From the IMG/VR virus record IMGVR_UViG_3300021420_000044, positions 1 through 54,422 of that record: 54,422 bases of DNA; one strand, written 5' to 3'. The stretch is from a virus (lineage: Duplodnaviria > Caudoviricetes). A program made the position numbers and the translations under genes. Below, piece after piece: positions 1 to 54,422 of this stretch. The number at the start of each line of letters is the position of its first letter. Position 1 is the first letter of the stretch. The notes beneath the pieces are model-generated. The model did not search any database and was not told where the DNA came from. It saw only the letters and a list, made by a program, of their open reading frames with translations.

Positions 1-140
1 ACTGCTGTAAGCCGGTAATGAGTTGGTTCTGGACCGTTTCGGTATGCGTCCCTGAATTGAACGAGTACGTGCTGTCCGCTCCAAACGCTCCAAGATTCCT
101 AAACTGCACTTCTGTAGTTGAGCCAGCAGGAGAGCCACTG
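1..140. repeat. Terminal direct repeat / circular-assembly overlap, copy 1
   Basis: 1-140 matches 54283-54422 except at offsets 8 (t/g) and 131 (a/c). Confidence 0.97.
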
Positions 141-847
141 ACTGTTGCGCATACCCATGACGACCCATTCCACTGCTCAACCTGCCCGTTAGAGCACGTC
201 GTAAGCAGGCTAATATTCAGACTGCCAGACGAGCCACCGCCTTGAAGACCAGACGCCCCTCCAGTCAATACCGCCGTGACCGTGCCATTCGTTCCACAAT
301 TCCACGCTGAGCCTGTCGATACTAGCGTCTGAGTATTCGGGCATGTGATGACTGCGATAGGCACCGACCCAGGCCCGCTTCCGCCTCCTACCAAGCCAAT
401 GCCTGCCGTGATGCCTACGATTCCCCCGCCTCCACCTCCCGCCGGTGGCAGGACTGGCGCTACAGCGTGAAGTTGGGAAGAAATATCCATCGCACCGCCA
501 GTAATCGTTATCAGCGCCGTGCCACAGTATTTTCCTGTCTGGTCGCAAAAGTCGATTTCCCACTGCGATGGAGTAGGAGTCACAACGTTGTTGTCCGCCA
601 AGCGCATTGTGAACTTAGCGAACGAATCGCAGCGGATGCCAGCAAGGTTGCCTTGAAAAACCGAGCCTGCAAGCAGGTATGGGCCAGGAAGGGATGACTG
701 CCCAATGAAACTCGCACTAACAGTGCAGCCCTGAAAAAGCGCTCCTGTGGGGTCAGTGATTTGAGCGCTTACTTGGACGAACTGGCTCCACGCCGCCGTG
801 CTGAGTAGCAGAACCAGCAGAAGCGAGATTGCGAATAGGCGTTTCAA
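1..847 (-). CDS. 5' part of a ~1190 aa signal-peptide-bearing fibre/tailspike-like protein that continues across the circular junction into 54282..51557
   Basis: Manual translation from TTG at 847 (overlaps the upstream TGA): MKRLFAISLLLVLLLSTAAWSQFVQVSAQITDPTG...; open to position 1; in frame with ORF 51557..54391 (847-109=738 nt = 246 codons). Missing from the ORF track because it has no stop in the window. Confidence 0.88.
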   Translation of the reverse strand, partial: MKRLFAISLLLVLLLSTAAWSQFVQVSAQITDPTGALFQGCTVSASFIGQSSLPGPYLLAGSVFQGNLAGIRCDSFAKFTMRLADNNVVTPTPSQWEIDFCDQTGKYCGTALITITGGAMDISSQLHAVAPVLPPAGGGGGGIVGITAGIGLVGGGSGPGSVPIAVITCPNTQTLVSTGSAWNCGTNGTVTAVLTGGASGLQGGGSSGSLNISLLTTCSNGQVEQWNGSSWVCATVSGSPAGSTTEVQFRNLGAFGADSTYSFNSGTHTETVQNQLITGLQQ

Positions 848-3800
848 TGGTTTACCCAATTCGTGCCATTGCAATACACCGGGATATGCACCGTGCCACC
901 AGCGGCCACTATTGCATTGTAAACAGGCGCAGCCGCCGCATCGCTGACTGCATTGAATGTCCCCTCTGCACCAGCGTTGCAGGTAGGAAGCGTTGCGACG
1001 GTTGGGATAACAGAGAGTTTTATAGGTCCAGCGAAACTCGTGCTTCCGTCAGCATTGAAATTCGTGATTTTCAGTGAACCGCTGGAATTGTTGATGAGTT
1101 GCAATCGGCCATTCAGCGTTCCAGCACCGTTAGGATCGGGCTTTAGACAGATGTCCACAGTGGGCAGACCGGCAGCCGTTCCAGCACCCCAGCACACTGG
1201 CACGCTGGCCTTTTGGTCAAAGGTGAAGTTTGAGATAGGTGCGCTGATGCCGCTGTTCCGTTTAAAGGACCAGTTACGCAACAGGACAGTCCCTAGCACA
1301 CCCGCCCCCGTACCCTGTCCGCCTGAAGGAACGCCTACAAGTACGCCATCATAGTGGTAAGAAACATTCAGTCCATCCAGAGCGAAGCACGATGGCGAAA
1401 TTGTGCAGTACCAATCCGTGCGCGTGACCTGAAGATTTCTGACGCTTCCAATACCGCCTGTATTAACAGTCAACCCAGGCACGAACAGGCCGTCAATAAT
1501 ACTTTCGTTTCCACCCCCAACGTACTTAGTGAAACCTGCCCAAGTTGCACCGCCCGAAGTGGTCTGTGTGCCCCATGCAGGCTCCACAATGTAACGCGAA
1601 GTTGCGTCAGGCGAAGCAGTTGTTATCGTGTTGAAGTCCGTAACCCATCCCGCCGTGCAGGTAAATGTCGTAGCCGTGTTCGAGGTGACCACGCAGTATT
1701 GATTCGCGCCTGTGCCGGAAAGCACGGAGACATACCATCCAATCCATGCGTTCACCGTCAAACCGCCAACCGAGTCTACTAAAGTAGTGGCGCTGCCACT
1801 GCTTGCAGATAAAGGCGCGGCAGGCTGCCCTAGTCCACTCAACGCGCCGGAGACTGTAATTTTGTAATAGACTCCATGACCTCCAGCCTGCGAGCCTTGG
1901 ATGACCTGACCAACAGCTGGACTGGTGCCAGGATTCCCGAGGAACGCCGCCTGGTCTACGGTGAAACTGTTCTTCACGTAAAACGCGCACGATCCCCCAA
2001 AAAGGAACAGGCTCTCAGAACGAACGTCGTCAATCTCCACTCCCCCGCCAGCCGGGACGCTGGTTGCAAATATGTCGTATCCCGTTTGTGTGTTGAATCC
2101 ATTCTCAAACGTCGTGCCATCTATTTTGAGCAGCCCGCCTCCGAAATCCTCGATGCCGTAAGCAGTGCAGCCTTGCACGTCCCCGCCAAACCATGTGATA
2201 GCGACTGCGTTGGTGGCTATTGTGGTGGCTACGCCGCCAGAGCCGGAGCCGATCATGTAGCAGGCTTCGGTAAATCCGCTGGCCAGGTTGTTGTGGAAAT
2301 AGATGTTCGACCCTTGCGCCCCTCCACCGGCAGGAGAAACTTGAAAGCCAATTGCTGCCAATCCGCCGCCTTGCCATGCGTTACGATGAAAGTCTATGAA
2401 TTGTGTAGATAAATCGGCTCCCTGCGCTCCGGTGTAATCCATTATCACCAGAGGGTGAGCTATATCCTGAGCCACGGTAGAAGACCATGCGAAATCCTCA
2501 AATACTCCGTAAGATACGGATTGTCCATTGAACAATGTGGTATTTACTGTTGTTTCGTTTAGCCCACAGGCAGCACGCTGTGAGCACGTCCATTTGAATC
2601 CGTTCATGTGGTAAACGTTCAGGGTTCCATTCACGTTGTACAAGCCAGAAAAGTGCAACTCGCGGTTGTAGTTATTCAACGTGCTCCCGTTGACTCGATT
2701 TGTGCCATACGCTCCATTGATAGCCGCTTGCAGCGCAGGGGTGTTAACCGCAGCAGTCGCAACAGGTGCAGCCCCCCACCATTCGGGAAATACCTTATCG
2801 ATTGCGGTGTTGTTGGTTAGGTCAATGGTTCCTTGACCTGGGTTGGCATTGTAGAAAATCTGTTGCACTGGACTGATAATCGTGCCCTGAATGTTTATCT
2901 TGGCCGAGGTCGGTATCACTGAGATGATGCTGTAGGACCAGTACCTATTGAGGGGGATGCTGGCTGGATCGTCGGTGATTGTCTGCGTTGCAGATTGCGC
3001 TCCACCGGGAGATACGAGTCTGTATTCCGCGCACAGAGATTCCCCGTAGCCATTGACGGGCTGGGTTTGTCCTCCCACGCTTCCCGCCGCTCCTGCTGGC
3101 TGGGTATATCCAGTCCCCTGTGTGCAAGTTTCGTTCTTGTAGGTTTGCCCGCCGTAACCAATGAGAAGCGCCCCGGTAGTAGTGGTCACTGGCCCCGCAG
3201 CCATAGTGAGGGTTCCAGCACCCCTGTTTTCGTTCGCGTTAACCCCTGCGTCTAATCCGACAATTGGTCCCATGCCGGAAATTTCCCACGCAATGCAGGA
3301 ATTGGCTACGGTTGCCACAAGGGGAAGAGTTACGGTGACCGTACCGCCGGTTATGTTGGAGGCAGCCCAGCTTGTATTGACGCTGGTAAGATTGTATCCC
3401 TGTTGGAGAAGTCCAGAATACCGATTGCCGCCTGTGTCGGTTGGAGGAGTAAGCAGCAGCGAGCCGGTATAGTAGTGGTTCTCCATGAAGATAATGGCGT
3501 TGCCAGCGGTGGTTCCCGTAAGCGTCACGGAACAACTGTTCGTCAAAACCGCTCCATTAACAATTCCACTGCCTTGCACGAAACCAGCTCCTCCAGGAAC
3601 CGTGGAACTATTTATCGCTTTCAAGCCGCCATTTTGAGAGAACTGCAATGTTACGTTTGAGGGAAACGCGATAGATGAAAGTGCGCTTATTCCAGTGAAC
3701 AACAACGTCGCAGGATTACTTCCTATAGCGGTTAAGGCCCGAACTACAGCAGGGGCATCGTCGGTGGTGCCATTTTGAACCGCTCCATAGTCCCTAACGT

Positions 3801-4263
3801 CAAACACTGGCTTCACCTGATACACTGCTGGCTGATTCACACCGTTAGAAACTAATGCCGAGCCATTTGCGACGCCAGTTGGTAAACCTCCACCTCCTCC
3901 ACCCGAAGTACACGCAAGGGCTGGAATACTCCCCGTGATGCTTTGCGTTGCCCCGCTGATGGTCAGAGTCGTATTGACGCACGTCGTCAAATCCTTCGCA
4001 CAGACATCAAATCTCCACTGCGAGTTGGTAGCAGACAGTTTTGTGTTGTCCGCCAATGGCATGCTGAATGCTCCATTTGCATCCAGTGTTTGCTCCACGG
4101 GAGTTGGAGGCGGCGTCCCACTGGAATTGAATGTCTGCCCCGCAGGAGTCAAATTGGCAGTTATTTTACCGCCAGAACAGCCCGCTAAAACCCCGCTCAC
4201 AGTCGTGTACTGACAGAAGGCCGTCAGCGGGAACAGCAACACGAATAGGAGCAGAAGTCTCAT
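844..4263 (-). CDS. Tailspike/fibre-like protein with signal peptide and pectate-lyase-like beta-helix regions (1139 aa)
   Basis: VFDVRDYGAVQNGTTDDAPAV and FPEWWGA...NTPALQAAIN are typical starts of tailspike beta-helix domains; G/T/S/N-rich; N-terminus MRLLLLFVLLFPLTAFC|Q. Confidence 0.8.
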   Translation of the reverse strand: MRLLLLFVLLFPLTAFCQYTTVSGVLAGCSGGKITANLTPAGQTFNSSGTPPPTPVEQTLDANGAFSMPLADNTKLSATNSQWRFDVCAKDLTTCVNTTLTISGATQSITGSIPALACTSGGGGGGLPTGVANGSALVSNGVNQPAVYQVKPVFDVRDYGAVQNGTTDDAPAVVRALTAIGSNPATLLFTGISALSSIAFPSNVTLQFSQNGGLKAINSSTVPGGAGFVQGSGIVNGAVLTNSCSVTLTGTTAGNAIIFMENHYYTGSLLLTPPTDTGGNRYSGLLQQGYNLTSVNTSWAASNITGGTVTVTLPLVATVANSCIAWEISGMGPIVGLDAGVNANENRGAGTLTMAAGPVTTTTGALLIGYGGQTYKNETCTQGTGYTQPAGAAGSVGGQTQPVNGYGESLCAEYRLVSPGGAQSATQTITDDPASIPLNRYWSYSIISVIPTSAKINIQGTIISPVQQIFYNANPGQGTIDLTNNTAIDKVFPEWWGAAPVATAAVNTPALQAAINGAYGTNRVNGSTLNNYNRELHFSGLYNVNGTLNVYHMNGFKWTCSQRAACGLNETTVNTTLFNGQSVSYGVFEDFAWSSTVAQDIAHPLVIMDYTGAQGADLSTQFIDFHRNAWQGGGLAAIGFQVSPAGGGAQGSNIYFHNNLASGFTEACYMIGSGSGGVATTIATNAVAITWFGGDVQGCTAYGIEDFGGGLLKIDGTTFENGFNTQTGYDIFATSVPAGGGVEIDDVRSESLFLFGGSCAFYVKNSFTVDQAAFLGNPGTSPAVGQVIQGSQAGGHGVYYKITVSGALSGLGQPAAPLSASSGSATTLVDSVGGLTVNAWIGWYVSVLSGTGANQYCVVTSNTATTFTCTAGWVTDFNTITTASPDATSRYIVEPAWGTQTTSGGATWAGFTKYVGGGNESIIDGLFVPGLTVNTGGIGSVRNLQVTRTDWYCTISPSCFALDGLNVSYHYDGVLVGVPSGGQGTGAGVLGTVLLRNWSFKRNSGISAPISNFTFDQKASVPVCWGAGTAAGLPTVDICLKPDPNGAGTLNGRLQLINNSSGSLKITNFNADGSTSFAGPIKLSVIPTVATLPTCNAGAEGTFNAVSDAAAAPVYNAIVAAGGTVHIPVYCNGTNWVNH

Positions 4264-4542
4264 TCAGCTCACGTACAGCACGTCAACAATGTCATTCTGT
4301 GTTCCAGCTACCCACCAATCGAAAAGATTCGTCGCATACACTGCCACAGGGCCAGAATTGATTGAGCCGCCTGCCGGTCCCGCCGCGATTCTTATGCCAT
4401 TAGTCGCAGTCACGGTGCTGTCACCGATTGTCATGGTGTGCGCGGCGTTGTTCTGAATGATGATTTGACGGCACGGTACGGAAGTCGCGCTGAACTGCGT
4501 TGCAGCGGCTCCAATCGTTATCTGTTTCAGGATGACTGCCAT
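4264..4542 (-). CDS. Small beta-rich virion protein without signal peptide
   Basis: 92 aa; RBS gaggac; abuts the fibre block. Confidence 0.6.
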   Translation of the reverse strand: MAVILKQITIGAAATQFSATSVPCRQIIIQNNAAHTMTIGDSTVTATNGIRIAAGPAGGSINSGPVAVYATNLFDWWVAGTQNDIVDVLYVS

Positions 4543-4551
4543 AAAATGTCC

Positions 4552-5754
4552 TCATTCCTTGCTGCCACTTTCCACGACTGAACGCACCAGCGAACCAGCA
4601 AGCGGCTCTCCTATCTTTGCGCCTGCGTAGCCAAGCGGGAGAGGGTGGCCAATGCCAGCCAAACCAGCACTGTAGCCAGCGAGTTTTCCGCTAACGTAGC
4701 CGATACCTAAAGCTCTCTCTCTCCACCTCATAGCCTTGGCGTATTCTGCGTTCGCTCGCTTGAATACCGTATCCACCCCGTAGGGCTTGAACGCCTCAAC
4801 CGTAGCCCTATCGAGCGCTTTAGCCATGTCCTTTGAAAGACGGTGCATCTTGCCGCCTTTTTTCCCGAAATCATCCCACGGAACAGCCTCATTAATCGCT
4901 GTTTTGAAGTCCTGAGACGCCCTGTAATCTAGTGGCATCATTGGGCTTCCAGGAGTGTCTATGGCGGCGTTAGGCTGACCCGGAATGCTCGTAGGCGCAC
5001 CTTTGGACCGACTTTCGATCCACTCGATGAACTTGTTTATCGGAGGCGGGATGCTGAACCCTTTCTTTTCCAGCAATTTTGCCTTCTGCGCGATGGCATA
5101 CGCTTCAGAATGGTCAATAGGAACGTCACCATAGGCGCTAGAAAGCCGTTTGTACGCCTCTACGGCCCTCGTATGGCTTCCAATGAGAGAACCGGGCTTG
5201 GTAGCATCCACAGGTGCCGTAAAACGCTTTCCAGCAGTCTCCGTAATCGAACCTTCCTCGCCTCCCGGCATGTAAAATGCCGCCGCATCGCCAACGAGAT
5301 TTGATGGAGGTTCTTTTCTGGCTAGTCGTCCGGGGAGTCCAAACGCGGAGACGTTGTAATAGCTCTGGGCCAGTTTTCCGACCAAATCGGTTACGTCCCG
5401 AGGGACAGCCATCATCATGCCCTTAACGTCTCCCTTGTCCCGCGCTTCCTTGAATCGAGCACGGCTCTCCGTCAGGAACTGGCCCGGCATGTCGGCCATT
5501 GCATCGAAGTTTTGCCCCATGCGGTCCAGAATCTTGCTAGTTTCGGACTTCTGCGGCCCAGCGGGAGTAGTCGGAGCCGCTTTTGCTGGTTCCTGCTTAG
5601 GTGCAGGTGTAGCGTCTTGAGCCAGAACCTTGCCGTAGTCGGGATACTTCGCCAGAATCGACTGCACTAGCTTGTCGTCAGGGATAGAGGCGTACTGCGG
5701 ATATTTCGTCTTGATCCGCTTGGCAAACTCCGCTTTAGACACGGTTTCCGGCAT
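4552..5754 (-). CDS. Putative internal virion (ejection) protein
   Basis: N-terminal KYPQY..IPDDKL...ILAKYPDY motif; helical A/K-rich; hydrophobic Gly-rich C-terminus; last of four genes after the nozzle. Confidence 0.6.
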   Translation of the reverse strand: MPETVSKAEFAKRIKTKYPQYASIPDDKLVQSILAKYPDYGKVLAQDATPAPKQEPAKAAPTTPAGPQKSETSKILDRMGQNFDAMADMPGQFLTESRARFKEARDKGDVKGMMMAVPRDVTDLVGKLAQSYYNVSAFGLPGRLARKEPPSNLVGDAAAFYMPGGEEGSITETAGKRFTAPVDATKPGSLIGSHTRAVEAYKRLSSAYGDVPIDHSEAYAIAQKAKLLEKKGFSIPPPINKFIEWIESRSKGAPTSIPGQPNAAIDTPGSPMMPLDYRASQDFKTAINEAVPWDDFGKKGGKMHRLSKDMAKALDRATVEAFKPYGVDTVFKRANAEYAKAMRWRERALGIGYVSGKLAGYSAGLAGIGHPLPLGYAGAKIGEPLAGSLVRSVVESGSKE

Positions 5755-6840
5755 TTACTTCCCCAACACCCCCAAGGGGTCAGCAAACGAAGGCGCTGCT
5801 TCCTGTCCCAATGATTCCTTGGCTTCATCCACAATTCCCTGAAGAAAAATGGCCTTCTCGTACAACTGCTGCGGAGTGTCTGAGGGAGAAGGAAGATGCT
5901 GTTTGATGGTTTCAAACGTGTACTTACTCCGACCAATGATTGACCACGGACCAGCACCCATAATTTGTAGGGCAGCGGCAGTTTTTATCAAATCGCCAGA
6001 GAGCTTTTCAGGAGCTACGCCACGGTTGTAGCCAAACATACGAAGATGTTGCATCAAGGCAGAGTGATTCCCGAATACCCAATCATTGTCCGTTTCCAAC
6101 CCAGCGTCTTCGATGATTTTCTTTAACTGTCCCACCTTCGGCTCAATTTGGCGGACCACGTCTGCTAGGGCAGTCTCTTTCGCATTGAGCTTGCGCTTGG
6201 CATCCATCTTGTTCTCGCGCATGTACGTGGCTATTGCACCGCGCTCTTTGGTCGGGAAGTCTTTTAACGTGGCAAGGCCGGATTCAATATCTTTAGCCTT
6301 GTCCGCTATCGAACGCGCATCTCCACTCCCTGTCCCTGCACCACGAGCCGCCAATTTTCCGATGATGTCACTCTGAATCGGCTTCTTCGTCGGGTCCTTG
6401 GACATGTAGACGAATCGCCCTTTGCTGTCCTGCTTAATCTCGTAGTCCGATTCAGGCTTGTCCTTGAAAAACAGTTTGTCGGTAATCTCTGGACTAGGGT
6501 CCTTGCCGTGAATGGTTTTGTACTGACGAACGAATTCCTTCAGCGGATCGTCTACTTCCCCTTCGGGAAGGTCAATCATCTTTGCCTGATCTGGGTCCCA
6601 AAAGCGCTGGAACTTCTTGCCGCCTTCGGTGTACGACTGGCCCATAGCAAGCGGTCTGCGAGCCGCCAGTTTCTCTAAGAAGAAGCGCTGCTGCTGTAGA
6701 TTGGCTTCATCCTGTGCTCGCTTGTCGGCCAATTGGCGCAGAACCATCTCTTTGTCGGCACGTTCGCTGTCTTGGCGAAGTACGCCAGCTTTCCCGTAAG
6801 ACTCTCCGAGTTGGCCCAACGCGCTAGCGAACGCGGACAT
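5755..6840 (-). CDS. Putative internal virion (ejection) protein
   Basis: MSAFASALGQLGE N-terminus, Q/E/R-rich coiled segment, C-terminal DPLG; position. Confidence 0.6.
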   Translation of the reverse strand: MSAFASALGQLGESYGKAGVLRQDSERADKEMVLRQLADKRAQDEANLQQQRFFLEKLAARRPLAMGQSYTEGGKKFQRFWDPDQAKMIDLPEGEVDDPLKEFVRQYKTIHGKDPSPEITDKLFFKDKPESDYEIKQDSKGRFVYMSKDPTKKPIQSDIIGKLAARGAGTGSGDARSIADKAKDIESGLATLKDFPTKERGAIATYMRENKMDAKRKLNAKETALADVVRQIEPKVGQLKKIIEDAGLETDNDWVFGNHSALMQHLRMFGYNRGVAPEKLSGDLIKTAAALQIMGAGPWSIIGRSKYTFETIKQHLPSPSDTPQQLYEKAIFLQGIVDEAKESLGQEAAPSFADPLGVLGK

Positions 6841-6843
6841 TTT

Positions 6844-7050
6844 CTACTCCACTTTCTCCTTTAGGCATATCGCGCATTTTCCCTGAAGCGTGTAGCCAAG
6901 TGGATGACTACAGTCCACTCTTGCGCGTCTCATGCGGTCACGCATTTGCTCCGTCGCTGCCATCTCAAACACCGCCAAGCCTACGACTTGGAGAATTACC
7001 AGCAGAACAAATACTGGTACCACCAGCGCAATGAGACTTAGTATTCTCAT
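6844..7050 (-). CDS. Small membrane protein with C-terminal Cys/His motif
   Basis: Hydrophobic N-terminal half; CSH...CAIC; coupled to neighbours. Confidence 0.5.
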   Translation of the reverse strand: MRILSLIALVVPVFVLLVILQVVGLAVFEMAATEQMRDRMRRARVDCSHPLGYTLQGKCAICLKEKVE

Positions 7051-7286
7051 ACAAGCGGTTTCCCAAGATATTCCATTTGCTCCCGCAACTGCCAGCCAAG
7101 GGCTATGGCTCCGAGCACTGTCGATTTTGCCGAATACTCCTTTGGCGACTCGTAGATTCTTTTTATGTATTCCGACTCAGCAAACAGCGCAAAAAGTTCT
7201 GACGCACGGTGAGGGTCTTCTACTTGAACCATCTCAAAAGCTTTGTCTATTGTCTCAGGATAAATATGCAACACTTGTCCCATCAT
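7047..7286 (-). CDS. Hypothetical protein
   Basis: RBS aggagga; ATGA overlap with the next gene. Confidence 0.6.
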   Translation of the reverse strand: MMGQVLHIYPETIDKAFEMVQVEDPHRASELFALFAESEYIKRIYESPKEYSAKSTVLGAIALGWQLREQMEYLGKPLV

Positions 7287-7297
7287 TTCCTCCTAAG

Positions 7298-7918
7298 TTA
7301 ACTCCCCCACACTGGTACAGAACTGGACATGGAATCGGGATTGAAAATGTCCGTAGGAAATGGGCTGAACGCGCTCGACGGTAAGCCAGTTGGCGACATA
7401 CCGGGAGACGACCCATCGTTACCGAGATTTGTTCCGGGAGCGTAGTTTGAACTGTAATCCACTCCCGGTGCTGGCTTCTTGTTGAGCGCCTGCATGAGCA
7501 TGAACAGCGGCATAGACGTATCTGCGGTCGGTCCTGCCGTTTGCGGCATGATTCCGAGCGAGTTCATTGCTGCTTGAATCGCCATCTGCTGCTCATTCTG
7601 CTGGTATGGTGCTAACGCTTGTGCGTACACGTCGGCGCTGATGGTTGGAGAAGAGGAGAGGCCACGTTCCCCCAACGCAGCCTGCACCTGGTTCTCCACC
7701 CCGCTCGTCAGACCCTTGCTCAAGGGCTGCTCGAAACCGGAGATGTACTTGTTCATCTTGGTAGGGTCTTTGGACAACGACTCCAGAAAGTTCTGGCGCT
7801 CGTTCGTCTTGCGCTGATTGAGCCAGTTTCCTAGAAAGCCTGCTCCAGCCGCTCCAGCAGGGATAATCTTGCTGGCGTTTTGGCCGATAAACGAGAAGAT
7901 TGACATGATTTGTTCCAT
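7298..7918 (-). CDS. Putative internal virion (pilot/ejection) protein
   Basis: GAAGAGFLG segment, Q/A-rich, ERGLSSS motif; RBS aggaga. Confidence 0.6.
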   Translation of the reverse strand: MEQIMSIFSFIGQNASKIIPAGAAGAGFLGNWLNQRKTNERQNFLESLSKDPTKMNKYISGFEQPLSKGLTSGVENQVQAALGERGLSSSPTISADVYAQALAPYQQNEQQMAIQAAMNSLGIMPQTAGPTADTSMPLFMLMQALNKKPAPGVDYSSNYAPGTNLGNDGSSPGMSPTGLPSSAFSPFPTDIFNPDSMSSSVPVWGS

Positions 7919-7926
7919 AATGTCTC

Positions 7927-8397
7927 CTATGCCAGCGAAGGCTCTGCGTTCGACTCTCCGCTGTTGAATAATCTCCTGATTGCATCCGTCAACCCGCCCC
8001 CAGACGGCCCACTAGACGGTGACACGCCGCTGAATACCCCTTCCCCGGTCAGTCCCGGAGCACCACCACCACTGGCTCCACCCCCGCTATACAGAGTCCT
8101 CTGTGCCTCCCCCAGACTTCCGGGATTTCCTGTCAGGGAAGCGACCATTTGCGAGAAGGATTCCTGCGTCAAGTCTCCGCCAACCTGTCCTTGAAGACCG
8201 GGAGCAGCTGCTTTGAACGCTTCTTGCTTGGTGAGTTGGTCTTGCTGCTGTGTGTGTAGTTGCTGCTGCCGGAGCGAGTCTTGTTGCTGCTTGAGGTTGC
8301 TGGAGGGGCTGAACGTCCCTGCTAATTGCAGGCCAGTCGTGGTAGCGGCGGTAGCGGCTGGAATAATCCACGGCAATGCAGCGACAAACCACGGCAT
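7927..8397 (-). CDS. Putative internal virion (ejection) protein
   Basis: Start refined to ATG 8397 (MPWFVAALPW); Q-rich then G/S-rich; follows the GNAT-like gene as in podoviruses. Confidence 0.6.
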   Translation of the reverse strand: MPWFVAALPWIIPAATAATTTGLQLAGTFSPSSNLKQQQDSLRQQQLHTQQQDQLTKQEAFKAAAPGLQGQVGGDLTQESFSQMVASLTGNPGSLGEAQRTLYSGGGASGGGAPGLTGEGVFSGVSPSSGPSGGGLTDAIRRLFNSGESNAEPSLA

Positions 8398-8399
8398 AA

Positions 8400-8798
8400 T
8401 TAATACCCCGTTTCCGTTGTACCGAACGCCCACGCACCGTAGGACGGCAGCAGCATTCCACCATGCTTTTGCACGATTCGCATGAGCTTCACTTCCTGCT
8501 TGTTGCAGTCATCCAGAAACAGCATAAATCCCATACAGCCACGCTCTTTAGCTTCCGCCAGTATTCGTCGGTAGGCTAACATGACCCAAGACTTAGGAGC
8601 ACTCGGGATGGCGGTAATCCGAAAAAGAAAAAGTATTCCATGCACGTTAGCGGCGAGCACCTGACCAACAATTTCCCCCTCGTATTCCGCGACCCACTGC
8701 CAGTTGTAGTCAATCGGGAAAAGGTCAAGACTCCCCATCAACTCAGGTGGCAACGTCTCGCCCTCTTCCCTGTTGCGAATTGTGATTGTGCTCAGCAT
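8400..8798 (-). CDS. GNAT-fold (acetyltransferase-like) virion assembly protein
   Basis: WVAEYEGEIVG and LAEAKERGC segments; located between nozzle and ejection genes. Confidence 0.55.
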   Translation of the reverse strand: MLSTITIRNREEGETLPPELMGSLDLFPIDYNWQWVAEYEGEIVGQVLAANVHGILFLFRITAIPSAPKSWVMLAYRRILAEAKERGCMGFMLFLDDCNKQEVKLMRIVQKHGGMLLPSYGAWAFGTTETGY

Positions 8799-8799
8799 T

Positions 8800-11400
8800 T
8801 CAGCTTATGACGAGCGCAGCCCCGACTGGCTTCTCCACAACTTCATGGTCAACACTCGAGATTTCCGTTGGCCCGACAATCGACAGCGTAGCGTGGAAGT
8901 TCTCTATCGTCCTCATCAAGTCCACGCGAGCCTCAAACTGGTTCGCTCCCAACGGCCTTATCCCTGCCGTAATCGTCAAATCATCACTCCCGTTGTAGGT
9001 TGGAATCACGCTGACGAACGGGTTCGATGACACGCCACGAATCACCAGCCGCCTGAAGAACGTTCTCTGGCTTCCACCTTCCGCGTACACTTCCGCAGTC
9101 CTGAATCCGCCCCGAACTTTGCCATCCACTGCACCAGCATTGACCGCTCCTGAGTCCCAATCTTGGTCCCCTGCCTGCCAGCGTCTCGTAGCTCCATCTG
9201 AGTACCCTGCCATGACGGTAATTGGGATGGTTCCTACCGCCCTAATCTGCTTCATCGTGGAAATCAGGAATGGCAGGTCAACTATGGCCCAAGCCTTCAG
9301 AACCAAGTCGTAACAAAACACGCGGCTTAACGCCCCACCAGCAGAAGCCGGAGCGCCTGCGGTCGTTGGAGTCGCATTCGTAATGCTGACTTGTGTCACC
9401 GAGCCTAGGACCGAGACGTAGTACGATTCTCCCCCTGGAGATGAGCCGATATAGACTCGCCACGTAACGAACGCCCCAGCATTCGGGAAAGTGACCAGCA
9501 AGTATTGCGACTGGTTGAGAAACGCCCCGATGAGCACCTTCTGCTCCGCAGTAATCGTGGCACTGCCGTCACTGTTCATGCCTTGAACTTTTATGTAATA
9601 GATTCCATTGGTGAACACAGGCCCAGAAGTCCTGACTCCCTGAGCCGTGAACGGGTAATTGGTCGATGAGGCATTCGTTCCCTGAATCGGACACGCGCAA
9701 ACGTACATTGGCGGGTTGGCTACCTGAGCGCCTTTCGAGAACCATGCAAAGTTCCAATCCACAGGAACAATATCCGGCTCCCCGCCGAAGATGTAGGGCC
9801 TGACTTCCTCACTCACCACCTTGTCGTAGAGTCCATCAAAGATGGCAAAGCCCAGATGCGTCAGCCGAATCAGGCCAAAACCGGGAAGATACTGAATGGA
9901 TCGGCCAGCAGAGCACCCCATATCAGTCTGAGCCTGCTGAATCGAGAAGTCTGCCGCCCCAAACACGCCATTGGTGACGTAGGTGCTAAAGTCCTTAAAT
10001 ACAGCAAGTTGGTTCGTGGTAGGAATCCCTGCCGCCGCCACGGCAAACGACTTGATGCCTGAAATCTGCTGCCCATCGTCTCTAGCAACTTGAGCCGCAT
10101 TCAGCGGATTCCATGAATTCGGGTTGTTGGCATCCGACATTCGGATAGCCGACGGCCCGTCTAGTTGGTCAGCACTGATTTGTGGAGCCGTATTCGCTAC
10201 CCAAATCGACCCTGCATAGACTTCCACATGCGCTGCCCCACGCGGAGGCGGGGAAGTAGAAACCTGCCCTGCGTTCTTCCAGATGATTGTTGACCCTGCA
10301 CCATCCCCAACGGTCTTATTCAGCGTGGCAGGCCACGTAGGCGCTGCTGTGGGGTTAGTTAAACCGCCTTGGACGGCGGTAAAAACGTAAGCAGTGCCTC
10401 CCACGGTCGCCTGAATCGAGTCGCCTTGGTTGAAAGCCAAATTAATCGCCCACGCTGGATAGGTAGCCGTGAACGTGTTGACGATTTGGATGGTATTCGC
10501 GTTCGTCCCGTCAGAAGTGAACGGAGACAGGCCATTTCCCAAGGCCAGAAACATCAGATTGGCGAACTGGATGATTTGAGGAATCGGGCTGATATTGCCT
10601 GTGATTCCTCCAGCCGGCGTAGGTGGCTGATTCCCGCTGGTTGGAGGGTGTGCCCCGCCTCCTCCTCCCCCGTATCCCCCTGGAGTATTGTCCTTGGGAG
10701 GAAGCCAATCCGCAGGGAAGGTAAACACAATGTTTGCAGCGCCATAGGTTCCGGGAGGCATTTGCTGGAATAGGCTTACCTGTGTGCTATTTATCCCTGG
10801 AGGAACCGCAGCGCCTAAATTAGCGTCAGGAACGTTGTCGATGTAACTGTTTGTTAGGATTGGAGTTGGATTGACCAAATGAACCAGCGAGCCGTTTGCC
10901 GTCGTCCGGTAGACGTTGTACCCGATAGCGTTGGTTACGGCAGTCCACGTCAGACTTTCTTTATGATTCGCCGCCAACGCAGTGCTTGACCCTGCCGACT
11001 GCGTAGTTTCCCCTCCAGCGCCGTCCAGAGCCGTCACAACCCACAGGTACGAGCCAGCCGAGAGCAAGCCTCCAGCCCCACCATCAACCGCTACGAATCC
11101 TGTCGGAACACCAAGATGCGTGTTGTAGTCCTTCCTGAGCAGGTAATAAGCGTTTGGCAACCCAATAGGTTCGTACAGGAACAACTCCATAATCGGACCG
11201 ATGTTGTCAGCCAGCGGGTGCATCGCGTTGTCGAGTTGAGAAATCAACTGCGTGCCATCACACGTCAACCAGCCTCCACGCTTCGTTAGCACCATGTTGG
11301 AGACACGCGGGACGGTGTTCTTAGGCTGTCCGAATGTCGAAAAAGCAGCGGACACGCCCTTGAACCACTTGCTCTGCCCCTGATTGCGAAGTGGACTCAT
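8800..11400 (-). CDS. Tail nozzle / DNA-stabilisation protein (podovirus type), 866 aa
   Basis: NMVLTKRGG near the N-terminus; beta-propeller-like composition (IRMSD..NP.SW, MGCSAGRSIQ, VSEEVRP); follows the adaptor. Confidence 0.7.
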   Translation of the reverse strand: MSPLRNQGQSKWFKGVSAAFSTFGQPKNTVPRVSNMVLTKRGGWLTCDGTQLISQLDNAMHPLADNIGPIMELFLYEPIGLPNAYYLLRKDYNTHLGVPTGFVAVDGGAGGLLSAGSYLWVVTALDGAGGETTQSAGSSTALAANHKESLTWTAVTNAIGYNVYRTTANGSLVHLVNPTPILTNSYIDNVPDANLGAAVPPGINSTQVSLFQQMPPGTYGAANIVFTFPADWLPPKDNTPGGYGGGGGGAHPPTSGNQPPTPAGGITGNISPIPQIIQFANLMFLALGNGLSPFTSDGTNANTIQIVNTFTATYPAWAINLAFNQGDSIQATVGGTAYVFTAVQGGLTNPTAAPTWPATLNKTVGDGAGSTIIWKNAGQVSTSPPPRGAAHVEVYAGSIWVANTAPQISADQLDGPSAIRMSDANNPNSWNPLNAAQVARDDGQQISGIKSFAVAAAGIPTTNQLAVFKDFSTYVTNGVFGAADFSIQQAQTDMGCSAGRSIQYLPGFGLIRLTHLGFAIFDGLYDKVVSEEVRPYIFGGEPDIVPVDWNFAWFSKGAQVANPPMYVCACPIQGTNASSTNYPFTAQGVRTSGPVFTNGIYYIKVQGMNSDGSATITAEQKVLIGAFLNQSQYLLVTFPNAGAFVTWRVYIGSSPGGESYYVSVLGSVTQVSITNATPTTAGAPASAGGALSRVFCYDLVLKAWAIVDLPFLISTMKQIRAVGTIPITVMAGYSDGATRRWQAGDQDWDSGAVNAGAVDGKVRGGFRTAEVYAEGGSQRTFFRRLVIRGVSSNPFVSVIPTYNGSDDLTITAGIRPLGANQFEARVDLMRTIENFHATLSIVGPTEISSVDHEVVEKPVGAALVIS

Positions 11401-12641
11401 GGAATAATCACGCCCCCGAAGACGGTCCCCAAATTATAGGTCTGCTGGTTGTACCCTCCGCCAGCCTGAATCTGTCTCGGCCCTGCCACAATCCTGTTCG
11501 CCTTCAAGTTCATCACTTTTGCCGTGAACTCCTTCATCATCCCGGTCGCTTCCTGATACTGCTTCTCAGCCTTGAGGAAACGCGCCTCTAGGTAGGTAAT
11601 CATCGCCTCTTCCCACCCAGGAGCCAGCGTGAACGTAGACGCCGCTGCGCCTACCGAGTAATCCGATGGCACCCTCCAGCCAGAAATCATCAAATTCAAC
11701 TCCGTTACCGCTGTTCCGTCAGGCCACGAAGCCGCAAGCGTACCGCTCATGCCGCGAGTTAAACCTTGCAGCGTTCCGCCTTCGTTGCCCGCAAACTCCA
11801 CAATTTCTGTACCGATTTGCGCTAAGCCAAAGCCGAGAACGAAATTACTTGTCGCCAACAATGCGGACGTGTCGCTAGGGCCTATCGAGCCATTTCCTGA
11901 CAGGGTAGTCTGCCCAGATGTTCGCGACGGTTGCGGCCACAACTCCACAATCAAGCGATCCGACACCTGATTGACGGTCAGCGTCCCTGAAGTGCCCGTA
12001 ACGTTGTTTCGCCTGAACACGTCATTCTTGTTCCCCAGATACAGCGGATAGCCGTCATACCATGCCGTATCAATCTTTTTCCACACTCCGTTCATGGTGT
12101 AAATCGGCTGTTCAACAACCGTTCCCACACCTCCGAAGTCCGGTATCCCGCCACACAGCGTTGACGCTGACTTAAGCCCATCGTTCAGCCAGCGATATAG
12201 CGCCGAAACGCTCACTACCCCACCATCCGAATCGGGCAAATACGCAGTATTTCTGGTCGGCGGAACTTGCGCTACCGCAACGGCAGGGTTGTACGCATAC
12301 GGCAGAGAAGTGAATTCGTTGTACTGATTCTCCTGACCCGCTTGCGTGCCAATGTAAGCTCGCATCTTGGTCGCACCCAAAGGTATCCCGCCAGCAAAGT
12401 TTGCCGTGAACTGTAGCGTTTGATTGAACGCGACAACCAAACTCACCTCAGACGAGGCTATCGTTTCTCCCCACTGATTCAGTGCAGTCAGGACGATGTA
12501 GTAGGTGAATACAGGAAGCGGAGTAGAAGAAGAAACTGCGGCTATGCTGAAATTCGCAGTGACCGGAGGCGCAAGAGTCTGTTGAGGCAGGTCGGTGAAA
12601 AGCTCTCTGGCTCCGAGTAGCACGCTTCCGACAAGTGACAT
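11397..12641 (-). CDS. Head-tail adaptor with inserted beta-domains
   Basis: LYRWLNDG, LIVELWPQP and WEEAMITY..ARFLKAEK motifs typical of podoviral adaptors; position. Confidence 0.6.
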   Translation of the reverse strand: MSLVGSVLLGARELFTDLPQQTLAPPVTANFSIAAVSSSTPLPVFTYYIVLTALNQWGETIASSEVSLVVAFNQTLQFTANFAGGIPLGATKMRAYIGTQAGQENQYNEFTSLPYAYNPAVAVAQVPPTRNTAYLPDSDGGVVSVSALYRWLNDGLKSASTLCGGIPDFGGVGTVVEQPIYTMNGVWKKIDTAWYDGYPLYLGNKNDVFRRNNVTGTSGTLTVNQVSDRLIVELWPQPSRTSGQTTLSGNGSIGPSDTSALLATSNFVLGFGLAQIGTEIVEFAGNEGGTLQGLTRGMSGTLAASWPDGTAVTELNLMISGWRVPSDYSVGAAASTFTLAPGWEEAMITYLEARFLKAEKQYQEATGMMKEFTAKVMNLKANRIVAGPRQIQAGGGYNQQTYNLGTVFGGVIIP

Positions 12642-12656
12642 TGCATACTCCCTCGG

Positions 12657-12944
12657 TTAATCCATCGTAGACGCTGCGATAACGGTAACTGCCGCTTCAA
12701 TAGCAGTCTTGTCGGCAGCAAGCGTTGTCATGTAGACCGACACGGCTCCATTGACGGCAAGATTCGAGATTACGTTGGCAACGTTCGACATGAACGAATC
12801 CACGCCCGTAGGATTGGAGCCAATCGGGTACTCAAAGAACGGGCTGCCCTGAATCGTAATCACGTTCGGCGCAGGAGTGATGTTCGTGCCTTCGTTCTGA
12901 ATCCCGTTCCCAATCACCGTTCCCTTGAATCGAATCGTTGCCAT
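12657..12944 (-). CDS. Small virion structural protein
   Basis: RBS ggaggt; structural-gene context. Confidence 0.6.
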   Translation of the reverse strand: MATIRFKGTVIGNGIQNEGTNITPAPNVITIQGSPFFEYPIGSNPTGVDSFMSNVANVISNLAVNGAVSVYMTTLAADKTAIEAAVTVIAASTMD

Positions 12945-12947
12945 GAC

Positions 12948-13031
12948 CTACCTCCGCTTTGACGACTTGTTGCCCATCTTCGACAGGAAGCGATTAGCTC
13001 TGCCCTTGTACTTCTTGGATGCCTTTTTCAT
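12948..13031 (-). CDS. Basic micro-protein MKKASKKYKGRANRFLSKMGNKSSKRR (27 aa)
   Basis: Manual translation; RBS aggaggga; 12 K/R, no D/E; stop 3 nt before the next ATG. Confidence 0.75.
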   Translation of the reverse strand: MKKASKKYKGRANRFLSKMGNKSSKRR

Positions 13032-13046
13032 CGCTCCCTCCTGTAG

Positions 13047-13074
13047 AAAAGCCGGAAGCACTGGCTCCCGGCTT
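13047..13074 (-). terminator. Intrinsic terminator after the capsid operon
   Basis: AAGCCGGGAGC-cagt-GCTTCCGGCTT followed by TT on the minus strand. Confidence 0.75.
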
Positions 13075-13110
13075 CCTCCACCATGCACGCACACACTTTG
13101 TTACCGAACG

Positions 13111-13494
13111 TCAGGGGCAGCAGCAACATTCCACATCAAATGTCGTTGTGTTGTTGACCACGTTGATTGCCACGTTGATGGAGTTCACGTTCAAGTCCGA
13201 AATCCACTCAATCACTTCGCAGTAGCTCTGACCGTTGGCCGTCTGCGCTGCATCCCCGGCATAGACTTGCTGCGTCGTGGTTCCGTCCGTCACGAGTATG
13301 TTCGTGATTTTTGTGGTCGCGTTCACGCCAATGGCGAGCGTCTGCACACGAATCTTTCCCTTGGTGAACGACGTAGGAAAGGCGTTCAACACCACGTTGG
13401 TCACGCCAGCAGCAACGGAGACGTTCAGGTTTGACACCGTTGTGCCAGAACCCATGCCGGGAAGAATTTGAGCAACTTTATTCACTATCGCCAT
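13111..13494 (-). CDS. Putative capsid decoration protein ending in CCCCP
   Basis: 127 aa, V/N/T-rich all-beta; downstream of MCP; RBS ggaga. Confidence 0.6.
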   Translation of the reverse strand: MAIVNKVAQILPGMGSGTTVSNLNVSVAAGVTNVVLNAFPTSFTKGKIRVQTLAIGVNATTKITNILVTDGTTTQQVYAGDAAQTANGQSYCEVIEWISDLNVNSINVAINVVNNTTTFDVECCCCP

Positions 13495-13504
13495 TTCGAG
13501 TCTC

Positions 13505-14002
13505 CTATGCCCGCCTGACTACGTATTCCTTTTTGAGTTCATGTGCTCGCTTGAACAGTGCTTCACGAATATCCAAAACGTTCGCTGGAGTTTTGTGACC
13601 TCTACCACTGCCGCCGTGACGCGCAATAGTATTCACAAACGCGATAGCAACCTCAGCCTGTTCGCGCTTGATAATCAACCACGGCAGAATGCCAGTCAGA
13701 ATCGCCAGCACCGCCTTACGTCCAGGTGACCACGTATAGTGAACGCGTGGCTGGCCCTGAATGATTCGCGGCTTACGCTCGTGAACTACTCCACCAAACA
13801 CCGATTCGCACCACATCGGCAAGCGAAAATCGTTGTTGCAGATATACAAAGCGCAATGAGACTGAACTTGCTTCTCGCTTCGTGTTCGCGGAGTTTTGTT
13901 AACACGCCTGAAATCCACCGAGATGCACCCCTCCCCATCCACGAAGGCTGCGAGGCGTGCCCAATCAACATCTGGAATCAATTTGTACTCAGCGTTTGTC
14001 AT
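13505..14002 (-). CDS. Free-standing single-motif LAGLIDADG homing endonuclease
   Basis: RLAAFVDGEGCI motif; FGG.V, Y.W and ILPWLIIKREQAE segments. Confidence 0.88.
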   Translation of the reverse strand: MTNAEYKLIPDVDWARLAAFVDGEGCISVDFRRVNKTPRTRSEKQVQSHCALYICNNDFRLPMWCESVFGGVVHERKPRIIQGQPRVHYTWSPGRKAVLAILTGILPWLIIKREQAEVAIAFVNTIARHGGSGRGHKTPANVLDIREALFKRAHELKKEYVVRRA

Positions 14003-14035
14003 CAGCGCATTATACTCATGCTAACTACATAGTTA
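14003..14035 (-). promoter_or_regulatory. Putative leaderless promoter of the endonuclease with an upstream inverted repeat
   Basis: TATAAT (14014-14009) 6 nt before the ATG, no SD; TAACTA-N2-TAGTTA at 14022-14035. Confidence 0.55.
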
Positions 14036-14037
14036 CA

Positions 14038-15036
14038 TTACGCCGTGATATTCGTGAGTTTCACGAGCATACGCGGCGAGATGCAACTGAGCTGAAAAGT
14101 GAGGTACAATGTTGACACCAAAACCCTTTGGTTTGTTGGCTTTATGAATGGGTCAACATTGAAGTAATCGGCCTCATGGAAACACGGAAACACGTATTTA
14201 CTATTTAGGAAATAGGCAGTGTTCGGCTGCGCTGCCTGCTCGAACAAATCCGGTACAACGATGGCGTTGTTGAACAGGAAGTGATTCCTGAATCCAACCT
14301 GCAACGCTTCCTCATCCTGCATTCCCTGACCGAAGCGAATCTCCGTGGTGAATGCGCCTTTGAATCCAGCGTAACGTTGCTGAGAAATTGTCATTAAGTC
14401 AGGCTCGTCGTAACCGAATACGACTGTCTGATACGCAGTCTCAGCGTTGGTCGGAGTCAGCACACCGGAGCCGTTAGAGACGTTCGCTGCTGGCTGCCAG
14501 AAAGCATTCGCGGCTGCTGAGCGGTCGATGCCTGCGATGACGTTCGTTGTCGCTCCAGCCCACGAATCAATGTCGTCAATGTCGTTGGTCGTGTTCTGCG
14601 GCGTGGTGTGCCACAGAGCGCGTGAGAGCTTCGTAAGGAACGATGCTGACGCGACTTGATACTTCGCCTTGATGATGTCGAGATTCCCTGCTCCACCGCG
14701 ATTCAGAATGATGTCGGTAATCGGGATGACGATTGGCTGTCGGTACGGACGCCACTGTTGGTTCGCCGGCTGAATTGAGTCCACCACGGAGGTATCGAGC
14801 AACTGGTCGCCGTAGTACGCGCCCCCTGGGAGTTCTTCCTGATTGATTTCAGGGAAGATTAACTCGCCAGCTCCAAACTTCTTGCCTTCACGAGTCAGTG
14901 CCCAGAACACAGGCGATGGCTTGAATACGTTGTCACCGAGGACCGGGACAATGTATTTCTGAGAAATTGCGTTGACCGTATTCGAGAGCTGAACCGGAGG
15001 AGTTGCGAGTCCGAGTCCAACTACGCTGTTAGCCAT
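14038..15036 (-). CDS. Major capsid protein
   Basis: 332 aa; strong RBS aaaggag; after the scaffold; LGDNVFKPSP, IAGIDRS...FWQP and EPDLMTIS motifs typical of HK97-fold podoviral MCPs. Confidence 0.85.
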   Translation of the reverse strand: MANSVVGLGLATPPVQLSNTVNAISQKYIVPVLGDNVFKPSPVFWALTREGKKFGAGELIFPEINQEELPGGAYYGDQLLDTSVVDSIQPANQQWRPYRQPIVIPITDIILNRGGAGNLDIIKAKYQVASASFLTKLSRALWHTTPQNTTNDIDDIDSWAGATTNVIAGIDRSAAANAFWQPAANVSNGSGVLTPTNAETAYQTVVFGYDEPDLMTISQQRYAGFKGAFTTEIRFGQGMQDEEALQVGFRNHFLFNNAIVVPDLFEQAAQPNTAYFLNSKYVFPCFHEADYFNVDPFIKPTNQRVLVSTLYLTFQLSCISPRMLVKLTNITA

Positions 15037-15051
15037 TGTGTGCTCCTTTTG

Positions 15052-15912
15052 CTAGTTCGAGGCGCGACCCGCCATAATCCCAGACCACAATTCCGTGTCG
15101 TTGGCCGCATCCTGCAATACTTGGTCGAAAGACTTGGTTCGTCCCTTATCGTCCTTGAACGACTTCGGCGTAGCTCCGCGAGGTCCAGGAGAGTTGCTTC
15201 CCGGCTTCGGCAACGAGGATGCGAACTGCTCATCTTCCAGTTCCTTCTTGAGCTTGATACGCTCTGCTTCCCGCCACTCATCCTGCCGGTATTCGGAGGT
15301 CATGTCCTCTGCCGCCTTGCGAAGATTCAGCCGGCCTTTCGAGTCCTTCAAGCCTTCCTTTTCCGCGTGCTTCATCACGTCTTCGAGCTTGATTTTGTCC
15401 TTCGCCTTCGCTGGAAGTTTCGGCTCGATTTTGTCTGACCACTGGTCGCCGTACCAGTCATCGAGGTAGGTTCCGAGCATGGGCTTGAGAATCTTTTCCT
15501 TGGCTTCGGAGAGTTGTCCTTCAAGCGTGCCGACTTTGGCCTTCAGCGCATTGAATTCCTTCACCATCGGAGCCAGCAATGGGTCGTCTGGGTCGAGGCC
15601 GGTGTCTTCCGCGACTTGGCGTTTGGTAATCTTCGGAGCCTTTCCTGCCAGCGCTTCCTCTGCGGTCAGGCCAGTCAAGGTAAGGTACTTGTTGAACATT
15701 TCGTAGACGCCATTCGAGGCGGTTTCGAGTTGCTGCTTCTCTTTGGCGAGAGCTTTCTCTTTCGCGGTCAACTGCTCAGTGAGAGCGCCTTTGGTTTCTT
15801 TGTCGTAGGCGCGCGCTTCTCCGAGTTTTAACGTTTGACCATCTTTCGTGGTGATTACAACATCATCAGGAAACGCAGTAACGTCAGCCAAAATCTCTTT
15901 CCAAGAAAGCAT
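15052..15912 (-). CDS. Capsid scaffolding protein
   Basis: Charged coiled-coil protein with a P/G-rich linker and short C-terminal helix; directly before MCP. Confidence 0.7.
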   Translation of the reverse strand: MLSWKEILADVTAFPDDVVITTKDGQTLKLGEARAYDKETKGALTEQLTAKEKALAKEKQQLETASNGVYEMFNKYLTLTGLTAEEALAGKAPKITKRQVAEDTGLDPDDPLLAPMVKEFNALKAKVGTLEGQLSEAKEKILKPMLGTYLDDWYGDQWSDKIEPKLPAKAKDKIKLEDVMKHAEKEGLKDSKGRLNLRKAAEDMTSEYRQDEWREAERIKLKKELEDEQFASSLPKPGSNSPGPRGATPKSFKDDKGRTKSFDQVLQDAANDTELWSGIMAGRASN

Positions 15913-16310
15913 TAGATGGCTCCTGACTGTGGCTCACCGCCTCCGGGATTCTGTGTCGGATTCGGCATGGCGGCGTTGTTAGCAATAGGTGGACGTACAG
16001 ACGCTTGCGTGGCTGCGCCCTGCTCCAGAGCCTTAATCATCGCGTCCAGCGACTTTTGAGCAGAGGCTGCATGGCGTGACGCTTCGGGAATCGAGAACGC
16101 AGTTCGCACGTAAATCTGGACTAGCATCTGCTTCAACTGCTTGGCCGACTTCAGTAGCAAATTCGGGTCAGCGCCTTGGAGTTCGGAGAACTGAGAGGCT
16201 AATTGGCTGTCAGCGGCTTCCGGCGCTGCTCCACCTTGGCCCTGAGCGAGCCTCTGCACAAGCTGGCGAGCCATCGAGGACTGCATGATTGGATTGGCCG
16301 CGCCTGCCAC
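15912..16310 (-). CDS. Head-module hypothetical protein (Q/A/P-rich)
   Basis: GTG start coupled to the upstream TAG; stop overlaps the scaffold ATG. Confidence 0.6.
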   Translation of the reverse strand: MAGAANPIMQSSMARQLVQRLAQGQGGAAPEAADSQLASQFSELQGADPNLLLKSAKQLKQMLVQIYVRTAFSIPEASRHAASAQKSLDAMIKALEQGAATQASVRPPIANNAAMPNPTQNPGGGEPQSGAI

Positions 16311-16450
16311 TATCGGCCTCCACCACGATTGCCGCGCTTCGGAAGGCGCTTTACGCGATGCGGAGCATGACGCTTCACCATGCGCTCTTTGAACGGGAAT
16401 GTCGTAGGTCGCAAATGATTCTTGCCGCCACGATTGTGCTTGTTAGCCAT
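16310..16450 (-). CDS. Basic micro-protein MANKHNRGGKNHLRPTTFPFKERMVKRHAPHRVKRLPKRGNRGGGR (46 aa)
   Basis: Manual translation; RBS ggaggg; 15 K/R; TAGTG coupling to the next gene. Confidence 0.75.
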   Translation of the reverse strand: MANKHNRGGKNHLRPTTFPFKERMVKRHAPHRVKRLPKRGNRGGGR

Positions 16451-16459
16451 ACGCCCTCC

Positions 16460-16639
16460 CTAGTCGTTGCCCAACTTGCCCATCTTCTTCGAGTTGGATG
16501 GGATGAACTTCAACGGGTCGTCAGGGGCCATTACCGGGCTGTTATTTACGGCCGGTCCAGGTTCTTTCTTCGGCCTCGCAACTGTCAGCGGACTCTTCAA
16601 AATCTTGTCATCGAAAGCGGTGCCCATCTTATTCGGCAT
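16460..16639 (-). CDS. Small K/P-rich protein MPNKMGTAFDDKILKSPL... (59 aa)
   Basis: Manual translation; RBS aggaga; fills the gap between neighbours. Confidence 0.7.
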   Translation of the reverse strand: MPNKMGTAFDDKILKSPLTVARPKKEPGPAVNNSPVMAPDDPLKFIPSNSKKMGKLGND

Positions 16640-16669
16640 GGTGTGACTCTCCTAAGAGTGCAGGATGAA

Positions 16670-16695
16670 CAGGAGCAGCCCGGAAGCCGCTCCTG
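16670..16695 (-). other. GC-rich stem-loop (weak terminator or mRNA-stabilising hairpin)
   Basis: CAGGAGCGGC-ttccgg-GCTGCTCCTG, only TT after it. Confidence 0.55.
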
Positions 16696-16709
16696 CCTTG
16701 CGGAATCCG

Positions 16710-16763
16710 CTAATAGCGCCGTGACATACGCCGTCTACGACGACGCCCTCCACGGTGTGCCAT
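16710..16763 (-). CDS. Protamine-like peptide MAHRGGRRRRRRMSRRY (17 aa)
   Basis: Manual translation; RBS aaggaggg 4 nt before the ATG; 9 Arg on mixed codons (CGT/AGA/CGG/CGC). Confidence 0.7.
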   Translation of the reverse strand: MAHRGGRRRRRRMSRRY

Positions 16764-16844
16764 GATGCCCTCCTTCGCTATCGGCGTTGATGAGACGTGA
16801 GCGATGGCGCGAAGGCCAGCAACTTTCGCTCACACTACGGCAAG

Positions 16845-16895
16845 TTATTTTCTCTTGCCGCCCTTGTGATGCTTACGACCTCGCTTGCGGGCCAT
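16845..16895 (-). CDS. Basic peptide MARKRGRKHHKGGKRK (16 aa)
   Basis: Manual translation; RBS aggaggt; TGATG coupling to the upstream stop; 9 K/R. Confidence 0.7.
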   Translation of the reverse strand: MARKRGRKHHKGGKRK

Positions 16896-17125
16896 CAGGC
16901 TACCTCCTCTGTTAGGCGTTGTGACCTTACATCGCCGTAAGTCTCAAGCAGTGAACTTGCCTGCCGTTCGAGCATTTGGAAGTACGATTCGTCGTCTCTG
17001 TACCGCTCGCGGTCGCTGCGATGCACTTGAAACGGTACACACAGCTTTCCGTCTACCGCACAGCGAATCGTAATCCAGCCGTCTCGGGGTTCAGGATGCT
17101 CAAGAAGCTCGAAACTACGGCTCAC
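16895..17125 (-). CDS. Hypothetical protein (76 aa)
   Basis: ORF track; preceded by a promoter-like element. Confidence 0.6.
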   Translation of the reverse strand: MSRSFELLEHPEPRDGWITIRCAVDGKLCVPFQVHRSDRERYRDDESYFQMLERQASSLLETYGDVRSQRLTEEVA

Positions 17126-17161
17126 GTTTGGAGATTGCAGGTTTGGTGCGGAGAAAGTAAA
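17126..17161 (-). promoter_or_regulatory. Putative promoter for the head-gene transcript (leaderless)
   Basis: TTTACT-N18-CAATCT-N6-GTG. Confidence 0.4.
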
Positions 17162-17195
17162 TAGGGTAGTTGCAATTTTCGCGAAGATGCGAAAG

Positions 17196-17405
17196 TTAAT
17201 AGCGGAGTTTTTTCATAGTGTAAGCAGTGACTTGTATCCAGATTCTCCCACCGATTTCCCTACGAGTCTGAATCGAGAATGCGTGCAGCGTACCATCGGA
17301 TACCCATTCATACACAGTGCGCAGCGGACGATTGACTAACGCAGAGAATTCCTTCACGGATAACCACTGCGGGGCACTTTCAGTGTTGATGGGCTGAGTG
17401 CTCAT
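17196..17405 (-). CDS. Xis/MerR-like winged-HTH DNA-binding protein
   Basis: WLSVKEFSALVNRPLRTVYEWVSDG...GGRIWI. Confidence 0.7.
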   Translation of the reverse strand: MSTQPINTESAPQWLSVKEFSALVNRPLRTVYEWVSDGTLHAFSIQTRREIGGRIWIQVTAYTMKKLRY

Positions 17406-19090
17406 TTTTTGTTCCCCTTCGTCTTCGCCAGAGCTGCCAGTTCCATCTCGCGCTCTATGCGGTCTGCTACCCCTCCAGCATCCGGGAAGTCCAAATGCTC
17501 TAGGCCAGTTCGCGTATCCATCATGCCGAGTTTCTTGAGTTCCGGCACCATGCGCTTAATCATCATCTGCGACATTGGACGCAGGCTGGCGTCGTCCAGT
17601 TCGACATCGTAAATGTCGTGGCGGCTCAGCAGTCCCGGCCACTTCACGATTTCCCGTCCTGACTCGCCATCGTACTGAACTGCCTGCTCGCGCATGAATT
17701 TCCCAATGAGGTGAAACTGCGTCCAAGCAATGCGGTAAAACGCTTCCGCATGAAGTCGTCCACGAAGCTGAGTTAGACCTTGCGAGCGAATCACCGACTC
17801 ATCAAATAGTTCAGGAGAAATGTTTCCTGCTCCTGGCTTGCCAGAACGAGCGTCAGTGAAGCCTTGCAATTCTTTTTGCTTGTCGAGTAGTAGTTGCGGA
17901 TACTGCGAGAATTGTTGTGGGAAAGGAGGAGGAGCGAGAATCTTTACACCATCAATCGTGTTGGCGTTGACTACCTGGACTTCTCCCGGCATCCCGCCAT
18001 AGGCGTCAGGGTCGATTCCCGTTCGTTCGTCAATAAGTGTAATCCCGTTGTTGATGCGGATAGCATTCTCGAAAAGCTGTGTCCAGAGTCGTTCAGAAAC
18101 GTTCTGAATATCGCGGGAATACCTAACGGCAGGGACCGCCCAGATACCATGCAAGGGAACGGTTGACCAGAACGGGACAATGGGGAAACTTTTGAGAGGA
18201 TAGGGATTATCACCATCTTGGAGTATCTGCCCTTCGCAGTCAACAATGAGCCGGTTGTTAGGATACCGCCACTCAAAGTCCGCAGGAACTATAGCGCCTT
18301 CTGGGAGCTTCTTTTCCTCGATTTTCAGCCGCGTGGAGTCTTCGCAAAAGCACCACCTTACCCGCACTCGATTGTCGTTTGGTATGGACCGATTATTCGG
18401 TAACCCAGGAACCATCGACATTGGCCCTTGCGGCATCTGGAATCCATAGCCGGAATCTCCAATAGCGGGGCTAACACTTCGTCCTGCCACTCTTGGCTTG
18501 ACTCCGGCAGAAGTCTTGGGCCAGCGTTTCCGTACCCGGTCCAGGTGCATGTAATCTTCGAGGATGACATAAGACCAATCCAGCTCATACGACGTAAACG
18601 GGTCGCAGTCAAACGTCCGTGGGTCCCTCATTTTAGCCCACGTGCCACCTCTCCCGCTTCTCATGTCAGGGTCATAGCCAATCTGAATCGGCGTCATCCC
18701 GGTAAACATCGAGGAGAGAATGGCGAACATCGAGTGATAGTTAATCTTCGACCGTCGCCACTCCGATTGCAGGACTTTTTCGCGTTCTTCTTCGCGCTTC
18801 GAGGATTGCGTGTTGATGATGTAAGGGCGAGGCGCGACTTCCGTTAAATCGTTGGCCTCGCGCATCATCAAGGTTTGGAGTTCAGGAGTGCGAATCAGCG
18901 GACGGAATGAAGGCAGTGGCCCACCGGAATCGGTTAGCGCGTAGAATGCTTCCATGTCCTCGTACCAGCGTTCCCCGAGGACTTGATTTTTGTGGTCTTT
19001 GGAAAGTCTTTGCCACTCTGAAATGTGGGATGACAGTGGGTTTTCTGTCTCCACAGACTTGCGAGATGTAACGACATGCAGGTTAGCCAT
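17402..19090 (-). CDS. Portal protein
   Basis: 562 aa between TerL and scaffold; DPRTFDCDP, FPIVPF and RDIQ..E motifs of P22/podoviral-type portals. Confidence 0.85.
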   Translation of the reverse strand: MANLHVVTSRKSVETENPLSSHISEWQRLSKDHKNQVLGERWYEDMEAFYALTDSGGPLPSFRPLIRTPELQTLMMREANDLTEVAPRPYIINTQSSKREEEREKVLQSEWRRSKINYHSMFAILSSMFTGMTPIQIGYDPDMRSGRGGTWAKMRDPRTFDCDPFTSYELDWSYVILEDYMHLDRVRKRWPKTSAGVKPRVAGRSVSPAIGDSGYGFQMPQGPMSMVPGLPNNRSIPNDNRVRVRWCFCEDSTRLKIEEKKLPEGAIVPADFEWRYPNNRLIVDCEGQILQDGDNPYPLKSFPIVPFWSTVPLHGIWAVPAVRYSRDIQNVSERLWTQLFENAIRINNGITLIDERTGIDPDAYGGMPGEVQVVNANTIDGVKILAPPPFPQQFSQYPQLLLDKQKELQGFTDARSGKPGAGNISPELFDESVIRSQGLTQLRGRLHAEAFYRIAWTQFHLIGKFMREQAVQYDGESGREIVKWPGLLSRHDIYDVELDDASLRPMSQMMIKRMVPELKKLGMMDTRTGLEHLDFPDAGGVADRIEREMELAALAKTKGNKK

Positions 19091-19230
19091 TACTTCCGCT
19101 TTCGCGTCTTGCGCCTATCCTTGCCGATGCCCAACCGTGTTCCCTTGCGTACGGGCCGCTTCTGCTCACGGCGAGACATTTCCTCTTCGGGCCTACCGTA
19201 GTCAGAGCATGGAATCGGCGTCGGATTCAT
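19090..19230 (-). CDS. Basic micro-protein MNPTPIPCSDYGRPEEEMSRREQKRPVRKGTRLGIGKDRRKTRKRK (46 aa)
   Basis: Manual translation; RBS aggag; TAATG coupling to the portal; 16 K/R. Confidence 0.75.
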   Translation of the reverse strand: MNPTPIPCSDYGRPEEEMSRREQKRPVRKGTRLGIGKDRRKTRKRK

Positions 19231-19412
19231 AGCACTCCTGCAATCGACAGGCAATCAGGCGCGCAACTGCAACATTCATCGCACATGCAACACACATTAC
19301 ACCACTGATAAATCGGCCACATCTCCTCACATACTGAACACATCAAGCGCCTCTGCGACCATAGGCCAACGGTGCTTTCCCATCGACAGTCGTACCCGCT
19401 AGGGCTAGACAT
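19227..19412 (-). CDS. Cys-rich small protein (11 Cys in 61 aa)
   Basis: CSVC...CNVCCMCDECCSC; coupled on both sides. Confidence 0.6.
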   Translation of the reverse strand: MSSPSGYDCRWESTVGLWSQRRLMCSVCEEMWPIYQWCNVCCMCDECCSCAPDCLSIAGVL

Positions 19413-19480
19413 TACTGCCGCTTCCGATTGCGCATGTAGCGGCTCAGCACCTTGCCCTTGCCCGACTTGCCGCTAGGCAT
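19412..19480 (-). CDS. Basic peptide MPSGKSGKGKVLSRYMRNRKRQ (22 aa)
   Basis: Manual translation; purine-rich aaggggaag upstream; TAATG coupling; 8 K/R, no D/E. Confidence 0.6.
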   Translation of the reverse strand: MPSGKSGKGKVLSRYMRNRKRQ

Positions 19481-20015
19481 CTTCCCCTTGTGGGAGAAGT
19501 TCTTCCTTGGATTTCTCATTTGTTGGCTCCGCGTTCAACCATTGTGAGAAGGCATCGGCCATCGTCATCTTGCCTTCGTCCCCGCCCTCTTTCAGATGCG
19601 ATTGCAACTCTTTCACTCGCTCATCGAGTTCCTTCGCAGTATAGATGCCGCCATCGACTAGCGTGCGCTGATGTTTTCTGAGTTCCAAAAGAAAGTAGCG
19701 GTAGGACTTTGAGGCAGATTCTTCGTCGTAGATTCGGGCAAACTCGTTGCCGATTTTCTCGTACAGCGTAAGCGCTTTGTTGCGGACGCTCAGCGCCTTT
19801 CGGTTCTGAACGGATACAGCCCGGACTCCACTCTCTGTTTGCGCTCCGTCTCCGTTCTCTGCTTTTTCTGACGCTGTTCCCGCTCCTGCTCCATCAGGTA
19901 AAGACGTAGGTTGTCTTCGGTCGATACTCGGGCTGGCGGGATTTCCTGTGGCTCCTCGGTTGGCGTACTCAACGGCGGCTGCGACTTTCGCGGAGAAGTT
20001 TTCGGAGCTGCCCAT
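19473..20015 (-). CDS. Hypothetical protein (true start uncertain)
   Basis: ORF track; C-terminal ~100 aa look like real helical protein; 5' part overlaps 19790..20251. Confidence 0.5.
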   Translation of the reverse strand: MGSSENFSAKVAAAVEYANRGATGNPASPSIDRRQPTSLPDGAGAGTASEKAENGDGAQTESGVRAVSVQNRKALSVRNKALTLYEKIGNEFARIYDEESASKSYRYFLLELRKHQRTLVDGGIYTAKELDERVKELQSHLKEGGDEGKMTMADAFSQWLNAEPTNEKSKEELLPQGEDA

Positions 20016-20251
20016 GCAGGAGGCTCGCTAACTACATAAAGGTCTGTGGTTCTTGGACCTAAACGTAGCACAACTTCCGTCAGACTGTCATTAGGAAACC
20101 GCGTCAGAACTTGGTCGGTGACCGCGAGAATATCGTTTACCTTAATGCGAATCTCCCCGCCCTGCTTCTTCACAATGGCCGCAAGCAAGTTCAGCAGATA
20201 GCGGTCTGGTGCCATGCCGGCACTCGAAAGGGGGTACGGAAGTTCATTCAT
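19790..20251 (-). CDS. Hypothetical protein
   Basis: ORF track; same-strand operon. Confidence 0.55.
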   Translation of the reverse strand: MNELPYPLSSAGMAPDRYLLNLLAAIVKKQGGEIRIKVNDILAVTDQVLTRFPNDSLTEVVLRLGPRTTDLYVVSEPPAWAAPKTSPRKSQPPLSTPTEEPQEIPPARVSTEDNLRLYLMEQEREQRQKKQRTETERKQRVESGLYPFRTERR

Positions 20252-20477
20252 TTTCGCACGGGCAATCTAGTCCGACTGCCCAATAATGCGTGCAGCAGAA
20301 ATAGTTTCCAGTAGTATAAAAATGAAATCTTGGCAGTTTCACTGGCACCCCTCGGCCCAGAGAGTCATATACCATCAGAGAGCCTTGCGGAAAGTGAGCG
20401 CACATACCAGCAGTGTTCTGCTTGCCGCAGGAGCAGAGAAGCATTTCGTATTTCCTGCCGTCCGCCGTGCTCACCAT
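20244..20477 (-). CDS. Cys/His-rich small protein
   Basis: CSCG, CAH, CCTH, CPC. Confidence 0.5.
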   Translation of the reverse strand: MVSTADGRKYEMLLCSCGKQNTAGMCAHFPQGSLMVYDSLGRGVPVKLPRFHFYTTGNYFCCTHYWAVGLDCPCENE

Positions 20478-20478
20478 G

Positions 20479-20673
20479 CTACGCCGGCTTGTCGATGACA
20501 GCCTTTAACGCGACTTTCAAGTCCGCCGCTTTCTTTGTGGCCGCTGTGGCTACCTGCTGCGCTCCAGCGAGCGTTTGCTGTGCCACGGTTACCGCATGTT
20601 GGGCCTTTTCCAGTTCGTCCAAGGCTATCTGGTAGTTATTGGAAGCATCGCGTAGGTCTTCGCTGTTGCTCAT
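20479..20673 (-). CDS. Small coiled-coil protein
   Basis: RBS ggaggga; A/Q-rich heptads. Confidence 0.6.
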   Translation of the reverse strand: MSNSEDLRDASNNYQIALDELEKAQHAVTVAQQTLAGAQQVATAATKKAADLKVALKAVIDKPA

Positions 20674-20918
20674 AGTTTCCCTCCGTGGGGAATATTAACC
20701 GATTCCAGAACAGGCCACACAGAAAATTCGCTGACTAGCATATCGTCGTAGTAAACCACCATAGCTCCGAAGAACCGCCAAGGTTCCCCTCGCCTTTTGT
20801 CTGCCAATATCACGGCCTCCAAAGCGCGGTACACATCAAGTCCGCACCGAATCTGTTTCGGCTCTTGATTGCCATACGAATTGCTCATTTGCACTTCTAT
20901 AATCTCGGCAATGTTCAT
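20670..20918 (-). CDS. Hypothetical protein
   Basis: Follows the TerL stop by 3 nt. Confidence 0.55.
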   Translation of the reverse strand: MNIAEIIEVQMSNSYGNQEPKQIRCGLDVYRALEAVILADKRRGEPWRFFGAMVVYYDDMLVSEFSVWPVLESVNIPHGGKL

Positions 20919-20921
20919 CGC

Positions 20922-23705
20922 TTACACTCCGTCAATTAAGGACTTCTTTTTCGCTTTCTCGTTGTAAATCCGCAGCTTGTTCAGATGATTTGTGCTCGTC
21001 CACCCAAACAAGCCAAACGCATTCGTCTCTGGACTCTCCATCCACTGCACCCCTTGATGATTCTCTTTGTCCTCCGTCAGCTTTTGCGACATGCGGTCTT
21101 CGTGAGAGCCATGCGGATAGTGATGGTCCTGCATTGCGGCCCAACCGAGCAGACCAGCCATCATCAAATCGTCGTGGCCCTTCACTACTGTCCAGCGCCA
21201 ACCCATTTCCATTTTGCACTTGGACATCTGCGTGACTAATTCTTGGTCGTGCGGGAAACATTCTTTCCGCCGTAATGAAGTTCTAAATAATGCGAGAGCG
21301 CGCTGTCGGCTTCGTTCTGTTGTTTCCCATCCGAGAGAAGTACGCGGCTTTTTATCAAAACGGTCGTCGCGGCCAAGCCATAAATATTGCCCGGGATAAT
21401 GCCATCGATCGCGGAGTTCTCGCAGCACAATGTATCCCCATCCTCCGGTGATTTCAACATTGACCATCGCCTTTCCGTACATTCTTCCAATGTAATTAAC
21501 AATACTGCCGAGAATTTCTGGTCCAACGTGAGCCGCATAACTGAACGCTTGGTCACCAGTCTCCGCATTCCAGCCAACCATCGCAGAAAAATCTCCCGAC
21601 TCCAGACCCTTGCTCGCGTCCACGCCCACGTATACATGCTCGCCTTCTTTCGGCCACTCAAATATTTTCAGCGGACCTTCTCTTGCCTCTTCAAATTCCA
21701 GTGACCAATCAGTCGAGAGCGGGACCATACGCATGTGCGTAATCGGTTCTCTTATGTGGTCCTGCGCCATCTTCATTTCCTGGAAGTCGAAGGCTGGATT
21801 TCCGGTGCTAATAAATGCTTCATCTGGCGTGTTGTGAGAGGCGATTCCATTCGCACCGAAGACGTGTTCTTTGTGGTCTATCGAGAGGTCGTACACTGGA
21901 TGGAGGCCAATGTTCGTTACCTGCACCACAGTGTCTTCAAACGTAATTTGCTGGAATCGGCGTGAAAGCGGGACCACTTTACGGTGCCTGTTTTTCTTTC
22001 GTTCGCTCAGGAATCCAATCTGCTCGTTGAACTCCACTGACTCCCGCAGGCGCAGATTAATATTGTTGTCCATGTAGTGATACCCACGGTCATTCACTAC
22101 TGGTCGGCTCGAAATTTTGGCTGTAATACCGAATCCCAGAAGCAGCAATTGGATTTGCTCAAGGAACTCGATGTGTTTAGAAAATAACTTTATTCGGTTG
22201 TCCTTGTAAGCATTGAAGCCATCCGCCTCGAACAGCCCAGACAGAAACTCTTTGACGATGTGCTTCGGAGACTTCCAGATGCAATCTGGCACACAGACCC
22301 TTCTGTGCGGTTTGTCTTTATGATAAATACCGAGTTTCTTCATCAGGTGACGAAAGTAGACACTGCCGACACGGACCTCCGTACACCCTTTGTTTGGTCC
22401 AGTTTGCCTCTGAGTTGAGTTCCCAAATAATTTTCGTTGATATGCCGCGACCCACTCCACCAAATCCACGTCTTGCCCGAAGCACGCAATAGACACGATG
22501 CCATCCGTGTAGCAACCGTCGCCCATGAACACGCCGAGAAAGCGTGCAAAGTCTGGCGTAATTTCTATTTCTGACTTAACATCGCATGGCTCGTTCCACC
22601 TGACAGTCAGTGGCGTATCAGCAAAGCGCGGCGGTAGCAGGCGGAGTTTTTTATTCAGTGTCTTTTCTAGATGTATAAACGTGCCGTCCGCCAATTGCAC
22701 AGGATGATCCAATGTGCCTCGAAGAACTCGGCCTTGCTCAGTTCTTATTTCGCAGCACTCCTTGAAGCCAGTCATCCCGCATGACGTGACTGTACCCAAT
22801 TCGGAAATGTCTCCTGGCACAGCATCGCGTATTTTCACGATTCCACGATTCGTACCAACCAGGGTATCGGCCAAAAGGCACGCGGGATACTCGGCTCTCC
22901 ACGTATAAATTGACCCGCCGCATTTCGTCTCCAACGTCTGACGATGCCACGCAATCTGTCCTTTCGTAACCTTGAACTCGGCACAAAGCCACTTCTCGTA
23001 GTCATCTGCGGGAGCGTCTGGGGCGAGTGAATCTGGGAGAAACGAACCTGGGTCTTCGTACCAGGGAAGAAAAATTGGCATGAAGTCGTTTTGCCCGTCT
23101 ACGGCGGCATTCCAATAATCGTAATAAGCCTCCCCTGGCCCCTCCATCCCATTCGCCGTCGTCTCAATCGCCACAATGTTGTCTGGGTCTTTCGATGAGA
23201 CGGTGTTGAGTAGCGCGATAAACGAATCCGCCCCTGGGTAGAATGCCGCCTCTGTGAGATGAAGTCCGTTGAGCGTCAATCCGCGTCCGCTAATAACAGT
23301 TTTGGCTGTAGCTCTGCGAAGCGTGGACACTCCTCCAGAGTGAGGGAAATAAATCTCACGCTGCGTATGCGGCGGCAATGTGAACGGCAAGCACAACGAA
23401 AACTCTGTTACTTGCGTGAACAGTTCTTTTGCCGTCTCTCCTAGCTGCGCGACAATCATTCCTTTGCAGTTCCGCTTCTGCAACTGCTGCGCCATCAGCA
23501 GAGAGAGCACCCACGTAGACACCCCGAGCCGGCGACTTTTCAGGAACACGGCCCACAGAGGCTTCTTCTGTTCCTGCCGTTGGCGCACCATTCGCATTAT
23601 CTTTTCTTGGGATGGGTTAAAGCGAAACGGTTTTTGCGCGCCGGTATCGCGGTCCTTGATAGTCAGTCGATTACACAAAGCCGCAAAATGGTCGAGGTTC
23701 AGCAT
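20922..23705 (-). CDS. terL: Terminase large subunit containing an intein
   Basis: LKSRRLGVST (Walker A), LHLTEAAF (Walker B variant), IETTANG (coupling motif), YVGVDASKG and HDDLMMA (RNase H nuclease). Confidence 0.95.
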   Translation of the reverse strand: MLNLDHFAALCNRLTIKDRDTGAQKPFRFNPSQEKIMRMVRQRQEQKKPLWAVFLKSRRLGVSTWVLSLLMAQQLQKRNCKGMIVAQLGETAKELFTQVTEFSLCLPFTLPPHTQREIYFPHSGGVSTLRRATAKTVISGRGLTLNGLHLTEAAFYPGADSFIALLNTVSSKDPDNIVAIETTANGMEGPGEAYYDYWNAAVDGQNDFMPIFLPWYEDPGSFLPDSLAPDAPADDYEKWLCAEFKVTKGQIAWHRQTLETKCGGSIYTWRAEYPACLLADTLVGTNRGIVKIRDAVPGDISELGTVTSCGMTGFKECCEIRTEQGRVLRGTLDHPVQLADGTFIHLEKTLNKKLRLLPPRFADTPLTVRWNEPCDVKSEIEITPDFARFLGVFMGDGCYTDGIVSIACFGQDVDLVEWVAAYQRKLFGNSTQRQTGPNKGCTEVRVGSVYFRHLMKKLGIYHKDKPHRRVCVPDCIWKSPKHIVKEFLSGLFEADGFNAYKDNRIKLFSKHIEFLEQIQLLLLGFGITAKISSRPVVNDRGYHYMDNNINLRLRESVEFNEQIGFLSERKKNRHRKVVPLSRRFQQITFEDTVVQVTNIGLHPVYDLSIDHKEHVFGANGIASHNTPDEAFISTGNPAFDFQEMKMAQDHIREPITHMRMVPLSTDWSLEFEEAREGPLKIFEWPKEGEHVYVGVDASKGLESGDFSAMVGWNAETGDQAFSYAAHVGPEILGSIVNYIGRMYGKAMVNVEITGGWGYIVLRELRDRWHYPGQYLWLGRDDRFDKKPRTSLGWETTERSRQRALALFRTSLRRKECFPHDQELVTQMSKCKMEMGWRWTVVKGHDDLMMAGLLGWAAMQDHHYPHGSHEDRMSQKLTEDKENHQGVQWMESPETNAFGLFGWTSTNHLNKLRIYNEKAKKKSLIDGV
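21831..22880 (-). mobile_element. Intein with LAGLIDADG endonuclease (350 aa)
   Basis: EYPA|CLLADTLV...VYDLSI..HVFGANGIASHN|TPDEAF; TLDHPV block B; LGVFMGDG and LSGLFEADG motifs. Confidence 0.95.
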
Positions 23706-23965
23706 TATTCCTTCACTTCGTAAATCCTGATAGCGTCATCCATCGTGTGATTGCTGGAGGTCATCACAGGAATAATTGGAGTGCCGACTGGCAGTGGCCC
23801 TGGAGTGGAAAGAAACGCATCCAAGTCCACACTAGCAGGGTCAATGAAGACGATGTACTTTTTCTTGGCGTCTATCTCGAATGCCTTGCCAACTTCCAGA
23901 CCTTTAGCAATCACAGGAATGCCCGCGAGTGGAGCAAGCGACTTCAGCAGTTCTCTCCGATTCAT
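23705..23965 (-). CDS. Small protein with twin-arginine-like N-terminus
   Basis: Start refined to MNRRELLKSLAPLAG; TAATG coupling to terL. Confidence 0.6.
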   Translation of the reverse strand: MNRRELLKSLAPLAGIPVIAKGLEVGKAFEIDAKKKYIVFIDPASVDLDAFLSTPGPLPVGTPIIPVMTSSNHTMDDAIRIYEVKE

Positions 23966-24108
23966 GGCGTCGTCCATTTTCCAATAGCGTTGTAGCATTT
24001 CCAGCACAGGGATTTATCCCCAACTCTCACCAATTGGATGTACGTTTTCGGCTTCTTGCAGCAGTCGCACAACGTCATCTCTTTCACAACAAGCACCGTC
24101 TCGGTCAT
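23962..24108 (-). CDS. Zn-binding micro-protein (48 aa)
   Basis: Manual translation MTETVLVVKEMTLCDCCKK...LCWKCY; ATGA overlaps at both ends. Confidence 0.6.
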   Translation of the reverse strand: MTETVLVVKEMTLCDCCKKPKTYIQLVRVGDKSLCWKCYNAIGKWTTP

Positions 24109-24908
24109 AGCGTCTCTCCCGTCTGCGCAATGGCCGGAATATTAAGTTCGTACTCATATTGGCCAATGTGCTTGCTCACAATCCACGGACATAACCAAGT
24201 TGTTCCGCCGATTCTTTTCCACGTTCTAGCGAAATACCAGTCTTCGCTGAGGTGGATGTGGTCTTTCGGGTCAATCGGGTCCATGAAGAATGCGAATGCC
24301 TTGCGAGTCTTCATTTGCGGCAGTTCTTCGTCTACGAATTTGTACCATTGAATTGCCTTGCGGGAAATCATCTTGGTAAACACGTAACGCGGTATAAGCA
24401 TAATTCCAGTGCCCGATTCGAGCACCTTAATCGGCTTGCGCCACGACATGTTCGGGACAATAAAGTTTGCTACTACGCTGCCACCGTAAGTGTTCATGAG
24501 TTCTAGCGGATACTCTTTTTTCTGCTGACATACCTTCGCGATACGTGCCCAATTTATCCCTTTTTTGGCATAAGGTGCACACACAATCCCTCTGTGCTTC
24601 TTGGAAATTAGCAGCATGTGCAATACATCCTCTGCTTTGAGCCAAATGTCAGCATCGAGGAACAGCAAGTCCGTATAGTCGGATTGCAGAAAATGGCAGG
24701 CGATTTTGTTACGCCCTCTCGTGATGAGCGATTCGTCCATCTGCCCGCTGAACTTGTGTGTCACGCCAAACTTAGTAAGCAGATGCGTAAGAGAGAGGCA
24801 CAGAGCACGATGCTGACCAGTACATTGCGCCCCATACATAGGCGTCGCGATTTCCAGTTTCCTCTTCCGTAACCATTTCTGGTCTGTGGTGCTCACGGTG
24901 AAGCTCAC
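24105..24908 (-). CDS. GT-A fold glycosyltransferase-like protein
   Basis: IATPMYG, ESLITRGRN, LLFLDADI (DxD), GTGIMLI, LSEDWYF. Confidence 0.8.
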   Translation of the reverse strand: MSFTVSTTDQKWLRKRKLEIATPMYGAQCTGQHRALCLSLTHLLTKFGVTHKFSGQMDESLITRGRNKIACHFLQSDYTDLLFLDADIWLKAEDVLHMLLISKKHRGIVCAPYAKKGINWARIAKVCQQKKEYPLELMNTYGGSVVANFIVPNMSWRKPIKVLESGTGIMLIPRYVFTKMISRKAIQWYKFVDEELPQMKTRKAFAFFMDPIDPKDHIHLSEDWYFARTWKRIGGTTWLCPWIVSKHIGQYEYELNIPAIAQTGETL

Positions 24909-25531
24909 AGTGCCTCACGGTAGAACTTCATGATGCCGCGATTTGGACGCCACGATTCGTCCGAATAGCATTTCAGGCCAGCGTCAATGAGTAAGTGTCC
25001 ACAGCGGTAGCGGTCGGCAGGGGAGTGCCATTCGAGCATGATGGCCTTTACTTTCCGCAGGAAGGAGTAGCCATGCAGGATAAAGTATTCCGAGCCTTCC
25101 GTATCTAGTTTGATGATGTCAGCGTAGGGGAGATTATGGGCAGAGACGCATTCCACGGTGAAGCCTGTTGTTGCCTGCTCGCCTAAATCGTACAGCGAGC
25201 TTTCCCCGGAATTGTTGCGGCCTTTGCGCAGAAACATCTTGCCACTGAGACGGGAGACAGCAACGTTGTGCAGTTCCGCGAATGAGCAGTTGGCTTGGAG
25301 CACGGTGAAGGATTCGGGATTCGGCTCGTAGCAGTCAATCTTCGCTCCCGGCCAGCGTTCTTTGGCCCAGACAGCGAAAGCTCCGTAGTGCGCTCCGAGG
25401 TCGAGGATACGTGGAGATTTGAGCGAATCTAGTTCCTGAATAGGTACGCTGTACTCCCCAGAAAAAACGCGGTCGATATGTAGTTGCATATCAGAGTCAG
25501 GGCAAACAAACTGCTTCTTGGTGGAAATCAT
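24905..25531 (-). CDS. FkbM-family SAM methyltransferase
   Basis: ILDLGAHYGAF, YEPNP, NVAV, IIKLDTEGSE. Confidence 0.88.
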   Translation of the reverse strand: MISTKKQFVCPDSDMQLHIDRVFSGEYSVPIQELDSLKSPRILDLGAHYGAFAVWAKERWPGAKIDCYEPNPESFTVLQANCSFAELHNVAVSRLSGKMFLRKGRNNSGESSLYDLGEQATTGFTVECVSAHNLPYADIIKLDTEGSEYFILHGYSFLRKVKAIMLEWHSPADRYRCGHLLIDAGLKCYSDESWRPNRGIMKFYREAL

Positions 25532-26091
25532 ACTGGCGGCTTCGTTCGTGGATTCATGTCAGAGGTCATTCCAGAATCACTGATGCCTTTGACGCCATGC
25601 GTTTTCTGATTCTCCAGCGCCACGCAGGCAATCTGGCAGAAGTATTCGTTGTTCACGAGCTGCGTTACCGGGTCGCGTTTAGGCCGTATCAGTGCCCACT
25701 GCTTGTTGGCTTTCTTCGCTCCTCCACAAGTCTTGCAACGAGACTGAGAGTCGTCTGCCGTGATGCGCTGATTCAGAGCATAGGAAGCTATCTCGCAGTT
25801 CTTACGCATTCGGGCTAGGAGCTTCAGTCCTTCTTCCACTTCCACGCCGCGAGTGAAGAAGCGTCGTACCTCTTCTTCGGTAGCGTCTTCCGATGACCAG
25901 CGAGCGCGAGCAGCTTCTGAGCGTTGTTCTATAGCGGCAGGAGTGCGAGTGTAGCTCCGCTTCGGCTTGGCTTCCTGCTGCATTGCCAGTTTGGCAGCTT
26001 TATTTGCCGCACGAGTTGCTGCTGCCTTGGCTCTTACAGCAGGGTCGGACATGGGCCATTTCTTTTGTGGAGCTTCAACGGTGTCGGTCAA
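25528..26091 (-). CDS. Basic N-terminal / Zn-finger C-terminal protein
   Basis: TTG start after aggagga; RAKAAATRAANK; CKTC...FCQIAC. Confidence 0.55.
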   Translation of the reverse strand: MTDTVEAPQKKWPMSDPAVRAKAAATRAANKAAKLAMQQEAKPKRSYTRTPAAIEQRSEAARARWSSEDATEEEVRRFFTRGVEVEEGLKLLARMRKNCEIASYALNQRITADDSQSRCKTCGGAKKANKQWALIRPKRDPVTQLVNNEYFCQIACVALENQKTHGVKGISDSGMTSDMNPRTKPPV

Positions 26092-26099
26092 TTCTCCTC

Positions 26100-26318
26100 C
26101 TAGCAAGCCAACATTGGAACGCTCTCAGGCGCAACTCTTACAAACTCCCGCAGCGCCTTATCGCACTCAGGGCAGAGTAAGATAATCGTTCCGTCGCGGT
26201 CGGACCATTCTTTCCAAGCGCTCGGCTTCTCGAAATATCCGTTCTCAGTCTTTTTCTTAACCGTCACGAATTTGTCGCATCGGTCACACGTGCACAGAAG
26301 TTGTTCTTGCTGCGGCAT
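26100..26318 (-). CDS. Zn-ribbon micro-protein
   Basis: CTCDRC...W...LCPEC. Confidence 0.6.
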   Translation of the reverse strand: MPQQEQLLCTCDRCDKFVTVKKKTENGYFEKPSAWKEWSDRDGTIILLCPECDKALREFVRVAPESVPMLAC

Positions 26319-26323
26319 GATAA

Positions 26324-26722
26324 TTATTCCTTCTCCAGCGCCTCTGCATACGCCAGCAGTTCATCTTCGCTGAATCCAAACAGCGGTGGCCCGTCATGGT
26401 CTACGCCTTCGCCTTCCGGCAGGCAGGCTTTCAAGTCTTGCTCTACAGCCTCTACATCATGCTCCAATTCTCGCAGCAAACGCTCAGGAACGTCGATTCT
26501 AGGGAAAGCGGAGGTCGAGAGCCATCGTCCATCTTCGGTGAGCGTACAGTCAACGGAAGCGGCTCTGGCATCGGTCTGGTAGCGATACGTGAGCGGGCCA
26601 ACGGTGATTTCCTGAGTCTGGAGTTCGCGGACGATGCGCTCCTGATTGGCAGCGCGGAACTCGGAGCGCAGTTCGTGGAAGCTACGTTCTTCGTCAGGAT
26701 GCGGGATACGGATTGTGTTCAT
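26324..26722 (-). CDS. Hypothetical acidic protein
   Basis: ORF track; operon context. Confidence 0.55.
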   Translation of the reverse strand: MNTIRIPHPDEERSFHELRSEFRAANQERIVRELQTQEITVGPLTYRYQTDARAASVDCTLTEDGRWLSTSAFPRIDVPERLLRELEHDVEAVEQDLKACLPEGEGVDHDGPPLFGFSEDELLAYAEALEKE

Positions 26723-27027
26723 CTAGCCGTCCTCAGTCGCCAATTTAGTAGCGTTACCCATATTTCGGGAGTTGGAAGAGCCGGAGAATCGTCTACTCTA
26801 ATCCGTGCTTGGCTGTATTCCATAAGATGTGCGTCGAGTTCTAGCACCGTTCCCAAGATTATGTATTTGGAATACGTGCGGTCTATCACCTCGATTTGGT
26901 CGCCTATTTTCGGGTCGTCGGTCATCGTAATTTTGGGGCCAGTTCGGTTGCGGTGCCGTCTACACGCCATGACGCGTCTAGGAAGATTGCTACTCCGGCC
27001 CCATAAAGTAGGTCTTCCCGCAACCAA
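26719..27027 (-). CDS. Hypothetical protein with SH3/KOW-like C-terminal part
   Basis: PKIGDQIEV...GTVLE; start uncertain. Confidence 0.4.
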   Translation of the reverse strand: MVAGRPTLWGRSSNLPRRVMACRRHRNRTGPKITMTDDPKIGDQIEVIDRTYSKYIILGTVLELDAHLMEYSQARIRVDDSPALPTPEIWVTLLNWRLRTAR

Positions 27028-27030
27028 CTA

Positions 27031-27228
27031 TCACTCAAGCTCAACTAGTTTACGCAGTTGTTGCAGTTCGTAATCTTTCGGCTTTTCTTCCTCAGCCATC
27101 TTCCAGCACCCAGGAAATTCCTTCGTTTTCCTCTTCTGGCAAACACCGCACTCCAACATAAATACGGTGTACGACAGAAATGCGTCAGCGCCGATATACT
27201 TCCACTTGTGCCGATGCCAGCCGAACAT
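27031..27228 (-). CDS. Small protein with H.H.W...C..C motif
   Basis: Start refined to MFGWHRHKWKY; CGVC. Confidence 0.5.
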   Translation of the reverse strand: MFGWHRHKWKYIGADAFLSYTVFMLECGVCQKRKTKEFPGCWKMAEEEKPKDYELQQLRKLVELE

Positions 27229-27239
27229 CTCAGCCCACC

Positions 27240-27506
27240 TCACGCATGATGATACGTCACTTTTTTGGCCACGTACCGATACCGCTGCTGCGCATGTTCT
27301 AGGTTTCGTTGCTCGTTCAGCCAGCGTGCTTGGTCCCATCCTTTTGGCCGTGTGATGACTTGCAACGCACACATTCCCTCTGAGGCACAAATTTCGCATA
27401 CGAACGCGATTCTGTACTGGTCCTGATGGCTTACTTTCACTGCGCGGTCGCGGGGAACGCCGAATGGATGTTCAGGATTACGGCATGGTGGAGGCTTTAG
27501 CGCCAT
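27240..27506 (-). CDS. Zn-binding small protein
   Basis: CRNPEH...FVCEIC; RBS ggag; TGATG coupling. Confidence 0.55.
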   Translation of the reverse strand: MALKPPPCRNPEHPFGVPRDRAVKVSHQDQYRIAFVCEICASEGMCALQVITRPKGWDQARWLNEQRNLEHAQQRYRYVAKKVTYHHA

Positions 27507-27685
27507 CAGCGGACACTCCGGCGCAACTCTTCTATATCCCCAGTGCGAAGATCAACCTCGTATATGCTGCGACGGTAAGCGCACTCCGCAAACATACACG
27601 TTACCTCTCGTGCATGACCGGCCTGAGTAAATACTTTCATTGGCTTTCCGCAACCTGGGCATATAACTTGAATGTGAACTTTCAT
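27506..27685 (-). CDS. Zn-ribbon micro-protein
   Basis: Start refined to MKVHIQVICPGCG...CMFAEC. Confidence 0.55.
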   Translation of the reverse strand: MKVHIQVICPGCGKPMKVFTQAGHAREVTCMFAECAYRRSIYEVDLRTGDIEELRRSVR

Positions 27686-28197
27686 CTTCCCCTCCGATGC
27701 CCAAATCTGCGAATCACTTTCGCTCCCTGACAAAGTGGACACGTACCCTGCGCTGCTTGCCCACCTTCCATGAGAACGCCAACTACTCCTGCGCCTCCAC
27801 ACCGCCCGCATGTGTCGGTCATGCCGGCCTCTGGCGTAACTGATTTCCGCCGCCTCACAACTTTCCCCTGCGGCGTCTCAGCTACCACCTTTAACTTCGG
27901 CTGCTCCGCACGCTCTGCCTGCTCTGCCAAGTCAATGGCATCCTGCATCGGGTCTGAGGATTCCGTTACCGGCTCCCGAATCTCTTCCTCTACCTGCTGC
28001 TGATTCCCGTTCTCCGAGAACGAAAATACTTTCATATCTGATGGCGTGATTACCAGAAGCGTCTGCAAATCAGGAATGAATTTGGCAATGTTGGCGGCAA
28101 GAAAATTATCAGCGAGGTCGAACAGACGGAGAGCGTAGGAACCTGGAGAAGTCCTATGCAACGTCAGGATCGGTGGAATTTGCGGCGAGCTAGGCAT
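27682..28197 (-). CDS. Protein with C-terminal DnaJ-type Zn finger
   Basis: CGRCGGAG...CPLCQGAK. Confidence 0.6.
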   Translation of the reverse strand: MPSSPQIPPILTLHRTSPGSYALRLFDLADNFLAANIAKFIPDLQTLLVITPSDMKVFSFSENGNQQQVEEEIREPVTESSDPMQDAIDLAEQAERAEQPKLKVVAETPQGKVVRRRKSVTPEAGMTDTCGRCGGAGVVGVLMEGGQAAQGTCPLCQGAKVIRRFGHRRGR

Positions 28198-28223
28198 TGC
28201 ACTCCAGTGATACGATTCTATCC

Positions 28224-28394
28224 ATGTCTCCAATCCAGTGGCGTAAACCTACAGCTAAAGAACTGCTCCGCCTAAAAGCTATCGCACAACAGGGCGGACG
28301 ACAGAAGTCAGAAGCCAAGCGTGAGGCGTTGCGGGAGAACCTAAAGATTGCACGCGCTGCACGATGGCCTGGACGAACACCGAAAACATGGTAG
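28224..28394 (+). CDS. Small basic protein, lone plus-strand gene
   Basis: GGRQKSEAKREALREN; TGaTACGAT extended -10 ends 7 nt before the ATG; fits exactly between two minus-strand genes. Confidence 0.55.
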   Translation: MSPIQWRKPTAKELLRLKAIAQQGGRQKSEAKREALRENLKIARAARWPGRTPKTW

Positions 28395-29096
28395 TCACTT
28401 CGTCTCCGCAATGAGGTTGACAAGTTCGACTTTTTCAGAATTCTTAGCTTCGTTTACTGGATACACAACCTTGTCATCAATTCGGTACGTCACCTTGCCA
28501 GGACACCCTGAGCGTACCTGAGCCGATTCGGTAGCATCGAAGGCTACCCTACCAGACTTTACTCCCTCCACAATCTGAGCACCGTCCGCCGTGATTTCAG
28601 TCCAACACCTTCCCTCAAAATCAATCTGGATAATATGGTCCACCGGAGGCTCAGGCACGACAGCAGGAACTGCTGGCTTGGGAGAAAGTTCGACCTCGTT
28701 TTGCAGAGAATGCAGCGCGGCCCAGAGCATGTTCACCCGCTGCGTATCGAGTTCCTTCACCCCGCCAATCTGAAGCGTGAACAGCACTCCGAAAGCCGCC
28801 ACGAGAAGAAGAGTCCCAATCAACGGCAAACGCGACGGCTTAGTAACCTCTGCCGGAACGTACATCCTAACTGCTGACCTAACTTCCTCTTGCATCTTCG
28901 GATGCTGCTCCGCAAAGCACGTCATGACTACTTCCCTGACCGCTAACCGCTCTGCCACCGTCAGAGTCGGAGCCTCTGGCTGCTCCTTTAACCACGCCTT
29001 CAGTATCTCCCGAACTTCATCCGAGAACACGGGGTTCTGAATCACGTCCTCGACCGTAAGTGGTTTAACCTTCGTCTTCGTCGTAGAAGTAGCCAT
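28395..29096 (-). CDS. Single-pass membrane protein with RodZ C-terminal (DUF4115)-like domain
   Basis: TM LPLIGTLLLVAAFGVLFTL; Pro-rich linker; CWTEITADG...FDATESAQVRSGCPGKVTYRIDDK. Confidence 0.65.
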   Translation of the reverse strand: MATSTTKTKVKPLTVEDVIQNPVFSDEVREILKAWLKEQPEAPTLTVAERLAVREVVMTCFAEQHPKMQEEVRSAVRMYVPAEVTKPSRLPLIGTLLLVAAFGVLFTLQIGGVKELDTQRVNMLWAALHSLQNEVELSPKPAVPAVVPEPPVDHIIQIDFEGRCWTEITADGAQIVEGVKSGRVAFDATESAQVRSGCPGKVTYRIDDKVVYPVNEAKNSEKVELVNLIAETK

Positions 29097-29493
29097 AACT
29101 AGCTCCTGCGTGAGGTGCGGCAAAGAACGCTGGCTGCCGCTTATCTTCTTTCCTCCTGGGATTCAAATCATAATTTTTTAGAGGATGACCGAGCGATGAT
29201 AAAAATTCGACCCACCATCTTTCCCGTTTTAGAATCTCCGACTTTGGAGCCAATTCCAACAACAAACACCTTGCATAGTCCCCATACTTCGCCCGTTTTT
29301 CAACCCGCTGCAACCAGCGAAGTAATTTGGGATTCGAGACTTTTGCGAACCCTCTCCCACCAGTACGATGGTTGCAAGCTCTCATCAGCGGATCGACCGT
29401 CTGCCCAATGTAATGAATCCGGCACCCGCCTTCTCCAGTGTCGATTAAGCCGTAAATCCACTTGTATCCAGGAGGAGCCTTCTGCGTGCTCAT
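29065..29493 (-). CDS. GIY-YIG endonuclease
   Basis: WIYGL...HYIGQT..P..R...H; RERWW; LKN. Confidence 0.8.
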   Translation of the reverse strand: MSTQKAPPGYKWIYGLIDTGEGGCRIHYIGQTVDPLMRACNHRTGGRGFAKVSNPKLLRWLQRVEKRAKYGDYARCLLLELAPKSEILKRERWWVEFLSSLGHPLKNYDLNPRRKEDKRQPAFFAAPHAGASYGYFYDEDEG

Positions 29494-29681
29494 GATTGCT
29501 CGTACCCATCTTTCACGTATTCCCGTTCGCGCAAGCCACGCTTCTCCAACTCCGACTCAACCCGTACAACTTTCCCCTTCGGCTTGTCCCACATCGGACT
29601 CTTGCACCCAGGACAGTTTCTCGGCCTCCCAACTATTCGTGGCTCCCAACAGTACCCGCATCTCACACAAGTCAATTCCAT
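29490..29681 (-). CDS. Zn-ribbon protein
   Basis: MELTCVRCGYCWEP...CPGCKSPMWDK. Confidence 0.7.
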   Translation of the reverse strand: MELTCVRCGYCWEPRIVGRPRNCPGCKSPMWDKPKGKVVRVESELEKRGLREREYVKDGYEQS

Positions 29682-30310
29682 ACGGTCATCATCATTAGCA
29701 CCACCACGAAGCCCTGTAAAGAAATAATAATGATGACCTGTTGCCAACCTGTGCTACCATTTCCCCATGTTGCGCTGGATTACTCCCACCGAGCACTACC
29801 GTTCACTTCGGCAAGACTCGAATATCATGATGGTTCGCAGGCGTGCCATCTGGGCCAACCAAGACCCTGACCTCGCAGAAAAAAATTACCTTGCCAAAAT
29901 TGCAGAAAATTCCCGGCCCACAAAATCTCACTTCGAGACGAGATGTCAGCATGAGACGCTCGAAAGTGCTTGACAAATAACAATCGCTTGTGCATATGAT
30001 AACCTGTCCATTTAGGCAGGCACCCAAGACGCACCAACAGCCGTTACCCTCCCCTGCCGAGTTCAATTAGTTCCCACTGTGGTAAGTGTCTTTTTCCTGG
30101 CTAGCCACGTCACAGTTCTCCCTACCATAGCACAATGATGATGTAGCTTACACAGATTCTGGAAATATTATGAATGTGGTCATGCCCACCTCACTCCCCG
30201 TAGCCGCTGCTGAAGGCGGGTGCACGACTCGAGAGCAGAGCGAAGCCTCCGAGGAGGTACGGAGATGAATGCCGGCGTTTGTGGAGCTGTACGGGCCAAT
30301 TGGCAGCGGA

Positions 30311-30538
30311 TTAGCTGCGAATCTTCGGCTTAGTTCGCAGCGGAGGGATAACGCGGAAGCCGTGACGGACTTGCTCGAGGATGCGCATGGCCTGTAGCGT
30401 ACGGCCTTTCCAGGACGCAGACTGTTGACCTGACACCGGCTTACCTCTAGGCGTCTGTAGCCATGAAAGGGCCTGTCTAGCGACCTTACGACGCTGGTCT
30501 CTGAGTTGCCGTGATGGCATGGAGATAATTGACGCCAT
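30311..30538 (-). CDS. Small basic protein
   Basis: Promoter-like element immediately upstream; R/K-rich. Confidence 0.45.
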   Translation of the reverse strand: MASIISMPSRQLRDQRRKVARQALSWLQTPRGKPVSGQQSASWKGRTLQAMRILEQVRHGFRVIPPLRTKPKIRS

Positions 30539-30586
30539 GTCGGATTATGGCGCAATGCGCCTCAGTCTTGCAAGGGTTGTGGAAAA
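30539..30586 (-). promoter_or_regulatory. Putative leftward sigma70 promoter with adjacent DnaA-box-like 9-mer
   Basis: TTTTCCACA (30586-30578); TTGCAA-N18-CATAAT-N5-ATG. Confidence 0.5.
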
Positions 30587-30808
30587 GTAGGGGAAGCGAG
30601 TTTAGCTTGCTTACGCTGGCGATCAGCAGTGAGGCAGGTTTGGCAGCGCCGTTTGGAGCGTTTTGCTAGCTTGCGAAGTCCGCAAACGGCACAGAGGCCA
30701 CGCTTTAGCTGCTGTTTCTGCCAGGTTGCTTGGCGCGTCATGTGCTTACCTTAGTGGAGTGTCAAACGAAAGTCAAGCGAGAATAATTGCAGCGTCATAC
30801 GAATTCGC

Positions 30809-30837
30809 TTGACACATTTATCTATTAGTGCAAGAAT
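30809..30837 (+). promoter_or_regulatory. Putative rightward early promoter
   Basis: TTGACA-N17-AAGAAT with TGn extension; upstream of the plus-strand block. Confidence 0.6.
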
Positions 30838-30882
30838 CCATGCATATCAAAGCTGCTAACCGAGCAGACAGGAGAGAATGAG

Positions 30883-31218
30883 ATGGAAAAAGCGATCGCG
30901 AGTTATGTTGAGCAAGATTGCACGTTTGAGCACGCCGGAAGGAAGTTTGAAGCGGGCGGAGCGGTAGTCACAGACAAGTTCATCACAGCTTATCTAAAAG
31001 CCATGTGTTCATGGTCGAGTCACGAACACAGCGGCATTCTCACAGACTGGCATGGCAAGCAGATTGGCACGTATCGTGTGCTGTCGAGCTGGCCTATTCA
31101 CTCGTTCATTACAGACCGCATGTATTCAGTGGAGTGCTTTGTCAATGGAGTGCGGTATGTGGGGCGGTCCGCCGGCGCTGGAATGGCAATCAACGCCAAA
31201 CGGAGTCCGAAGCAGTAG
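30883..31218 (+). CDS. Early hypothetical protein
   Basis: RBS aggaga; LTDWHG..IG motif. Confidence 0.75.
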   Translation: MEKAIASYVEQDCTFEHAGRKFEAGGAVVTDKFITAYLKAMCSWSSHEHSGILTDWHGKQIGTYRVLSSWPIHSFITDRMYSVECFVNGVRYVGRSAGAGMAINAKRSPKQ

Positions 31219-31287
31219 TTTTAGCCCTCCCCTAATAGGGCTGTTTAGCAGTCAACTCGTACCAACCAACACGAGAGGAGCATGTAT

Positions 31288-31701
31288 ATGGAAACAGAAC
31301 AGTTAGCCGACTTTGTAAAGCGTAATCGCATTCACTTTTCAGCAGAACTCACCGACACTAACCCGAACATGGCATCGGACGATCAATGGATGCGAGCTGC
31401 AAACCATTGGAAAGTGACGTTTCGTTGCGAAGGCCGACAGTTGACAACGTACTTCTCGCAGGGTTCAGGAATCAGCCGCGATCCATCAGCAGAGGACGTG
31501 CTAGATTGCCTTGGCTCCGATGCGAGCGGAATTGAGAACGTGAACAGTTTCGAGCAATGGGCCTGCGAGTACGGGTATGACACAGACTCACGGAAGGCTG
31601 AAAAGACTTTCAAAGCCTGCGAGCGTGCAGCGGCAAAACTTGAGCAGTTTTTGGGCGCTGATGAGTACCAGCATTTACTGTGGCATACGGAGCGCCTGTA
31701 A
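31288..31701 (+). CDS. Early hypothetical protein
   Basis: RBS gaggag; FSQGSG...DVLDCL.SDA...FEQWACEYGYDTDSRKAEK. Confidence 0.75.
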   Translation: METEQLADFVKRNRIHFSAELTDTNPNMASDDQWMRAANHWKVTFRCEGRQLTTYFSQGSGISRDPSAEDVLDCLGSDASGIENVNSFEQWACEYGYDTDSRKAEKTFKACERAAAKLEQFLGADEYQHLLWHTERL

Positions 31702-31805
31702 TCTCTTGCTGTGCCCTTCTCCGGGCCTGCAATTGCCCTACGGCTGGTCGCCGTTCACACCGGGTGGGAAAGCCCGGTTTCAAATCTATGGTATTGGAGC
31801 GAGTT

Positions 31806-32048
31806 ATGAACACAACTTCAACTAGAACTGAAGAGTTTCTGCACGCTGTCGACGGCGCGCACGAGTGGGAAGAGGACGAAGTGTACGGCGGTCAGGGAAA
31901 TCTGAACGTCACCATCACAAACACTTGCTCAATATGCGGACTCCAGCGCCGTAAACTTACTTTCCATATCGGCCTGCCTCGTTACGAGTTTCTGAACTCG
32001 GACGGCGAGAAAATCACGCTCAAGGAAGCGGCTGCTTTGGAATGCTGA
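31806..32048 (+). CDS. Early hypothetical protein
   Basis: RBS ggag; HEW...CSICG. Confidence 0.6.
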   Translation: MNTTSTRTEEFLHAVDGAHEWEEDEVYGGQGNLNVTITNTCSICGLQRRKLTFHIGLPRYEFLNSDGEKITLKEAAALEC

Positions 32049-32134
32049 ATTACGAGGCCATAACCGAGATGCTCATTGCCTTGGCCGCGTTCTTTTGTGG
32101 CGTAACAGTGGGCTACTACGTTGATAGGAGATGA
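32042..32134 (+). CDS. 30 aa single-TM peptide
   Basis: Manual translation MLNYEAITEMLIALAAFFCGVTVGYYVDRR. Confidence 0.4.
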   Translation: MLNYEAITEMLIALAAFFCGVTVGYYVDRR

Positions 32135-32137
32135 CTT

Positions 32138-32524
32138 ATGGGTGTTCACATCTTGGAAGACCGCGAATCTAACGAAGCTGCATTCTACTGCTCGACTTCT
32201 GGCTGGGCCTTCGGGCCAGTGTTCCCGAACAGGGAAGCGGCAGAATTGTTCCTGCAAGTGTATTCTGACGATCCGCGCCGGCTGACTGACGCTGAACTGT
32301 CGGCACGCTACTCCGAGTTCATCAACGGCTGGGTCTGTGAGTGTGGATCGGTGCGCGACCTGGACGAAGAAATTCCCGAACTGACAGGACGATTCGAGTG
32401 TGCGTACTGCTCCACAAAGACTTGCGCTACCTGCGGAGCTTCCCGAGATGCCACAGTTCACAAAGTGGAGACCTATCGGCGCGTTCCTGGCGGGTACGGT
32501 CATCCATTCGTGAAAGGACAGTGA
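32138..32524 (+). CDS. Early protein with Zn-binding C-terminus
   Basis: RBS aggaga; YCSTSGWAFGPVF; CECG, CAYC, CATC. Confidence 0.7.
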   Translation: MGVHILEDRESNEAAFYCSTSGWAFGPVFPNREAAELFLQVYSDDPRRLTDAELSARYSEFINGWVCECGSVRDLDEEIPELTGRFECAYCSTKTCATCGASRDATVHKVETYRRVPGGYGHPFVKGQ

Positions 32525-32668
32525 AGCCATGAGCCTAGCTTGGGGAACGCATCGCCATGTTAACGGCTACCGCTTTCTGAGAGGCGTTTTGTATGCTATT
32601 TGCTGGCAGGTCGTAGCTTTCGGAATTATCTGGTTGATGCTAAGAAATTCTTCGTACTGGAGTCCAAA

Positions 32669-32884
32669 ATGAGCAAGTGGAATCACTCGATTTGCGAGGC
32701 GTGCTGGAATGTGAAGAATCCAGACCGTGAGCCGTGTCGAGTCCGCGAGGAGTATCGAGACGAGACGCCGGAGCCATGCTGCTACTGCGGAAGGCCACAC
32801 GGTTCAGGCATTTACGTTAGAGGCAATCCACTATCTCCAGAATTGAAGTGCGCTGGACAAGGAGCAGCCCACACCGATGACTAA
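32669..32884 (+). CDS. Zn-binding micro-protein
   Basis: HSICEACW...CCYCG. Confidence 0.6.
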   Translation: MSKWNHSICEACWNVKNPDREPCRVREEYRDETPEPCCYCGRPHGSGIYVRGNPLSPELKCAGQGAAHTDD

Positions 32885-33071
32885 CCAGAATGACCTGCTT
32901 TGCCACTTTACTCTCGGCTCGCTCCTAGGAGTAATCGAGATGCTGGAAAAGGGCCTCGCTACCCAAGGCTATGTACTGGACCGCATACGGGAGATTCGCA
33001 GGGAATACCTAGCCTCAGTAGGCATAGCCGTGGAAGCGGACAGAGTTCGATACGCCAAGGAGTTAGCATGA
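32877..33071 (+). CDS. Hypothetical protein
   Basis: Coupled ORF. Confidence 0.5.
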   Translation: MTNQNDLLCHFTLGSLLGVIEMLEKGLATQGYVLDRIREIRREYLASVGIAVEADRVRYAKELA

Positions 33072-33247
33072 CTTGCGACCGATGCGGCGAGGAGATTTGC
33101 AAGCATGGCGTCTGCTGGTGCGACGACGAGCACCAAGGCCATTGTCTCGACTGTGTGCGAAGGCGCGAGGATGAACTGGACTGCGAACGTGAAGCTGCTT
33201 TCCAGCGTGACGTAGCAGGACCATTGCTAGGATTCGAGAAGCCATGA
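33068..33247 (+). CDS. Cys-rich micro-protein
   Basis: MTCDRCG...CKHGVCWC...HCLDC. Confidence 0.55.
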   Translation: MTCDRCGEEICKHGVCWCDDEHQGHCLDCVRRREDELDCEREAAFQRDVAGPLLGFEKP

Positions 33248-33435
33248 GTGAGCGATTCCTGCGAAAACAGTTGATAAACGGCGCCATTGAACGCCTAACC
33301 AGCATAGCTGAATATGCGGACGCTAGCCATGCCCCATACCAAGCCGACACGTTAATAGACGAACTGCGACAGATGTTGCGTGGCGAGATTTCCCGCCTTA
33401 CGGCTATTCAAAAGGACTTAGCAGAGGAGCCATGA
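33244..33435 (+). CDS. Hypothetical protein
   Basis: ATGA coupling. Confidence 0.5.
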   Translation: MSERFLRKQLINGAIERLTSIAEYADASHAPYQADTLIDELRQMLRGEISRLTAIQKDLAEEP

Positions 33436-33578
33436 AGTCCTGCAAAGACCCCGACTGCTCATGGTGCGCTAGGGGCAGGTATGACGAACAGCGCCTCTAC
33501 TCCGCCCTTGCCTTCCTCCGTGCCGTGCTCTGGATTGCCCTGTGGGCTGTTTTGGTCGGTTACGCACTTTCGCGTTAG
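33432..33578 (+). CDS. 48 aa protein with Cys motif and C-terminal TM
   Basis: Manual translation MKSCKDPDCSWC...VLWIALWAVLVGYALSR; RBS gaggag. Confidence 0.5.
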   Translation: MKSCKDPDCSWCARGRYDEQRLYSALAFLRAVLWIALWAVLVGYALSR

Positions 33579-33831
33579 GCGGGGATGGAAGTGGGCCAAA
33601 GTAGAATTTGACCAGTTTCACGGTTTTCACCCCAAAAGTCGCTCAGACGACGCCTACGATGCCCTAGCGTTCATTTCTGTGGAATGGTCTGACGGCGTTT
33701 TGTTACTCGCAAGCCTGTACGCTGACCGCCGACAGGGCTTTTCTCTATCCCGTACAGTTTCTGTTCCTGGCGAGCCACTCGGAGCTTGTAGTCCTGCCAA
33801 GCCTTTTCTAGCCACGCATGGTACGAACATT

Positions 33832-34185
33832 TCATGACTGCCGCCACTCTGGAGGTCCGCCACGCCTTGCGTCTAGTTCATCTAGCAGCGATTCATAGTC
33901 TGCTTTGGTCAGGGGCTGGTTACCTACCAGTTTCTTCCTAAGAGTCAAGCGGTGGTAGAGCCAGAGCATATCGCGGTCATTGTAGCCTTTACCGAAACGA
34001 GAGTACGCCGGACGAAGCGACACATTGCCAGCACGATAATCTAGCAAGCACTGGCACGGTTTTGCTGCTCCCGTATTTTCATCTACCAATCTACCGCCTT
34101 CGGTCTGACCGGAAAATACTTTGATCCACCCACCAGAGCATCCGTTTTGTTCGCACGGCACGAAGTTGTTGTTCATGAATTCCAT
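33832..34185 (-). CDS. Replication-module protein with Zn motif
   Basis: CEQNGCSGGW...AKPCQC, resembling the Zn region found after phage helicase loaders. Confidence 0.55.
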   Translation of the reverse strand: MEFMNNNFVPCEQNGCSGGWIKVFSGQTEGGRLVDENTGAAKPCQCLLDYRAGNVSLRPAYSRFGKGYNDRDMLWLYHRLTLRKKLVGNQPLTKADYESLLDELDARRGGPPEWRQS

Positions 34186-34409
34186 CCCTCGAAGTAAATA
34201 GATTCTTGGTTCTTGCGGATTAGATGGATAATATCGGCTGGCTTTGGAGGGTACACACTAGTCTTGAAGTGCCTACGAAAGGCCCATGCAACAGCTTCCG
34301 GCCTCTCACTTCCGAGGGAGTATTTCCAAATGCGAATCTCCCCTGGCAGTATTTCCGTTTTGTACAGTTGGCTCACCTCGTCCATTTTCTTGGCTAATAT
34401 CAAGTCCAT
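34173..34409 (-). CDS. Helicase loader/inhibitor-like protein (SPP1 G39P-like)
   Basis: W...L......V..A...H..TS.YPPKPADI; start refined to MDLILAKK. Confidence 0.55.
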   Translation of the reverse strand: MDLILAKKMDEVSQLYKTEILPGEIRIWKYSLGSERPEAVAWAFRRHFKTSVYPPKPADIIHLIRKNQESIYFEGWNS

Positions 34410-35223
34410 CGAGGATGGCTTTGCGGTTGTTAGCGACCCTTCGTTCAGTTTTGGTAGGCCCTGAATCAGCCCCTGATTCTTCGCCGCGATCCCATTCCTT
34501 CGGGTCATCAAGGTATCTTGAGCGATTAAACCAAGTTGCCGGGTACGGCGTGTACTTTCCTCGGTTCCCGGCTGGACTTTGGGCAAAGAGGGCTGTTCGG
34601 TCTTTGATTCCTGCGATGGCTTCTGCTTCGGATACTCCGTCATTTTTGTATTCTCCTTCCCGCACTCGCTTGATAGCGGCGGTAATAGCCTTCAGTGCTT
34701 CCCGTTTTTCCACCTTCCTAGGATAGAGCTGGTAAATCTCATTCACCTGCGAAGCAGGGGGTGTAGTTGCTTTTAACTGCTTTTGTGTATGGGTATGCTT
34801 CTGTGTGTGCTTATCGTTACCATCGTTACTTGTAACAGCGGTAACGCTCTGTAACGCTTGCTGGCGCTTTCGCCACTGCTCTACGCGCATTCTGGTTCTT
34901 TCTCGCTGCTCCTCAAGGCTCATTAGCTCCCGATACTTGGCGTGATTGATTAGAAGCCAGCCTCCGTCTACTTCTTCGATTCTCCGACCTCCAGCCTCTT
35001 TGCTCCACGAATACTTGTCTGGCTGCTGGAATCTGGCTAGGGCTAATTCACATTGCGGCACGGTAATACGCGCTCGGTCGGCAAGCCCTGGAATCGTGCA
35101 CTGGACAATGCCGTCTTGGTCCGCAAGTGCCAGCATCGTTACCCACAGGATGCGGGTCGGGTCGTCCTCTCGCCATATCGTTGAATCGAGAATGCGATTG
35201 AAGAGTTTCGTATACCCACGCAT
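34306..35223 (-). CDS. Replication initiator protein
   Basis: YTKLFNRILDSTIW N-terminal HTH-like domain; YQLYPRKVEKREA...YPATWFN..RYLD C-terminal domain; internal iterons. Confidence 0.8.
   Translation of the reverse strand: MRGYTKLFNRILDSTIWREDDPTRILWVTMLALADQDGIVQCTIPGLADRARITVPQCELALARFQQPDKYSWSKEAGGRRIEEVDGGWLLINHAKYRELMSLEEQRERTRMRVEQWRKRQQALQSVTAVTSNDGNDKHTQKHTHTQKQLKATTPPASQVNEIYQLYPRKVEKREALKAITAAIKRVREGEYKNDGVSEAEAIAGIKDRTALFAQSPAGNRGKYTPYPATWFNRSRYLDDPKEWDRGEESGADSGPTKTERRVANNRKAILDGLDISQENGRGEPTVQNGNTARGDSHLEILPRK
34813..34856. repeat. Iteron-like array (putative origin) inside the initiator gene
   Basis: ATCGTTAC x2, then GTAAC at 34832, 34841 and 34851. Confidence 0.6.
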
Positions 35224-35310
35224 GCGTTACCGTAACGAGTAAATTGTTACGAGTCAAGAGGGAAAATAAAGCGATAAACCCTGTGGAAATCGTGACTTAC
35301 GTGTGGAAAA
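35224..35310 (-). promoter_or_regulatory. Initiator promoter with GTAAC/GTTAC sites and two DnaA-box-like 9-mers
   Basis: TTGACT-N17-TACGGT-N5-ATG; TGTGGAAAT 35282-35290 and TGTGGAAAA 35302-35310. Confidence 0.6.
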
Positions 35311-35427
35311 CTATTTACTATCTTGGTCCTCAATCGCTCTGCGAATCTTCCCAAGCTCGTCCTGCACGTCGCGCACCAGCAGGAGAACCAAAACAGTAAA
35401 CACGCCAATGACTAGGCTCAGTATCAT
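35311..35427 (-). CDS. 38 aa membrane peptide
   Basis: Manual translation MILSLVIGVFTVLVLLLVRD... Confidence 0.45.
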   Translation of the reverse strand: MILSLVIGVFTVLVLLLVRDVQDELGKIRRAIEDQDSK

Positions 35428-35600
35428 TTTCGCGCGTCGTTGAATTCATCTGCCCTGGCAAGCTGCGCCTCACGCCAGTCGTCCATTGCAAGTTGGAATA
35501 CGGCACGCTGCTGGTCCTCGGGCAATTCGTAGAACGTGACGCCGAACTTCTGGCCGGCTATGGCTTCGGCCCTAACCATCATTTGCCAGCGGTCTGTCAT
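35424..35600 (-). CDS. Hypothetical protein (58 aa)
   Basis: Manual translation MTDRWQMMVRAEAIAGQKFGVTFYELPEDQQ...; RBS aggag. Confidence 0.55.
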   Translation of the reverse strand: MTDRWQMMVRAEAIAGQKFGVTFYELPEDQQRAVFQLAMDDWREAQLARADEFNDARK

Positions 35601-36067
35601 TTTGGCTCCTGCGGCGGTTTCGCGTCTACATGGTCAGGGGTAGAGCAACTGTAGCCCTGCCAATTCGAGTCCCATGTCCCTGGCTTGCCGTCGAAGCATT
35701 TCGTAGGCTTGTCGCCGCACATCTCTTTTTGATTGGCGTCCTGCGGTCCAGGATTAGGGCACCATTTGTAATCGCGATAGTCCGCTTTCGTTGCGATGTG
35801 GGGACGGTCGCAGCTTGGCCTCCCTAGCTCAGTCTCGTAGACATAGCCGTATTCAATGCCCATCCGCCGTCTGCCTGCAATCTCTATCTTGCCTTCATCG
35901 CATTGATAGATTTCAGATGTGTCAAACAGGTGCGGCACGTTTCCAGAGCCTCCGACAAAGGTGCAATGATGGAACGTGTGGTTAATCGGCTCGTTTGAGA
36001 ACGGAACTGCTGTCTGACTCGCCGCACTCCCAATCAGCAACATTACCGCTAATAGGCACTTCGTCAT
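35597..36067 (-). CDS. Secreted Cys-rich protein
   Basis: MTKCLLAVMLLIGSAAS|Q; RBS ggaggt. Confidence 0.65.
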   Translation of the reverse strand: MTKCLLAVMLLIGSAASQTAVPFSNEPINHTFHHCTFVGGSGNVPHLFDTSEIYQCDEGKIEIAGRRRMGIEYGYVYETELGRPSCDRPHIATKADYRDYKWCPNPGPQDANQKEMCGDKPTKCFDGKPGTWDSNWQGYSCSTPDHVDAKPPQEPK

Positions 36068-36068
36068 T

Positions 36069-36287
36069 TCACCTCCGTAGGACTTCTTCTTTCAGCAATC
36101 CGTAGTCATGTCGCAGTTTCTCCACCATTGCATCTAGGGATGCGAGTTGTTTGCGACATTCGGCAATCGCCGCCCCGAGTGTGTACGCCTGTTCGCCCGC
36201 TGAAATCACGCCAAGATAGAGCTTCGTCTGCTTCTCCTCGATGGTCATTCCCGGCTCAATCTCGTAGCTTAGGTACGTTGCTGGCAT
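36069..36287 (-). CDS. Hypothetical protein
   Basis: Operon context. Confidence 0.5.
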   Translation of the reverse strand: MPATYLSYEIEPGMTIEEKQTKLYLGVISAGEQAYTLGAAIAECRKQLASLDAMVEKLRHDYGLLKEEVLRR

Positions 36288-36528
36288 TGTTCGCGTTTAA
36301 TTCCGATTCCTTTGCGTTGAGGTTAACGATTTCATCCACAATCGCAGTCGTCGATAAACCAGACTGCTCAGCAACTGTGACCAATGTAAAAAAGCGCTCT
36401 GGCGTTCCTGCTTCTGATAACCGCATAACGCGCTCCGCAGCACGACGCAATCGGCTTCTAAGAGTTAACGCAGATAGAAGCCGATTGCGTAAGCGTCCCA
36501 ACTTAGCCAGTTCTCTGATTTCATCCAT
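36256..36528 (-). CDS. Hypothetical protein
   Basis: Operon context. Confidence 0.45.
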   Translation of the reverse strand: MDEIRELAKLGRLRNRLLSALTLRSRLRRAAERVMRLSEAGTPERFFTLVTVAEQSGLSTTAIVDEIVNLNAKESELNANNASNVPKLRD

Positions 36529-36928
36529 CTTGAGTGTCCTGTGGGGGAGCGGCTGCGCCCTCGGCCTGCGCTCGTACCCATAAACGATTCTCTCTATCGT
36601 TGAGAATTTTAGCCCGTCGCTGATTAGTCGGATTGGCCCGCAAAAATAGCTTCACGCTGTCTGCATCCCAGCGCCATTTTTGGGAGTCATTTCTTTCAGG
36701 CGATTTCTGGGCTAGGTGGTAAGCCTCTGCAAATTCGCAAGCTGGTGCTTTGCCGATGTCCGCCGAGCACATTGTTTGGTTGCTGAGCCTTGCGCGAATC
36801 TCCTCTATCGGCTGCGTCTTACCCTCGGCCATTTCCGTCAAGCCTTGAACGATTCCCTTTAGGTCGGCTAGTTCGGCACGGGCTTGGGAGAGAAGGGATG
36901 ATAGTTCAGAACAGTTTTTACAGTCCAT
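36521..36928 (-). CDS. Hypothetical protein
   Basis: RBS gaggt; CKNC followed by coiled coil. Confidence 0.5.
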   Translation of the reverse strand: MDCKNCSELSSLLSQARAELADLKGIVQGLTEMAEGKTQPIEEIRARLSNQTMCSADIGKAPACEFAEAYHLAQKSPERNDSQKWRWDADSVKLFLRANPTNQRRAKILNDRENRLWVRAQAEGAAAPPQDTQDG

Positions 36929-36975
36929 GTTTTACCTCTTTTTGAAAACAGCCCTTTTCGGCAGGGTCGCTCGTC

Positions 36976-37608
36976 TTACACTTTCATTGCTGGAGTCCGC
37001 TGCTCTAAAAGCCTCTCCGCGTAATCCGCTACTGTGTTTGCCAGTTCTGGGGGAATGGTGGCCCACATTGCTTTTAGTTCCTGCCGGCGCTTCGATTTGC
37101 TGGAGCCGGTTGTCAGGATGTACTTGCGGTCCCATGCGCCGAAGCCTTTAGTGATTCCCTCCGGCATCAGGGGCGGTACGCCTTTTCCCCATAGCGAGAA
37201 CGGCCCGCATTTATGGATTTCTGGGCCGACGAACTTCCAGGCTGAGCGAACGTTTTCCATCGCGTAGGGAATCCCAGCCCGTTCAAACAATCCCCGTGCA
37301 TGATTGAACAGTTCAATTCCTTCGAAGGGGTACGGCGGATCAGGATGAAAATGCGCCATCCCAAAAACCGCGAACTTCTCACAAGGCGAACTCGCCCATC
37401 CGTAATCGAAGTTGCCGAGACGGACGCCGGGCTGCACCCAGAACTGGCCATCGCGGTAATAAACATCTCGCACGTCTGCCTTCACAAACTTAATTCCCTC
37501 CGGAATCTCCGGCGGCCCTACTAGATCGACGGCTACAACTTCCCAGCCTCGCGCGGCAAAGACCTTCCCAATGCCCAACCTTCCGCAGAATAAATCCAGC
37601 ATTCTCAT
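36976..37608 (-). CDS. Short DNA (cytosine-5) methyltransferase-like protein
   Basis: MLDLFCG (motif I), ASSPCEKF (motif IV), ENV (motif VI). Confidence 0.8.
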   Translation of the reverse strand: MRMLDLFCGRLGIGKVFAARGWEVVAVDLVGPPEIPEGIKFVKADVRDVYYRDGQFWVQPGVRLGNFDYGWASSPCEKFAVFGMAHFHPDPPYPFEGIELFNHARGLFERAGIPYAMENVRSAWKFVGPEIHKCGPFSLWGKGVPPLMPEGITKGFGAWDRKYILTTGSSKSKRRQELKAMWATIPPELANTVADYAERLLEQRTPAMKV

Positions 37609-37609
37609 C

Positions 37610-37939
37610 CTATGGAGTCCAGTTCGGATCGCGCCATTGCGGATTGATGCGTTGCAAGCGCTTCCAATCGACGTAGCAGCGAGCTAATTCCTTTTTGGTC
37701 TGTGCGTCAGGGCCAGTGGTTAGTGTGGAACCGGGCAGACAATCATCGACACAAGTCGGAAGAAACTGAAATTGAGTGCCTGAGCCGCGCGAAAATCTGG
37801 GCATACCGCGTCGCGAGAGAGTCACGCACACACCGTTTACATTCTTGATGCACTTGCAGGCTTGAGTATCCTGTCCGTAACTCCGACCAACGCCGGCTAC
37901 CAACAGCAACACAATGCAAAGTCTTTTCATACGGCTCAC
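37610..37939 (-). CDS. Secreted Cys-rich protein
   Basis: MKRLCIVLLLVAGVGRSYG|Q. Confidence 0.6.
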   Translation of the reverse strand: MSRMKRLCIVLLLVAGVGRSYGQDTQACKCIKNVNGVCVTLSRRGMPRFSRGSGTQFQFLPTCVDDCLPGSTLTTGPDAQTKKELARCYVDWKRLQRINPQWRDPNWTP

Positions 37940-38379
37940 CCCTTCAGCCTCTCAATTTCAGCCCTCAATTGGTCGAGTTCCAACCGGTTGTACACGTCGA
38001 GGCCGCTTCGTTTATAACAACCTTTCCATCCATCCCAGGCTGCATCACATTCCGGCCAGATATACTCCCCATCGTCACTTCGACCAAAGTCTGTCGCATC
38101 CCAACCCCATTCAGCGACTGCCCACTTCTCAAAACATGAACGCATTTCTTTGGCGGTCCATAAGCCGATTCGAGATTGTTTGGCCAGTTTCTTCAATTGG
38201 TCGAGTTCCTGCTGAAGCGCAGCACGGGAGGCTTGCCACACTTTCCATGCCTGTTCAGTATCGTAAACGTATTGCCACGTGCCGTCTGTCATCGCGTAAC
38301 TGCTCAGACTTTTGCCTGTAGCCTTCGCCCAAGCTTCAAATTCTTTCCGGCTCTCCATTTCAGACATCGGCTTCCCCAA
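37936..38379 (-). CDS. Protein with two tandem R..FE.W...Y...AW..W modules
   Basis: Internal repeat visible in the protein; caattggtcgagttc occurs twice in the DNA. Confidence 0.65.
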   Translation of the reverse strand: MGKPMSEMESRKEFEAWAKATGKSLSSYAMTDGTWQYVYDTEQAWKVWQASRAALQQELDQLKKLAKQSRIGLWTAKEMRSCFEKWAVAEWGWDATDFGRSDDGEYIWPECDAAWDGWKGCYKRSGLDVYNRLELDQLRAEIERLKG

Positions 38380-38764
38380 TCTTTACCTCCATGCGTGGCG
38401 GCTCCCCATACTGCTTCGTGGCATGAAGTTCCGTTACCTGACTGTCATCCTCGAAGGCAATGCCTGTCAGCGCGTCGCACAAAAGCCTCAATAATTTGTC
38501 GGCATCAGGACGAGTAGTTTTCGCCTTACTTTTCACCGACTTAGGACGTGGAAAGTAAAACGACACTTCCACGCGCACTGGCACCTCACGCCCCATCATC
38601 GGCTCCTGCCCACGCGCTGCTAAGCACGTCCCTGCTACCTGCTGCCTCCACGGCTTCGTCTTGGCGTTGTCGTTGGTCACAATCGGGAACTTGCCACGCT
38701 TCGGCATAAACGCCTTCATGCTCCCTTGGGGCTGAGGTACGCCGAGCACCGTGAACTCAATCAC
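38360..38764 (-). CDS. rusA: RusA-family Holliday junction resolvase
   Basis: GVPQPQGS, FYFPRPKS, RPDADKL...DALTGIAFEDDSQV; start refined to GTG 38764. Confidence 0.9.
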   Translation of the reverse strand: MIEFTVLGVPQPQGSMKAFMPKRGKFPIVTNDNAKTKPWRQQVAGTCLAARGQEPMMGREVPVRVEVSFYFPRPKSVKSKAKTTRPDADKLLRLLCDALTGIAFEDDSQVTELHATKQYGEPPRMEVKIGEADV

Positions 38765-38999
38765 TCTTTCACTCCGTCTAGCAGAGCTTATGCCTTGTCC
38801 GCTATCCAGCAAGCCAGATCGGCCCAATACCACTCCCAAGCCCATCGCTGAGCATCGTACCTTCGGCCTGCGTCCCTGCCGCTCGAACCGCGAACGCTCG
38901 GTATCCACTCCACAAATAAAGCGCATATCGTCGCTGCTACACGCCCTTAAACTAGCCCTACAGCGCGTTCTGAGGCGTTTTGGGAGGCTTTTACGTCCT

Positions 39000-39590
39000 C
39001 TATCGTCTCCCCACTAGGAAATTCTCCGCGAACTCGCGGTACTCCCGCGCCCATTTCAGGCATTCCTCGTGCATCCCATCGTAGCGATACTGTGTAAGTG
39101 TATGATAACCAAACACTTCGCATAAATGGTCGCAGTATTTGCTCGTCGTTTCTCGCATCTGGAACACATGCCAGTCGAATCTGTCGGCCTCGGTCATGTC
39201 GAGGTAGAAACGCCACTGTAAGCCGTCTAGGTAGCGTTCTGGCTCGAACTGCTCGGTCGTCTTGAGGTCTGACACGATTTTGGCGTCTATCGCGTCCACT
39301 CGACCTTTCACCAGCAGGCCGTCGTACTCCTTGGACATAGACACCTCCCGCAAGGTCGGAAGCGCCAGCTCCGCATCGCACAAGAATTGGAACACGTAGC
39401 CCATCGCCCCCAGGGAGTAGTGCTCCGACTCCTGAGCCTCTTCGATGGCATTGTGAAACGCCTCTCCAGCCACCATTTTGGGCGTCTGCTCCCGAACAAG
39501 AATCTTTGTCAGCAACCAGCCAACATCGAGGCCCTCTTCCTGCTTCCATGTGCGATACAGGTTGACGTTGGTGACCGACGTTTCTATCAT
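39000..39590 (-). CDS. PD-(D/E)XK (Cas4/RecB-like) exonuclease
   Basis: GEAFH, GRVD...DLKT, QWRFY; paired with the Sak4-like gene. Confidence 0.7.
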   Translation of the reverse strand: MIETSVTNVNLYRTWKQEEGLDVGWLLTKILVREQTPKMVAGEAFHNAIEEAQESEHYSLGAMGYVFQFLCDAELALPTLREVSMSKEYDGLLVKGRVDAIDAKIVSDLKTTEQFEPERYLDGLQWRFYLDMTEADRFDWHVFQMRETTSKYCDHLCEVFGYHTLTQYRYDGMHEECLKWAREYREFAENFLVGRR

Positions 39591-40486
39591 GCGTTCACCT
39601 TCTCGGCCTTCGGCTCGTACACGCCGGCAGTCCGGTTGAACACGAGGCCCTTCTTAGTGGCGCGGGAATGCAGTAACATTTTCACGCTCATGCCAGCTTT
39701 GGTCGCTTCCGGCACGTAGTTGTTGAAGTCTGCCGCCGTCTTGCACTCCTCAATCGCAATCCGCCATTCGTCCAGCAAGTCGTGCTCGTCTTTCTGGACC
39801 GCGCTGAGATGGTTGATTTTCTCTTTGATTTGCGTAATCAGGCCAGCTAGGAAGCCGTCAGGCATCGGGTACGGAACCTCCAAGATGCCGAACTGAGCAG
39901 GATTCTTGCCGTAGGCGTTCTCTCGCGGCGAAAAGTCGAGCAAGTACCTCTTGCCCTCGATGTAGAGCTTAGCCATCGCATCCACAGACTTATAAATCTC
40001 CCCTTTCGATCCACCCTGAACGTCCAGACGCTCAATCACGTCATCCCCACGCCTCTGTTCGTCCATGTGGCACAGCAACACAACGTCTTTGCCGAATCCG
40101 TTCAGCATCTTCATCCATGCTGAGAACTTGGATTTTAGCTCTCCGTATCCCTGTAACGTGAGCGCCCCGCCACGCCCCAACTTAGGATTAGACGCGATGA
40201 TGGCAGTGGTCAGCTTATCGAGCGCACGCCCTGCCGTGTCCACAATTACCGTCGCGTATGGCTCCACATCGGCCTTTTGGATGGACTCCATATCCGACCA
40301 CGAACGCACGAGAACTGTATCCTTCCGATTCTTCGCCCGATACGAACCTTCGTCGGCGTCTAGGAGTAGCGGCCTCTCTGCCGTGTACCCCATCGTTGTC
40401 TTACCCAGGCCGGGAGCGGAGTACAAACATACATTTACCCTGTCCACCGTGACCGGCTCACTCGCTTTGGTGATTCGTAGGCTCAT
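39587..40486 (-). CDS. Sak4-like / AAA_24 P-loop recombination protein
   Basis: YSAPGLGKTT, LLLDADEG, VIVDT, LQGYG, LLCH, AYGKN. Confidence 0.8.
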   Translation of the reverse strand: MSLRITKASEPVTVDRVNVCLYSAPGLGKTTMGYTAERPLLLDADEGSYRAKNRKDTVLVRSWSDMESIQKADVEPYATVIVDTAGRALDKLTTAIIASNPKLGRGGALTLQGYGELKSKFSAWMKMLNGFGKDVVLLCHMDEQRRGDDVIERLDVQGGSKGEIYKSVDAMAKLYIEGKRYLLDFSPRENAYGKNPAQFGILEVPYPMPDGFLAGLITQIKEKINHLSAVQKDEHDLLDEWRIAIEECKTAADFNNYVPEATKAGMSVKMLLHSRATKKGLVFNRTAGVYEPKAEKVNA

Positions 40487-40632
40487 TTGTGATTCCTCCC
40501 CGTGACCGCTCTTTCCATTATCTCAATCAGGAATTGCGACACGCTCTTGCCGCCAACAGCAGCAGCAGCCTTGACTTTCCGCCACAACTCGACTGGTATA
40601 TTGCGGACGTTGATTATCTGTTTAGCTTCCAT
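40483..40632 (-). CDS. Ribbon-helix-helix transcription regulator (49 aa)
   Basis: Manual translation MEAKQIINVRNIPVELWRKVKAAAAVGGKSVSQFLIEIMERAV...; ATGA coupling. Confidence 0.75.
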   Translation of the reverse strand: MEAKQIINVRNIPVELWRKVKAAAAVGGKSVSQFLIEIMERAVTGRNHK

Positions 40633-40669
40633 GTGGGAGACAATACGACATGCTAATCATGCTTGTCAA
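40633..40669 (-). promoter_or_regulatory. Sigma70-type leaderless promoter of the recombination/replication operon
   Basis: TTGACA-N18-TATTGT-N7-ATG; AGCATG direct repeat in the spacer. Confidence 0.65.
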
Positions 40670-40690
40670 GATAATAATGATTGCATAATG

Positions 40691-40716
40691 AAAAGCCGCC
40701 CTGGGAAAAGGCGGCT
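40691..40716 (-). terminator. Intrinsic terminator ending the late/lysis transcript
   Basis: AGCCGCC-N9-GGCGGCT followed by TTT. Confidence 0.75.
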
Positions 40717-40782
40717 CTGAGGTGAAGCGGTATAGGGGTGACTCGAATCTATCAGGCGTTCAGATTCATTGTCGGTACGCTG

Positions 40783-41532
40783 TCAGACTTTCATAGCTGC
40801 TAGGTCAGCTTGCAGTGTGGCTAGGTCCAGCCCGCCAGGAGTGCGCTGCGTAGCTTGATTGATAAATTGCGGGGTGATAATCACGTATTCCTCATCTATA
40901 CAGTTCGCTTCCCAATCGTTCGATGCTTTCTGGTCCCACTTCGCCCAACTCTCGTAATCGCTCCCCGCTGCCCCGTAGCCGCATCGTAATATTGCATGAC
41001 CACCCTCTATCGGGCTATCAGGAATGTATTCCCACGGCTGTCCTGCCGCGAATTGTTCTTGAGCACTTGCCGGTAACTGAACGCCGACCAGCGTCATGCC
41101 GAACAAATCCACACCGAGCTTGCGATGAACGAGATTCGTGTGGTCTATCTGCGCCCATGCAAGAATCTTGTGACCGCCAATTCCTACATCCTTCCAATAT
41201 GCGAGAGCATCAGTCATCGCCGTGCCGTCGTCGTTAGCTCCCGTCAGCGGATCAAAGCCTGTCACGGCACTGTAGCCTGCTAGTACTTCTTGCAAGGTTG
41301 GGACAACTATCGGTCCAGTGTGAACGCTGGTCAGAATAAGCGCGTTCGCACACATTGCCCAAACGCAGTCCGAGTAATCAGAATTTCCATACATCTGCTT
41401 GGCAGACGCGGGAACGGCATATTCTCTCCAGACTTTGTGTGCTGGCTCCGGCAGTTCTCCTGTCAGGTATCGTGCGAAGTCCAGCGTTGCTGGATGCGGG
41501 CGTGGGTCTAATTTACCGAGCTTCAGTGGCAT
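40783..41532 (-). CDS. Papain-like (C1-type) cysteine peptidase-like protein
   Basis: GNSDYSDCVWA (Cys), GGHAILRCGY (His), SW. Confidence 0.6.
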   Translation of the reverse strand: MPLKLGKLDPRPHPATLDFARYLTGELPEPAHKVWREYAVPASAKQMYGNSDYSDCVWAMCANALILTSVHTGPIVVPTLQEVLAGYSAVTGFDPLTGANDDGTAMTDALAYWKDVGIGGHKILAWAQIDHTNLVHRKLGVDLFGMTLVGVQLPASAQEQFAAGQPWEYIPDSPIEGGHAILRCGYGAAGSDYESWAKWDQKASNDWEANCIDEEYVIITPQFINQATQRTPGGLDLATLQADLAAMKV

Positions 41533-41695
41533 TGTTTGCTCTCTCGTACTTTATGTACGTGAACCAACTTATTGGCCAGACTTCATACAGGCCGAAGCGG
41601 AAAATAACGTTGAGCCAGAGCCACATTGGCACCCATTTACGCTTGCTGCCAACCTTCACCAAATCCTCGAAGTCAAAGAATTCAGTGTGCTTCAT
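41513..41695 (-). CDS. Small aromatic-rich hypothetical protein
   Basis: Coupled on both sides. Confidence 0.45.
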   Translation of the reverse strand: MKHTEFFDFEDLVKVGSKRKWVPMWLWLNVIFRFGLYEVWPISWFTYIKYERANNATEAR

Positions 41696-42306
41696 CGAAT
41701 TGCCAACTGTGGATAGCCGTTCTGTTCAAGGAGCGCATTGAATCGCTTCTTAAACTGCGCCGGCGTGAGTTTCAAAGTCGGAACTGTAAGCCGTTTCGGA
41801 TTCTCAGCAGCGGCTTTCAATGCTGGCGTAGGAGCAGGAGCCGGTAGCTGCGTAGCGAAGCCCTGTAGAGTTGAGATGATGATTCCTAGCAAGCCCTGGA
41901 CCAGCGCAGCCAGCTTGCCATCTGGAATTTGCAAGTCGCTCCAGAATGTCTGAATGTTGGCTTCGAGCGATGCCAGTGCGGCAGAAATTTTGCCTAGCAG
42001 CGTTGTCTTGTCCCCAGGATTGTTGTTGTAGTTCGTCACTGCTACTTGCAAGTCAGCGAATCCTGCTTTCACCAGCGCAATGATGGCATCGAGCGCAGGG
42101 GCGCTTCCTAGCGGCAATACTCCAGCGCCAGTAAGCAAGTCCACCACGGCCTGAAATGCTTGCAGACCCACGCCAACGTACTTCAGAATCGCGGCGAACA
42201 CTGTGCCGAACGTACACGCTGTTTCCAGCACTGTGCTGCCAAGAGTTGAAGCTAGGGCTACGGCTCCCAAAGATAACTGCGCAAAACTGCGACGTGATGT
42301 GTTCAT
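41692..42306 (-). CDS. Putative Tat-exported lipoprotein in the lysis module
   Basis: MNTSRRSF twin-Arg, hydrophobic stretch, ETAC lipobox-like Cys; RBS gggag. Confidence 0.6.
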   Translation of the reverse strand: MNTSRRSFAQLSLGAVALASTLGSTVLETACTFGTVFAAILKYVGVGLQAFQAVVDLLTGAGVLPLGSAPALDAIIALVKAGFADLQVAVTNYNNNPGDKTTLLGKISAALASLEANIQTFWSDLQIPDGKLAALVQGLLGIIISTLQGFATQLPAPAPTPALKAAAENPKRLTVPTLKLTPAQFKKRFNALLEQNGYPQLAIR

Positions 42307-42800
42307 AAGTTCTCCCTGTCCAGAGCTGCCCATACTGCGGGGTATCCACCAGTCATAAACAGATGCCGTACTTCATCGGTCGGTTCGCTTTCGGGCCAGT
42401 GACCGTTCATTTGGAAGTGGGGTGCGTCTACAAATGTACGCCAAAACGCACCAGATACCAGCCCTAAATCTCGTCCTTTAGTTTCCATCAACCGCCACAC
42501 TGGATGCGATGCGTTCCAATCAGGAGAGTATGGTTGTCCAGGTCCGAACTGAGATGGAGCACAGTCAACGGCTAGGCCGAAGCAATGGAAACTGTATCCG
42601 CCTTGTACATTTGTGATTATGCTTCCGCGTGTAGTGCGGCCCTGAGCGTAGAGAACGTCTTGCTGTATCCAAGTCCGCAATCCTTGGACAACGCGAATCA
42701 AGATGCCCTGCGACTCCAGTGTTGAAGCCAGCACGACAATCTTGTCCGCGAGTCCAGGATAAACCGATTGCAATTTCGTGATTGAAACCGGGTCAAGCAT
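42303..42800 (-). CDS. Endolysin, M15 family (L-Ala-D-Glu peptidase type)
   Basis: QGLRT...Q..LYAQGRT, SFHCFGLAVD, DAPHFQ. Confidence 0.9.
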   Translation of the reverse strand: MLDPVSITKLQSVYPGLADKIVVLASTLESQGILIRVVQGLRTWIQQDVLYAQGRTTRGSIITNVQGGYSFHCFGLAVDCAPSQFGPGQPYSPDWNASHPVWRLMETKGRDLGLVSGAFWRTFVDAPHFQMNGHWPESEPTDEVRHLFMTGGYPAVWAALDRENL

Positions 42801-42807
42801 GTTCAGT

Positions 42808-43431
42808 CTACGGCTCTGTCAGTGCAAGTACGAACTTACTTGCCACTCCCGGAGGAGCTGGCGTTACGTCCAAGCCCTGACTGACTTCCGTCTCTGGTGC
42901 CGTCTGCCCATCCAAGCCGCTGGCAATCGTCGCTGCAACGGTCAGGCCCGTAGGCAGCGGACTCGGAGGCGGCGTAGGCAGAGTTACCGTAATCAGGCAA
43001 GTCTTGCCGTCAGCCGATGGCGCTAGCGTCAGTACGGATGGCCCAGGAGTCGCGTCACTCGCGGCCCAGGTCGCCGTCGCTGCGGTTGATGGTACGTTAG
43101 TGGTTACGTTACCCGAGGCGTCTTCAAAAACAATCGCTGCGGTCGCTGTGCCGTTGGGTAAAATCGTGATGTCGAGAGCGTTTACTGCCCGTGCTTTGCC
43201 TGCCATTGGTAATACTCCTTTTGTAAGTTGAATGCTAAATCGGGCCGCTGGAGGTGGAGCTAAAGCGAGTTGGAGTTGCGCTACTGCCGCTTGCAATTCG
43301 AGAATGTCTTCGTGCAAGTCTACAAGTCGGTCTGCATTCGCACGTTCTTCTTCGAGAATCGTGCGCAGCGCTTTCATTATGTTTTCAGTGTTGTCGAATA
43401 TCCGTTCTTCCTCGGCGGATAACCAGCTCAT
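42808..43431 (-). CDS. Coiled-coil plus Ig-like protein with in-frame internal start at 43206
   Basis: Helical N-terminal 75 aa; AAAGGAG upstream of internal MAGKARA; T/P/A-rich beta domain. Confidence 0.6.
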   Translation of the reverse strand: MSWLSAEEERIFDNTENIMKALRTILEEERANADRLVDLHEDILELQAAVAQLQLALAPPPAARFSIQLTKGVLPMAGKARAVNALDITILPNGTATAAIVFEDASGNVTTNVPSTAATATWAASDATPGPSVLTLAPSADGKTCLITVTLPTPPPSPLPTGLTVAATIASGLDGQTAPETEVSQGLDVTPAPPGVASKFVLALTEP

Positions 43432-43643
43432 AGCTTCACCTTTTGCGGAGTCTCGATTCTTTCAGCACTTCACACCTCAGTCTGTGCGATTTTGCTCAGC
43501 GCGTTTTCGCTGCAACTCGACAATGCGTTCCATGACTTTCTCGGTCAAAGATGTATCCAATCCCACTTTGAGACACGAGTAGAGATATTCCAACTCGGCC
43601 TCGATTTCTTCGTCCCTGTCCACAAATCATCACTTTTCATTGT

Positions 43644-44030
43644 TCACGAGGGTCGCGGGGGGGGGGTGGTCACCGCATCTACTTGTGCCTGCCGTTGCAA
43701 GTGAATCTCTAGAATGCTCTCAGCTTCATGCACAGCCACGTCAGCAGCTTTAGCGGCAGCTATGTCAGCATCGGCTTTGGTCTGAACTGCCAACCGATGC
43801 AGAGCGACCGCCGCCGTACGCAGGGCCACAACATTCAGCTTTAATTGAGCGCCCATGCTGCTATTGGATAGCGTGTGAGTCGCTTCGCCAGTCTCCTTGA
43901 TGCTTTCTAACGTCTTGGTTCTGGCTTTTTGCGCGATTCGGTCAAGAATGCCATTAAAGGCCGTGACCACGGCCAACGATAAAAGCCCAACAGTGTTCCC
44001 CGAGAGTTCCATGCCAACAACCCTCACCAT
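43644..44030 (-). CDS. Membrane-anchored coiled-coil protein (lysis accessory)
   Basis: N-terminal hydrophobic segment, then Ala-rich helix. Confidence 0.5.
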   Translation of the reverse strand: MVRVVGMELSGNTVGLLSLAVVTAFNGILDRIAQKARTKTLESIKETGEATHTLSNSSMGAQLKLNVVALRTAAVALHRLAVQTKADADIAAAKAADVAVHEAESILEIHLQRQAQVDAVTTPPPRPS

Positions 44031-44060
44031 ATAGATTTGCCCACGCTACCCATCCCTTTG

Positions 44061-44231
44061 TCACTCCACGAGAAACGACAGCGTGAAGCAGAAGAGGCCC
44101 CAAGCTATCATGCGTCCGCGCCACGGCCATTCAGCAGGAGCAGGCGACCACGGACCACCGAGGCCAGCGAGCAGAAACAATAAACACGCCAGAATCAACA
44201 GAATCAGCTTGAACGGTGCTTTCATGTGCAT
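44061..44231 (-). CDS. 56 aa two-TM membrane protein
   Basis: Manual translation MHMKAPFKLILLILACLLFLLAG...WGLFCFTLSFLVE; RBS aggaggagg. Confidence 0.65.
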   Translation of the reverse strand: MHMKAPFKLILLILACLLFLLAGLGGPWSPAPAEWPWRGRMIAWGLFCFTLSFLVE

Positions 44232-44240
44232 ATCCTCCTC

Positions 44241-44549
44241 CTACGATTTTAAGCTACTCTTTGATGCCACAATCGGGACTGGCGGTGGCAGCGGCGGTAC
44301 GCCTACATCATGGCCTGCGCTGGCCTCTACTTCCGCAACGGTGCTATGCACTTGGCGGTCTTTCGCGTTGATTCCAAGCATCAATCCGCCGAGACTGATT
44401 GATAGCGTCAGCGCGAACATCACCCATTTGCCAAGCGTAATGTTGGTTGCCAGAGCCGCCGCAATTATGAGCGGAGGAACAGCAGCTAATATTCCCCCTA
44501 TGGAAGTTCTGTAGCTAGGCCCAAACCACTTGGTTAGAAGTTCGCCCAT
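44241..44549 (-). CDS. Holin-like two-TM protein
   Basis: Start refined to MGELL after aggagg; SYRTSIGG...two TMs...LGINAKD. Confidence 0.6.
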   Translation of the reverse strand: MGELLTKWFGPSYRTSIGGILAAVPPLIIAAALATNITLGKWVMFALTLSISLGGLMLGINAKDRQVHSTVAEVEASAGHDVGVPPLPPPVPIVASKSSLKS

Positions 44550-44557
44550 ATTGCCTC

Positions 44558-47500
44558 CTACTGCAAAGCCGCAACGTATAAATCCGCTCTCGCATGTCCT
44601 GCCGAATCGCTTCCCTCGCTCCCCAGATGGGTGCTCACCCAGGCAAACATGTCTCCCCGAGGCGAGACAATTCCAATACTCTCCTGCGCTCCAAAGCCGA
44701 AGTCTCCACCATTGGTGCAGTGCGCGTGTGAAGCGTCTCCACAACTGAACGTGTGCGCGATTCGGGCCACTTTATTTGTGGCTGGCACTCCGTTTGTAAA
44801 CCACACCATAATCTCGTTGTTGTACGGATTCGGGTTGTACACGCCGCCATTTGCCACCGTGGTTAGGTCGGAGGCGCATATCCAAGGCAGGGTATCGTCC
44901 ATCGTTCCGTTGTTGTTGTGCGGCCATGAACAGTGCTGGTCTTGGATGGCGAGAGCGTTCATGTACTTGGTAAACGAATTTAAGTTCGATAGCGGCCTGA
45001 TGGATGGCCCACCTAGAGGAGCGTTACCGGAAGCCGGAGTAAGCAGTTTGGCAATGCCTACCGATTCGTGCGCTCCGCATTGCAGACTGCCAGCGTTGTT
45101 ATTCGAGCACCACTTCGAGGTGCCCGCGTTCATGTTCACGAAGGCTGGCCCCGATGAGGCTATGCCAGCGCATCCCCCTATCGTCCAGACTCCTGCTTTG
45201 GCAATGTCAATGTAGGGATTCGAGGAATCGGCTCCTGCGAGAACGTCATGGATTCCGGCTCCATGTGCGCCGTCAGAGCCGTAACATTCCGTCGCGTCTG
45301 ATGGGAAAGTTCCCGCAGCGGGAGTGGAAGGACCGCAGCCTGAAGGGCAGTAAGCCCAATATTGTCCGGTGTGCGCATTGACGGTACGGCATCCACGAGT
45401 CCGGCTCCACTGAAATACCCAATCAGCGTCCCCCTGGGCGGTTGGCCCTAGTCCAATGGTGAAAGTGTCATCATCATCGGTGACGTTCAAGACGGAATGC
45501 CATGTCGCAGAGAATGGAACAGCATTCCAGCCAGGGCAAACGCCGGCTCCCATTAAATCGACTAGTTGCGACTCGGTGAACGCGGTATCGCTGGTCAGAT
45601 GCCCCTTCCAGATTTGGCTACCGGACTTGAAGCGGTAGAAATCCGTATCTGCCAGCCACGAAGTGTGAAAAGCTCCACCAGGCACCACATTCAAAGGCAA
45701 GCCCGTGTTGACGACTTGCGCCTTGCCGCCAGATAGGGCTATGTGCGCTAAATTCAGTGAGCCGCCAGCGATTGAGTACCAGAGGTACGTTCCGTTGGGA
45801 TAACTCCACTGATGGTCGTTGTCGCCGCCTGAAAGCGTAAAGTTGCCTACGGACGCCCCTCCGGCGATGGTTGTTCCATCTGAGGCGCGGCAGATTTGCT
45901 CCGTTCCCGGCGTATGCCCTGGAATGGTCAAATCTTCTTTGCAGGAATTTAAGCAGTCTCCAATGCACTTGTCAGGGAATGCGTAGTTCGATGCGCTGGC
46001 CGTGTTGACGCTTCCTGTGATATGCAGTTGGGTTGCCGAGTCGCACGAGCCAATCGTGAAAAGGATGGCGATTATCAGAATCTTATCCCCGACTACACAG
46101 TTTCCGCCGTTAAACTGGTCGCCAGCAGCCCAATTCACCGTCTGTGGAAACACGGTGTTCACTTGCCCACTCGGAGGCCGCGAGATGAACAAGGGCGCAA
46201 GCGTGCCTATCATGGGTAACGTGCTGTAGGAAGCTCCCAGATACAGTGGAGGGCCAAAACTGGCTCCAGCCTGAGAGCCGATGGCGAATGAACCAGAAAC
46301 GCAGTTCGTGTCGCAGCCTATGGCAGAAAAAGGTAAGACAAACTCATACGCTCCGCGGTCCCATGTTCCGTCTGCGCCTCGCGTATTACCTAATGGGTCA
46401 ATATCGTTTGCAGCTAATGTTGCATGTGTATTGGTGCCGTCGCTTAAAACGTGTCCGCTCGTGATTTCGCCTGCCAATAAGTAACTGTGCAGTGCCTGAT
46501 TAACGAATGGATCGCTTACTGAAGTCCAGACATGATCGTGAGTGTTGGGAGAAGACGGCGCGTTGCTGCCTAGATTAAGAAAAGTGTTGTAATCTTCGGT
46601 AGTTACTGCGCTGCTATCCCAAGTGCCAGCCGCTGCGGTGGTGTTATAAGCCAAATTATTGTAGGCCAGCCCTGTGCTGGTTACGCACCCGACACATCTC
46701 CAGCCCCAATGATTCGTATGGCTGGTCGTTCCGTCGCCTATGATGGTATTGTTAAGTATGAGGATGTTCGAGCAGCTTTGACCGTTATTGCCGCATGAGA
46801 AATTGCCATCCTGAATGCCGGTTCTGACGTATGGATTTCCGGGAGATAGTCCGAATATGTTGCCGTAAATATAAACGTTGGAAGTCGTTTCCACTGCTCC
46901 GCCGCGATACAAGACCACGAGATCGCCAGTTCCTTCAGTGTCAAGAAACCAGTTGTTAGCGAACGTGATGTTGTTGCTTCCGTCGTCCGCCCAACTCTCC
47001 GCGTGGAATCCATTAACATCGGTCGTCTCACGTTCAAAAGCGGTTCCACTTATGGTCGCCGTGTCCCACTGCGCGCTTATGATTCCGTTGGTAAAGTCGT
47101 GAACATAGCTGTCCGTGATAAATATGTTCGTACAGCCGGAACCCGGACTGCCAATCGTTCCGATGCACCGAACAAAGGCATCATCCGCCGCCGAGGCCAC
47201 AACTCCATTCACGGTACCGCTGCTGGATACGCTGGCGTTGGGGGTGCAGGATACGGGGTAAGTAAAATGCCGCGGGTCGGCGTTCGTGGCAATTTGTACG
47301 GCGGCGATATTGAAATTTCCGGATGAGACAGAAGCGACAGCGATCCACTGGCCGTTATAGATGTAATTATGAGCGCGCGTGGTCGCTAGCACTACTGTTG
47401 CGGTCGCACCACCAGCATCACATGCAATCGAGGAAATATTTGCCGTGTTTAGAGCCGATGCCTCGTTGTCCAGTTCTGGTCCGTAGTATTCAACGTTCTT

Positions 47501-48025
47501 GAATGTGAAGTTGCTATGTCCAGCGGTGATGTCTACAGCGGCAGTCTGATTCGACGGGTAACGGTTGTCGAACATCATGTTATAACCTGAATCCTTGCTA
47601 GCGCGACCATTACCGTCAAACACCCAGTAACTGCTGGTAATGACAAACATATAACCAAAAGCGTTGAAGGTGCAGGCACCGCACTGCCACCGGACTTGGT
47701 TTGAGGGAGTCGCAGCTAGTGGGCTAGTCCAATTTGTCGCTGTGCAGTGATCGGTCCCGGTGGCGGCCCGGAAGGTAATAGTTAACGTTCCGCTGACCGC
47801 TTGTGACAATGCCCAACCTTGTGAACTGCTCGCGGTATGGGTATACAGCCCCCCCGCCATGTAATACACGTCGCCTCTCGTCAGCGTTCCGGCAAGCTGA
47901 GCAGGCCCCATTGGACTTGCCCAGTCAGCCGCCACAGCATTGGAGGCTGAACCTGTCGTTGTGACGACGTGACAGGTCGCAAATACCGATGACGTTAACA
48001 TTAGAACGCAAAAGACAAGCCTCAC
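44558..48025 (-). CDS. Signal-peptide-bearing beta-helix plus beta-propeller-like carbohydrate-active/adhesin protein (1155 aa)
   Basis: MRLVFCVLMLTSSVFA|; repeated N.TF.NN / I.NNT. rungs; DPLGNTRGADGTWDRGAYEF; Cys-rich C-terminal half. Confidence 0.7.
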   Translation of the reverse strand: MRLVFCVLMLTSSVFATCHVVTTTGSASNAVAADWASPMGPAQLAGTLTRGDVYYMAGGLYTHTASSSQGWALSQAVSGTLTITFRAATGTDHCTATNWTSPLAATPSNQVRWQCGACTFNAFGYMFVITSSYWVFDGNGRASKDSGYNMMFDNRYPSNQTAAVDITAGHSNFTFKNVEYYGPELDNEASALNTANISSIACDAGGATATVVLATTRAHNYIYNGQWIAVASVSSGNFNIAAVQIATNADPRHFTYPVSCTPNASVSSSGTVNGVVASAADDAFVRCIGTIGSPGSGCTNIFITDSYVHDFTNGIISAQWDTATISGTAFERETTDVNGFHAESWADDGSNNITFANNWFLDTEGTGDLVVLYRGGAVETTSNVYIYGNIFGLSPGNPYVRTGIQDGNFSCGNNGQSCSNILILNNTIIGDGTTSHTNHWGWRCVGCVTSTGLAYNNLAYNTTAAAGTWDSSAVTTEDYNTFLNLGSNAPSSPNTHDHVWTSVSDPFVNQALHSYLLAGEITSGHVLSDGTNTHATLAANDIDPLGNTRGADGTWDRGAYEFVLPFSAIGCDTNCVSGSFAIGSQAGASFGPPLYLGASYSTLPMIGTLAPLFISRPPSGQVNTVFPQTVNWAAGDQFNGGNCVVGDKILIIAILFTIGSCDSATQLHITGSVNTASASNYAFPDKCIGDCLNSCKEDLTIPGHTPGTEQICRASDGTTIAGGASVGNFTLSGGDNDHQWSYPNGTYLWYSIAGGSLNLAHIALSGGKAQVVNTGLPLNVVPGGAFHTSWLADTDFYRFKSGSQIWKGHLTSDTAFTESQLVDLMGAGVCPGWNAVPFSATWHSVLNVTDDDDTFTIGLGPTAQGDADWVFQWSRTRGCRTVNAHTGQYWAYCPSGCGPSTPAAGTFPSDATECYGSDGAHGAGIHDVLAGADSSNPYIDIAKAGVWTIGGCAGIASSGPAFVNMNAGTSKWCSNNNAGSLQCGAHESVGIAKLLTPASGNAPLGGPSIRPLSNLNSFTKYMNALAIQDQHCSWPHNNNGTMDDTLPWICASDLTTVANGGVYNPNPYNNEIMVWFTNGVPATNKVARIAHTFSCGDASHAHCTNGGDFGFGAQESIGIVSPRGDMFAWVSTHLGSEGSDSAGHARADLYVAALQ

Positions 48026-48026
48026 G

Positions 48027-49883
48027 TTAACTAGCTCCAGTGATTTTCACATCACAGCGAGGGATGATTGACCCCGTAGTAGCAGATTGAATTTCCTGTA
48101 TAGCGATCTTGTGGCCTGATGTTACAGCCACGGAAAGCCCGGTGACACTGCATGTTTGCGCCGTTCCAGTGATCGTGCAGGTTGCCGTGGTGGTAGTTGC
48201 ATCGTCGTAGTAGGCAGTAAACGCAATTGTTTGCCCACTTGCAGGCGGAGATATAGAAGCACAATACATTTCGCTAATCGTGCCAGTGAACGGGAGGAGT
48301 ATGTCGGCGGCGGCCACCGTGGCCGCCGCCGTAAAAGAAAAGTAATGGGTGGCAGCTTGAGCTGTGCTTACGGGTGACCATAGCGAAAGAAGAGCGGTCC
48401 CCGCGACTGGAGCGCTATACGCCCCCGTTCCATTCAGAAAATGAGTGGCTACATTATCAAGTTTTGGCGTGAATCCGTGAGCAGATGTAGAAACATTGCC
48501 AGTAGTATTATCAGCGAAAACGTGCATGGCTTCGGTTACTTGTGCAGCACCAATAGTCAATGCCAAAGAACCTGCGGAGTTGGTAACGTTTCCGGTATGG
48601 GCTGGTTCGCGCCCTGCTGCGAGAGTGCCTGTCGCGTCTGCTCCACTTAAATCCACCGCGCTGCTGGTCACGGCTTGCGTTGATCCGGCGAAATGAGCGA
48701 TACCCACACCTGGAGAAGTAGCTGTAACGATATTGCTGGGATTAAGAGCAAACTGCGTGAAAGTGACCGCATCAGTTCCTATCGTCGCTACCGACGACGT
48801 TTGTAGCCACTGCGTTTGCGCGTTTACCGTGCCGTTCACAACCGGGATTGCTCCCGTATTGTTCATGTCCGAAGGCTGGTCATAATCCAGAGCACGAGTC
48901 AGTATCCAAGCCACACCCACGCCAGATACCTGAGTAACGAGGTACACGCCGTTTTGGAACGTACTAGCCTGATTCTTGACCAAGATGCGGTCGTTCAATA
49001 CCGGAGTGTAGCCGTCCACTACCAATGACGTGTTTGTCGTCGCTGTTGTGAGTGTCGCGCCAATTCCTGCCACTCCATTGCTATAAGTAGGAGAATTTGG
49101 CAGTACAGCAGCAGAAGTAGCCTGCACAGCCACTGCTGGATTGACCGCTGCAATGGCATTGGTGACTGCTGTTGCCACGAACGCTGTGGAGGCTGCGTTG
49201 GTGCTACTATCTCCCGCTGATACTGTAGAGACTTTCGTAGCCGTGGCTCCAGTTAAATCCTGCGTCCCAGTCGTAATCGTATTGGAAGCATTAGTCACAA
49301 CACAGGTCGCGCAAGCAATTGTTCCTGTGCCTGTGATTGTGCCGCCAGTGATGGGAGCAGTGGTTGCTATCGAGGTGACTGTTCCAGAACCACCCGCCGC
49401 GTCCGTAGGTGACAGCATCTGCCAAACACCAGCAGCAGATTCAAATGTCATTAATGTCCACTTGTTAGCCAGCATATCGTTAGCTACCAAATTGGCCGAG
49501 CCGCCTTGCTTTTTGATTGTCCCTGCCGTCGCCCCATTGACGGCTAGCGTTGATGAACCAGTATTCGCCACATCAGACTCAAACAGTACGGTATCACCGT
49601 CTGCTGGCGTGAAACTTGGCGACGTAGTGCAGGTATAAGCTGTCCCAGAAGCAGAAGCGGCCTCGCAAATAAGCGGTAAGGCGACAGCATGGGCAGTGTA
49701 GGTAAAGCCAAGATTTCCAGTCGTTGTCACCGGAGAACCTGTAATCGTAAAGCCGGTTGGCGCTGTCAAACCTACGCTGGTTACGGTCCCAGACCCTCCT
49801 CCACCAACGGGAGGATTCGTAACCTGAGCAACAGCCAAAGAACAACAGAGTAGTAACCACGTTAGCGCTAGTTTATTCATCAT
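48027..49883 (-). CDS. Signal-peptide-bearing tail-fibre-like protein
   Basis: MMNKLALTWLLLCCSLAVA|Q; GTVTSV/GTVTSI modules, ASTAFV, DRILVKNQ....NGVY...LTRA.D phage fibre motifs. Confidence 0.75.
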   Translation of the reverse strand: MMNKLALTWLLLCCSLAVAQVTNPPVGGGGSGTVTSVGLTAPTGFTITGSPVTTTGNLGFTYTAHAVALPLICEAASASGTAYTCTTSPSFTPADGDTVLFESDVANTGSSTLAVNGATAGTIKKQGGSANLVANDMLANKWTLMTFESAAGVWQMLSPTDAAGGSGTVTSIATTAPITGGTITGTGTIACATCVVTNASNTITTGTQDLTGATATKVSTVSAGDSSTNAASTAFVATAVTNAIAAVNPAVAVQATSAAVLPNSPTYSNGVAGIGATLTTATTNTSLVVDGYTPVLNDRILVKNQASTFQNGVYLVTQVSGVGVAWILTRALDYDQPSDMNNTGAIPVVNGTVNAQTQWLQTSSVATIGTDAVTFTQFALNPSNIVTATSPGVGIAHFAGSTQAVTSSAVDLSGADATGTLAAGREPAHTGNVTNSAGSLALTIGAAQVTEAMHVFADNTTGNVSTSAHGFTPKLDNVATHFLNGTGAYSAPVAGTALLSLWSPVSTAQAATHYFSFTAAATVAAADILLPFTGTISEMYCASISPPASGQTIAFTAYYDDATTTTATCTITGTAQTCSVTGLSVAVTSGHKIAIQEIQSATTGSIIPRCDVKITGAS

Positions 49884-50269
49884 TTGCACCCGTTAAACGC
49901 CGCTCCCGTAGCGGAAATCACCACAGACGTGCAGGTAAAGGACGTTGGCATGGTGCCAGCAGGGCCGACCGGGCCAACGTCGCCTCTCGGGCCAATCGGG
50001 CCAGCAGGTCCAACGCTCCCGCCAAGCGCAGTGTATGCCGCGCCATCAACGCTAACCTTGACCCCAGACGACGTAAAGCAGACCGCAACGATTCCCACGG
50101 CCGGCGTCTGGCACGGACTACCCGTAGTCGTGCTCATGCCTATTGAGGTGCCGTTAGGGATTGTGCCCTGCGCTGCCACGCGGTCAGGCATGAACAGGCC
50201 CAACGCTACCCCTACGACCAGCGAGCCTCCGAGCACCACTCCTACGCCCATTGTCCTCACAAGTCGCAT
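49880..50269 (-). CDS. Small exported protein with collagen-like G-X-Y repeat
   Basis: Hydrophobic N-terminus ...VAA|Q; GPAGPIGPRGDVGPVGPAG. Confidence 0.7.
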   Translation of the reverse strand: MRLVRTMGVGVVLGGSLVVGVALGLFMPDRVAAQGTIPNGTSIGMSTTTGSPCQTPAVGIVAVCFTSSGVKVSVDGAAYTALGGSVGPAGPIGPRGDVGPVGPAGTMPTSFTCTSVVISATGAAFNGCK

Positions 50270-50277
50270 GGTCCCTC

Positions 50278-51555
50278 CTATTGCGTTTCAAGCAAAATCG
50301 GCTGTATCCCTACCGGAATCCCTGGACAGATCGGGGAGCAGGCTGGAGTCGGAGTCCTTGTTCCGTCCAATTTCCTGATGAACTTCCATTTAGCATCCTG
50401 CGCGTACAGTCCAGTCGTACACTTCCCTCCCGAGCACGTCTTGCTCGTATCCCACACAGCCTCAGACTGATATCCGCCAGCCTTCGTGAAATAGCAATCC
50501 CATACTGTGCCATTTTTACCACACACGTTGGTCGGAGTCGCCCCAACCAGCCATATTGGCATCTGCTTGTACGCCACGCCCGAAGGTAGTAGTTTCCCGC
50601 CTGCTACCAGCCCTCCCCAATCGCCCTGAGACGTGTACCAGAACGCCTTTTTCACTCCCAAGCTGGCCTGAATGAGATACGCTCTCGCTACCCAACTCGC
50701 CTGCAAATCAGGGTCGTTGAAGCAGGTAAAACCCGATTGCCCCCATGAGAATTCGGTGTCCCACAGAGGCTTGAGAGGTGGATAAGTAATCATCAGGGCC
50801 GTCAGATTCGCTACATGTACTCGTACGTCCTCTGGAATCGCTGAAACGCCGCATTTCTGAGGGTAAACGTTGGTATACCCATGATACGCAACGTAATCCA
50901 CTGAACCGAGTCCGCCTGCCGCCGCCAAACCTTGCCACCATTTCATCTGATAGCCGAATTGCGCTTGATTCTCCGGCGTCCCGCATAGCACCCCTGGAGC
51001 TAGCTTATGAACGATGTCGCAGGTGTCCTTCGTCATACGGGCTAACTGCGCTGGAGTGCCGTTCCAATGACCCAACCAGCCCGGCTCATTCCATGTACTG
51101 AAAGCGGATACGTGAGGACGGCCATTGATGCGGGACTCGCTCCGGTTGACTATCGCCGTAACGAAGTCTTTCCAGTGCTGGTCGGTGGTTGCAATGTCCG
51201 AAGGCGGGGAGCAGGCATACTGCGTTTTCCCCATCTTGCAATTCGGGTCAGCCCTGAGAGCGGCCCACTGCGGCGTCTCGCTCAACGTCATCAGAACGTC
51301 AGTCACGCCCAAGACTTTGGCATCCTCCAAGAGTTTGTCGAACGTGGTCCAGTTGTACGTTCCGTTAGCCGTGTTGGTGTCTTTCCACGGAGTACCCACG
51401 TCCCACTGACGTAGTGCTCCTGTAGGTGATGACATCAAAAGGTTGCTGGTCCCAATCCCATTCTGGTCAGCGGAGACGAAGCTAGGCGTAATCTGCCCAG
51501 AGGCCATGATAGATAAGCAGAAACTAACTGCCAAAAGTCGGAATAGATTTTGCAT
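50278..51555 (-). CDS. Secreted clan GH-A glycoside hydrolase (GH39/GH5-like)
   Basis: Signal ...MASG|Q; GTYNW..FD, WNEP (acid/base), YHGY, LWDTEF (nucleophile). Confidence 0.8.
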   Translation of the reverse strand: MQNLFRLLAVSFCLSIMASGQITPSFVSADQNGIGTSNLLMSSPTGALRQWDVGTPWKDTNTANGTYNWTTFDKLLEDAKVLGVTDVLMTLSETPQWAALRADPNCKMGKTQYACSPPSDIATTDQHWKDFVTAIVNRSESRINGRPHVSAFSTWNEPGWLGHWNGTPAQLARMTKDTCDIVHKLAPGVLCGTPENQAQFGYQMKWWQGLAAAGGLGSVDYVAYHGYTNVYPQKCGVSAIPEDVRVHVANLTALMITYPPLKPLWDTEFSWGQSGFTCFNDPDLQASWVARAYLIQASLGVKKAFWYTSQGDWGGLVAGGKLLPSGVAYKQMPIWLVGATPTNVCGKNGTVWDCYFTKAGGYQSEAVWDTSKTCSGGKCTTGLYAQDAKWKFIRKLDGTRTPTPACSPICPGIPVGIQPILLETQ

Positions 51556-51556
51556 G

Positions 51557-54422
51557 CTAGTTCCTTCCTACGCACCCATAATCAATCACGTCACTCGCGC
51601 CGGGAGTAGTGAACGTCACTGAAGCGACTCCAGTGTAGGTGACTTTGATTCCGCCTGCGGTGGTTTCATCCGACGCCCAACACACAGGATGGGAGGCGTA
51701 CGTTCCCAAGAATGCGTAGGTCACCGTGCTTCCAGAAGCGGTCAACGTACCACCCATGTCTGTGTTAGCAGCTAAACCTGTGCCGATTCCACCAGGACTC
51801 TCTAGCCCGCCAGGAACGTAGAACTCCAAGCCCCTACTGAGAGACGCAGAGCCAAGCACAACATTGAATTTGTCGTCCTGCATGAGATTGAAATTGCCCG
51901 ATGTAGACGCCACGGAGTTGAACGTCTGTCCGCCATCTGCCGCCGCTCCCTCTCGCACTCCGCAAGCTAACGTGGACGGTCCAGAGACTCCCAAGAAAAC
52001 ACCATTCCTGACCAGACTGTAGGTGCCAACCTTTATGGCGCAATCTGTGCTCTGCTCGCCGTGGAACGACACTACGACTGGATTGTTCACGCCATCAATC
52101 ACCAGTCCAGCAGTCATGCGGCCTGGATTAGCACTGCCCTGCGCTGTGTTCGATAGCAGGCGATGAGGCCCGTCCGCCTGTGGCCCGTTGTTGTAGCCCG
52201 TATTCCCGCCACCGCTTGCCACCACTGCCGTAACTACGTTCGTCTGCGAGATGCCATTAATCGTTCGTGAGCCGACCGTGACTGTACAGGTAGCTCCTGA
52301 TACCAGAGCACCGCCGTAGGTCGATGGCGCTCCGTAAATCGTGCAAGTCGGAGGAGTGACGTTGCATCCCCCTGAGCCTGCCGTATTGCCGTTGCCATCG
52401 TTGCCGACTCCAATTGAAGTGATAGCCCCTGTGCTCACGCCCACCACGTATGCGGTCGGTTGCACGGCACACGACCCTTGCGTCATCACTACCGTATCGC
52501 TGGCCCCTTCAATGACAATGCCGTTTACCGGAGCAGACGCTACAGGGTCAACCGTGGCCTTCGTATTGATGTGCAAATCTTCGGCTGAGAAGTGAGTCGG
52601 CCCAGAGGCAGAGGTTGGAGCTTCTGTCCGGTCCCAGAACACTGCTGCCGCATTCGCTGGCACCGTAGCGTTGATGGAGCCAATATCACCGAACGCAATT
52701 CCAGTGTACTTGCAGCCTTCTTGGCAGTTCATGTTGTAGATACCGAAGGCGTTGTTGTTGCCGCCGAGCGAGACTTTGATTTCCGGCCCAAGAATGTGAC
52801 GGAAAGAATCAGTCTGCCAGCCTACCCCGAACGACCCGCCACTCTGCGCTCCATCACAAATCAAGCAAGCATAAGTTCCAGCCGCGTAAGGACCGTGCTG
52901 GATGGTAAACGTCAGTTGGTTGGTAGCATTCGGGAAACGTGGGACTGTGACTCCCCCCACACTGCAATTCGTAGTCACCCAAGTAGGCGCAGCAGGGCCG
53001 CACGCCTGAATCAACGTGCCAGTAATATTCGCTGGCCCTGAAGCAGCCCCTGACCCGTACATCTGAAACGCTACCTGCGGAGTTGACCACGGCACGCTCG
53101 ACACAATCTGTGCCGCTCCAAGCATCAACGTCAACGGCTTATTGCATCCCGCAAACGGGTCAGAATTGCACGCCTGCGGTCCAGAGAAGCCACGAGCATC
53201 AATGGTTCCGCCAGAGGAAGGCAGTTTGGCCGTACAAGCATTGTTAATCTTGGCGCACATATCAGCGCCCGTAGCCCCTAGAGCATCCACGAAGCCGCTG
53301 GAGCCGAATCCGGTACATAGCCCTACGCACGTTGCCCCGCCATTCAGTGTTACTGCACCACCAAACTGATTTTTGGCCGTTCCTGCCTCAAATATCCCCC
53401 AAGGGTCGGCATTCGATGCGCCAATCGTCTGGTCAGCTATGTACATCCCGTAATGATGGCTGACCGTGCCTAACGAGGCGTTGGGCGAGGCCGCATAGAA
53501 ATCGGCGTCATTTGTCGTCGTACATCCCGAACAAGTGTTGTTTAGGGTTGCTCCGTAGACTGCCGCATTCGTTGTTACGGTATGGTCCTTAGTCTGGGAT
53601 AGGAAATTGCCTCCAGTCTGAAGCGTGACCGCAGAAGTGCTGGCCGAGCCTCCAAAGCCAGAAATGACTTCTACTCCATTCATTCCACTGACAGTTGCAT
53701 TGATATTGTTCTGGGCAGTGAACAGCCCTCCATCAAGTGTCCCAATCGCGGTTGCTGTCGAGCCAAGGCTTGAGACTTTGCCGTTTACTCCGACCATTCG
53801 ATTGGTGGTGTTCGTTGTGGTCTGGTCCTGAAAGATAAACAGACTCCCGTAGCAATCCTGTGCCGAACAGTCAGTCTGCGTGGAAATCGCTTCGAGCGTG
53901 GCGTGATTCGCATTGTCTGTGCCTCCACCTGATGCTCCGTTAAACAGGCCAAACCCGAACTCAAGCGAGTACGTATTGTCATCTTGGAAACGACGCCCAC
54001 TCGCACCTGTATCCGTAAATGGCGAGTTCCCCAAAACTGTTGCGCTCGTCCATTCTGGAAGCAGGGTAGCCGTACCGCTGCCTGTGATGCCTGTCCCTCC
54101 CGCTTCAGCTAAATCCTTGCATACCCCGCTCGCGCCGTGACACTGAGCCAGAAAGCCGTCATTCTGGATGCACAGCCCTGTGTAGCCTGAAACAAGGCCG
54201 CCAGGAAGGAACGTAGAGGTAAACGTCGCTACCGTGCAGGCAGGAATCGGAATCTGTGATGCCATCTGGTACGGCCCGTTAAACTGCTGGAAGCCGGTAA
54301 TGAGTTGGTTCTGGACCGTTTCGGTATGCGTCCCTGAATTGAACGAGTACGTGCTGTCCGCTCCAAACGCTCCAAGATTCCTAAACTGCACTTCTGTAGT
54401 TGAGCCAGCAGGCGAGCCACTG
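51557..54422 (-). CDS. 3' part of the junction-spanning fibre/tailspike-like protein (starts at 847)
   Basis: G/T/S/A-rich; GADMCAKINNAC..LP..GGTIDARG tailspike-like start; open reading continues through the terminal repeat. Confidence 0.85.
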   Translation of the reverse strand, partial: SGSPAGSTTEVQFRNLGAFGADSTYSFNSGTHTETVQNQLITGFQQFNGPYQMASQIPIPACTVATFTSTFLPGGLVSGYTGLCIQNDGFLAQCHGASGVCKDLAEAGGTGITGSGTATLLPEWTSATVLGNSPFTDTGASGRRFQDDNTYSLEFGFGLFNGASGGGTDNANHATLEAISTQTDCSAQDCYGSLFIFQDQTTTNTTNRMVGVNGKVSSLGSTATAIGTLDGGLFTAQNNINATVSGMNGVEVISGFGGSASTSAVTLQTGGNFLSQTKDHTVTTNAAVYGATLNNTCSGCTTTNDADFYAASPNASLGTVSHHYGMYIADQTIGASNADPWGIFEAGTAKNQFGGAVTLNGGATCVGLCTGFGSSGFVDALGATGADMCAKINNACTAKLPSSGGTIDARGFSGPQACNSDPFAGCNKPLTLMLGAAQIVSSVPWSTPQVAFQMYGSGAASGPANITGTLIQACGPAAPTWVTTNCSVGGVTVPRFPNATNQLTFTIQHGPYAAGTYACLICDGAQSGGSFGVGWQTDSFRHILGPEIKVSLGGNNNAFGIYNMNCQEGCKYTGIAFGDIGSINATVPANAAAVFWDRTEAPTSASGPTHFSAEDLHINTKATVDPVASAPVNGIVIEGASDTVVMTQGSCAVQPTAYVVGVSTGAITSIGVGNDGNGNTAGSGGCNVTPPTCTIYGAPSTYGGALVSGATCTVTVGSRTINGISQTNVVTAVVASGGGNTGYNNGPQADGPHRLLSNTAQGSANPGRMTAGLVIDGVNNPVVVSFHGEQSTDCAIKVGTYSLVRNGVFLGVSGPSTLACGVREGAAADGGQTFNSVASTSGNFNLMQDDKFNVVLGSASLSRGLEFYVPGGLESPGGIGTGLAANTDMGGTLTASGSTVTYAFLGTYASHPVCWASDETTAGGIKVTYTGVASVTFTTPGASDVIDYGCVGRN
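54283..54422. repeat. Terminal direct repeat / circular-assembly overlap, copy 2
   Basis: Matches 1-140 with 2 mismatches. Confidence 0.97.

What the first reader, a model, noticed from the sequence alone, without database searches (positions are those of the whole stretch)
12948..19480. Six unannotated protamine/histone-tail-like micro-genes interleaved with head genes
Seen: 19412-19480 (22 aa, 8 K/R), 19090-19230 (46 aa, 16 K/R), 16845-16895 (MARKRGRKHHKGGKRK), 16710-16763 (MAHRGGRRRRRRMSRRY), 16310-16450 (46 aa, 15 K/R) and 12948-13031 (27 aa, 12 K/R). All are on the coding strand, most have textbook SD sequences, and several overlap neighbouring start/stop codons. All fall below the 60-aa ORF cutoff. 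Established: short Arg-rich DNA-condensing proteins occur in eukaryotic viruses (adenovirus mu/VII, baculovirus P6.9), whereas tailed phages mostly rely on polyamines and cations. Inference: this is a phage-encoded peptide system for DNA charge neutralisation or condensation during packaging, or a condensate-forming system.
Basis: partly seen in the sequence, partly recalled or inferred. Interest (0 to 1): 0.82.

Follow-up and report, generated by a model that had tools for sequence, protein, structure and literature searches.

The report
Conserved polybasic micro-genes in phage heads
Six tiny, very positively charged genes among the head-building genes of an uncultured soil phage are real and conserved in dozens of related phages, and they may give the virus its own DNA-neutralising peptides, though this function is untested.

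Summary
All six small ORFs lie on the minus (coding) strand as described. The first is probably 35 aa (19412-19519), not 22.

They are not chance. In 57 related phage lineages, gaps between head genes hold 116 SD+ATG micro-ORFs with at least 30% K+R on the coding strand, against 2 on the opposite strand. All 57 lineages have at least one between the portal gene and the 132-aa gene.

Each window ORF has homologues at the same position, with family motifs. Substitutions fit the reading frame: pN/pS is 0.36-0.63 in frame and at least 1.07 out of frame; dN/dS is 0.21-0.29 for the two smallest.

Pfam, PHROGs, PDB and Rfam give no match. One soil metatranscriptome holds the b3-b4 stretch as its deepest contig in this region.

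b4 is also constrained at the nucleotide level and sits among conserved hairpins, so a regulatory role is a live rival for it.

Function is untested. My best guess (about 0.4) is late-made, disordered polycations that bind nucleic acid, most likely co-packaged DNA counter-ions. T4 internal proteins and microvirus protein J are precedents.

The parts
19412..19519 (-). b1: 35-aa polybasic micro-gene (K+R 13, net +12.6).
   Evidence: ORF. Homologues lie between terL and portal in 13 of 57 lineages and share a G-[RK]-S-G-K-G-x-V core and a basic C-terminus. pN/pS is 0.42 in frame and 1.38 in shifted frames.
19090..19230 (-). b2: 46-aa small protein just upstream of the portal gene and coupled to it. 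It has a conserved N-terminal half and, in this lineage, a polybasic C-terminal tail.
   Evidence: Eight positional homologues were aligned, with 13 invariant columns. A profile search found 46 clusters among 5.8 billion proteins, all 46-78 aa, none named, none with Pfam. pN/pS is 0.36 in frame and 1.58 shifted.
16845..16895 (-). b3: 16-aa micro-gene (K+R 9, H 2). The family starts M-A-R-[RK] and ends K-R-K.
   Evidence: Sequence. Family members occur in 49 of 57 lineages. All lie between portal and the 59-aa or 132-aa gene, except one fragment in L004. Of 54 members, 50 have an SD core and 38 start MA. dN/dS is 0.21 at dS 0.84 over 46 pairs.
16710..16763 (-). b4: 17-aa Arg-rich micro-gene (9 R). 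The family starts M-A-x-R-G-G-R-R.
   Evidence: Found in 28 of 57 lineages; 25 of 28 have AGGAGG and 27 of 28 start MA. dN/dS is 0.29, but dS is only 0.21, so synonymous sites are constrained. The ORF lies in a nucleotide-conserved block whose SD/start region is predicted to pair with the ORF's 3' end.
16669..16696 (-). 12-bp RNA hairpin 14 nt after the b4 stop (16685-16696 pairs with 16669-16680).
   Evidence: The 261-nt stretch 16640-16900 folds with z = -3.0. At the same position, relatives have a hairpin with variable sequence in which 9 of 9 pairs keep pairing through changes on both sides in at least 2 sequences. No canonical U-tract terminator was found.
16310..16450 (-). b5: 46-aa polybasic micro-gene (K+R 15, H 4, net +13.8), coupled to the 132-aa gene.
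   Evidence: A basic ORF of 30-62 aa fills the gap between the 59-aa and 132-aa genes in the nearer relatives. More distant ones have no gap (3-47 nt) and no such gene. The profile finds 13 proteins in 1.84 billion, 12 of them 36-54 aa. pN/pS is 0.63 in frame and 1.07 shifted.
12948..13031 (-). b6: 27-aa polybasic micro-gene (K+R 12) between the 127-aa and 95-aa genes, downstream of the capsid gene.
   Evidence: The family regex hits 8 of 57 lineages, the window included, all between the capsid gene and the 414-aa gene. One search adds a 26-aa homologue in L004. pN/pS is 0.49 in frame and 1.07 shifted.
16642..17113 (.). Stretch covering the 76-aa gene, b3, b4 and the hairpin. It stands as one 472-nt contig with 0 differences in a soil metatranscriptome library.
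   Evidence: run X2, record 9. Its depth is 15.5. The other X2 contigs identical to this region have depth 2-5, and none lies over the portal gene. These are contigs only; strand and DNA carry-over are not resolved.

Best explanation
The six ORFs are genuine, translated micro-genes of a complete 54.4-kb uncultured soil phage genome whose head module looks like that of a podovirus.

They encode intrinsically disordered polycations of 16-46 aa, with net charge +8 to +14 and almost no acidic or hydrophobic residues. They are made together with portal, scaffold-like and capsid proteins from strong ribosome-binding sites, and several are translationally coupled to neighbours.

Shown: the ORFs, their signals, their conservation as families across the clade, substitution patterns that fit the frame, and presence of the b3-b4 stretch in an RNA library.

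Inferred: the peptides bind nucleic acid electrostatically. Most likely they enter or accompany the DNA in the capsid as phage-supplied counter-ions, lowering DNA-DNA repulsion during and after motor-driven packaging. This would be analogous to microvirus protein J, T4 internal proteins and adenovirus mu/VII.

Selection acts mainly on charge, length and a few short motifs. That would explain why even close relatives diverge fast while staying basic.
For: Reality and conservation:
- 116 of 235 coding-strand gap micro-ORFs are basic, against 2 of 78 on the opposite strand, in 57 lineages.
- 57 of 57 lineages have at least one basic micro-ORF (mean 2.6) between the portal end and the start of the 132-aa gene.
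- Family motifs stay at fixed positions in gene order.
- dN/dS is 0.21 for b3 and 0.29 for b4. In-frame pN/pS is 0.36-0.63, against 1.07-1.58 in shifted frames, for b1, b2, b5 and b6.
- An independent MAG contig carries the same set.

Expression:
- SD cores are present.
- Second codons are often Ala: 38 of 54 b3 members and 27 of 28 b4 members.
- An RNA-library contig at 16642-17113 is the deepest in the region.

Link to the head:
- In the window, all basic gap micro-ORFs lie in 12948-19519 and none lies elsewhere in the 54 kb.

Composition-type constraint:
- The portal is 93% identical between the window and L001, yet b5 is only 58% identical, and both stay at 33% K+R.

Precedents:
- T4 internal proteins contact DNA phosphates (PMC3012670, passages).
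- The short R-rich J and H proteins of Microviridae carry most of the capsid charge (PMC7096446, passages).
Against: - There are no virion, proteomic or binding data of any kind.
- One copy of each peptide gives about +65 charges against 108,844 phosphates (2 x 54,422). Hundreds of copies of each would be needed for even 10% neutralisation.
- No capsid-targeting signal, hydrophobic anchor or prohead protease was recognised.
- The families are patchy outside the portal-to-132-aa slot: 19 of 49 lineages upstream of portal and 9 of 49 after the capsid gene.
- The nearest cultured relative, Mx8 (26% capsid identity), has none by the same criteria. This capsid type therefore does not need them.
- Relatives of b2 are only about 20% K+R and carry an acidic motif.
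- b4 shows synonymous-site constraint and predicted SD-sequestering pairing, which suggests regulation.
- The RNA evidence comes from assembled contigs of one library. It shows neither strand nor translation.
Confidence: 0.4

Rival explanations
1. Arginine-rich-motif type RNA binders. The peptides, above all b4 and b3, bind structured RNA in the same late transcript, such as the adjacent hairpins. They would tune mRNA stability, processing, read-through or translation of the scaffold and capsid genes, and would not be packaged.
For: b4 is an R-G-G plus poly-Arg peptide of 17-20 aa. It lies between conserved RNA structures. One is a hairpin right after its stop that keeps pairing through changes on both sides. 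In 21 lineages a further sequence-conserved structured element follows. The window stretch 16640-16900 folds with z = -3.0. RNA-contig depth drops from 15.5 to 2.3 just past the hairpin.
Against: Similar polycations also occur upstream of portal and after the capsid gene, where no such conserved structures were looked for or seen. Hairpins persist in lineages that lack b4, for example L002. Co-occurrence of the b4 variant with the RNA element may simply reflect shared ancestry. No binding data exist.
Confidence: 0.2
2. Protein-level assembly factors. The polycations act on acidic head proteins (capsid interior, scaffold-like protein, portal) rather than on DNA, for example to help scaffold release, portal incorporation or head completion. 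T7 gp6.7 and gp7.3 (recalled, not checked here) are small basic proteins encoded just upstream of the T7 portal gene.
For: The genes sit among head genes and are coupled to the portal gene and the 132-aa gene. The capsid, scaffold-like and 76-aa proteins are acidic, with net charge -7.2, -4.4 and -4.3. b2 has conserved non-basic motifs, which suit a specific protein contact.
Against: Peptides of 11-17 aa made almost only of K, R, H and G offer little surface for specific protein recognition. The acidity of the head proteins is ordinary. No interaction test was run.
Confidence: 0.2
3. Regulatory upstream ORFs (leader peptides). Translation of b3 and b4 as such matters, not the peptide. It would control formation of downstream RNA structures or sense Arg/Lys-tRNA supply, and so set the ratio of portal-operon to scaffold/capsid expression.
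For: In b4, 9 of 17 codons are Arg. It is followed 14 nt later by a 12-bp hairpin. Its synonymous sites are nearly frozen across 15-20 lineages. Its SD and start are predicted to pair with its own 3' end. The exact 21-base RBS/start signature recurs once per contig in 53 viral contigs. RNA depth breaks after the hairpin.
Against: No U-tract terminator was found on the coding strand. The pairs of the SD stem are invariant, so they give no covariation support. b3 has dS 0.84 with dN/dS 0.21, which means the peptide sequence itself is under selection. b1, b2, b5 and b6 are 27-46 aa with amino-acid motifs and are not followed by such structures.
Confidence: 0.15
4. Chance ORFs in purine-rich intergenic spacers, with no gene product.
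For: They are very short, low in complexity, and have no database family.
Against: Strand asymmetry is 116 against 2. Position and motifs are conserved across capsid identities of 54-90%. Substitution patterns are frame-specific. SD plus ATG is present in nearly all members.
Confidence: 0.03

Closest known systems
Microviridae DNA-binding protein J (phiX174 and relatives)
   Same: It is a stand-alone phage gene for a peptide under 40 aa that is very rich in R and K. The peptide accompanies the genome into a preformed capsid and supplies much of the internal positive charge (PMC7096446, passages read).
   Different: It belongs to ssDNA T=1 phages whose packaging is coupled to DNA synthesis, not to a terminase motor. 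It is a single gene, not five or more families. No sequence relation was found: Pfam gave nothing at E up to 10 for b1, b2 and b5, and one sub-threshold unrelated hit for b6. Virion presence is not known here.
T4 internal proteins IPI, IPII, IPIII
   Same: This is a tailed-phage precedent. About 1000 molecules are embedded in the packaged DNA, their lysines contact phosphates, and they share charge balancing with polyamines and cations (PMC3012670, passages read).
   Different: The T4 proteins are much larger folded proteins. They carry an N-terminal capsid-targeting sequence and enter via the scaffolding core, and some act as anti-restriction proteins (same passages). Here the products are 16-46 aa, no targeting sequence or protease was recognised, and there is no homology.
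Adenovirus VII/mu and baculovirus P6.9 (protamine-like core proteins)
   Same: They are small Arg-rich proteins that condense dsDNA inside a virion (abstracts listed: PMC10548178, PMC5899202).
   Different: They belong to eukaryotic viruses with a different assembly route. There is no sequence relation. No condensation has been shown here.
Arginine-rich-motif RNA-binding peptides (lambda N, HIV Tat/Rev type; recalled, not checked by a call)
   Same: They have 10-20 residues dominated by Arg and act next to RNA hairpins. b4 has this composition and this neighbourhood.
   Different: The known examples are parts of larger proteins that recruit other factors. b4 is the whole product. Binding has not been tested.
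T7 gp6.7 and gp7.3 (recalled, not checked by a call)
   Same: They are small basic virion-associated proteins encoded just upstream of the portal gene of a podovirus, as b1 and b2 are here.
   Different: They are roughly twice to five times longer. No similarity was found: the PHROG scan of b1 (22-aa form), b2, b5 and b6 found no family.

Membership tests
Protein-coding gene (general test) | The open frame is kept at the same position in diverged relatives, with start codon and ribosome-binding site. | tested here: met
   For example, b3 occurs in 49 of 57 lineages and b4 in 28 of 57. SD cores precede 50 of 54 b3 members and 28 of 28 b4 members.
Protein-coding gene (general test) | Substitutions are concentrated at synonymous sites of the proposed frame. 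| tested here: met
   dN/dS is 0.21 for b3 and 0.29 for b4; in-frame pN/pS is 0.36-0.63, against 1.07-1.58 in shifted frames. Caveat: the alignments were made at protein level and pS is near saturation.
Protein-coding gene (general test) | Translation is observed. | not testable with these tools
   The only data are contigs from an RNA library that cover 16642-17113. No ribosome profiling or proteomics was available.
Microviridae protein J | Sequence match to the family model. | tested here: not met
   The Pfam scan at E up to 10 found no family for b1, b2 and b5, and only a sub-threshold DUF3826 hit for b6. b3 and b4 are below the tool's 20-aa minimum.
Microviridae protein J | Present in the virion and bound to the packaged genome. 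| not testable with these tools
   No cultured member of the clade and no proteome are available.
T4-type internal proteins | N-terminal capsid-targeting sequence removed by a prohead protease. | tested here: inconclusive
   No protease family was recognised among the head-module proteins scanned. The scan was not exhaustive, and a targeting motif cannot be defined here.
Protamine-like viral core proteins (adenovirus VII/mu, P6.9) | Homology to the family, or Arg-dominated composition with DNA condensation shown. | tested here: not met
   No Pfam match. The composition is mixed K/R/H except in b4. Condensation is not testable here.
Arginine-rich-motif RNA binder | Arg-rich segment of 10-20 aa. 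| tested here: met
   b4 has 9 R in 17 aa and the family keeps R-G-G-R-R plus an Arg run.
Arginine-rich-motif RNA binder | Specific binding to a defined RNA hairpin. | not testable with these tools
   Hairpins lie next to it and keep their pairing through changes on both sides. Binding cannot be computed here.
Leader-peptide transcription attenuator | Short ORF with a run of the sensed codon upstream of a terminator hairpin with a U tract. | tested here: not met
   The codon run and the hairpin are present. The terminator-pattern scan found no site on the coding strand. In relatives, the sequence after the hairpin is not U-rich.
Known RNA family (Rfam) | Covariance-model match over the b3-b4 region or the conserved element in relatives. 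| tested here: not met
   Window 12000-20500 gave 0 matches at E up to 1. L046 3700-4250 gave only two chance-level hits at E of 2 or more.

The most novel reading that the evidence does not exclude
A clade of soil podovirus-like tailed phages encodes its own set of protamine-like micro-peptides: five or more families, some only 11-19 aa. The peptides are made in bulk with the head proteins and co-packaged with the dsDNA as counter-ions. This would make dense motor-driven packaging independent of host polyamines and cations. Expression of at least one peptide (b4) would be self-limited by an RNA structure that sequesters its own ribosome-binding site. It would be the first peptide-based DNA charge-neutralisation system in Caudoviricetes, and its members would be among the smallest conserved phage genes.
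Probability: 0.3. Interest if true: 0.85.

Novelty: new variant of a known kind. Interest (0 to 1): 0.68.

Why it matters
Genome packaging in tailed phages is usually described as a motor working against DNA self-repulsion, which host polyamines and metal ions screen. Phage-encoded screening is known only from the larger T4 internal proteins.

A conserved, multi-family set of 11-46-aa polycations inside the head module would point to a different, genetically encoded solution. It would be directly testable with synthetic peptides and packaging assays.

Independently of function, the result shows that genes far below usual gene-calling cut-offs (11-19 codons) can be among the most conserved features of a phage clade: 49 of 57 lineages for one family. 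Standard annotation therefore misses part of the structural module. The same locus also offers a compact case of a micro-ORF nested in conserved RNA structure.

Tried and rejected
- DNA similarity to 50,697 phage records: no match.
- PHROGs, Pfam, PDB sequence search and the ESM Atlas gave nothing usable for the micro-proteins.
- Rfam found nothing over the window region or over the relatives' element. ARAGORN found no tRNA or tmRNA.
- The b1 alignment was below the 40-aa minimum of the search for homologous proteins, so b1's wider distribution was not searched.
- Idea rejected: b5 is a split-off N-terminus of the 132-aa protein. In relatives without b5, the longer versions of that protein carry a Pro/Gly-rich internal insertion, not a basic N-terminus.
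- Idea rejected: the micro-ORFs join neighbouring genes by stop read-through. At the overlaps the neighbours are in other frames (sequence).
- My regex for b2 was too strict (1 of 57). The phmmer hits and the alignment replace it.
- The first DNA pattern, with fixed spacing, found only 2 contigs. It was replaced by a variable gap, which found 53.
- Parts of the region without RNA-contig cover in run X2, and the small-share DNA run X3, are not used as evidence.
- Charge of the head proteins gave no obvious acidic partner.
- No structure or complex prediction was run. The peptides are expected to be disordered, and I make no protein-binding claim.
- Supplementary files of papers were not consulted.

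Full report
CONTEXT
The window is a whole virus record of 54,422 bases, rated 100% complete. Nearly all long ORFs are on the minus strand.

The finding lies in the head module. In transcription order the genes are:
- large terminase, 20922-23705 (PHROG terminase; it carries a LAGLIDADG domain);
- a 180-aa gene;
- portal, 17402-19090;
- a 69-aa HTH protein;
- a 76-aa gene;
- a conserved 59-aa gene, 16460-16639;
- a 132-aa gene;
- a 286-aa gene in the scaffold position;
- major capsid protein, 14038-15036 (PHROG major head protein, E 2e-22);
- a gene like an HNH endonuclease;
- genes of 127, 95, 414 and 866 aa.

The nearest cultured phages are Myxococcus phages Mx8 and Mx9, at about 25% capsid identity. 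There is no DNA-level match to 50,697 phage records.

OBSERVATION
All six ORFs exist on the coding strand. Net charges at pH 7 are +7.5 to +13.8, and pI is 11.2 for b2 and 12.0 for the rest.

Junctions with neighbours are tight. One-base stop/start overlaps occur at 16895, 16310 and 19090, and an ATGA overlap at 19227-19230.

One correction: homologues align from the upstream ATG. The first ORF is therefore most likely 19412-19519, 35 aa.

IS IT MORE THAN CHANCE?
Window-wide, 13 SD+ATG ORFs of 10-69 aa lie in gaps between long minus-strand ORFs. Five have K+R of at least 0.30, all within 12948-19230. b1 was excluded by my overlap filter.

A capsid-protein scan of IMG/VR returned 80 related loci at 54-90% capsid identity. 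Adding the window gives 81 loci. I dropped 6 that lack a complete capsid ORF (L061, L069, L076, L080, L081, L082). The remaining 75 collapsed into 57 lineages by near-identical capsid DNA. L001-L003 duplicate other loci and were left out.

In one representative per lineage, gaps between long coding-strand ORFs hold 235 SD+ATG micro-ORFs of 10-65 aa. Of these, 116 have K+R of at least 0.30, and 54 of 57 representatives have at least one. The opposite strand of the same gaps holds 78 such ORFs, of which 2 are basic.

By slot, without masking long ORFs:
- portal end to start of the 132-aa gene: 57 of 57 lineages have at least one (mean 2.6);
- 650 nt upstream of portal: 19 of 49 lineages;
- capsid gene to the 414-aa gene: 9 of 49 lineages.

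The Mx8 head region has none by the same criteria.

FAMILIES
Regex-defined families keep fixed positions in gene order:
- b3 type (M-A-R-[RK] ... K-R-K, 9-20 aa): 49 of 57 lineages, between portal and the 59-aa or 132-aa gene (one fragment elsewhere in L004).
- b4 type (M-A-x-R-G-G-R-R, 16-25 aa): 28 of 57.
- b1 type (G-R-S-G-K-G-R-V core): 13 of 57, all between terminase and portal.
- b5: two subtypes, in 9 and 4 lineages, plus the window, L004, L005 and others seen by eye. All lie between the 59-aa and 132-aa genes.
- b6 type: 8 of 57, all after the capsid gene.
- b2 has 8 aligned homologues with 13 invariant columns. In relatives it is only about 20% K+R. The polybasic tail is specific to the window lineage and to L004.

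Relatives carry further basic families that the window lacks, in 23, 14, 12 and 9 lineages. A MAG contig from another collection has the same set.

SELECTION
Nei-Gojobori estimates on pairs of equal length:
- b3: dN/dS 0.21 at dS 0.84;
- b4: 0.29 at dS 0.21;
- the extra families: 0.14-0.38, all but one (dS 0.58) at dS of about 1 or more.

Codon alignments give in-frame and shifted-frame pN/pS of 0.42/1.38 for b1, 0.36/1.58 for b2, 0.63/1.07 for b5 and 0.49/1.07 for b6. Caveats: the alignments were guided by protein sequence and pS is near saturation.

Divergence is fast, but the basic character is kept. The portal is 93% identical between the window and L001, while b5 is 58% identical.

DATABASE STANDING
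- The b5 profile finds 13 proteins in 1.84 billion representatives. Twelve are 36-54 aa; one is a 654-aa protein with a low-complexity match.
- The b2 profile finds 46 clusters in 5.8 billion proteins. All are 46-78 aa and either unnamed or 'hypothetical', and none has Pfam.
- Pfam, PHROGs, PDB and the Atlas gave nothing.

LITERATURE
Four full-text searches found no description of polybasic micro-peptides in head modules of tailed phages. I read passages of three papers:
- PMC11323111, a review of phage small proteins: the terms basic, arginine, capsid and packag do not occur in it.
- PMC7096446: phages that package with a motor cluster apart from viruses with positively charged capsid domains. 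Microviridae use the short R-rich proteins J and H.
- PMC3012670: T4 internal proteins and charge balance.

These searches cover only the held library, and supplements were not seen.

RNA LAYER
The b4 ORF of about 20 lineages lies in a block that is almost invariant in nucleotide sequence. RNAalifold pairs its SD and start with the 3' end of the ORF. All of these pairs are invariant, so they give no covariation evidence.

Directly after the stop comes a hairpin in which 9 of 9 pairs keep pairing through changes on both sides in at least 2 sequences. A further conserved structured element follows, and the window lacks it.

In the window, the bases just 5' of the b4 SD pair with the end of the ORF. 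A 12-bp hairpin follows at 16669-16696. The stretch 16640-16900 folds with z = -3.0. The pattern scan found no canonical terminator on the coding strand.

The exact 21-base b4 RBS/start signature occurs once in each of 53 IMG/VR contigs.

EXPRESSION HINT
One soil metatranscriptome library (coded X2) holds contigs identical to the window:
- 16642-17113 at depth 15.5, covering the 76-aa gene, b3, b4 and the hairpin;
- 16472-16662 at depth 2.3;
- pieces of the capsid gene and the 132-aa gene at depth 2-5;
- none over the portal gene.

These are contigs of one library. Strand, transcript ends and DNA carry-over are not resolved. The uneven depth argues weakly for RNA.

MECHANISM
The six are real coding micro-genes (about 0.9).

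What they do is inferred. The charge, the lack of hydrophobic residues, the strong translation signals and the restriction to the head module fit nucleic-acid-binding polycations made late. I judge co-packaged counter-ions the most likely single role (about 0.4).

The main weaknesses are the absence of any virion data, the many copies that would be needed (about +65 per set against 108,844 phosphates), the patchy distribution of four of the families, and the regulatory signature around b4.

The rivals, with their tests, are in the fields above: RNA-binding ARM-like peptides, protein-level assembly factors, and regulatory upstream ORFs for b3 and b4.

HOST
The only hit in 185,579 species genomes is a 5.8-kb contig of a MAG labelled uncultured Terracidiphilus. 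This is a weak lead from binning, not a host assignment.

Noticed in passing
window 20922-23705 (-): The large terminase is 927 aa, against 587 aa in relative L002. It carries a LAGLIDADG_3 domain at residues 485-543, which suggests an intein or homing-endonuclease insertion.
   Followed up: partly
window 13505-14002 (-); L018 3847-4338; L060 5999-6430; L005 4807-5274: A 165-aa gene like an HNH endonuclease (PHROG 5046) sits between the capsid gene and the 127-aa gene. Homologues occupy different intergenic slots of the head module in relatives, as a mobile homing-endonuclease gene would.
   Followed up: partly
window 19227-19412 (-) and 13111-13494 (-): A 61-aa Cys-rich ORF is wedged between b1 and b2, with 1-4 base overlaps on both sides. 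It has no homologue in the 80 related loci; in L002, b1 abuts b2 directly. The 127-aa protein of the window ends in four Cys plus Pro, unlike its relatives.
   Followed up: no
L046 3918-4030 and the same place in about 20 other lineages (alignment A1, columns 170-250): A sequence-conserved, structured RNA-like element of about 75 nt lies downstream of b4 and upstream of another basic micro-ORF family. It is absent from the window and has no Rfam match.
   Followed up: partly
relatives, e.g. L046 3610-3738, 4080-4175, 935-1075, 1081-1266: Four further conserved small basic protein families occur in 23, 14, 12 and 9 of 57 lineages, near the portal gene, and the window lacks them. Several have a structured-looking N-terminal part and a polybasic C-terminal tail.
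   Followed up: partly
L048 6185-6415: A tandem array of about six 37-nt repeats fills the slot between the 59-aa and 132-aa genes, where nearer relatives carry b5.
   Followed up: no
L085 (MAG contig): The only relative in the species-genome collection is a 5.8-kb contig binned with an uncultured Terracidiphilus (Acidobacteriota) MAG. This is a weak host lead.
   Followed up: no
window 16460-16639 (-): A 59-aa protein (pI 9.7) has a strongly conserved core and was found in 68 of the loci searched. It has no family in Pfam or PHROGs. It is part of the same cluster of small genes but is not polybasic.
   Followed up: partly

What the first reader, a model, noticed from the sequence alone, without database searches (positions are those of the whole stretch)
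44558..54422. Whole fibre/receptor-binding module appears Sec-exported: six consecutive signal-peptide genes (continues at 1-4263)
Seen: genes starting at 4263, 847, 51555, 50269, 49883 and 48025 are tightly coupled, span ~14 kb (about a quarter of the genome), and each begins with a basic-hydrophobic-small-residue signal. They sit between the ejection and lysis genes, carry phage fibre/tailspike motifs and many Cys, and I see no signal-less large fibre gene elsewhere. Established: tailed phages normally assemble fibres in the reducing cytoplasm without signal peptides. Inference: this phage exports its adhesins to the periplasm for disulfide-dependent folding and attaches them to particles at or after lysis. 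Alternatively they act as a secreted host-surface or matrix-remodelling kit.
Basis: partly seen in the sequence, partly recalled or inferred. Interest (0 to 1): 0.88.

Follow-up and report, generated by a model that had tools for sequence, protein, structure and literature searches.

The report
Phage tail fibres carrying export signals
All six tail-fibre-module genes of this soil phage begin with host-type secretion signals, which suggests the phage sends its host-recognition proteins out of the cytoplasm before they join the virus particle.

Summary
The window is a complete circular podophage genome of about 54.3 kb. It has a 140-nt end overlap, a distantly Mx8-like capsid protein and a T7-like nozzle. 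Six tightly coupled genes (about 14 kb) lie between the internal-protein genes and a holin-like gene plus endolysin. Each starts with a basic n-region, a hydrophobic core and a small-x-small site. In five of six the next residue is Gln.

The trait is shared by the lineage. In 19 related genomes, 39 of 144 ORFs of at least 500 aa are signal-like, and all 39 sit at fibre positions. The first two proteins share an N-terminal beta-sandwich domain, conserved while the rest of each protein varies. Of 76 usable representatives of that domain in a 1.84-billion-protein library, 69 carry a leader.

An Acidobacteriota MAG, the likely host type, shows the same leader|Gln junction in 27 of 30 CarboxypepD_reg proteins. 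Protein 5 shares a domain with the solved LME-1 tail fibre. Protein 3 is a PslG-like glycosidase.

Export and cleavage are inferred, not shown. Attachment at lysis is speculative. Five literature searches found no precedent.

The parts
844..4263 (-). p1, 1139 aa. Leader at 4213-4263 (17 aa, AFC|Q). Conserved N-terminal beta-sandwich domain at residues 18 to about 120 (about 3904-4212). Long variable C-terminal part.
   Evidence: ORF. Leader. N-domain found in 27 of 34 related records, in ORFs of 342-2538 aa. AF2 model: helix 2-15, then a 7-strand sandwich at pLDDT about 90. Best Foldseek matches are phage tail-fibre proteins, weakly. Atlas lead to viral pectate-lyase / tail-fibre clusters scores 0.83 and is a lead only.
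1..847 (-). p2 N-terminal part. Leader at 785-847 (AWS|Q; alternative upstream TTG at 874). Second copy of the N-domain.
   Evidence: The TTG at 847 overlaps p1's stop (TTGA).
51557..54422 (-). p2 C-terminal part. The last 140 nt of the window repeat bases 1-140. The whole protein is 1190 aa with 36 Cys in the mature form.
50278..51555 (-). p3, 425 aa. Leader at 51496-51555 (ASG|Q), followed by a PslG / GH39-like glycoside hydrolase. It has no fibre N-domain.
   Evidence: PDB GH39 beta-xylosidases at E 2.3e-5, PslG weakly. 108 homologues, many on chromosomal contigs (up to 2.69 Mb) of Acidobacteria / Terriglobales MAGs, several named PslG by JGI.
49880..50269 (-). p4, 129 aa. Long Gly/Val-rich hydrophobic N-terminus at 50171-50269 (VAA|Q). 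Short collagen-like G-x-y run. 4 Cys.
   Evidence: (PHROG tail-fibre hits, E 3.6e-5, over the collagen-like run).
48027..49883 (-). p5, 618 aa (alternative GTG start at 49889). Leader at 49827-49883 (AVA|Q). Tail-fibre protein.
   Evidence: phrog_8745 tail fibre at E 8.3e-12. Residues 234-391 match the tail fibre of the Legionella phage LME-1 portal-tail complex (PDB 9EFK) at E 1.6e-26. The same domain is annotated as tail fibre in 13 of 14 cultured-phage records.
44558..48025 (-). p6, 1155 aa, GTG start. Leader at 47978-48025 (VFA|T, the only one without Gln). 32 mature Cys. Near-orphan.
   Evidence: Only one homologue, 40% identical over 24% of the protein. The atlas lead to beta-helix clusters scores 0.86 and is a lead only.
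4264..4542 (-). 92-aa gene directly upstream of p1; its stop abuts p1's ATG. Function unknown. No leader.
4552..6840 (-). Two Cys-free, highly charged proteins (400 and 361 aa). Presumed internal/ejection proteins by position only.
   Evidence: (no family hit). The same Cys-free pair precedes the leader-bearing genes in the relatives.
8800..11400 (-). 866-aa tail nozzle, T7 gp12-like.
   Evidence: PHROG virion-protein hits. A low-confidence AF2 model (pLDDT 55) nevertheless gives 25 top Foldseek matches that are almost all podophage nozzles, including PhiM1, SU10, T7 gp12 and P22 gp10, at E 7.5e-7 to 3e-4 with low TM-scores.
44241..44549 (-). Holin-like gene, 102 aa, two hydrophobic segments. 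It has a strong SD sequence and starts 9 nt after p6.
   Evidence: The only Pfam hit is weak (DUF3147). The holin role is inferred.
42303..42800 (-). Endolysin (Peptidase_M15_4 / VanY) without a leader.
   Evidence: E 2.3e-7 and 7.9e-6.

Best explanation
This is a podophage, probably of Terriglobia (Acidobacteriota). Its whole receptor-binding set carries genuine host-type Sec / signal-peptidase-I leaders: two large N-domain fibres or spikes, a PslG-like glycosidase, a small collagen-like protein, an LME-1-like fibre and a large Cys-rich protein.

**Proposed course, with what is shown and what is inferred:**
1. Late in infection the six proteins are made from one translationally coupled operon. 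Shown: the coupling.
2. Sec carries them across the inner membrane. Inferred.
3. Signal peptidase I cuts after the small-x-small site. Inferred from the motif and from leaderless homologues that begin at exactly that position.
4. Cleavage exposes an N-terminal Gln, which may cyclise to pyroglutamate. Inferred from the Bacteroidetes Q-rule literature and from a glutaminyl-cyclase hit in the candidate host MAG.
5. The proteins fold in the oxidising periplasm.
6. Capsids with tails assemble in the cytoplasm. When the holin and the cytoplasmic endolysin open the envelope, the two pools mix. The fibres dock through their conserved N-terminal beta-sandwich domain. This step is speculative. Its only support is the recalled fact that fibreless or spikeless P22 and T4 particles can be armed in vitro.

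p3 probably acts as a free periplasmic or released polysaccharide hydrolase.
For: **1. Leaders are real and non-random.**
- 6 of 6 module genes pass the heuristic, against 5 other ORFs among the 83 called and 25 of 349 shadow ORFs.
- SD sequences or stop/start coupling sit at the leader start codons.
- AF2 gives a separate helix at residues 2-15 before the domain.

**2. The trait belongs to the lineage.**
- In 19 genomes of the clade, 39 of 144 ORFs of at least 500 aa are leader-like under a strict rule. All 39 lie after the Cys-free internal-protein pair or, in 4 cases, right after the capsid gene. 34 of the 39 have Gln at +1 of a candidate site.
- 25 of 30 N-domain homologues in relatives have a leader, 24 of them with small-x-small|Q.
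- 69 of 76 usable representatives from a 1.84-billion-protein library have a leader.
- Leader sequences differ freely while their physicochemical pattern and the junction are kept.

**3. At least five unrelated mature N-termini in one operon all carry leaders**.

**4. The junction matches the probable host.**
- In the MAG titled uncultured Terracidiphilus sp., 27 of 30 CarboxypepD_reg proteins show leader + small-x-small|Q 3-7 residues before the domain.
- That MAG holds the only genome-collection relative of the capsid gene.
- The -1 and -3 residue usage is alike in phage and MAG.
- The MAG has a Glu_cyclase_2 hit at E 1.6e-29.

**5. Leaderless homologues start at the predicted mature N-terminus.** Examples: MAGYTTVTG..., MTLVTATV....

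**6. These are virion fibres.**
- The N-domain is conserved while the C-terminal parts are swapped.
- The family was seen only on contigs of at most 62 kb, in the 20 of 79 representatives looked up.
- p5 is homologous to a solved virion fibre.
- No other candidate receptor-binding protein exists.

**7. No outer-membrane sorting or lipoprotein signal** was found, so the periplasm is the default destination (lipobox checked by eye).

**8. The endolysin lacks a leader.** Lysis therefore depends on a holin that must let a folded protein through the inner membrane.
Against: - No export, cleavage or virion composition was measured. SignalP was not available, and my heuristic is crude.
- The N-domain also exists without a leader in 7 of 76 representatives and 5 of 30 locus homologues. 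The leader state changed at least 3-4 times on the tree. Export is therefore not needed for this domain to fold or to function.
- Among the best 120 relatives of p5's fibre domain, 79 have ordinary leaderless fibre N-termini.
- Leaderless fibres are as Cys-rich as leader-bearing ones.
- The Cys-pair/leader association is 80/14/2/9 over 105 rows. It has only 3-4 independent contrasts and is not significant.
- p1 has 21 mature Cys, an odd number.
- Joining periplasmic fibres to cytoplasmic particles has no precedent that I found, and its efficiency is unknown.
- The host assignment rests on one binned 5.8-kb contig and on p3 homology.
Confidence: 0.45

Rival explanations
1. The proteins are exported and cleaved but are not virion parts. 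On this reading the module is a secreted kit of polysaccharide hydrolases and adhesins. It loosens the host's exopolysaccharide or envelope before and during lysis. Host recognition is done by the nozzle or by an unrecognised small protein.
For: - p3 is a PslG / GH39-like enzyme. Its closest relatives are chromosomal genes of Acidobacteria / Terriglobales, and it has no fibre N-domain.
- p6 is a near-orphan with only a beta-helix lead.
- The topology problem disappears.
Against: - p1 and p2 have the classic fibre design of a conserved N-terminal domain plus swapped C-terminal parts.
- The N-domain also occurs leaderless at the same genomic position.
- p5 shares a domain with a solved virion fibre and with annotated tail fibres of cultured phages.
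- No other fibre candidate exists in any of the 19 genomes read.
Confidence: 0.2
2. The leader is not used for bulk export. It acts as an assembly or timing device. It might tether fibres to the inner membrane until the holin depolarises it, in the manner of signal-arrest-release. Or only a minor fraction is exported, while virions receive cytoplasmic copies whose leader is retained or removed by another protease.
For: - p4's hydrophobic segment is long and Gly/Val-rich, which resembles SAR domains as I recall them.
- Leaderless homologues show that cytoplasmic assembly of this domain is possible.
- This keeps fibres and particles on the same side of the membrane, or releases them at the right moment.
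Against: - Five of the six leaders are Leu-rich with a positive n-region, and so favour translocation of what follows.
- The small-x-small|Q junction is kept in 24 of 25 leader-bearing locus homologues and matches the host's own exported proteins. Nothing would preserve it if signal peptidase never saw it.
Confidence: 0.25
3. Chance or annotation artefact: hydrophobic N-termini arising from wrong start codons or from composition.
For: - Start codons of p2, p5 and p6 are non-ATG or ambiguous.
- The heuristic has a false-positive rate of about 7% on shadow ORFs.
Against: - Six of six in a row.
- SD sequences or coupling sit at the leader starts.
- The pattern recurs in dozens of diverged relatives with unrelated leader sequences.
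Confidence: 0.03

Closest known systems
Sec-exported and SAR endolysins of tailed phages (for example Oenococcus phage fOg44 Lys44; mentioned in PMC8878798, passages read; P1 Lyz recalled)
   Same: A late protein of a tailed phage carries an N-terminal signal and is moved across the inner membrane by the host Sec system before lysis.
   Different: Those are lysis enzymes, one per phage, and not virion parts. Here the whole receptor-binding module (six genes, a quarter of the genome) carries leaders, while the endolysin itself has none.
Filamentous phage (Ff) coat proteins pIII/pVIII with signal peptides (recalled; PMC4823517 seen only in the listing)
   Same: Virion proteins, including the receptor-binding one, are exported by Sec and join the particle outside the cytoplasm.
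   Different: Ff particles assemble by extrusion through the envelope without lysis. This phage has terminase, portal, HK97-type capsid, nozzle, a holin-like gene and endolysin.
Podophage tail fibres and spikes: T7 gp17, P22 gp9, LME-1 fibre (PDB 9EFK; PMC12407071, passages read)
   Same: Same genomic position after the internal proteins. Conserved N-terminal tail-binding part with a variable distal part. p5 shares a domain with the LME-1 fibre at E 1.6e-26. Separately made spikes can be added to finished heads in vitro (recalled for P22).
   Different: Known examples have no signal peptide and are assembled in the cytoplasm. The N-domain here has no hit in 50,697 cultured-phage records.
Bacteroidetes Q-rule substrates (PMC5837995, PMC10653852) and the five Q-rule genes of unknown function in Porphyromonas gingivalis Nixviridae prophages (PMC10367356, passages read)
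   Same: The leader is cut so that Gln becomes the new N-terminus. Phage genes can follow the host's rule.
   Different: Those papers restrict the rule to Bacteroidetes, and neither main text mentions Acidobacteria. The P. gingivalis phage genes are of unknown function and are discussed as modifiers of the host surface, not as fibres.
PslG, the periplasmic GH39 hydrolase of Pseudomonas Psl exopolysaccharide (PDB 4zn2/5bx9)
   Same: p3 is a leader-bearing single-domain glycosidase of this type. Homologues are named PslG by JGI.
   Different: p3 is phage-encoded inside the fibre operon. Similarity to the solved PslG itself is weak (E 0.26). Catalytic residues were not checked.

Membership tests
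Sec / signal peptidase I (type I) signal peptide | Positively charged n-region, uncharged hydrophobic h-region of about 8-20 residues, small residues at -1 and -3, within the first 15-40 residues | tested here: met
   All six meet it under my heuristic. The median leader is 21 aa (range 14-31) in the 40 of 53 clade proteins that have a small-x-small|Q site. p4's h-region is unusually long (22 aa).
Sec / signal peptidase I (type I) signal peptide | Prediction by a trained predictor (SignalP, DeepTMHMM), or experimental export and cleavage | not testable with these tools
No cultured host.
Q-rule substrates (Gln at +1, pyroglutamate) | Gln immediately after the cleavage site | tested here: met
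   5 of 6 in the window. 34 of 39 large leader-bearing ORFs in the clade. 27 of 30 CarboxypepD_reg proteins of the candidate host MAG.
Q-rule substrates (Gln at +1, pyroglutamate) | Host glutaminyl cyclase and actual cyclisation | tested here: inconclusive
   One Glu_cyclase_2 match (E 1.6e-29) at a contig end in the MAG. Cyclisation cannot be tested.
Lipoprotein (signal peptidase II) signal | Lipobox [LVI][ASTVI][GAS]C at the end of the h-region (motif recalled) | tested here: not met
   By eye: p1 has TAFC and p6 has FATC, with F and T at -1. The other four have no Cys at the junction.
Podophage tail fibre / receptor-binding protein | Position in the late operon after nozzle and internal proteins and before lysis genes | tested here: met
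Podophage tail fibre / receptor-binding protein | Conserved N-terminal attachment part with exchangeable distal parts | tested here: met
   Holds for p1 and p2 only. The N-domain is in 27 of 34 relatives, in ORFs of 342-2538 aa, and the rest of p1 is not conserved.
Podophage tail fibre / receptor-binding protein | Homology to a fibre seen in a virion structure | tested here: met
   p5 versus PDB 9EFK fibre chains, E 1.6e-26 over 158 residues. Not met by sequence for p1, p2 and p6. The N-domain fold matches cyanophage A-1(L) fibre only weakly (E 6e-3).
Podophage tail fibre / receptor-binding protein | Presence in purified particles | not testable with these tools
   No isolate and no proteome.
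SAR (signal-arrest-release) domain | Weakly hydrophobic Gly/Ala/Ser-rich N-terminal segment that is not cleaved (features recalled) | tested here: inconclusive
   p4's segment fits by composition. The other five are Leu-rich with a cleavage motif.
GH39 / PslG-like glycoside hydrolase (p3) | Significant similarity to family members | tested here: met
   PDB GH39 xylosidases at E 2.3e-5. 108 homologues carrying GH clan-A Pfam labels or the name PslG. Against Pfam directly, only a sub-threshold Glyco_hydro_42 hit.
GH39 / PslG-like glycoside hydrolase (p3) | Catalytic acid/base and nucleophile glutamates | not tested
   No alignment to a solved enzyme was inspected.
Outer-membrane or surface sorting signals (T9SS C-terminal domain, PEP-CTERM, autotransporter) | A recognisable C-terminal sorting domain | tested here: not met
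   No NCBIfam or Pfam hit in any of the six.

The most novel reading that the evidence does not exclude
A widespread group of soil and peat podophages arms its particles outside the cytoplasm. All receptor-binding proteins are exported by Sec, trimmed by signal peptidase I to an N-terminal Gln (pyroglutamate) and matured in the periplasm. They join fibreless particles only when the envelope is opened. The habit may extend to other phages of hosts that follow the Q-rule, because a third of the closest relatives of an ordinary tail-fibre domain also carry such leaders (41 of 120).
Probability: 0.4. Interest if true: 0.92.

Novelty: new variant of a known kind. Interest (0 to 1): 0.8.

Why it matters
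Textbook assembly of tailed phages is wholly cytoplasmic. The absence of signal peptides has even been used as an argument that a hypervariable binding protein belongs to a phage rather than to a cell (PMC6199706, passage read).

**If these fibres are exported:**
- Tail-fibre maturation can use periplasmic chemistry: signal peptidase, pyroglutamate capping, disulfides and perhaps glycosylation.
- Particle completion becomes coupled to lysis.
- Annotation pipelines that treat a signal peptide as evidence of a non-structural or "moron" gene would mislabel the receptor-binding proteins of a large group of soil phages.

**Two further leads:**
- The leader|Gln junction is a sequence marker that ties uncultured phages to hosts that follow the Q-rule.
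- The data suggest that the rule also holds in Acidobacteriota, which two papers do not consider.

Tried and rejected
- **Anchor scan.** I scanned IMG/VR with the 400-aa internal protein, hoping to reach the fibre modules of relatives. It gave only 10 weak N-terminal matches in unrelated contigs, so I used whole records instead.
- **Family libraries.** Pfam (also at E up to 5), PHROGs and NCBIfam gave nothing for p1, p2 or p6.
- **PDB sequence searches.** Nothing for p1, p2, p6 or the 866-aa protein. The 414-aa protein gave only one chance-level match (E 0.74).
- **Complex prediction.** The 414-aa presumed adaptor with the N-domain gave no verdict (score 0.00, controls not run). It says nothing either way.
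- **Cys parity.** 5 of 6 mature proteins have an even Cys count, which is not significant.
- **Cys content versus leader across genomes.** No difference between leaderless and leader-bearing fibres.
- **Cys pair versus leader on a tree.** Too few independent contrasts.
- **Protein atlas.** All scores are below 0.9, so they are leads only.
- **Nozzle model.** The AF2 model of the 866-aa protein is poor (pLDDT 55). I use its Foldseek matches only because they agree with one another.
- **Lipoprotein reading.** Rejected, because there is no lipobox.
- **Prophage-in-host reading.** Rejected, because the assembly is the 54-kb contig alone.
Full report
**What the window is.** The assembly consists of this contig alone.
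- Its last 140 nt repeat its first 140 nt with two mismatches, so it is a circular or terminally redundant genome of about 54,282 bp.
- Nearly all genes are on the minus strand.
- Family searches identify a large terminase interrupted by an intein with a LAGLIDADG domain, a portal and a major head protein.
- The nearest cultured relatives of the head protein are Myxococcus phages Mx8 and Mx9, at about 25% identity.
- The 866-aa protein downstream gave a poor AF2 model (pLDDT 55). Its 25 best Foldseek matches are nevertheless almost all podophage tail nozzles, including T7 gp12, P22 gp10, PhiM1, SU10 and Carin-1, at E 7.5e-7 to 3e-4 with low TM-scores.
- The gene order is portal, scaffold-sized gene, capsid, 414-aa gene, nozzle, small genes, two Cys-free charged proteins, the six genes of the finding, a holin-like gene with two hydrophobic segments (44241-44549), and a leaderless Peptidase_M15_4 endolysin.

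**The observation.**
- The second gene runs across the contig junction. With the overlap removed it is one open frame of 1190 aa.
- Neighbouring genes overlap by 4 nt or are separated by at most 8 nt. Shine-Dalgarno-like sequences or stop/start overlaps lie directly at the start codons that include the hydrophobic N-termini.
- A simple von Heijne-type rule asks for a net positive n-region, an uncharged hydrophobic stretch, and small residues at -1 and -3. It accepts all six, 5 other ORFs among the 83 called, and 25 of 349 shadow ORFs.
- Five of the six candidate sites are followed by Gln: AFC|Q, AWS|Q, ASG|Q, VAA|Q and AVA|Q. The sixth is VFA|T.
- No trained signal-peptide predictor was available, and that is the main weakness of this check.
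- The seven ORFs of at least 500 aa are four module proteins plus nozzle, portal and terminase. There is no leaderless fibre candidate.
- Mature module proteins hold 1.3-4.2% Cys, against 0-0.7% in the other virion proteins.

**Relatives.**
- The capsid protein finds 85 relatives in IMG/VR, of which 80 were kept.
- I read 18 of these records in full, together with the window itself. G030 and G031 are near-identical.
- Under a stricter rule, 39 of 144 ORFs of at least 500 aa are leader-like. By their coordinates, all 39 lie in a block after the Cys-free pair or, in four cases (G003, G004 twice, G007), right after the capsid gene. None is a terminase, portal or nozzle. 34 of the 39 have Gln at +1 of a candidate site.
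- The rule missed two leader-bearing fibres whose open frames extend far upstream (G018; G005).
- G030 and G031 have leaderless fibres.

**A conserved N-terminal domain.**
- Only the first 113-180 residues of p1 are conserved in relatives.
- This part is found in 27 of 34 records, in open frames of 342 to 2538 aa. p2 carries a second copy.
- AF2, with 34 sequences, models a helix at residues 2-15 and then a seven-stranded beta-sandwich at pLDDT about 90.
- Foldseek matches are weak. They are led by the cyanophage A-1(L) tail and neck fibres and by prealbumin-like folds in PDB (best E 6e-3). In BFVD they are led by N-terminal parts of phage tail-fibre and tail proteins, including one annotated with a carboxypeptidase regulatory domain (best E 1.4e-4).
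- Of the 33 matches, the 30 that were returned as loci were read. 25 carry a hydrophobic leader, and 24 of those have small-x-small|Q directly before the domain. Five are leaderless and begin with Met one to three residues before the first strand.
- A search of 1.84 billion representative proteins gives 79 hits at E up to 1e-3. I dropped one repeat protein and two N-terminally truncated fragments. Of the remaining 76, 69 carry a leader and 7 do not.
- The 20 representatives I looked up are all unnamed or "hypothetical" and sit on contigs of at most 62 kb. Metagenome contigs are generally short, so this is weak evidence.
- No cultured phage has the domain.

**The other module proteins.**
- p5: residues 234-391 match the tail fibre chains of PDB 9EFK at E 1.6e-26. 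The paper that deposited 9EFK describes it as the portal-tail complex of Legionella phage LME-1, with six trimeric fibres (PMC12407071, passages read). The same domain hits 14 cultured-phage records, 13 of them annotated as tail fibre. It has 2,715 relatives at E up to 1e-5. Among the best 120, 41 are leader-like (35 with a Gln site) and 79 have ordinary fibre N-termini.
- p3: resembles GH39 xylosidases (E 2.3e-5) and, weakly, PslG. Its 108 homologues include proteins of Acidobacteria and Terriglobales MAGs on contigs of up to 2.69 Mb, several named PslG. It has no fibre N-domain.
- p4: small, with a collagen-like run.
- p6: has a single partial homologue.
- None of the six has a recognisable outer-membrane sorting domain.

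**Host, and why the junction matters.**
- The only relative of the capsid gene in one-genome-per-species contigs is a 5.8-kb contig of a MAG titled uncultured Terracidiphilus sp.. This rests on binning, but it agrees with the p3 homologies.
- In that MAG I retrieved the 30 best CarboxypepD_reg (PF13620) matches. 27 show a hydrophobic leader and small-x-small|Q 3-7 residues before the domain. Residues at -1 are A 19, G 6, S 2. In the 40 phage leaders with a small-x-small|Q site they are A 29, G 9, C 1, S 1.
- The phage fibres therefore reproduce the architecture of the host's own exported outer-membrane proteins: leader, Gln, a few residues, then a beta-sandwich.
- The MAG also has a glutaminyl cyclase family match.
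- The two Q-rule papers describe the rule as specific to Bacteroidetes and do not mention Acidobacteria in their main texts (PMC5837995; PMC10653852; passages only, supplements not seen).

**Mechanism.** I think the leaders are functional Sec/SPI signals.
- Five or more unrelated mature N-termini in one operon have them.
- Their sequences drift while the pattern and the junction are kept.
- The junction matches the host's.
- Leaderless homologues begin exactly at the predicted mature end.
- p1, p2 and p5 look like virion fibres, and no other fibre exists. The simplest consistent picture is therefore that the fibres mature in the periplasm and meet the particles when the holin and the cytoplasmic endolysin open the envelope. 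That last step is inference only.

Several results count against the picture.
- The N-domain works without a leader in several lineages. The leader state changes at least 4 times on the tree, and at least 3 times on well-supported branches.
- Most relatives of p5's domain are leaderless.
- The disulfide rationale is weak. Two conserved Cys in the N-domain go with the leader in raw counts: 68/1/1/6 among representatives, and 80/14/2/9 after adding 28 locus homologues and p2 (two duplicate rows left out). Only 3-4 independent contrasts exist, so the test has no power.
- Leaderless fibres are as Cys-rich as the others.

**Literature.** Five full-text searches combined tail fibre, tailspike or receptor-binding protein with signal peptide, Sec, periplasm, Acidobacteria or crAss. 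None found a report of signal peptides on tail fibres of tailed phages.
- The passages I read concern endolysins (PMC8878798) or unnamed signal-peptide counts in rumen Bacteroides phages (PMC5723332).
- One states that phage DGR target proteins lack signal peptides (PMC6199706).
- One reports five Q-rule genes of unknown function in P. gingivalis prophages (PMC10367356).
- The library misses most subscription journals, and supplements were closed, so a precedent cannot be excluded.

**Verdict.** Export and cleavage are likely (about 0.65 over all readings that include them). Periplasmic maturation followed by arming at lysis is the best single reading, at about 0.45. The disulfide motive is not shown.

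Noticed in passing
window 20922-23705 (-): The large terminase is 927 aa, against 574-592 aa in most relatives. It carries LAGLIDADG_3 (E 1.2e-11) and a weak Intein_splicing hit, so it holds an intein with a homing endonuclease. G008 has a similarly long terminase of 947 aa.
   Followed up: partly
window 13505-14002 (-): A 165-aa gene lies between the capsid and tail genes. Its N-terminus reminds me of LAGLIDADG homing endonucleases (recalled). There was no Pfam hit at E up to 0.01.
   Followed up: no
window 41692-42333 (-): A 213-aa protein next to the endolysin has a twin-arginine-like N-terminus (SRRSFAQ followed by a hydrophobic stretch). No family hit. It may be another exported lysis or envelope protein.
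   Followed up: no
window 35597-36067 (-) and 37610-37939 (-): Two small proteins outside the late operon also have leaders ending small-x-small|Q (AAS|Q, SYG|Q). No family hits.
   Followed up: no
L180-L209 (genome G035, MAG titled uncultured Terracidiphilus sp.): 27 of 30 CarboxypepD_reg proteins have Gln right after the predicted signal-peptidase site, and the MAG has a glutaminyl cyclase family hit. The Q-rule, published as specific to Bacteroidetes, may also hold in Acidobacteriota. Only one protein family in one MAG was examined.
   Followed up: partly
G005 about 55.4-55.8 kb and G008 about 49.1-49.8 kb (L113, L112): In these relatives the first fibre gene is a short (226 aa) leaderless N-domain protein. 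It lacks the two conserved Cys and is followed by a leader-bearing protein of about 877 aa (ASA|Q). This could be a split design with a cytoplasmic adaptor and an exported distal protein.
   Followed up: partly
proteins P0199-P0318: A third (41 of 120) of the closest relatives of p5's ordinary tail-fibre domain carry leaders, mostly with Gln at +1. Some have Lys-rich, low-GC-looking leaders. Leader-bearing fibres may therefore be common in phages of other hosts that follow the Q-rule. The origin of these contigs was not examined.
   Followed up: partly
G003 34676-36859, G004 25549-29420, G007 53369-54889: In some relatives, leader-bearing N-domain genes sit directly after the capsid gene instead of, or in addition to, the usual fibre position.
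   Followed up: no
window 1-140 and 54283-54422: The terminal repeat has two mismatches (positions 8/54290 and 131/54413). This suggests an assembly overlap drawn from a mixed population rather than an exact repeat. It falls inside p2 and changes one residue of the repeated stretch (F/L).
   Followed up: partly
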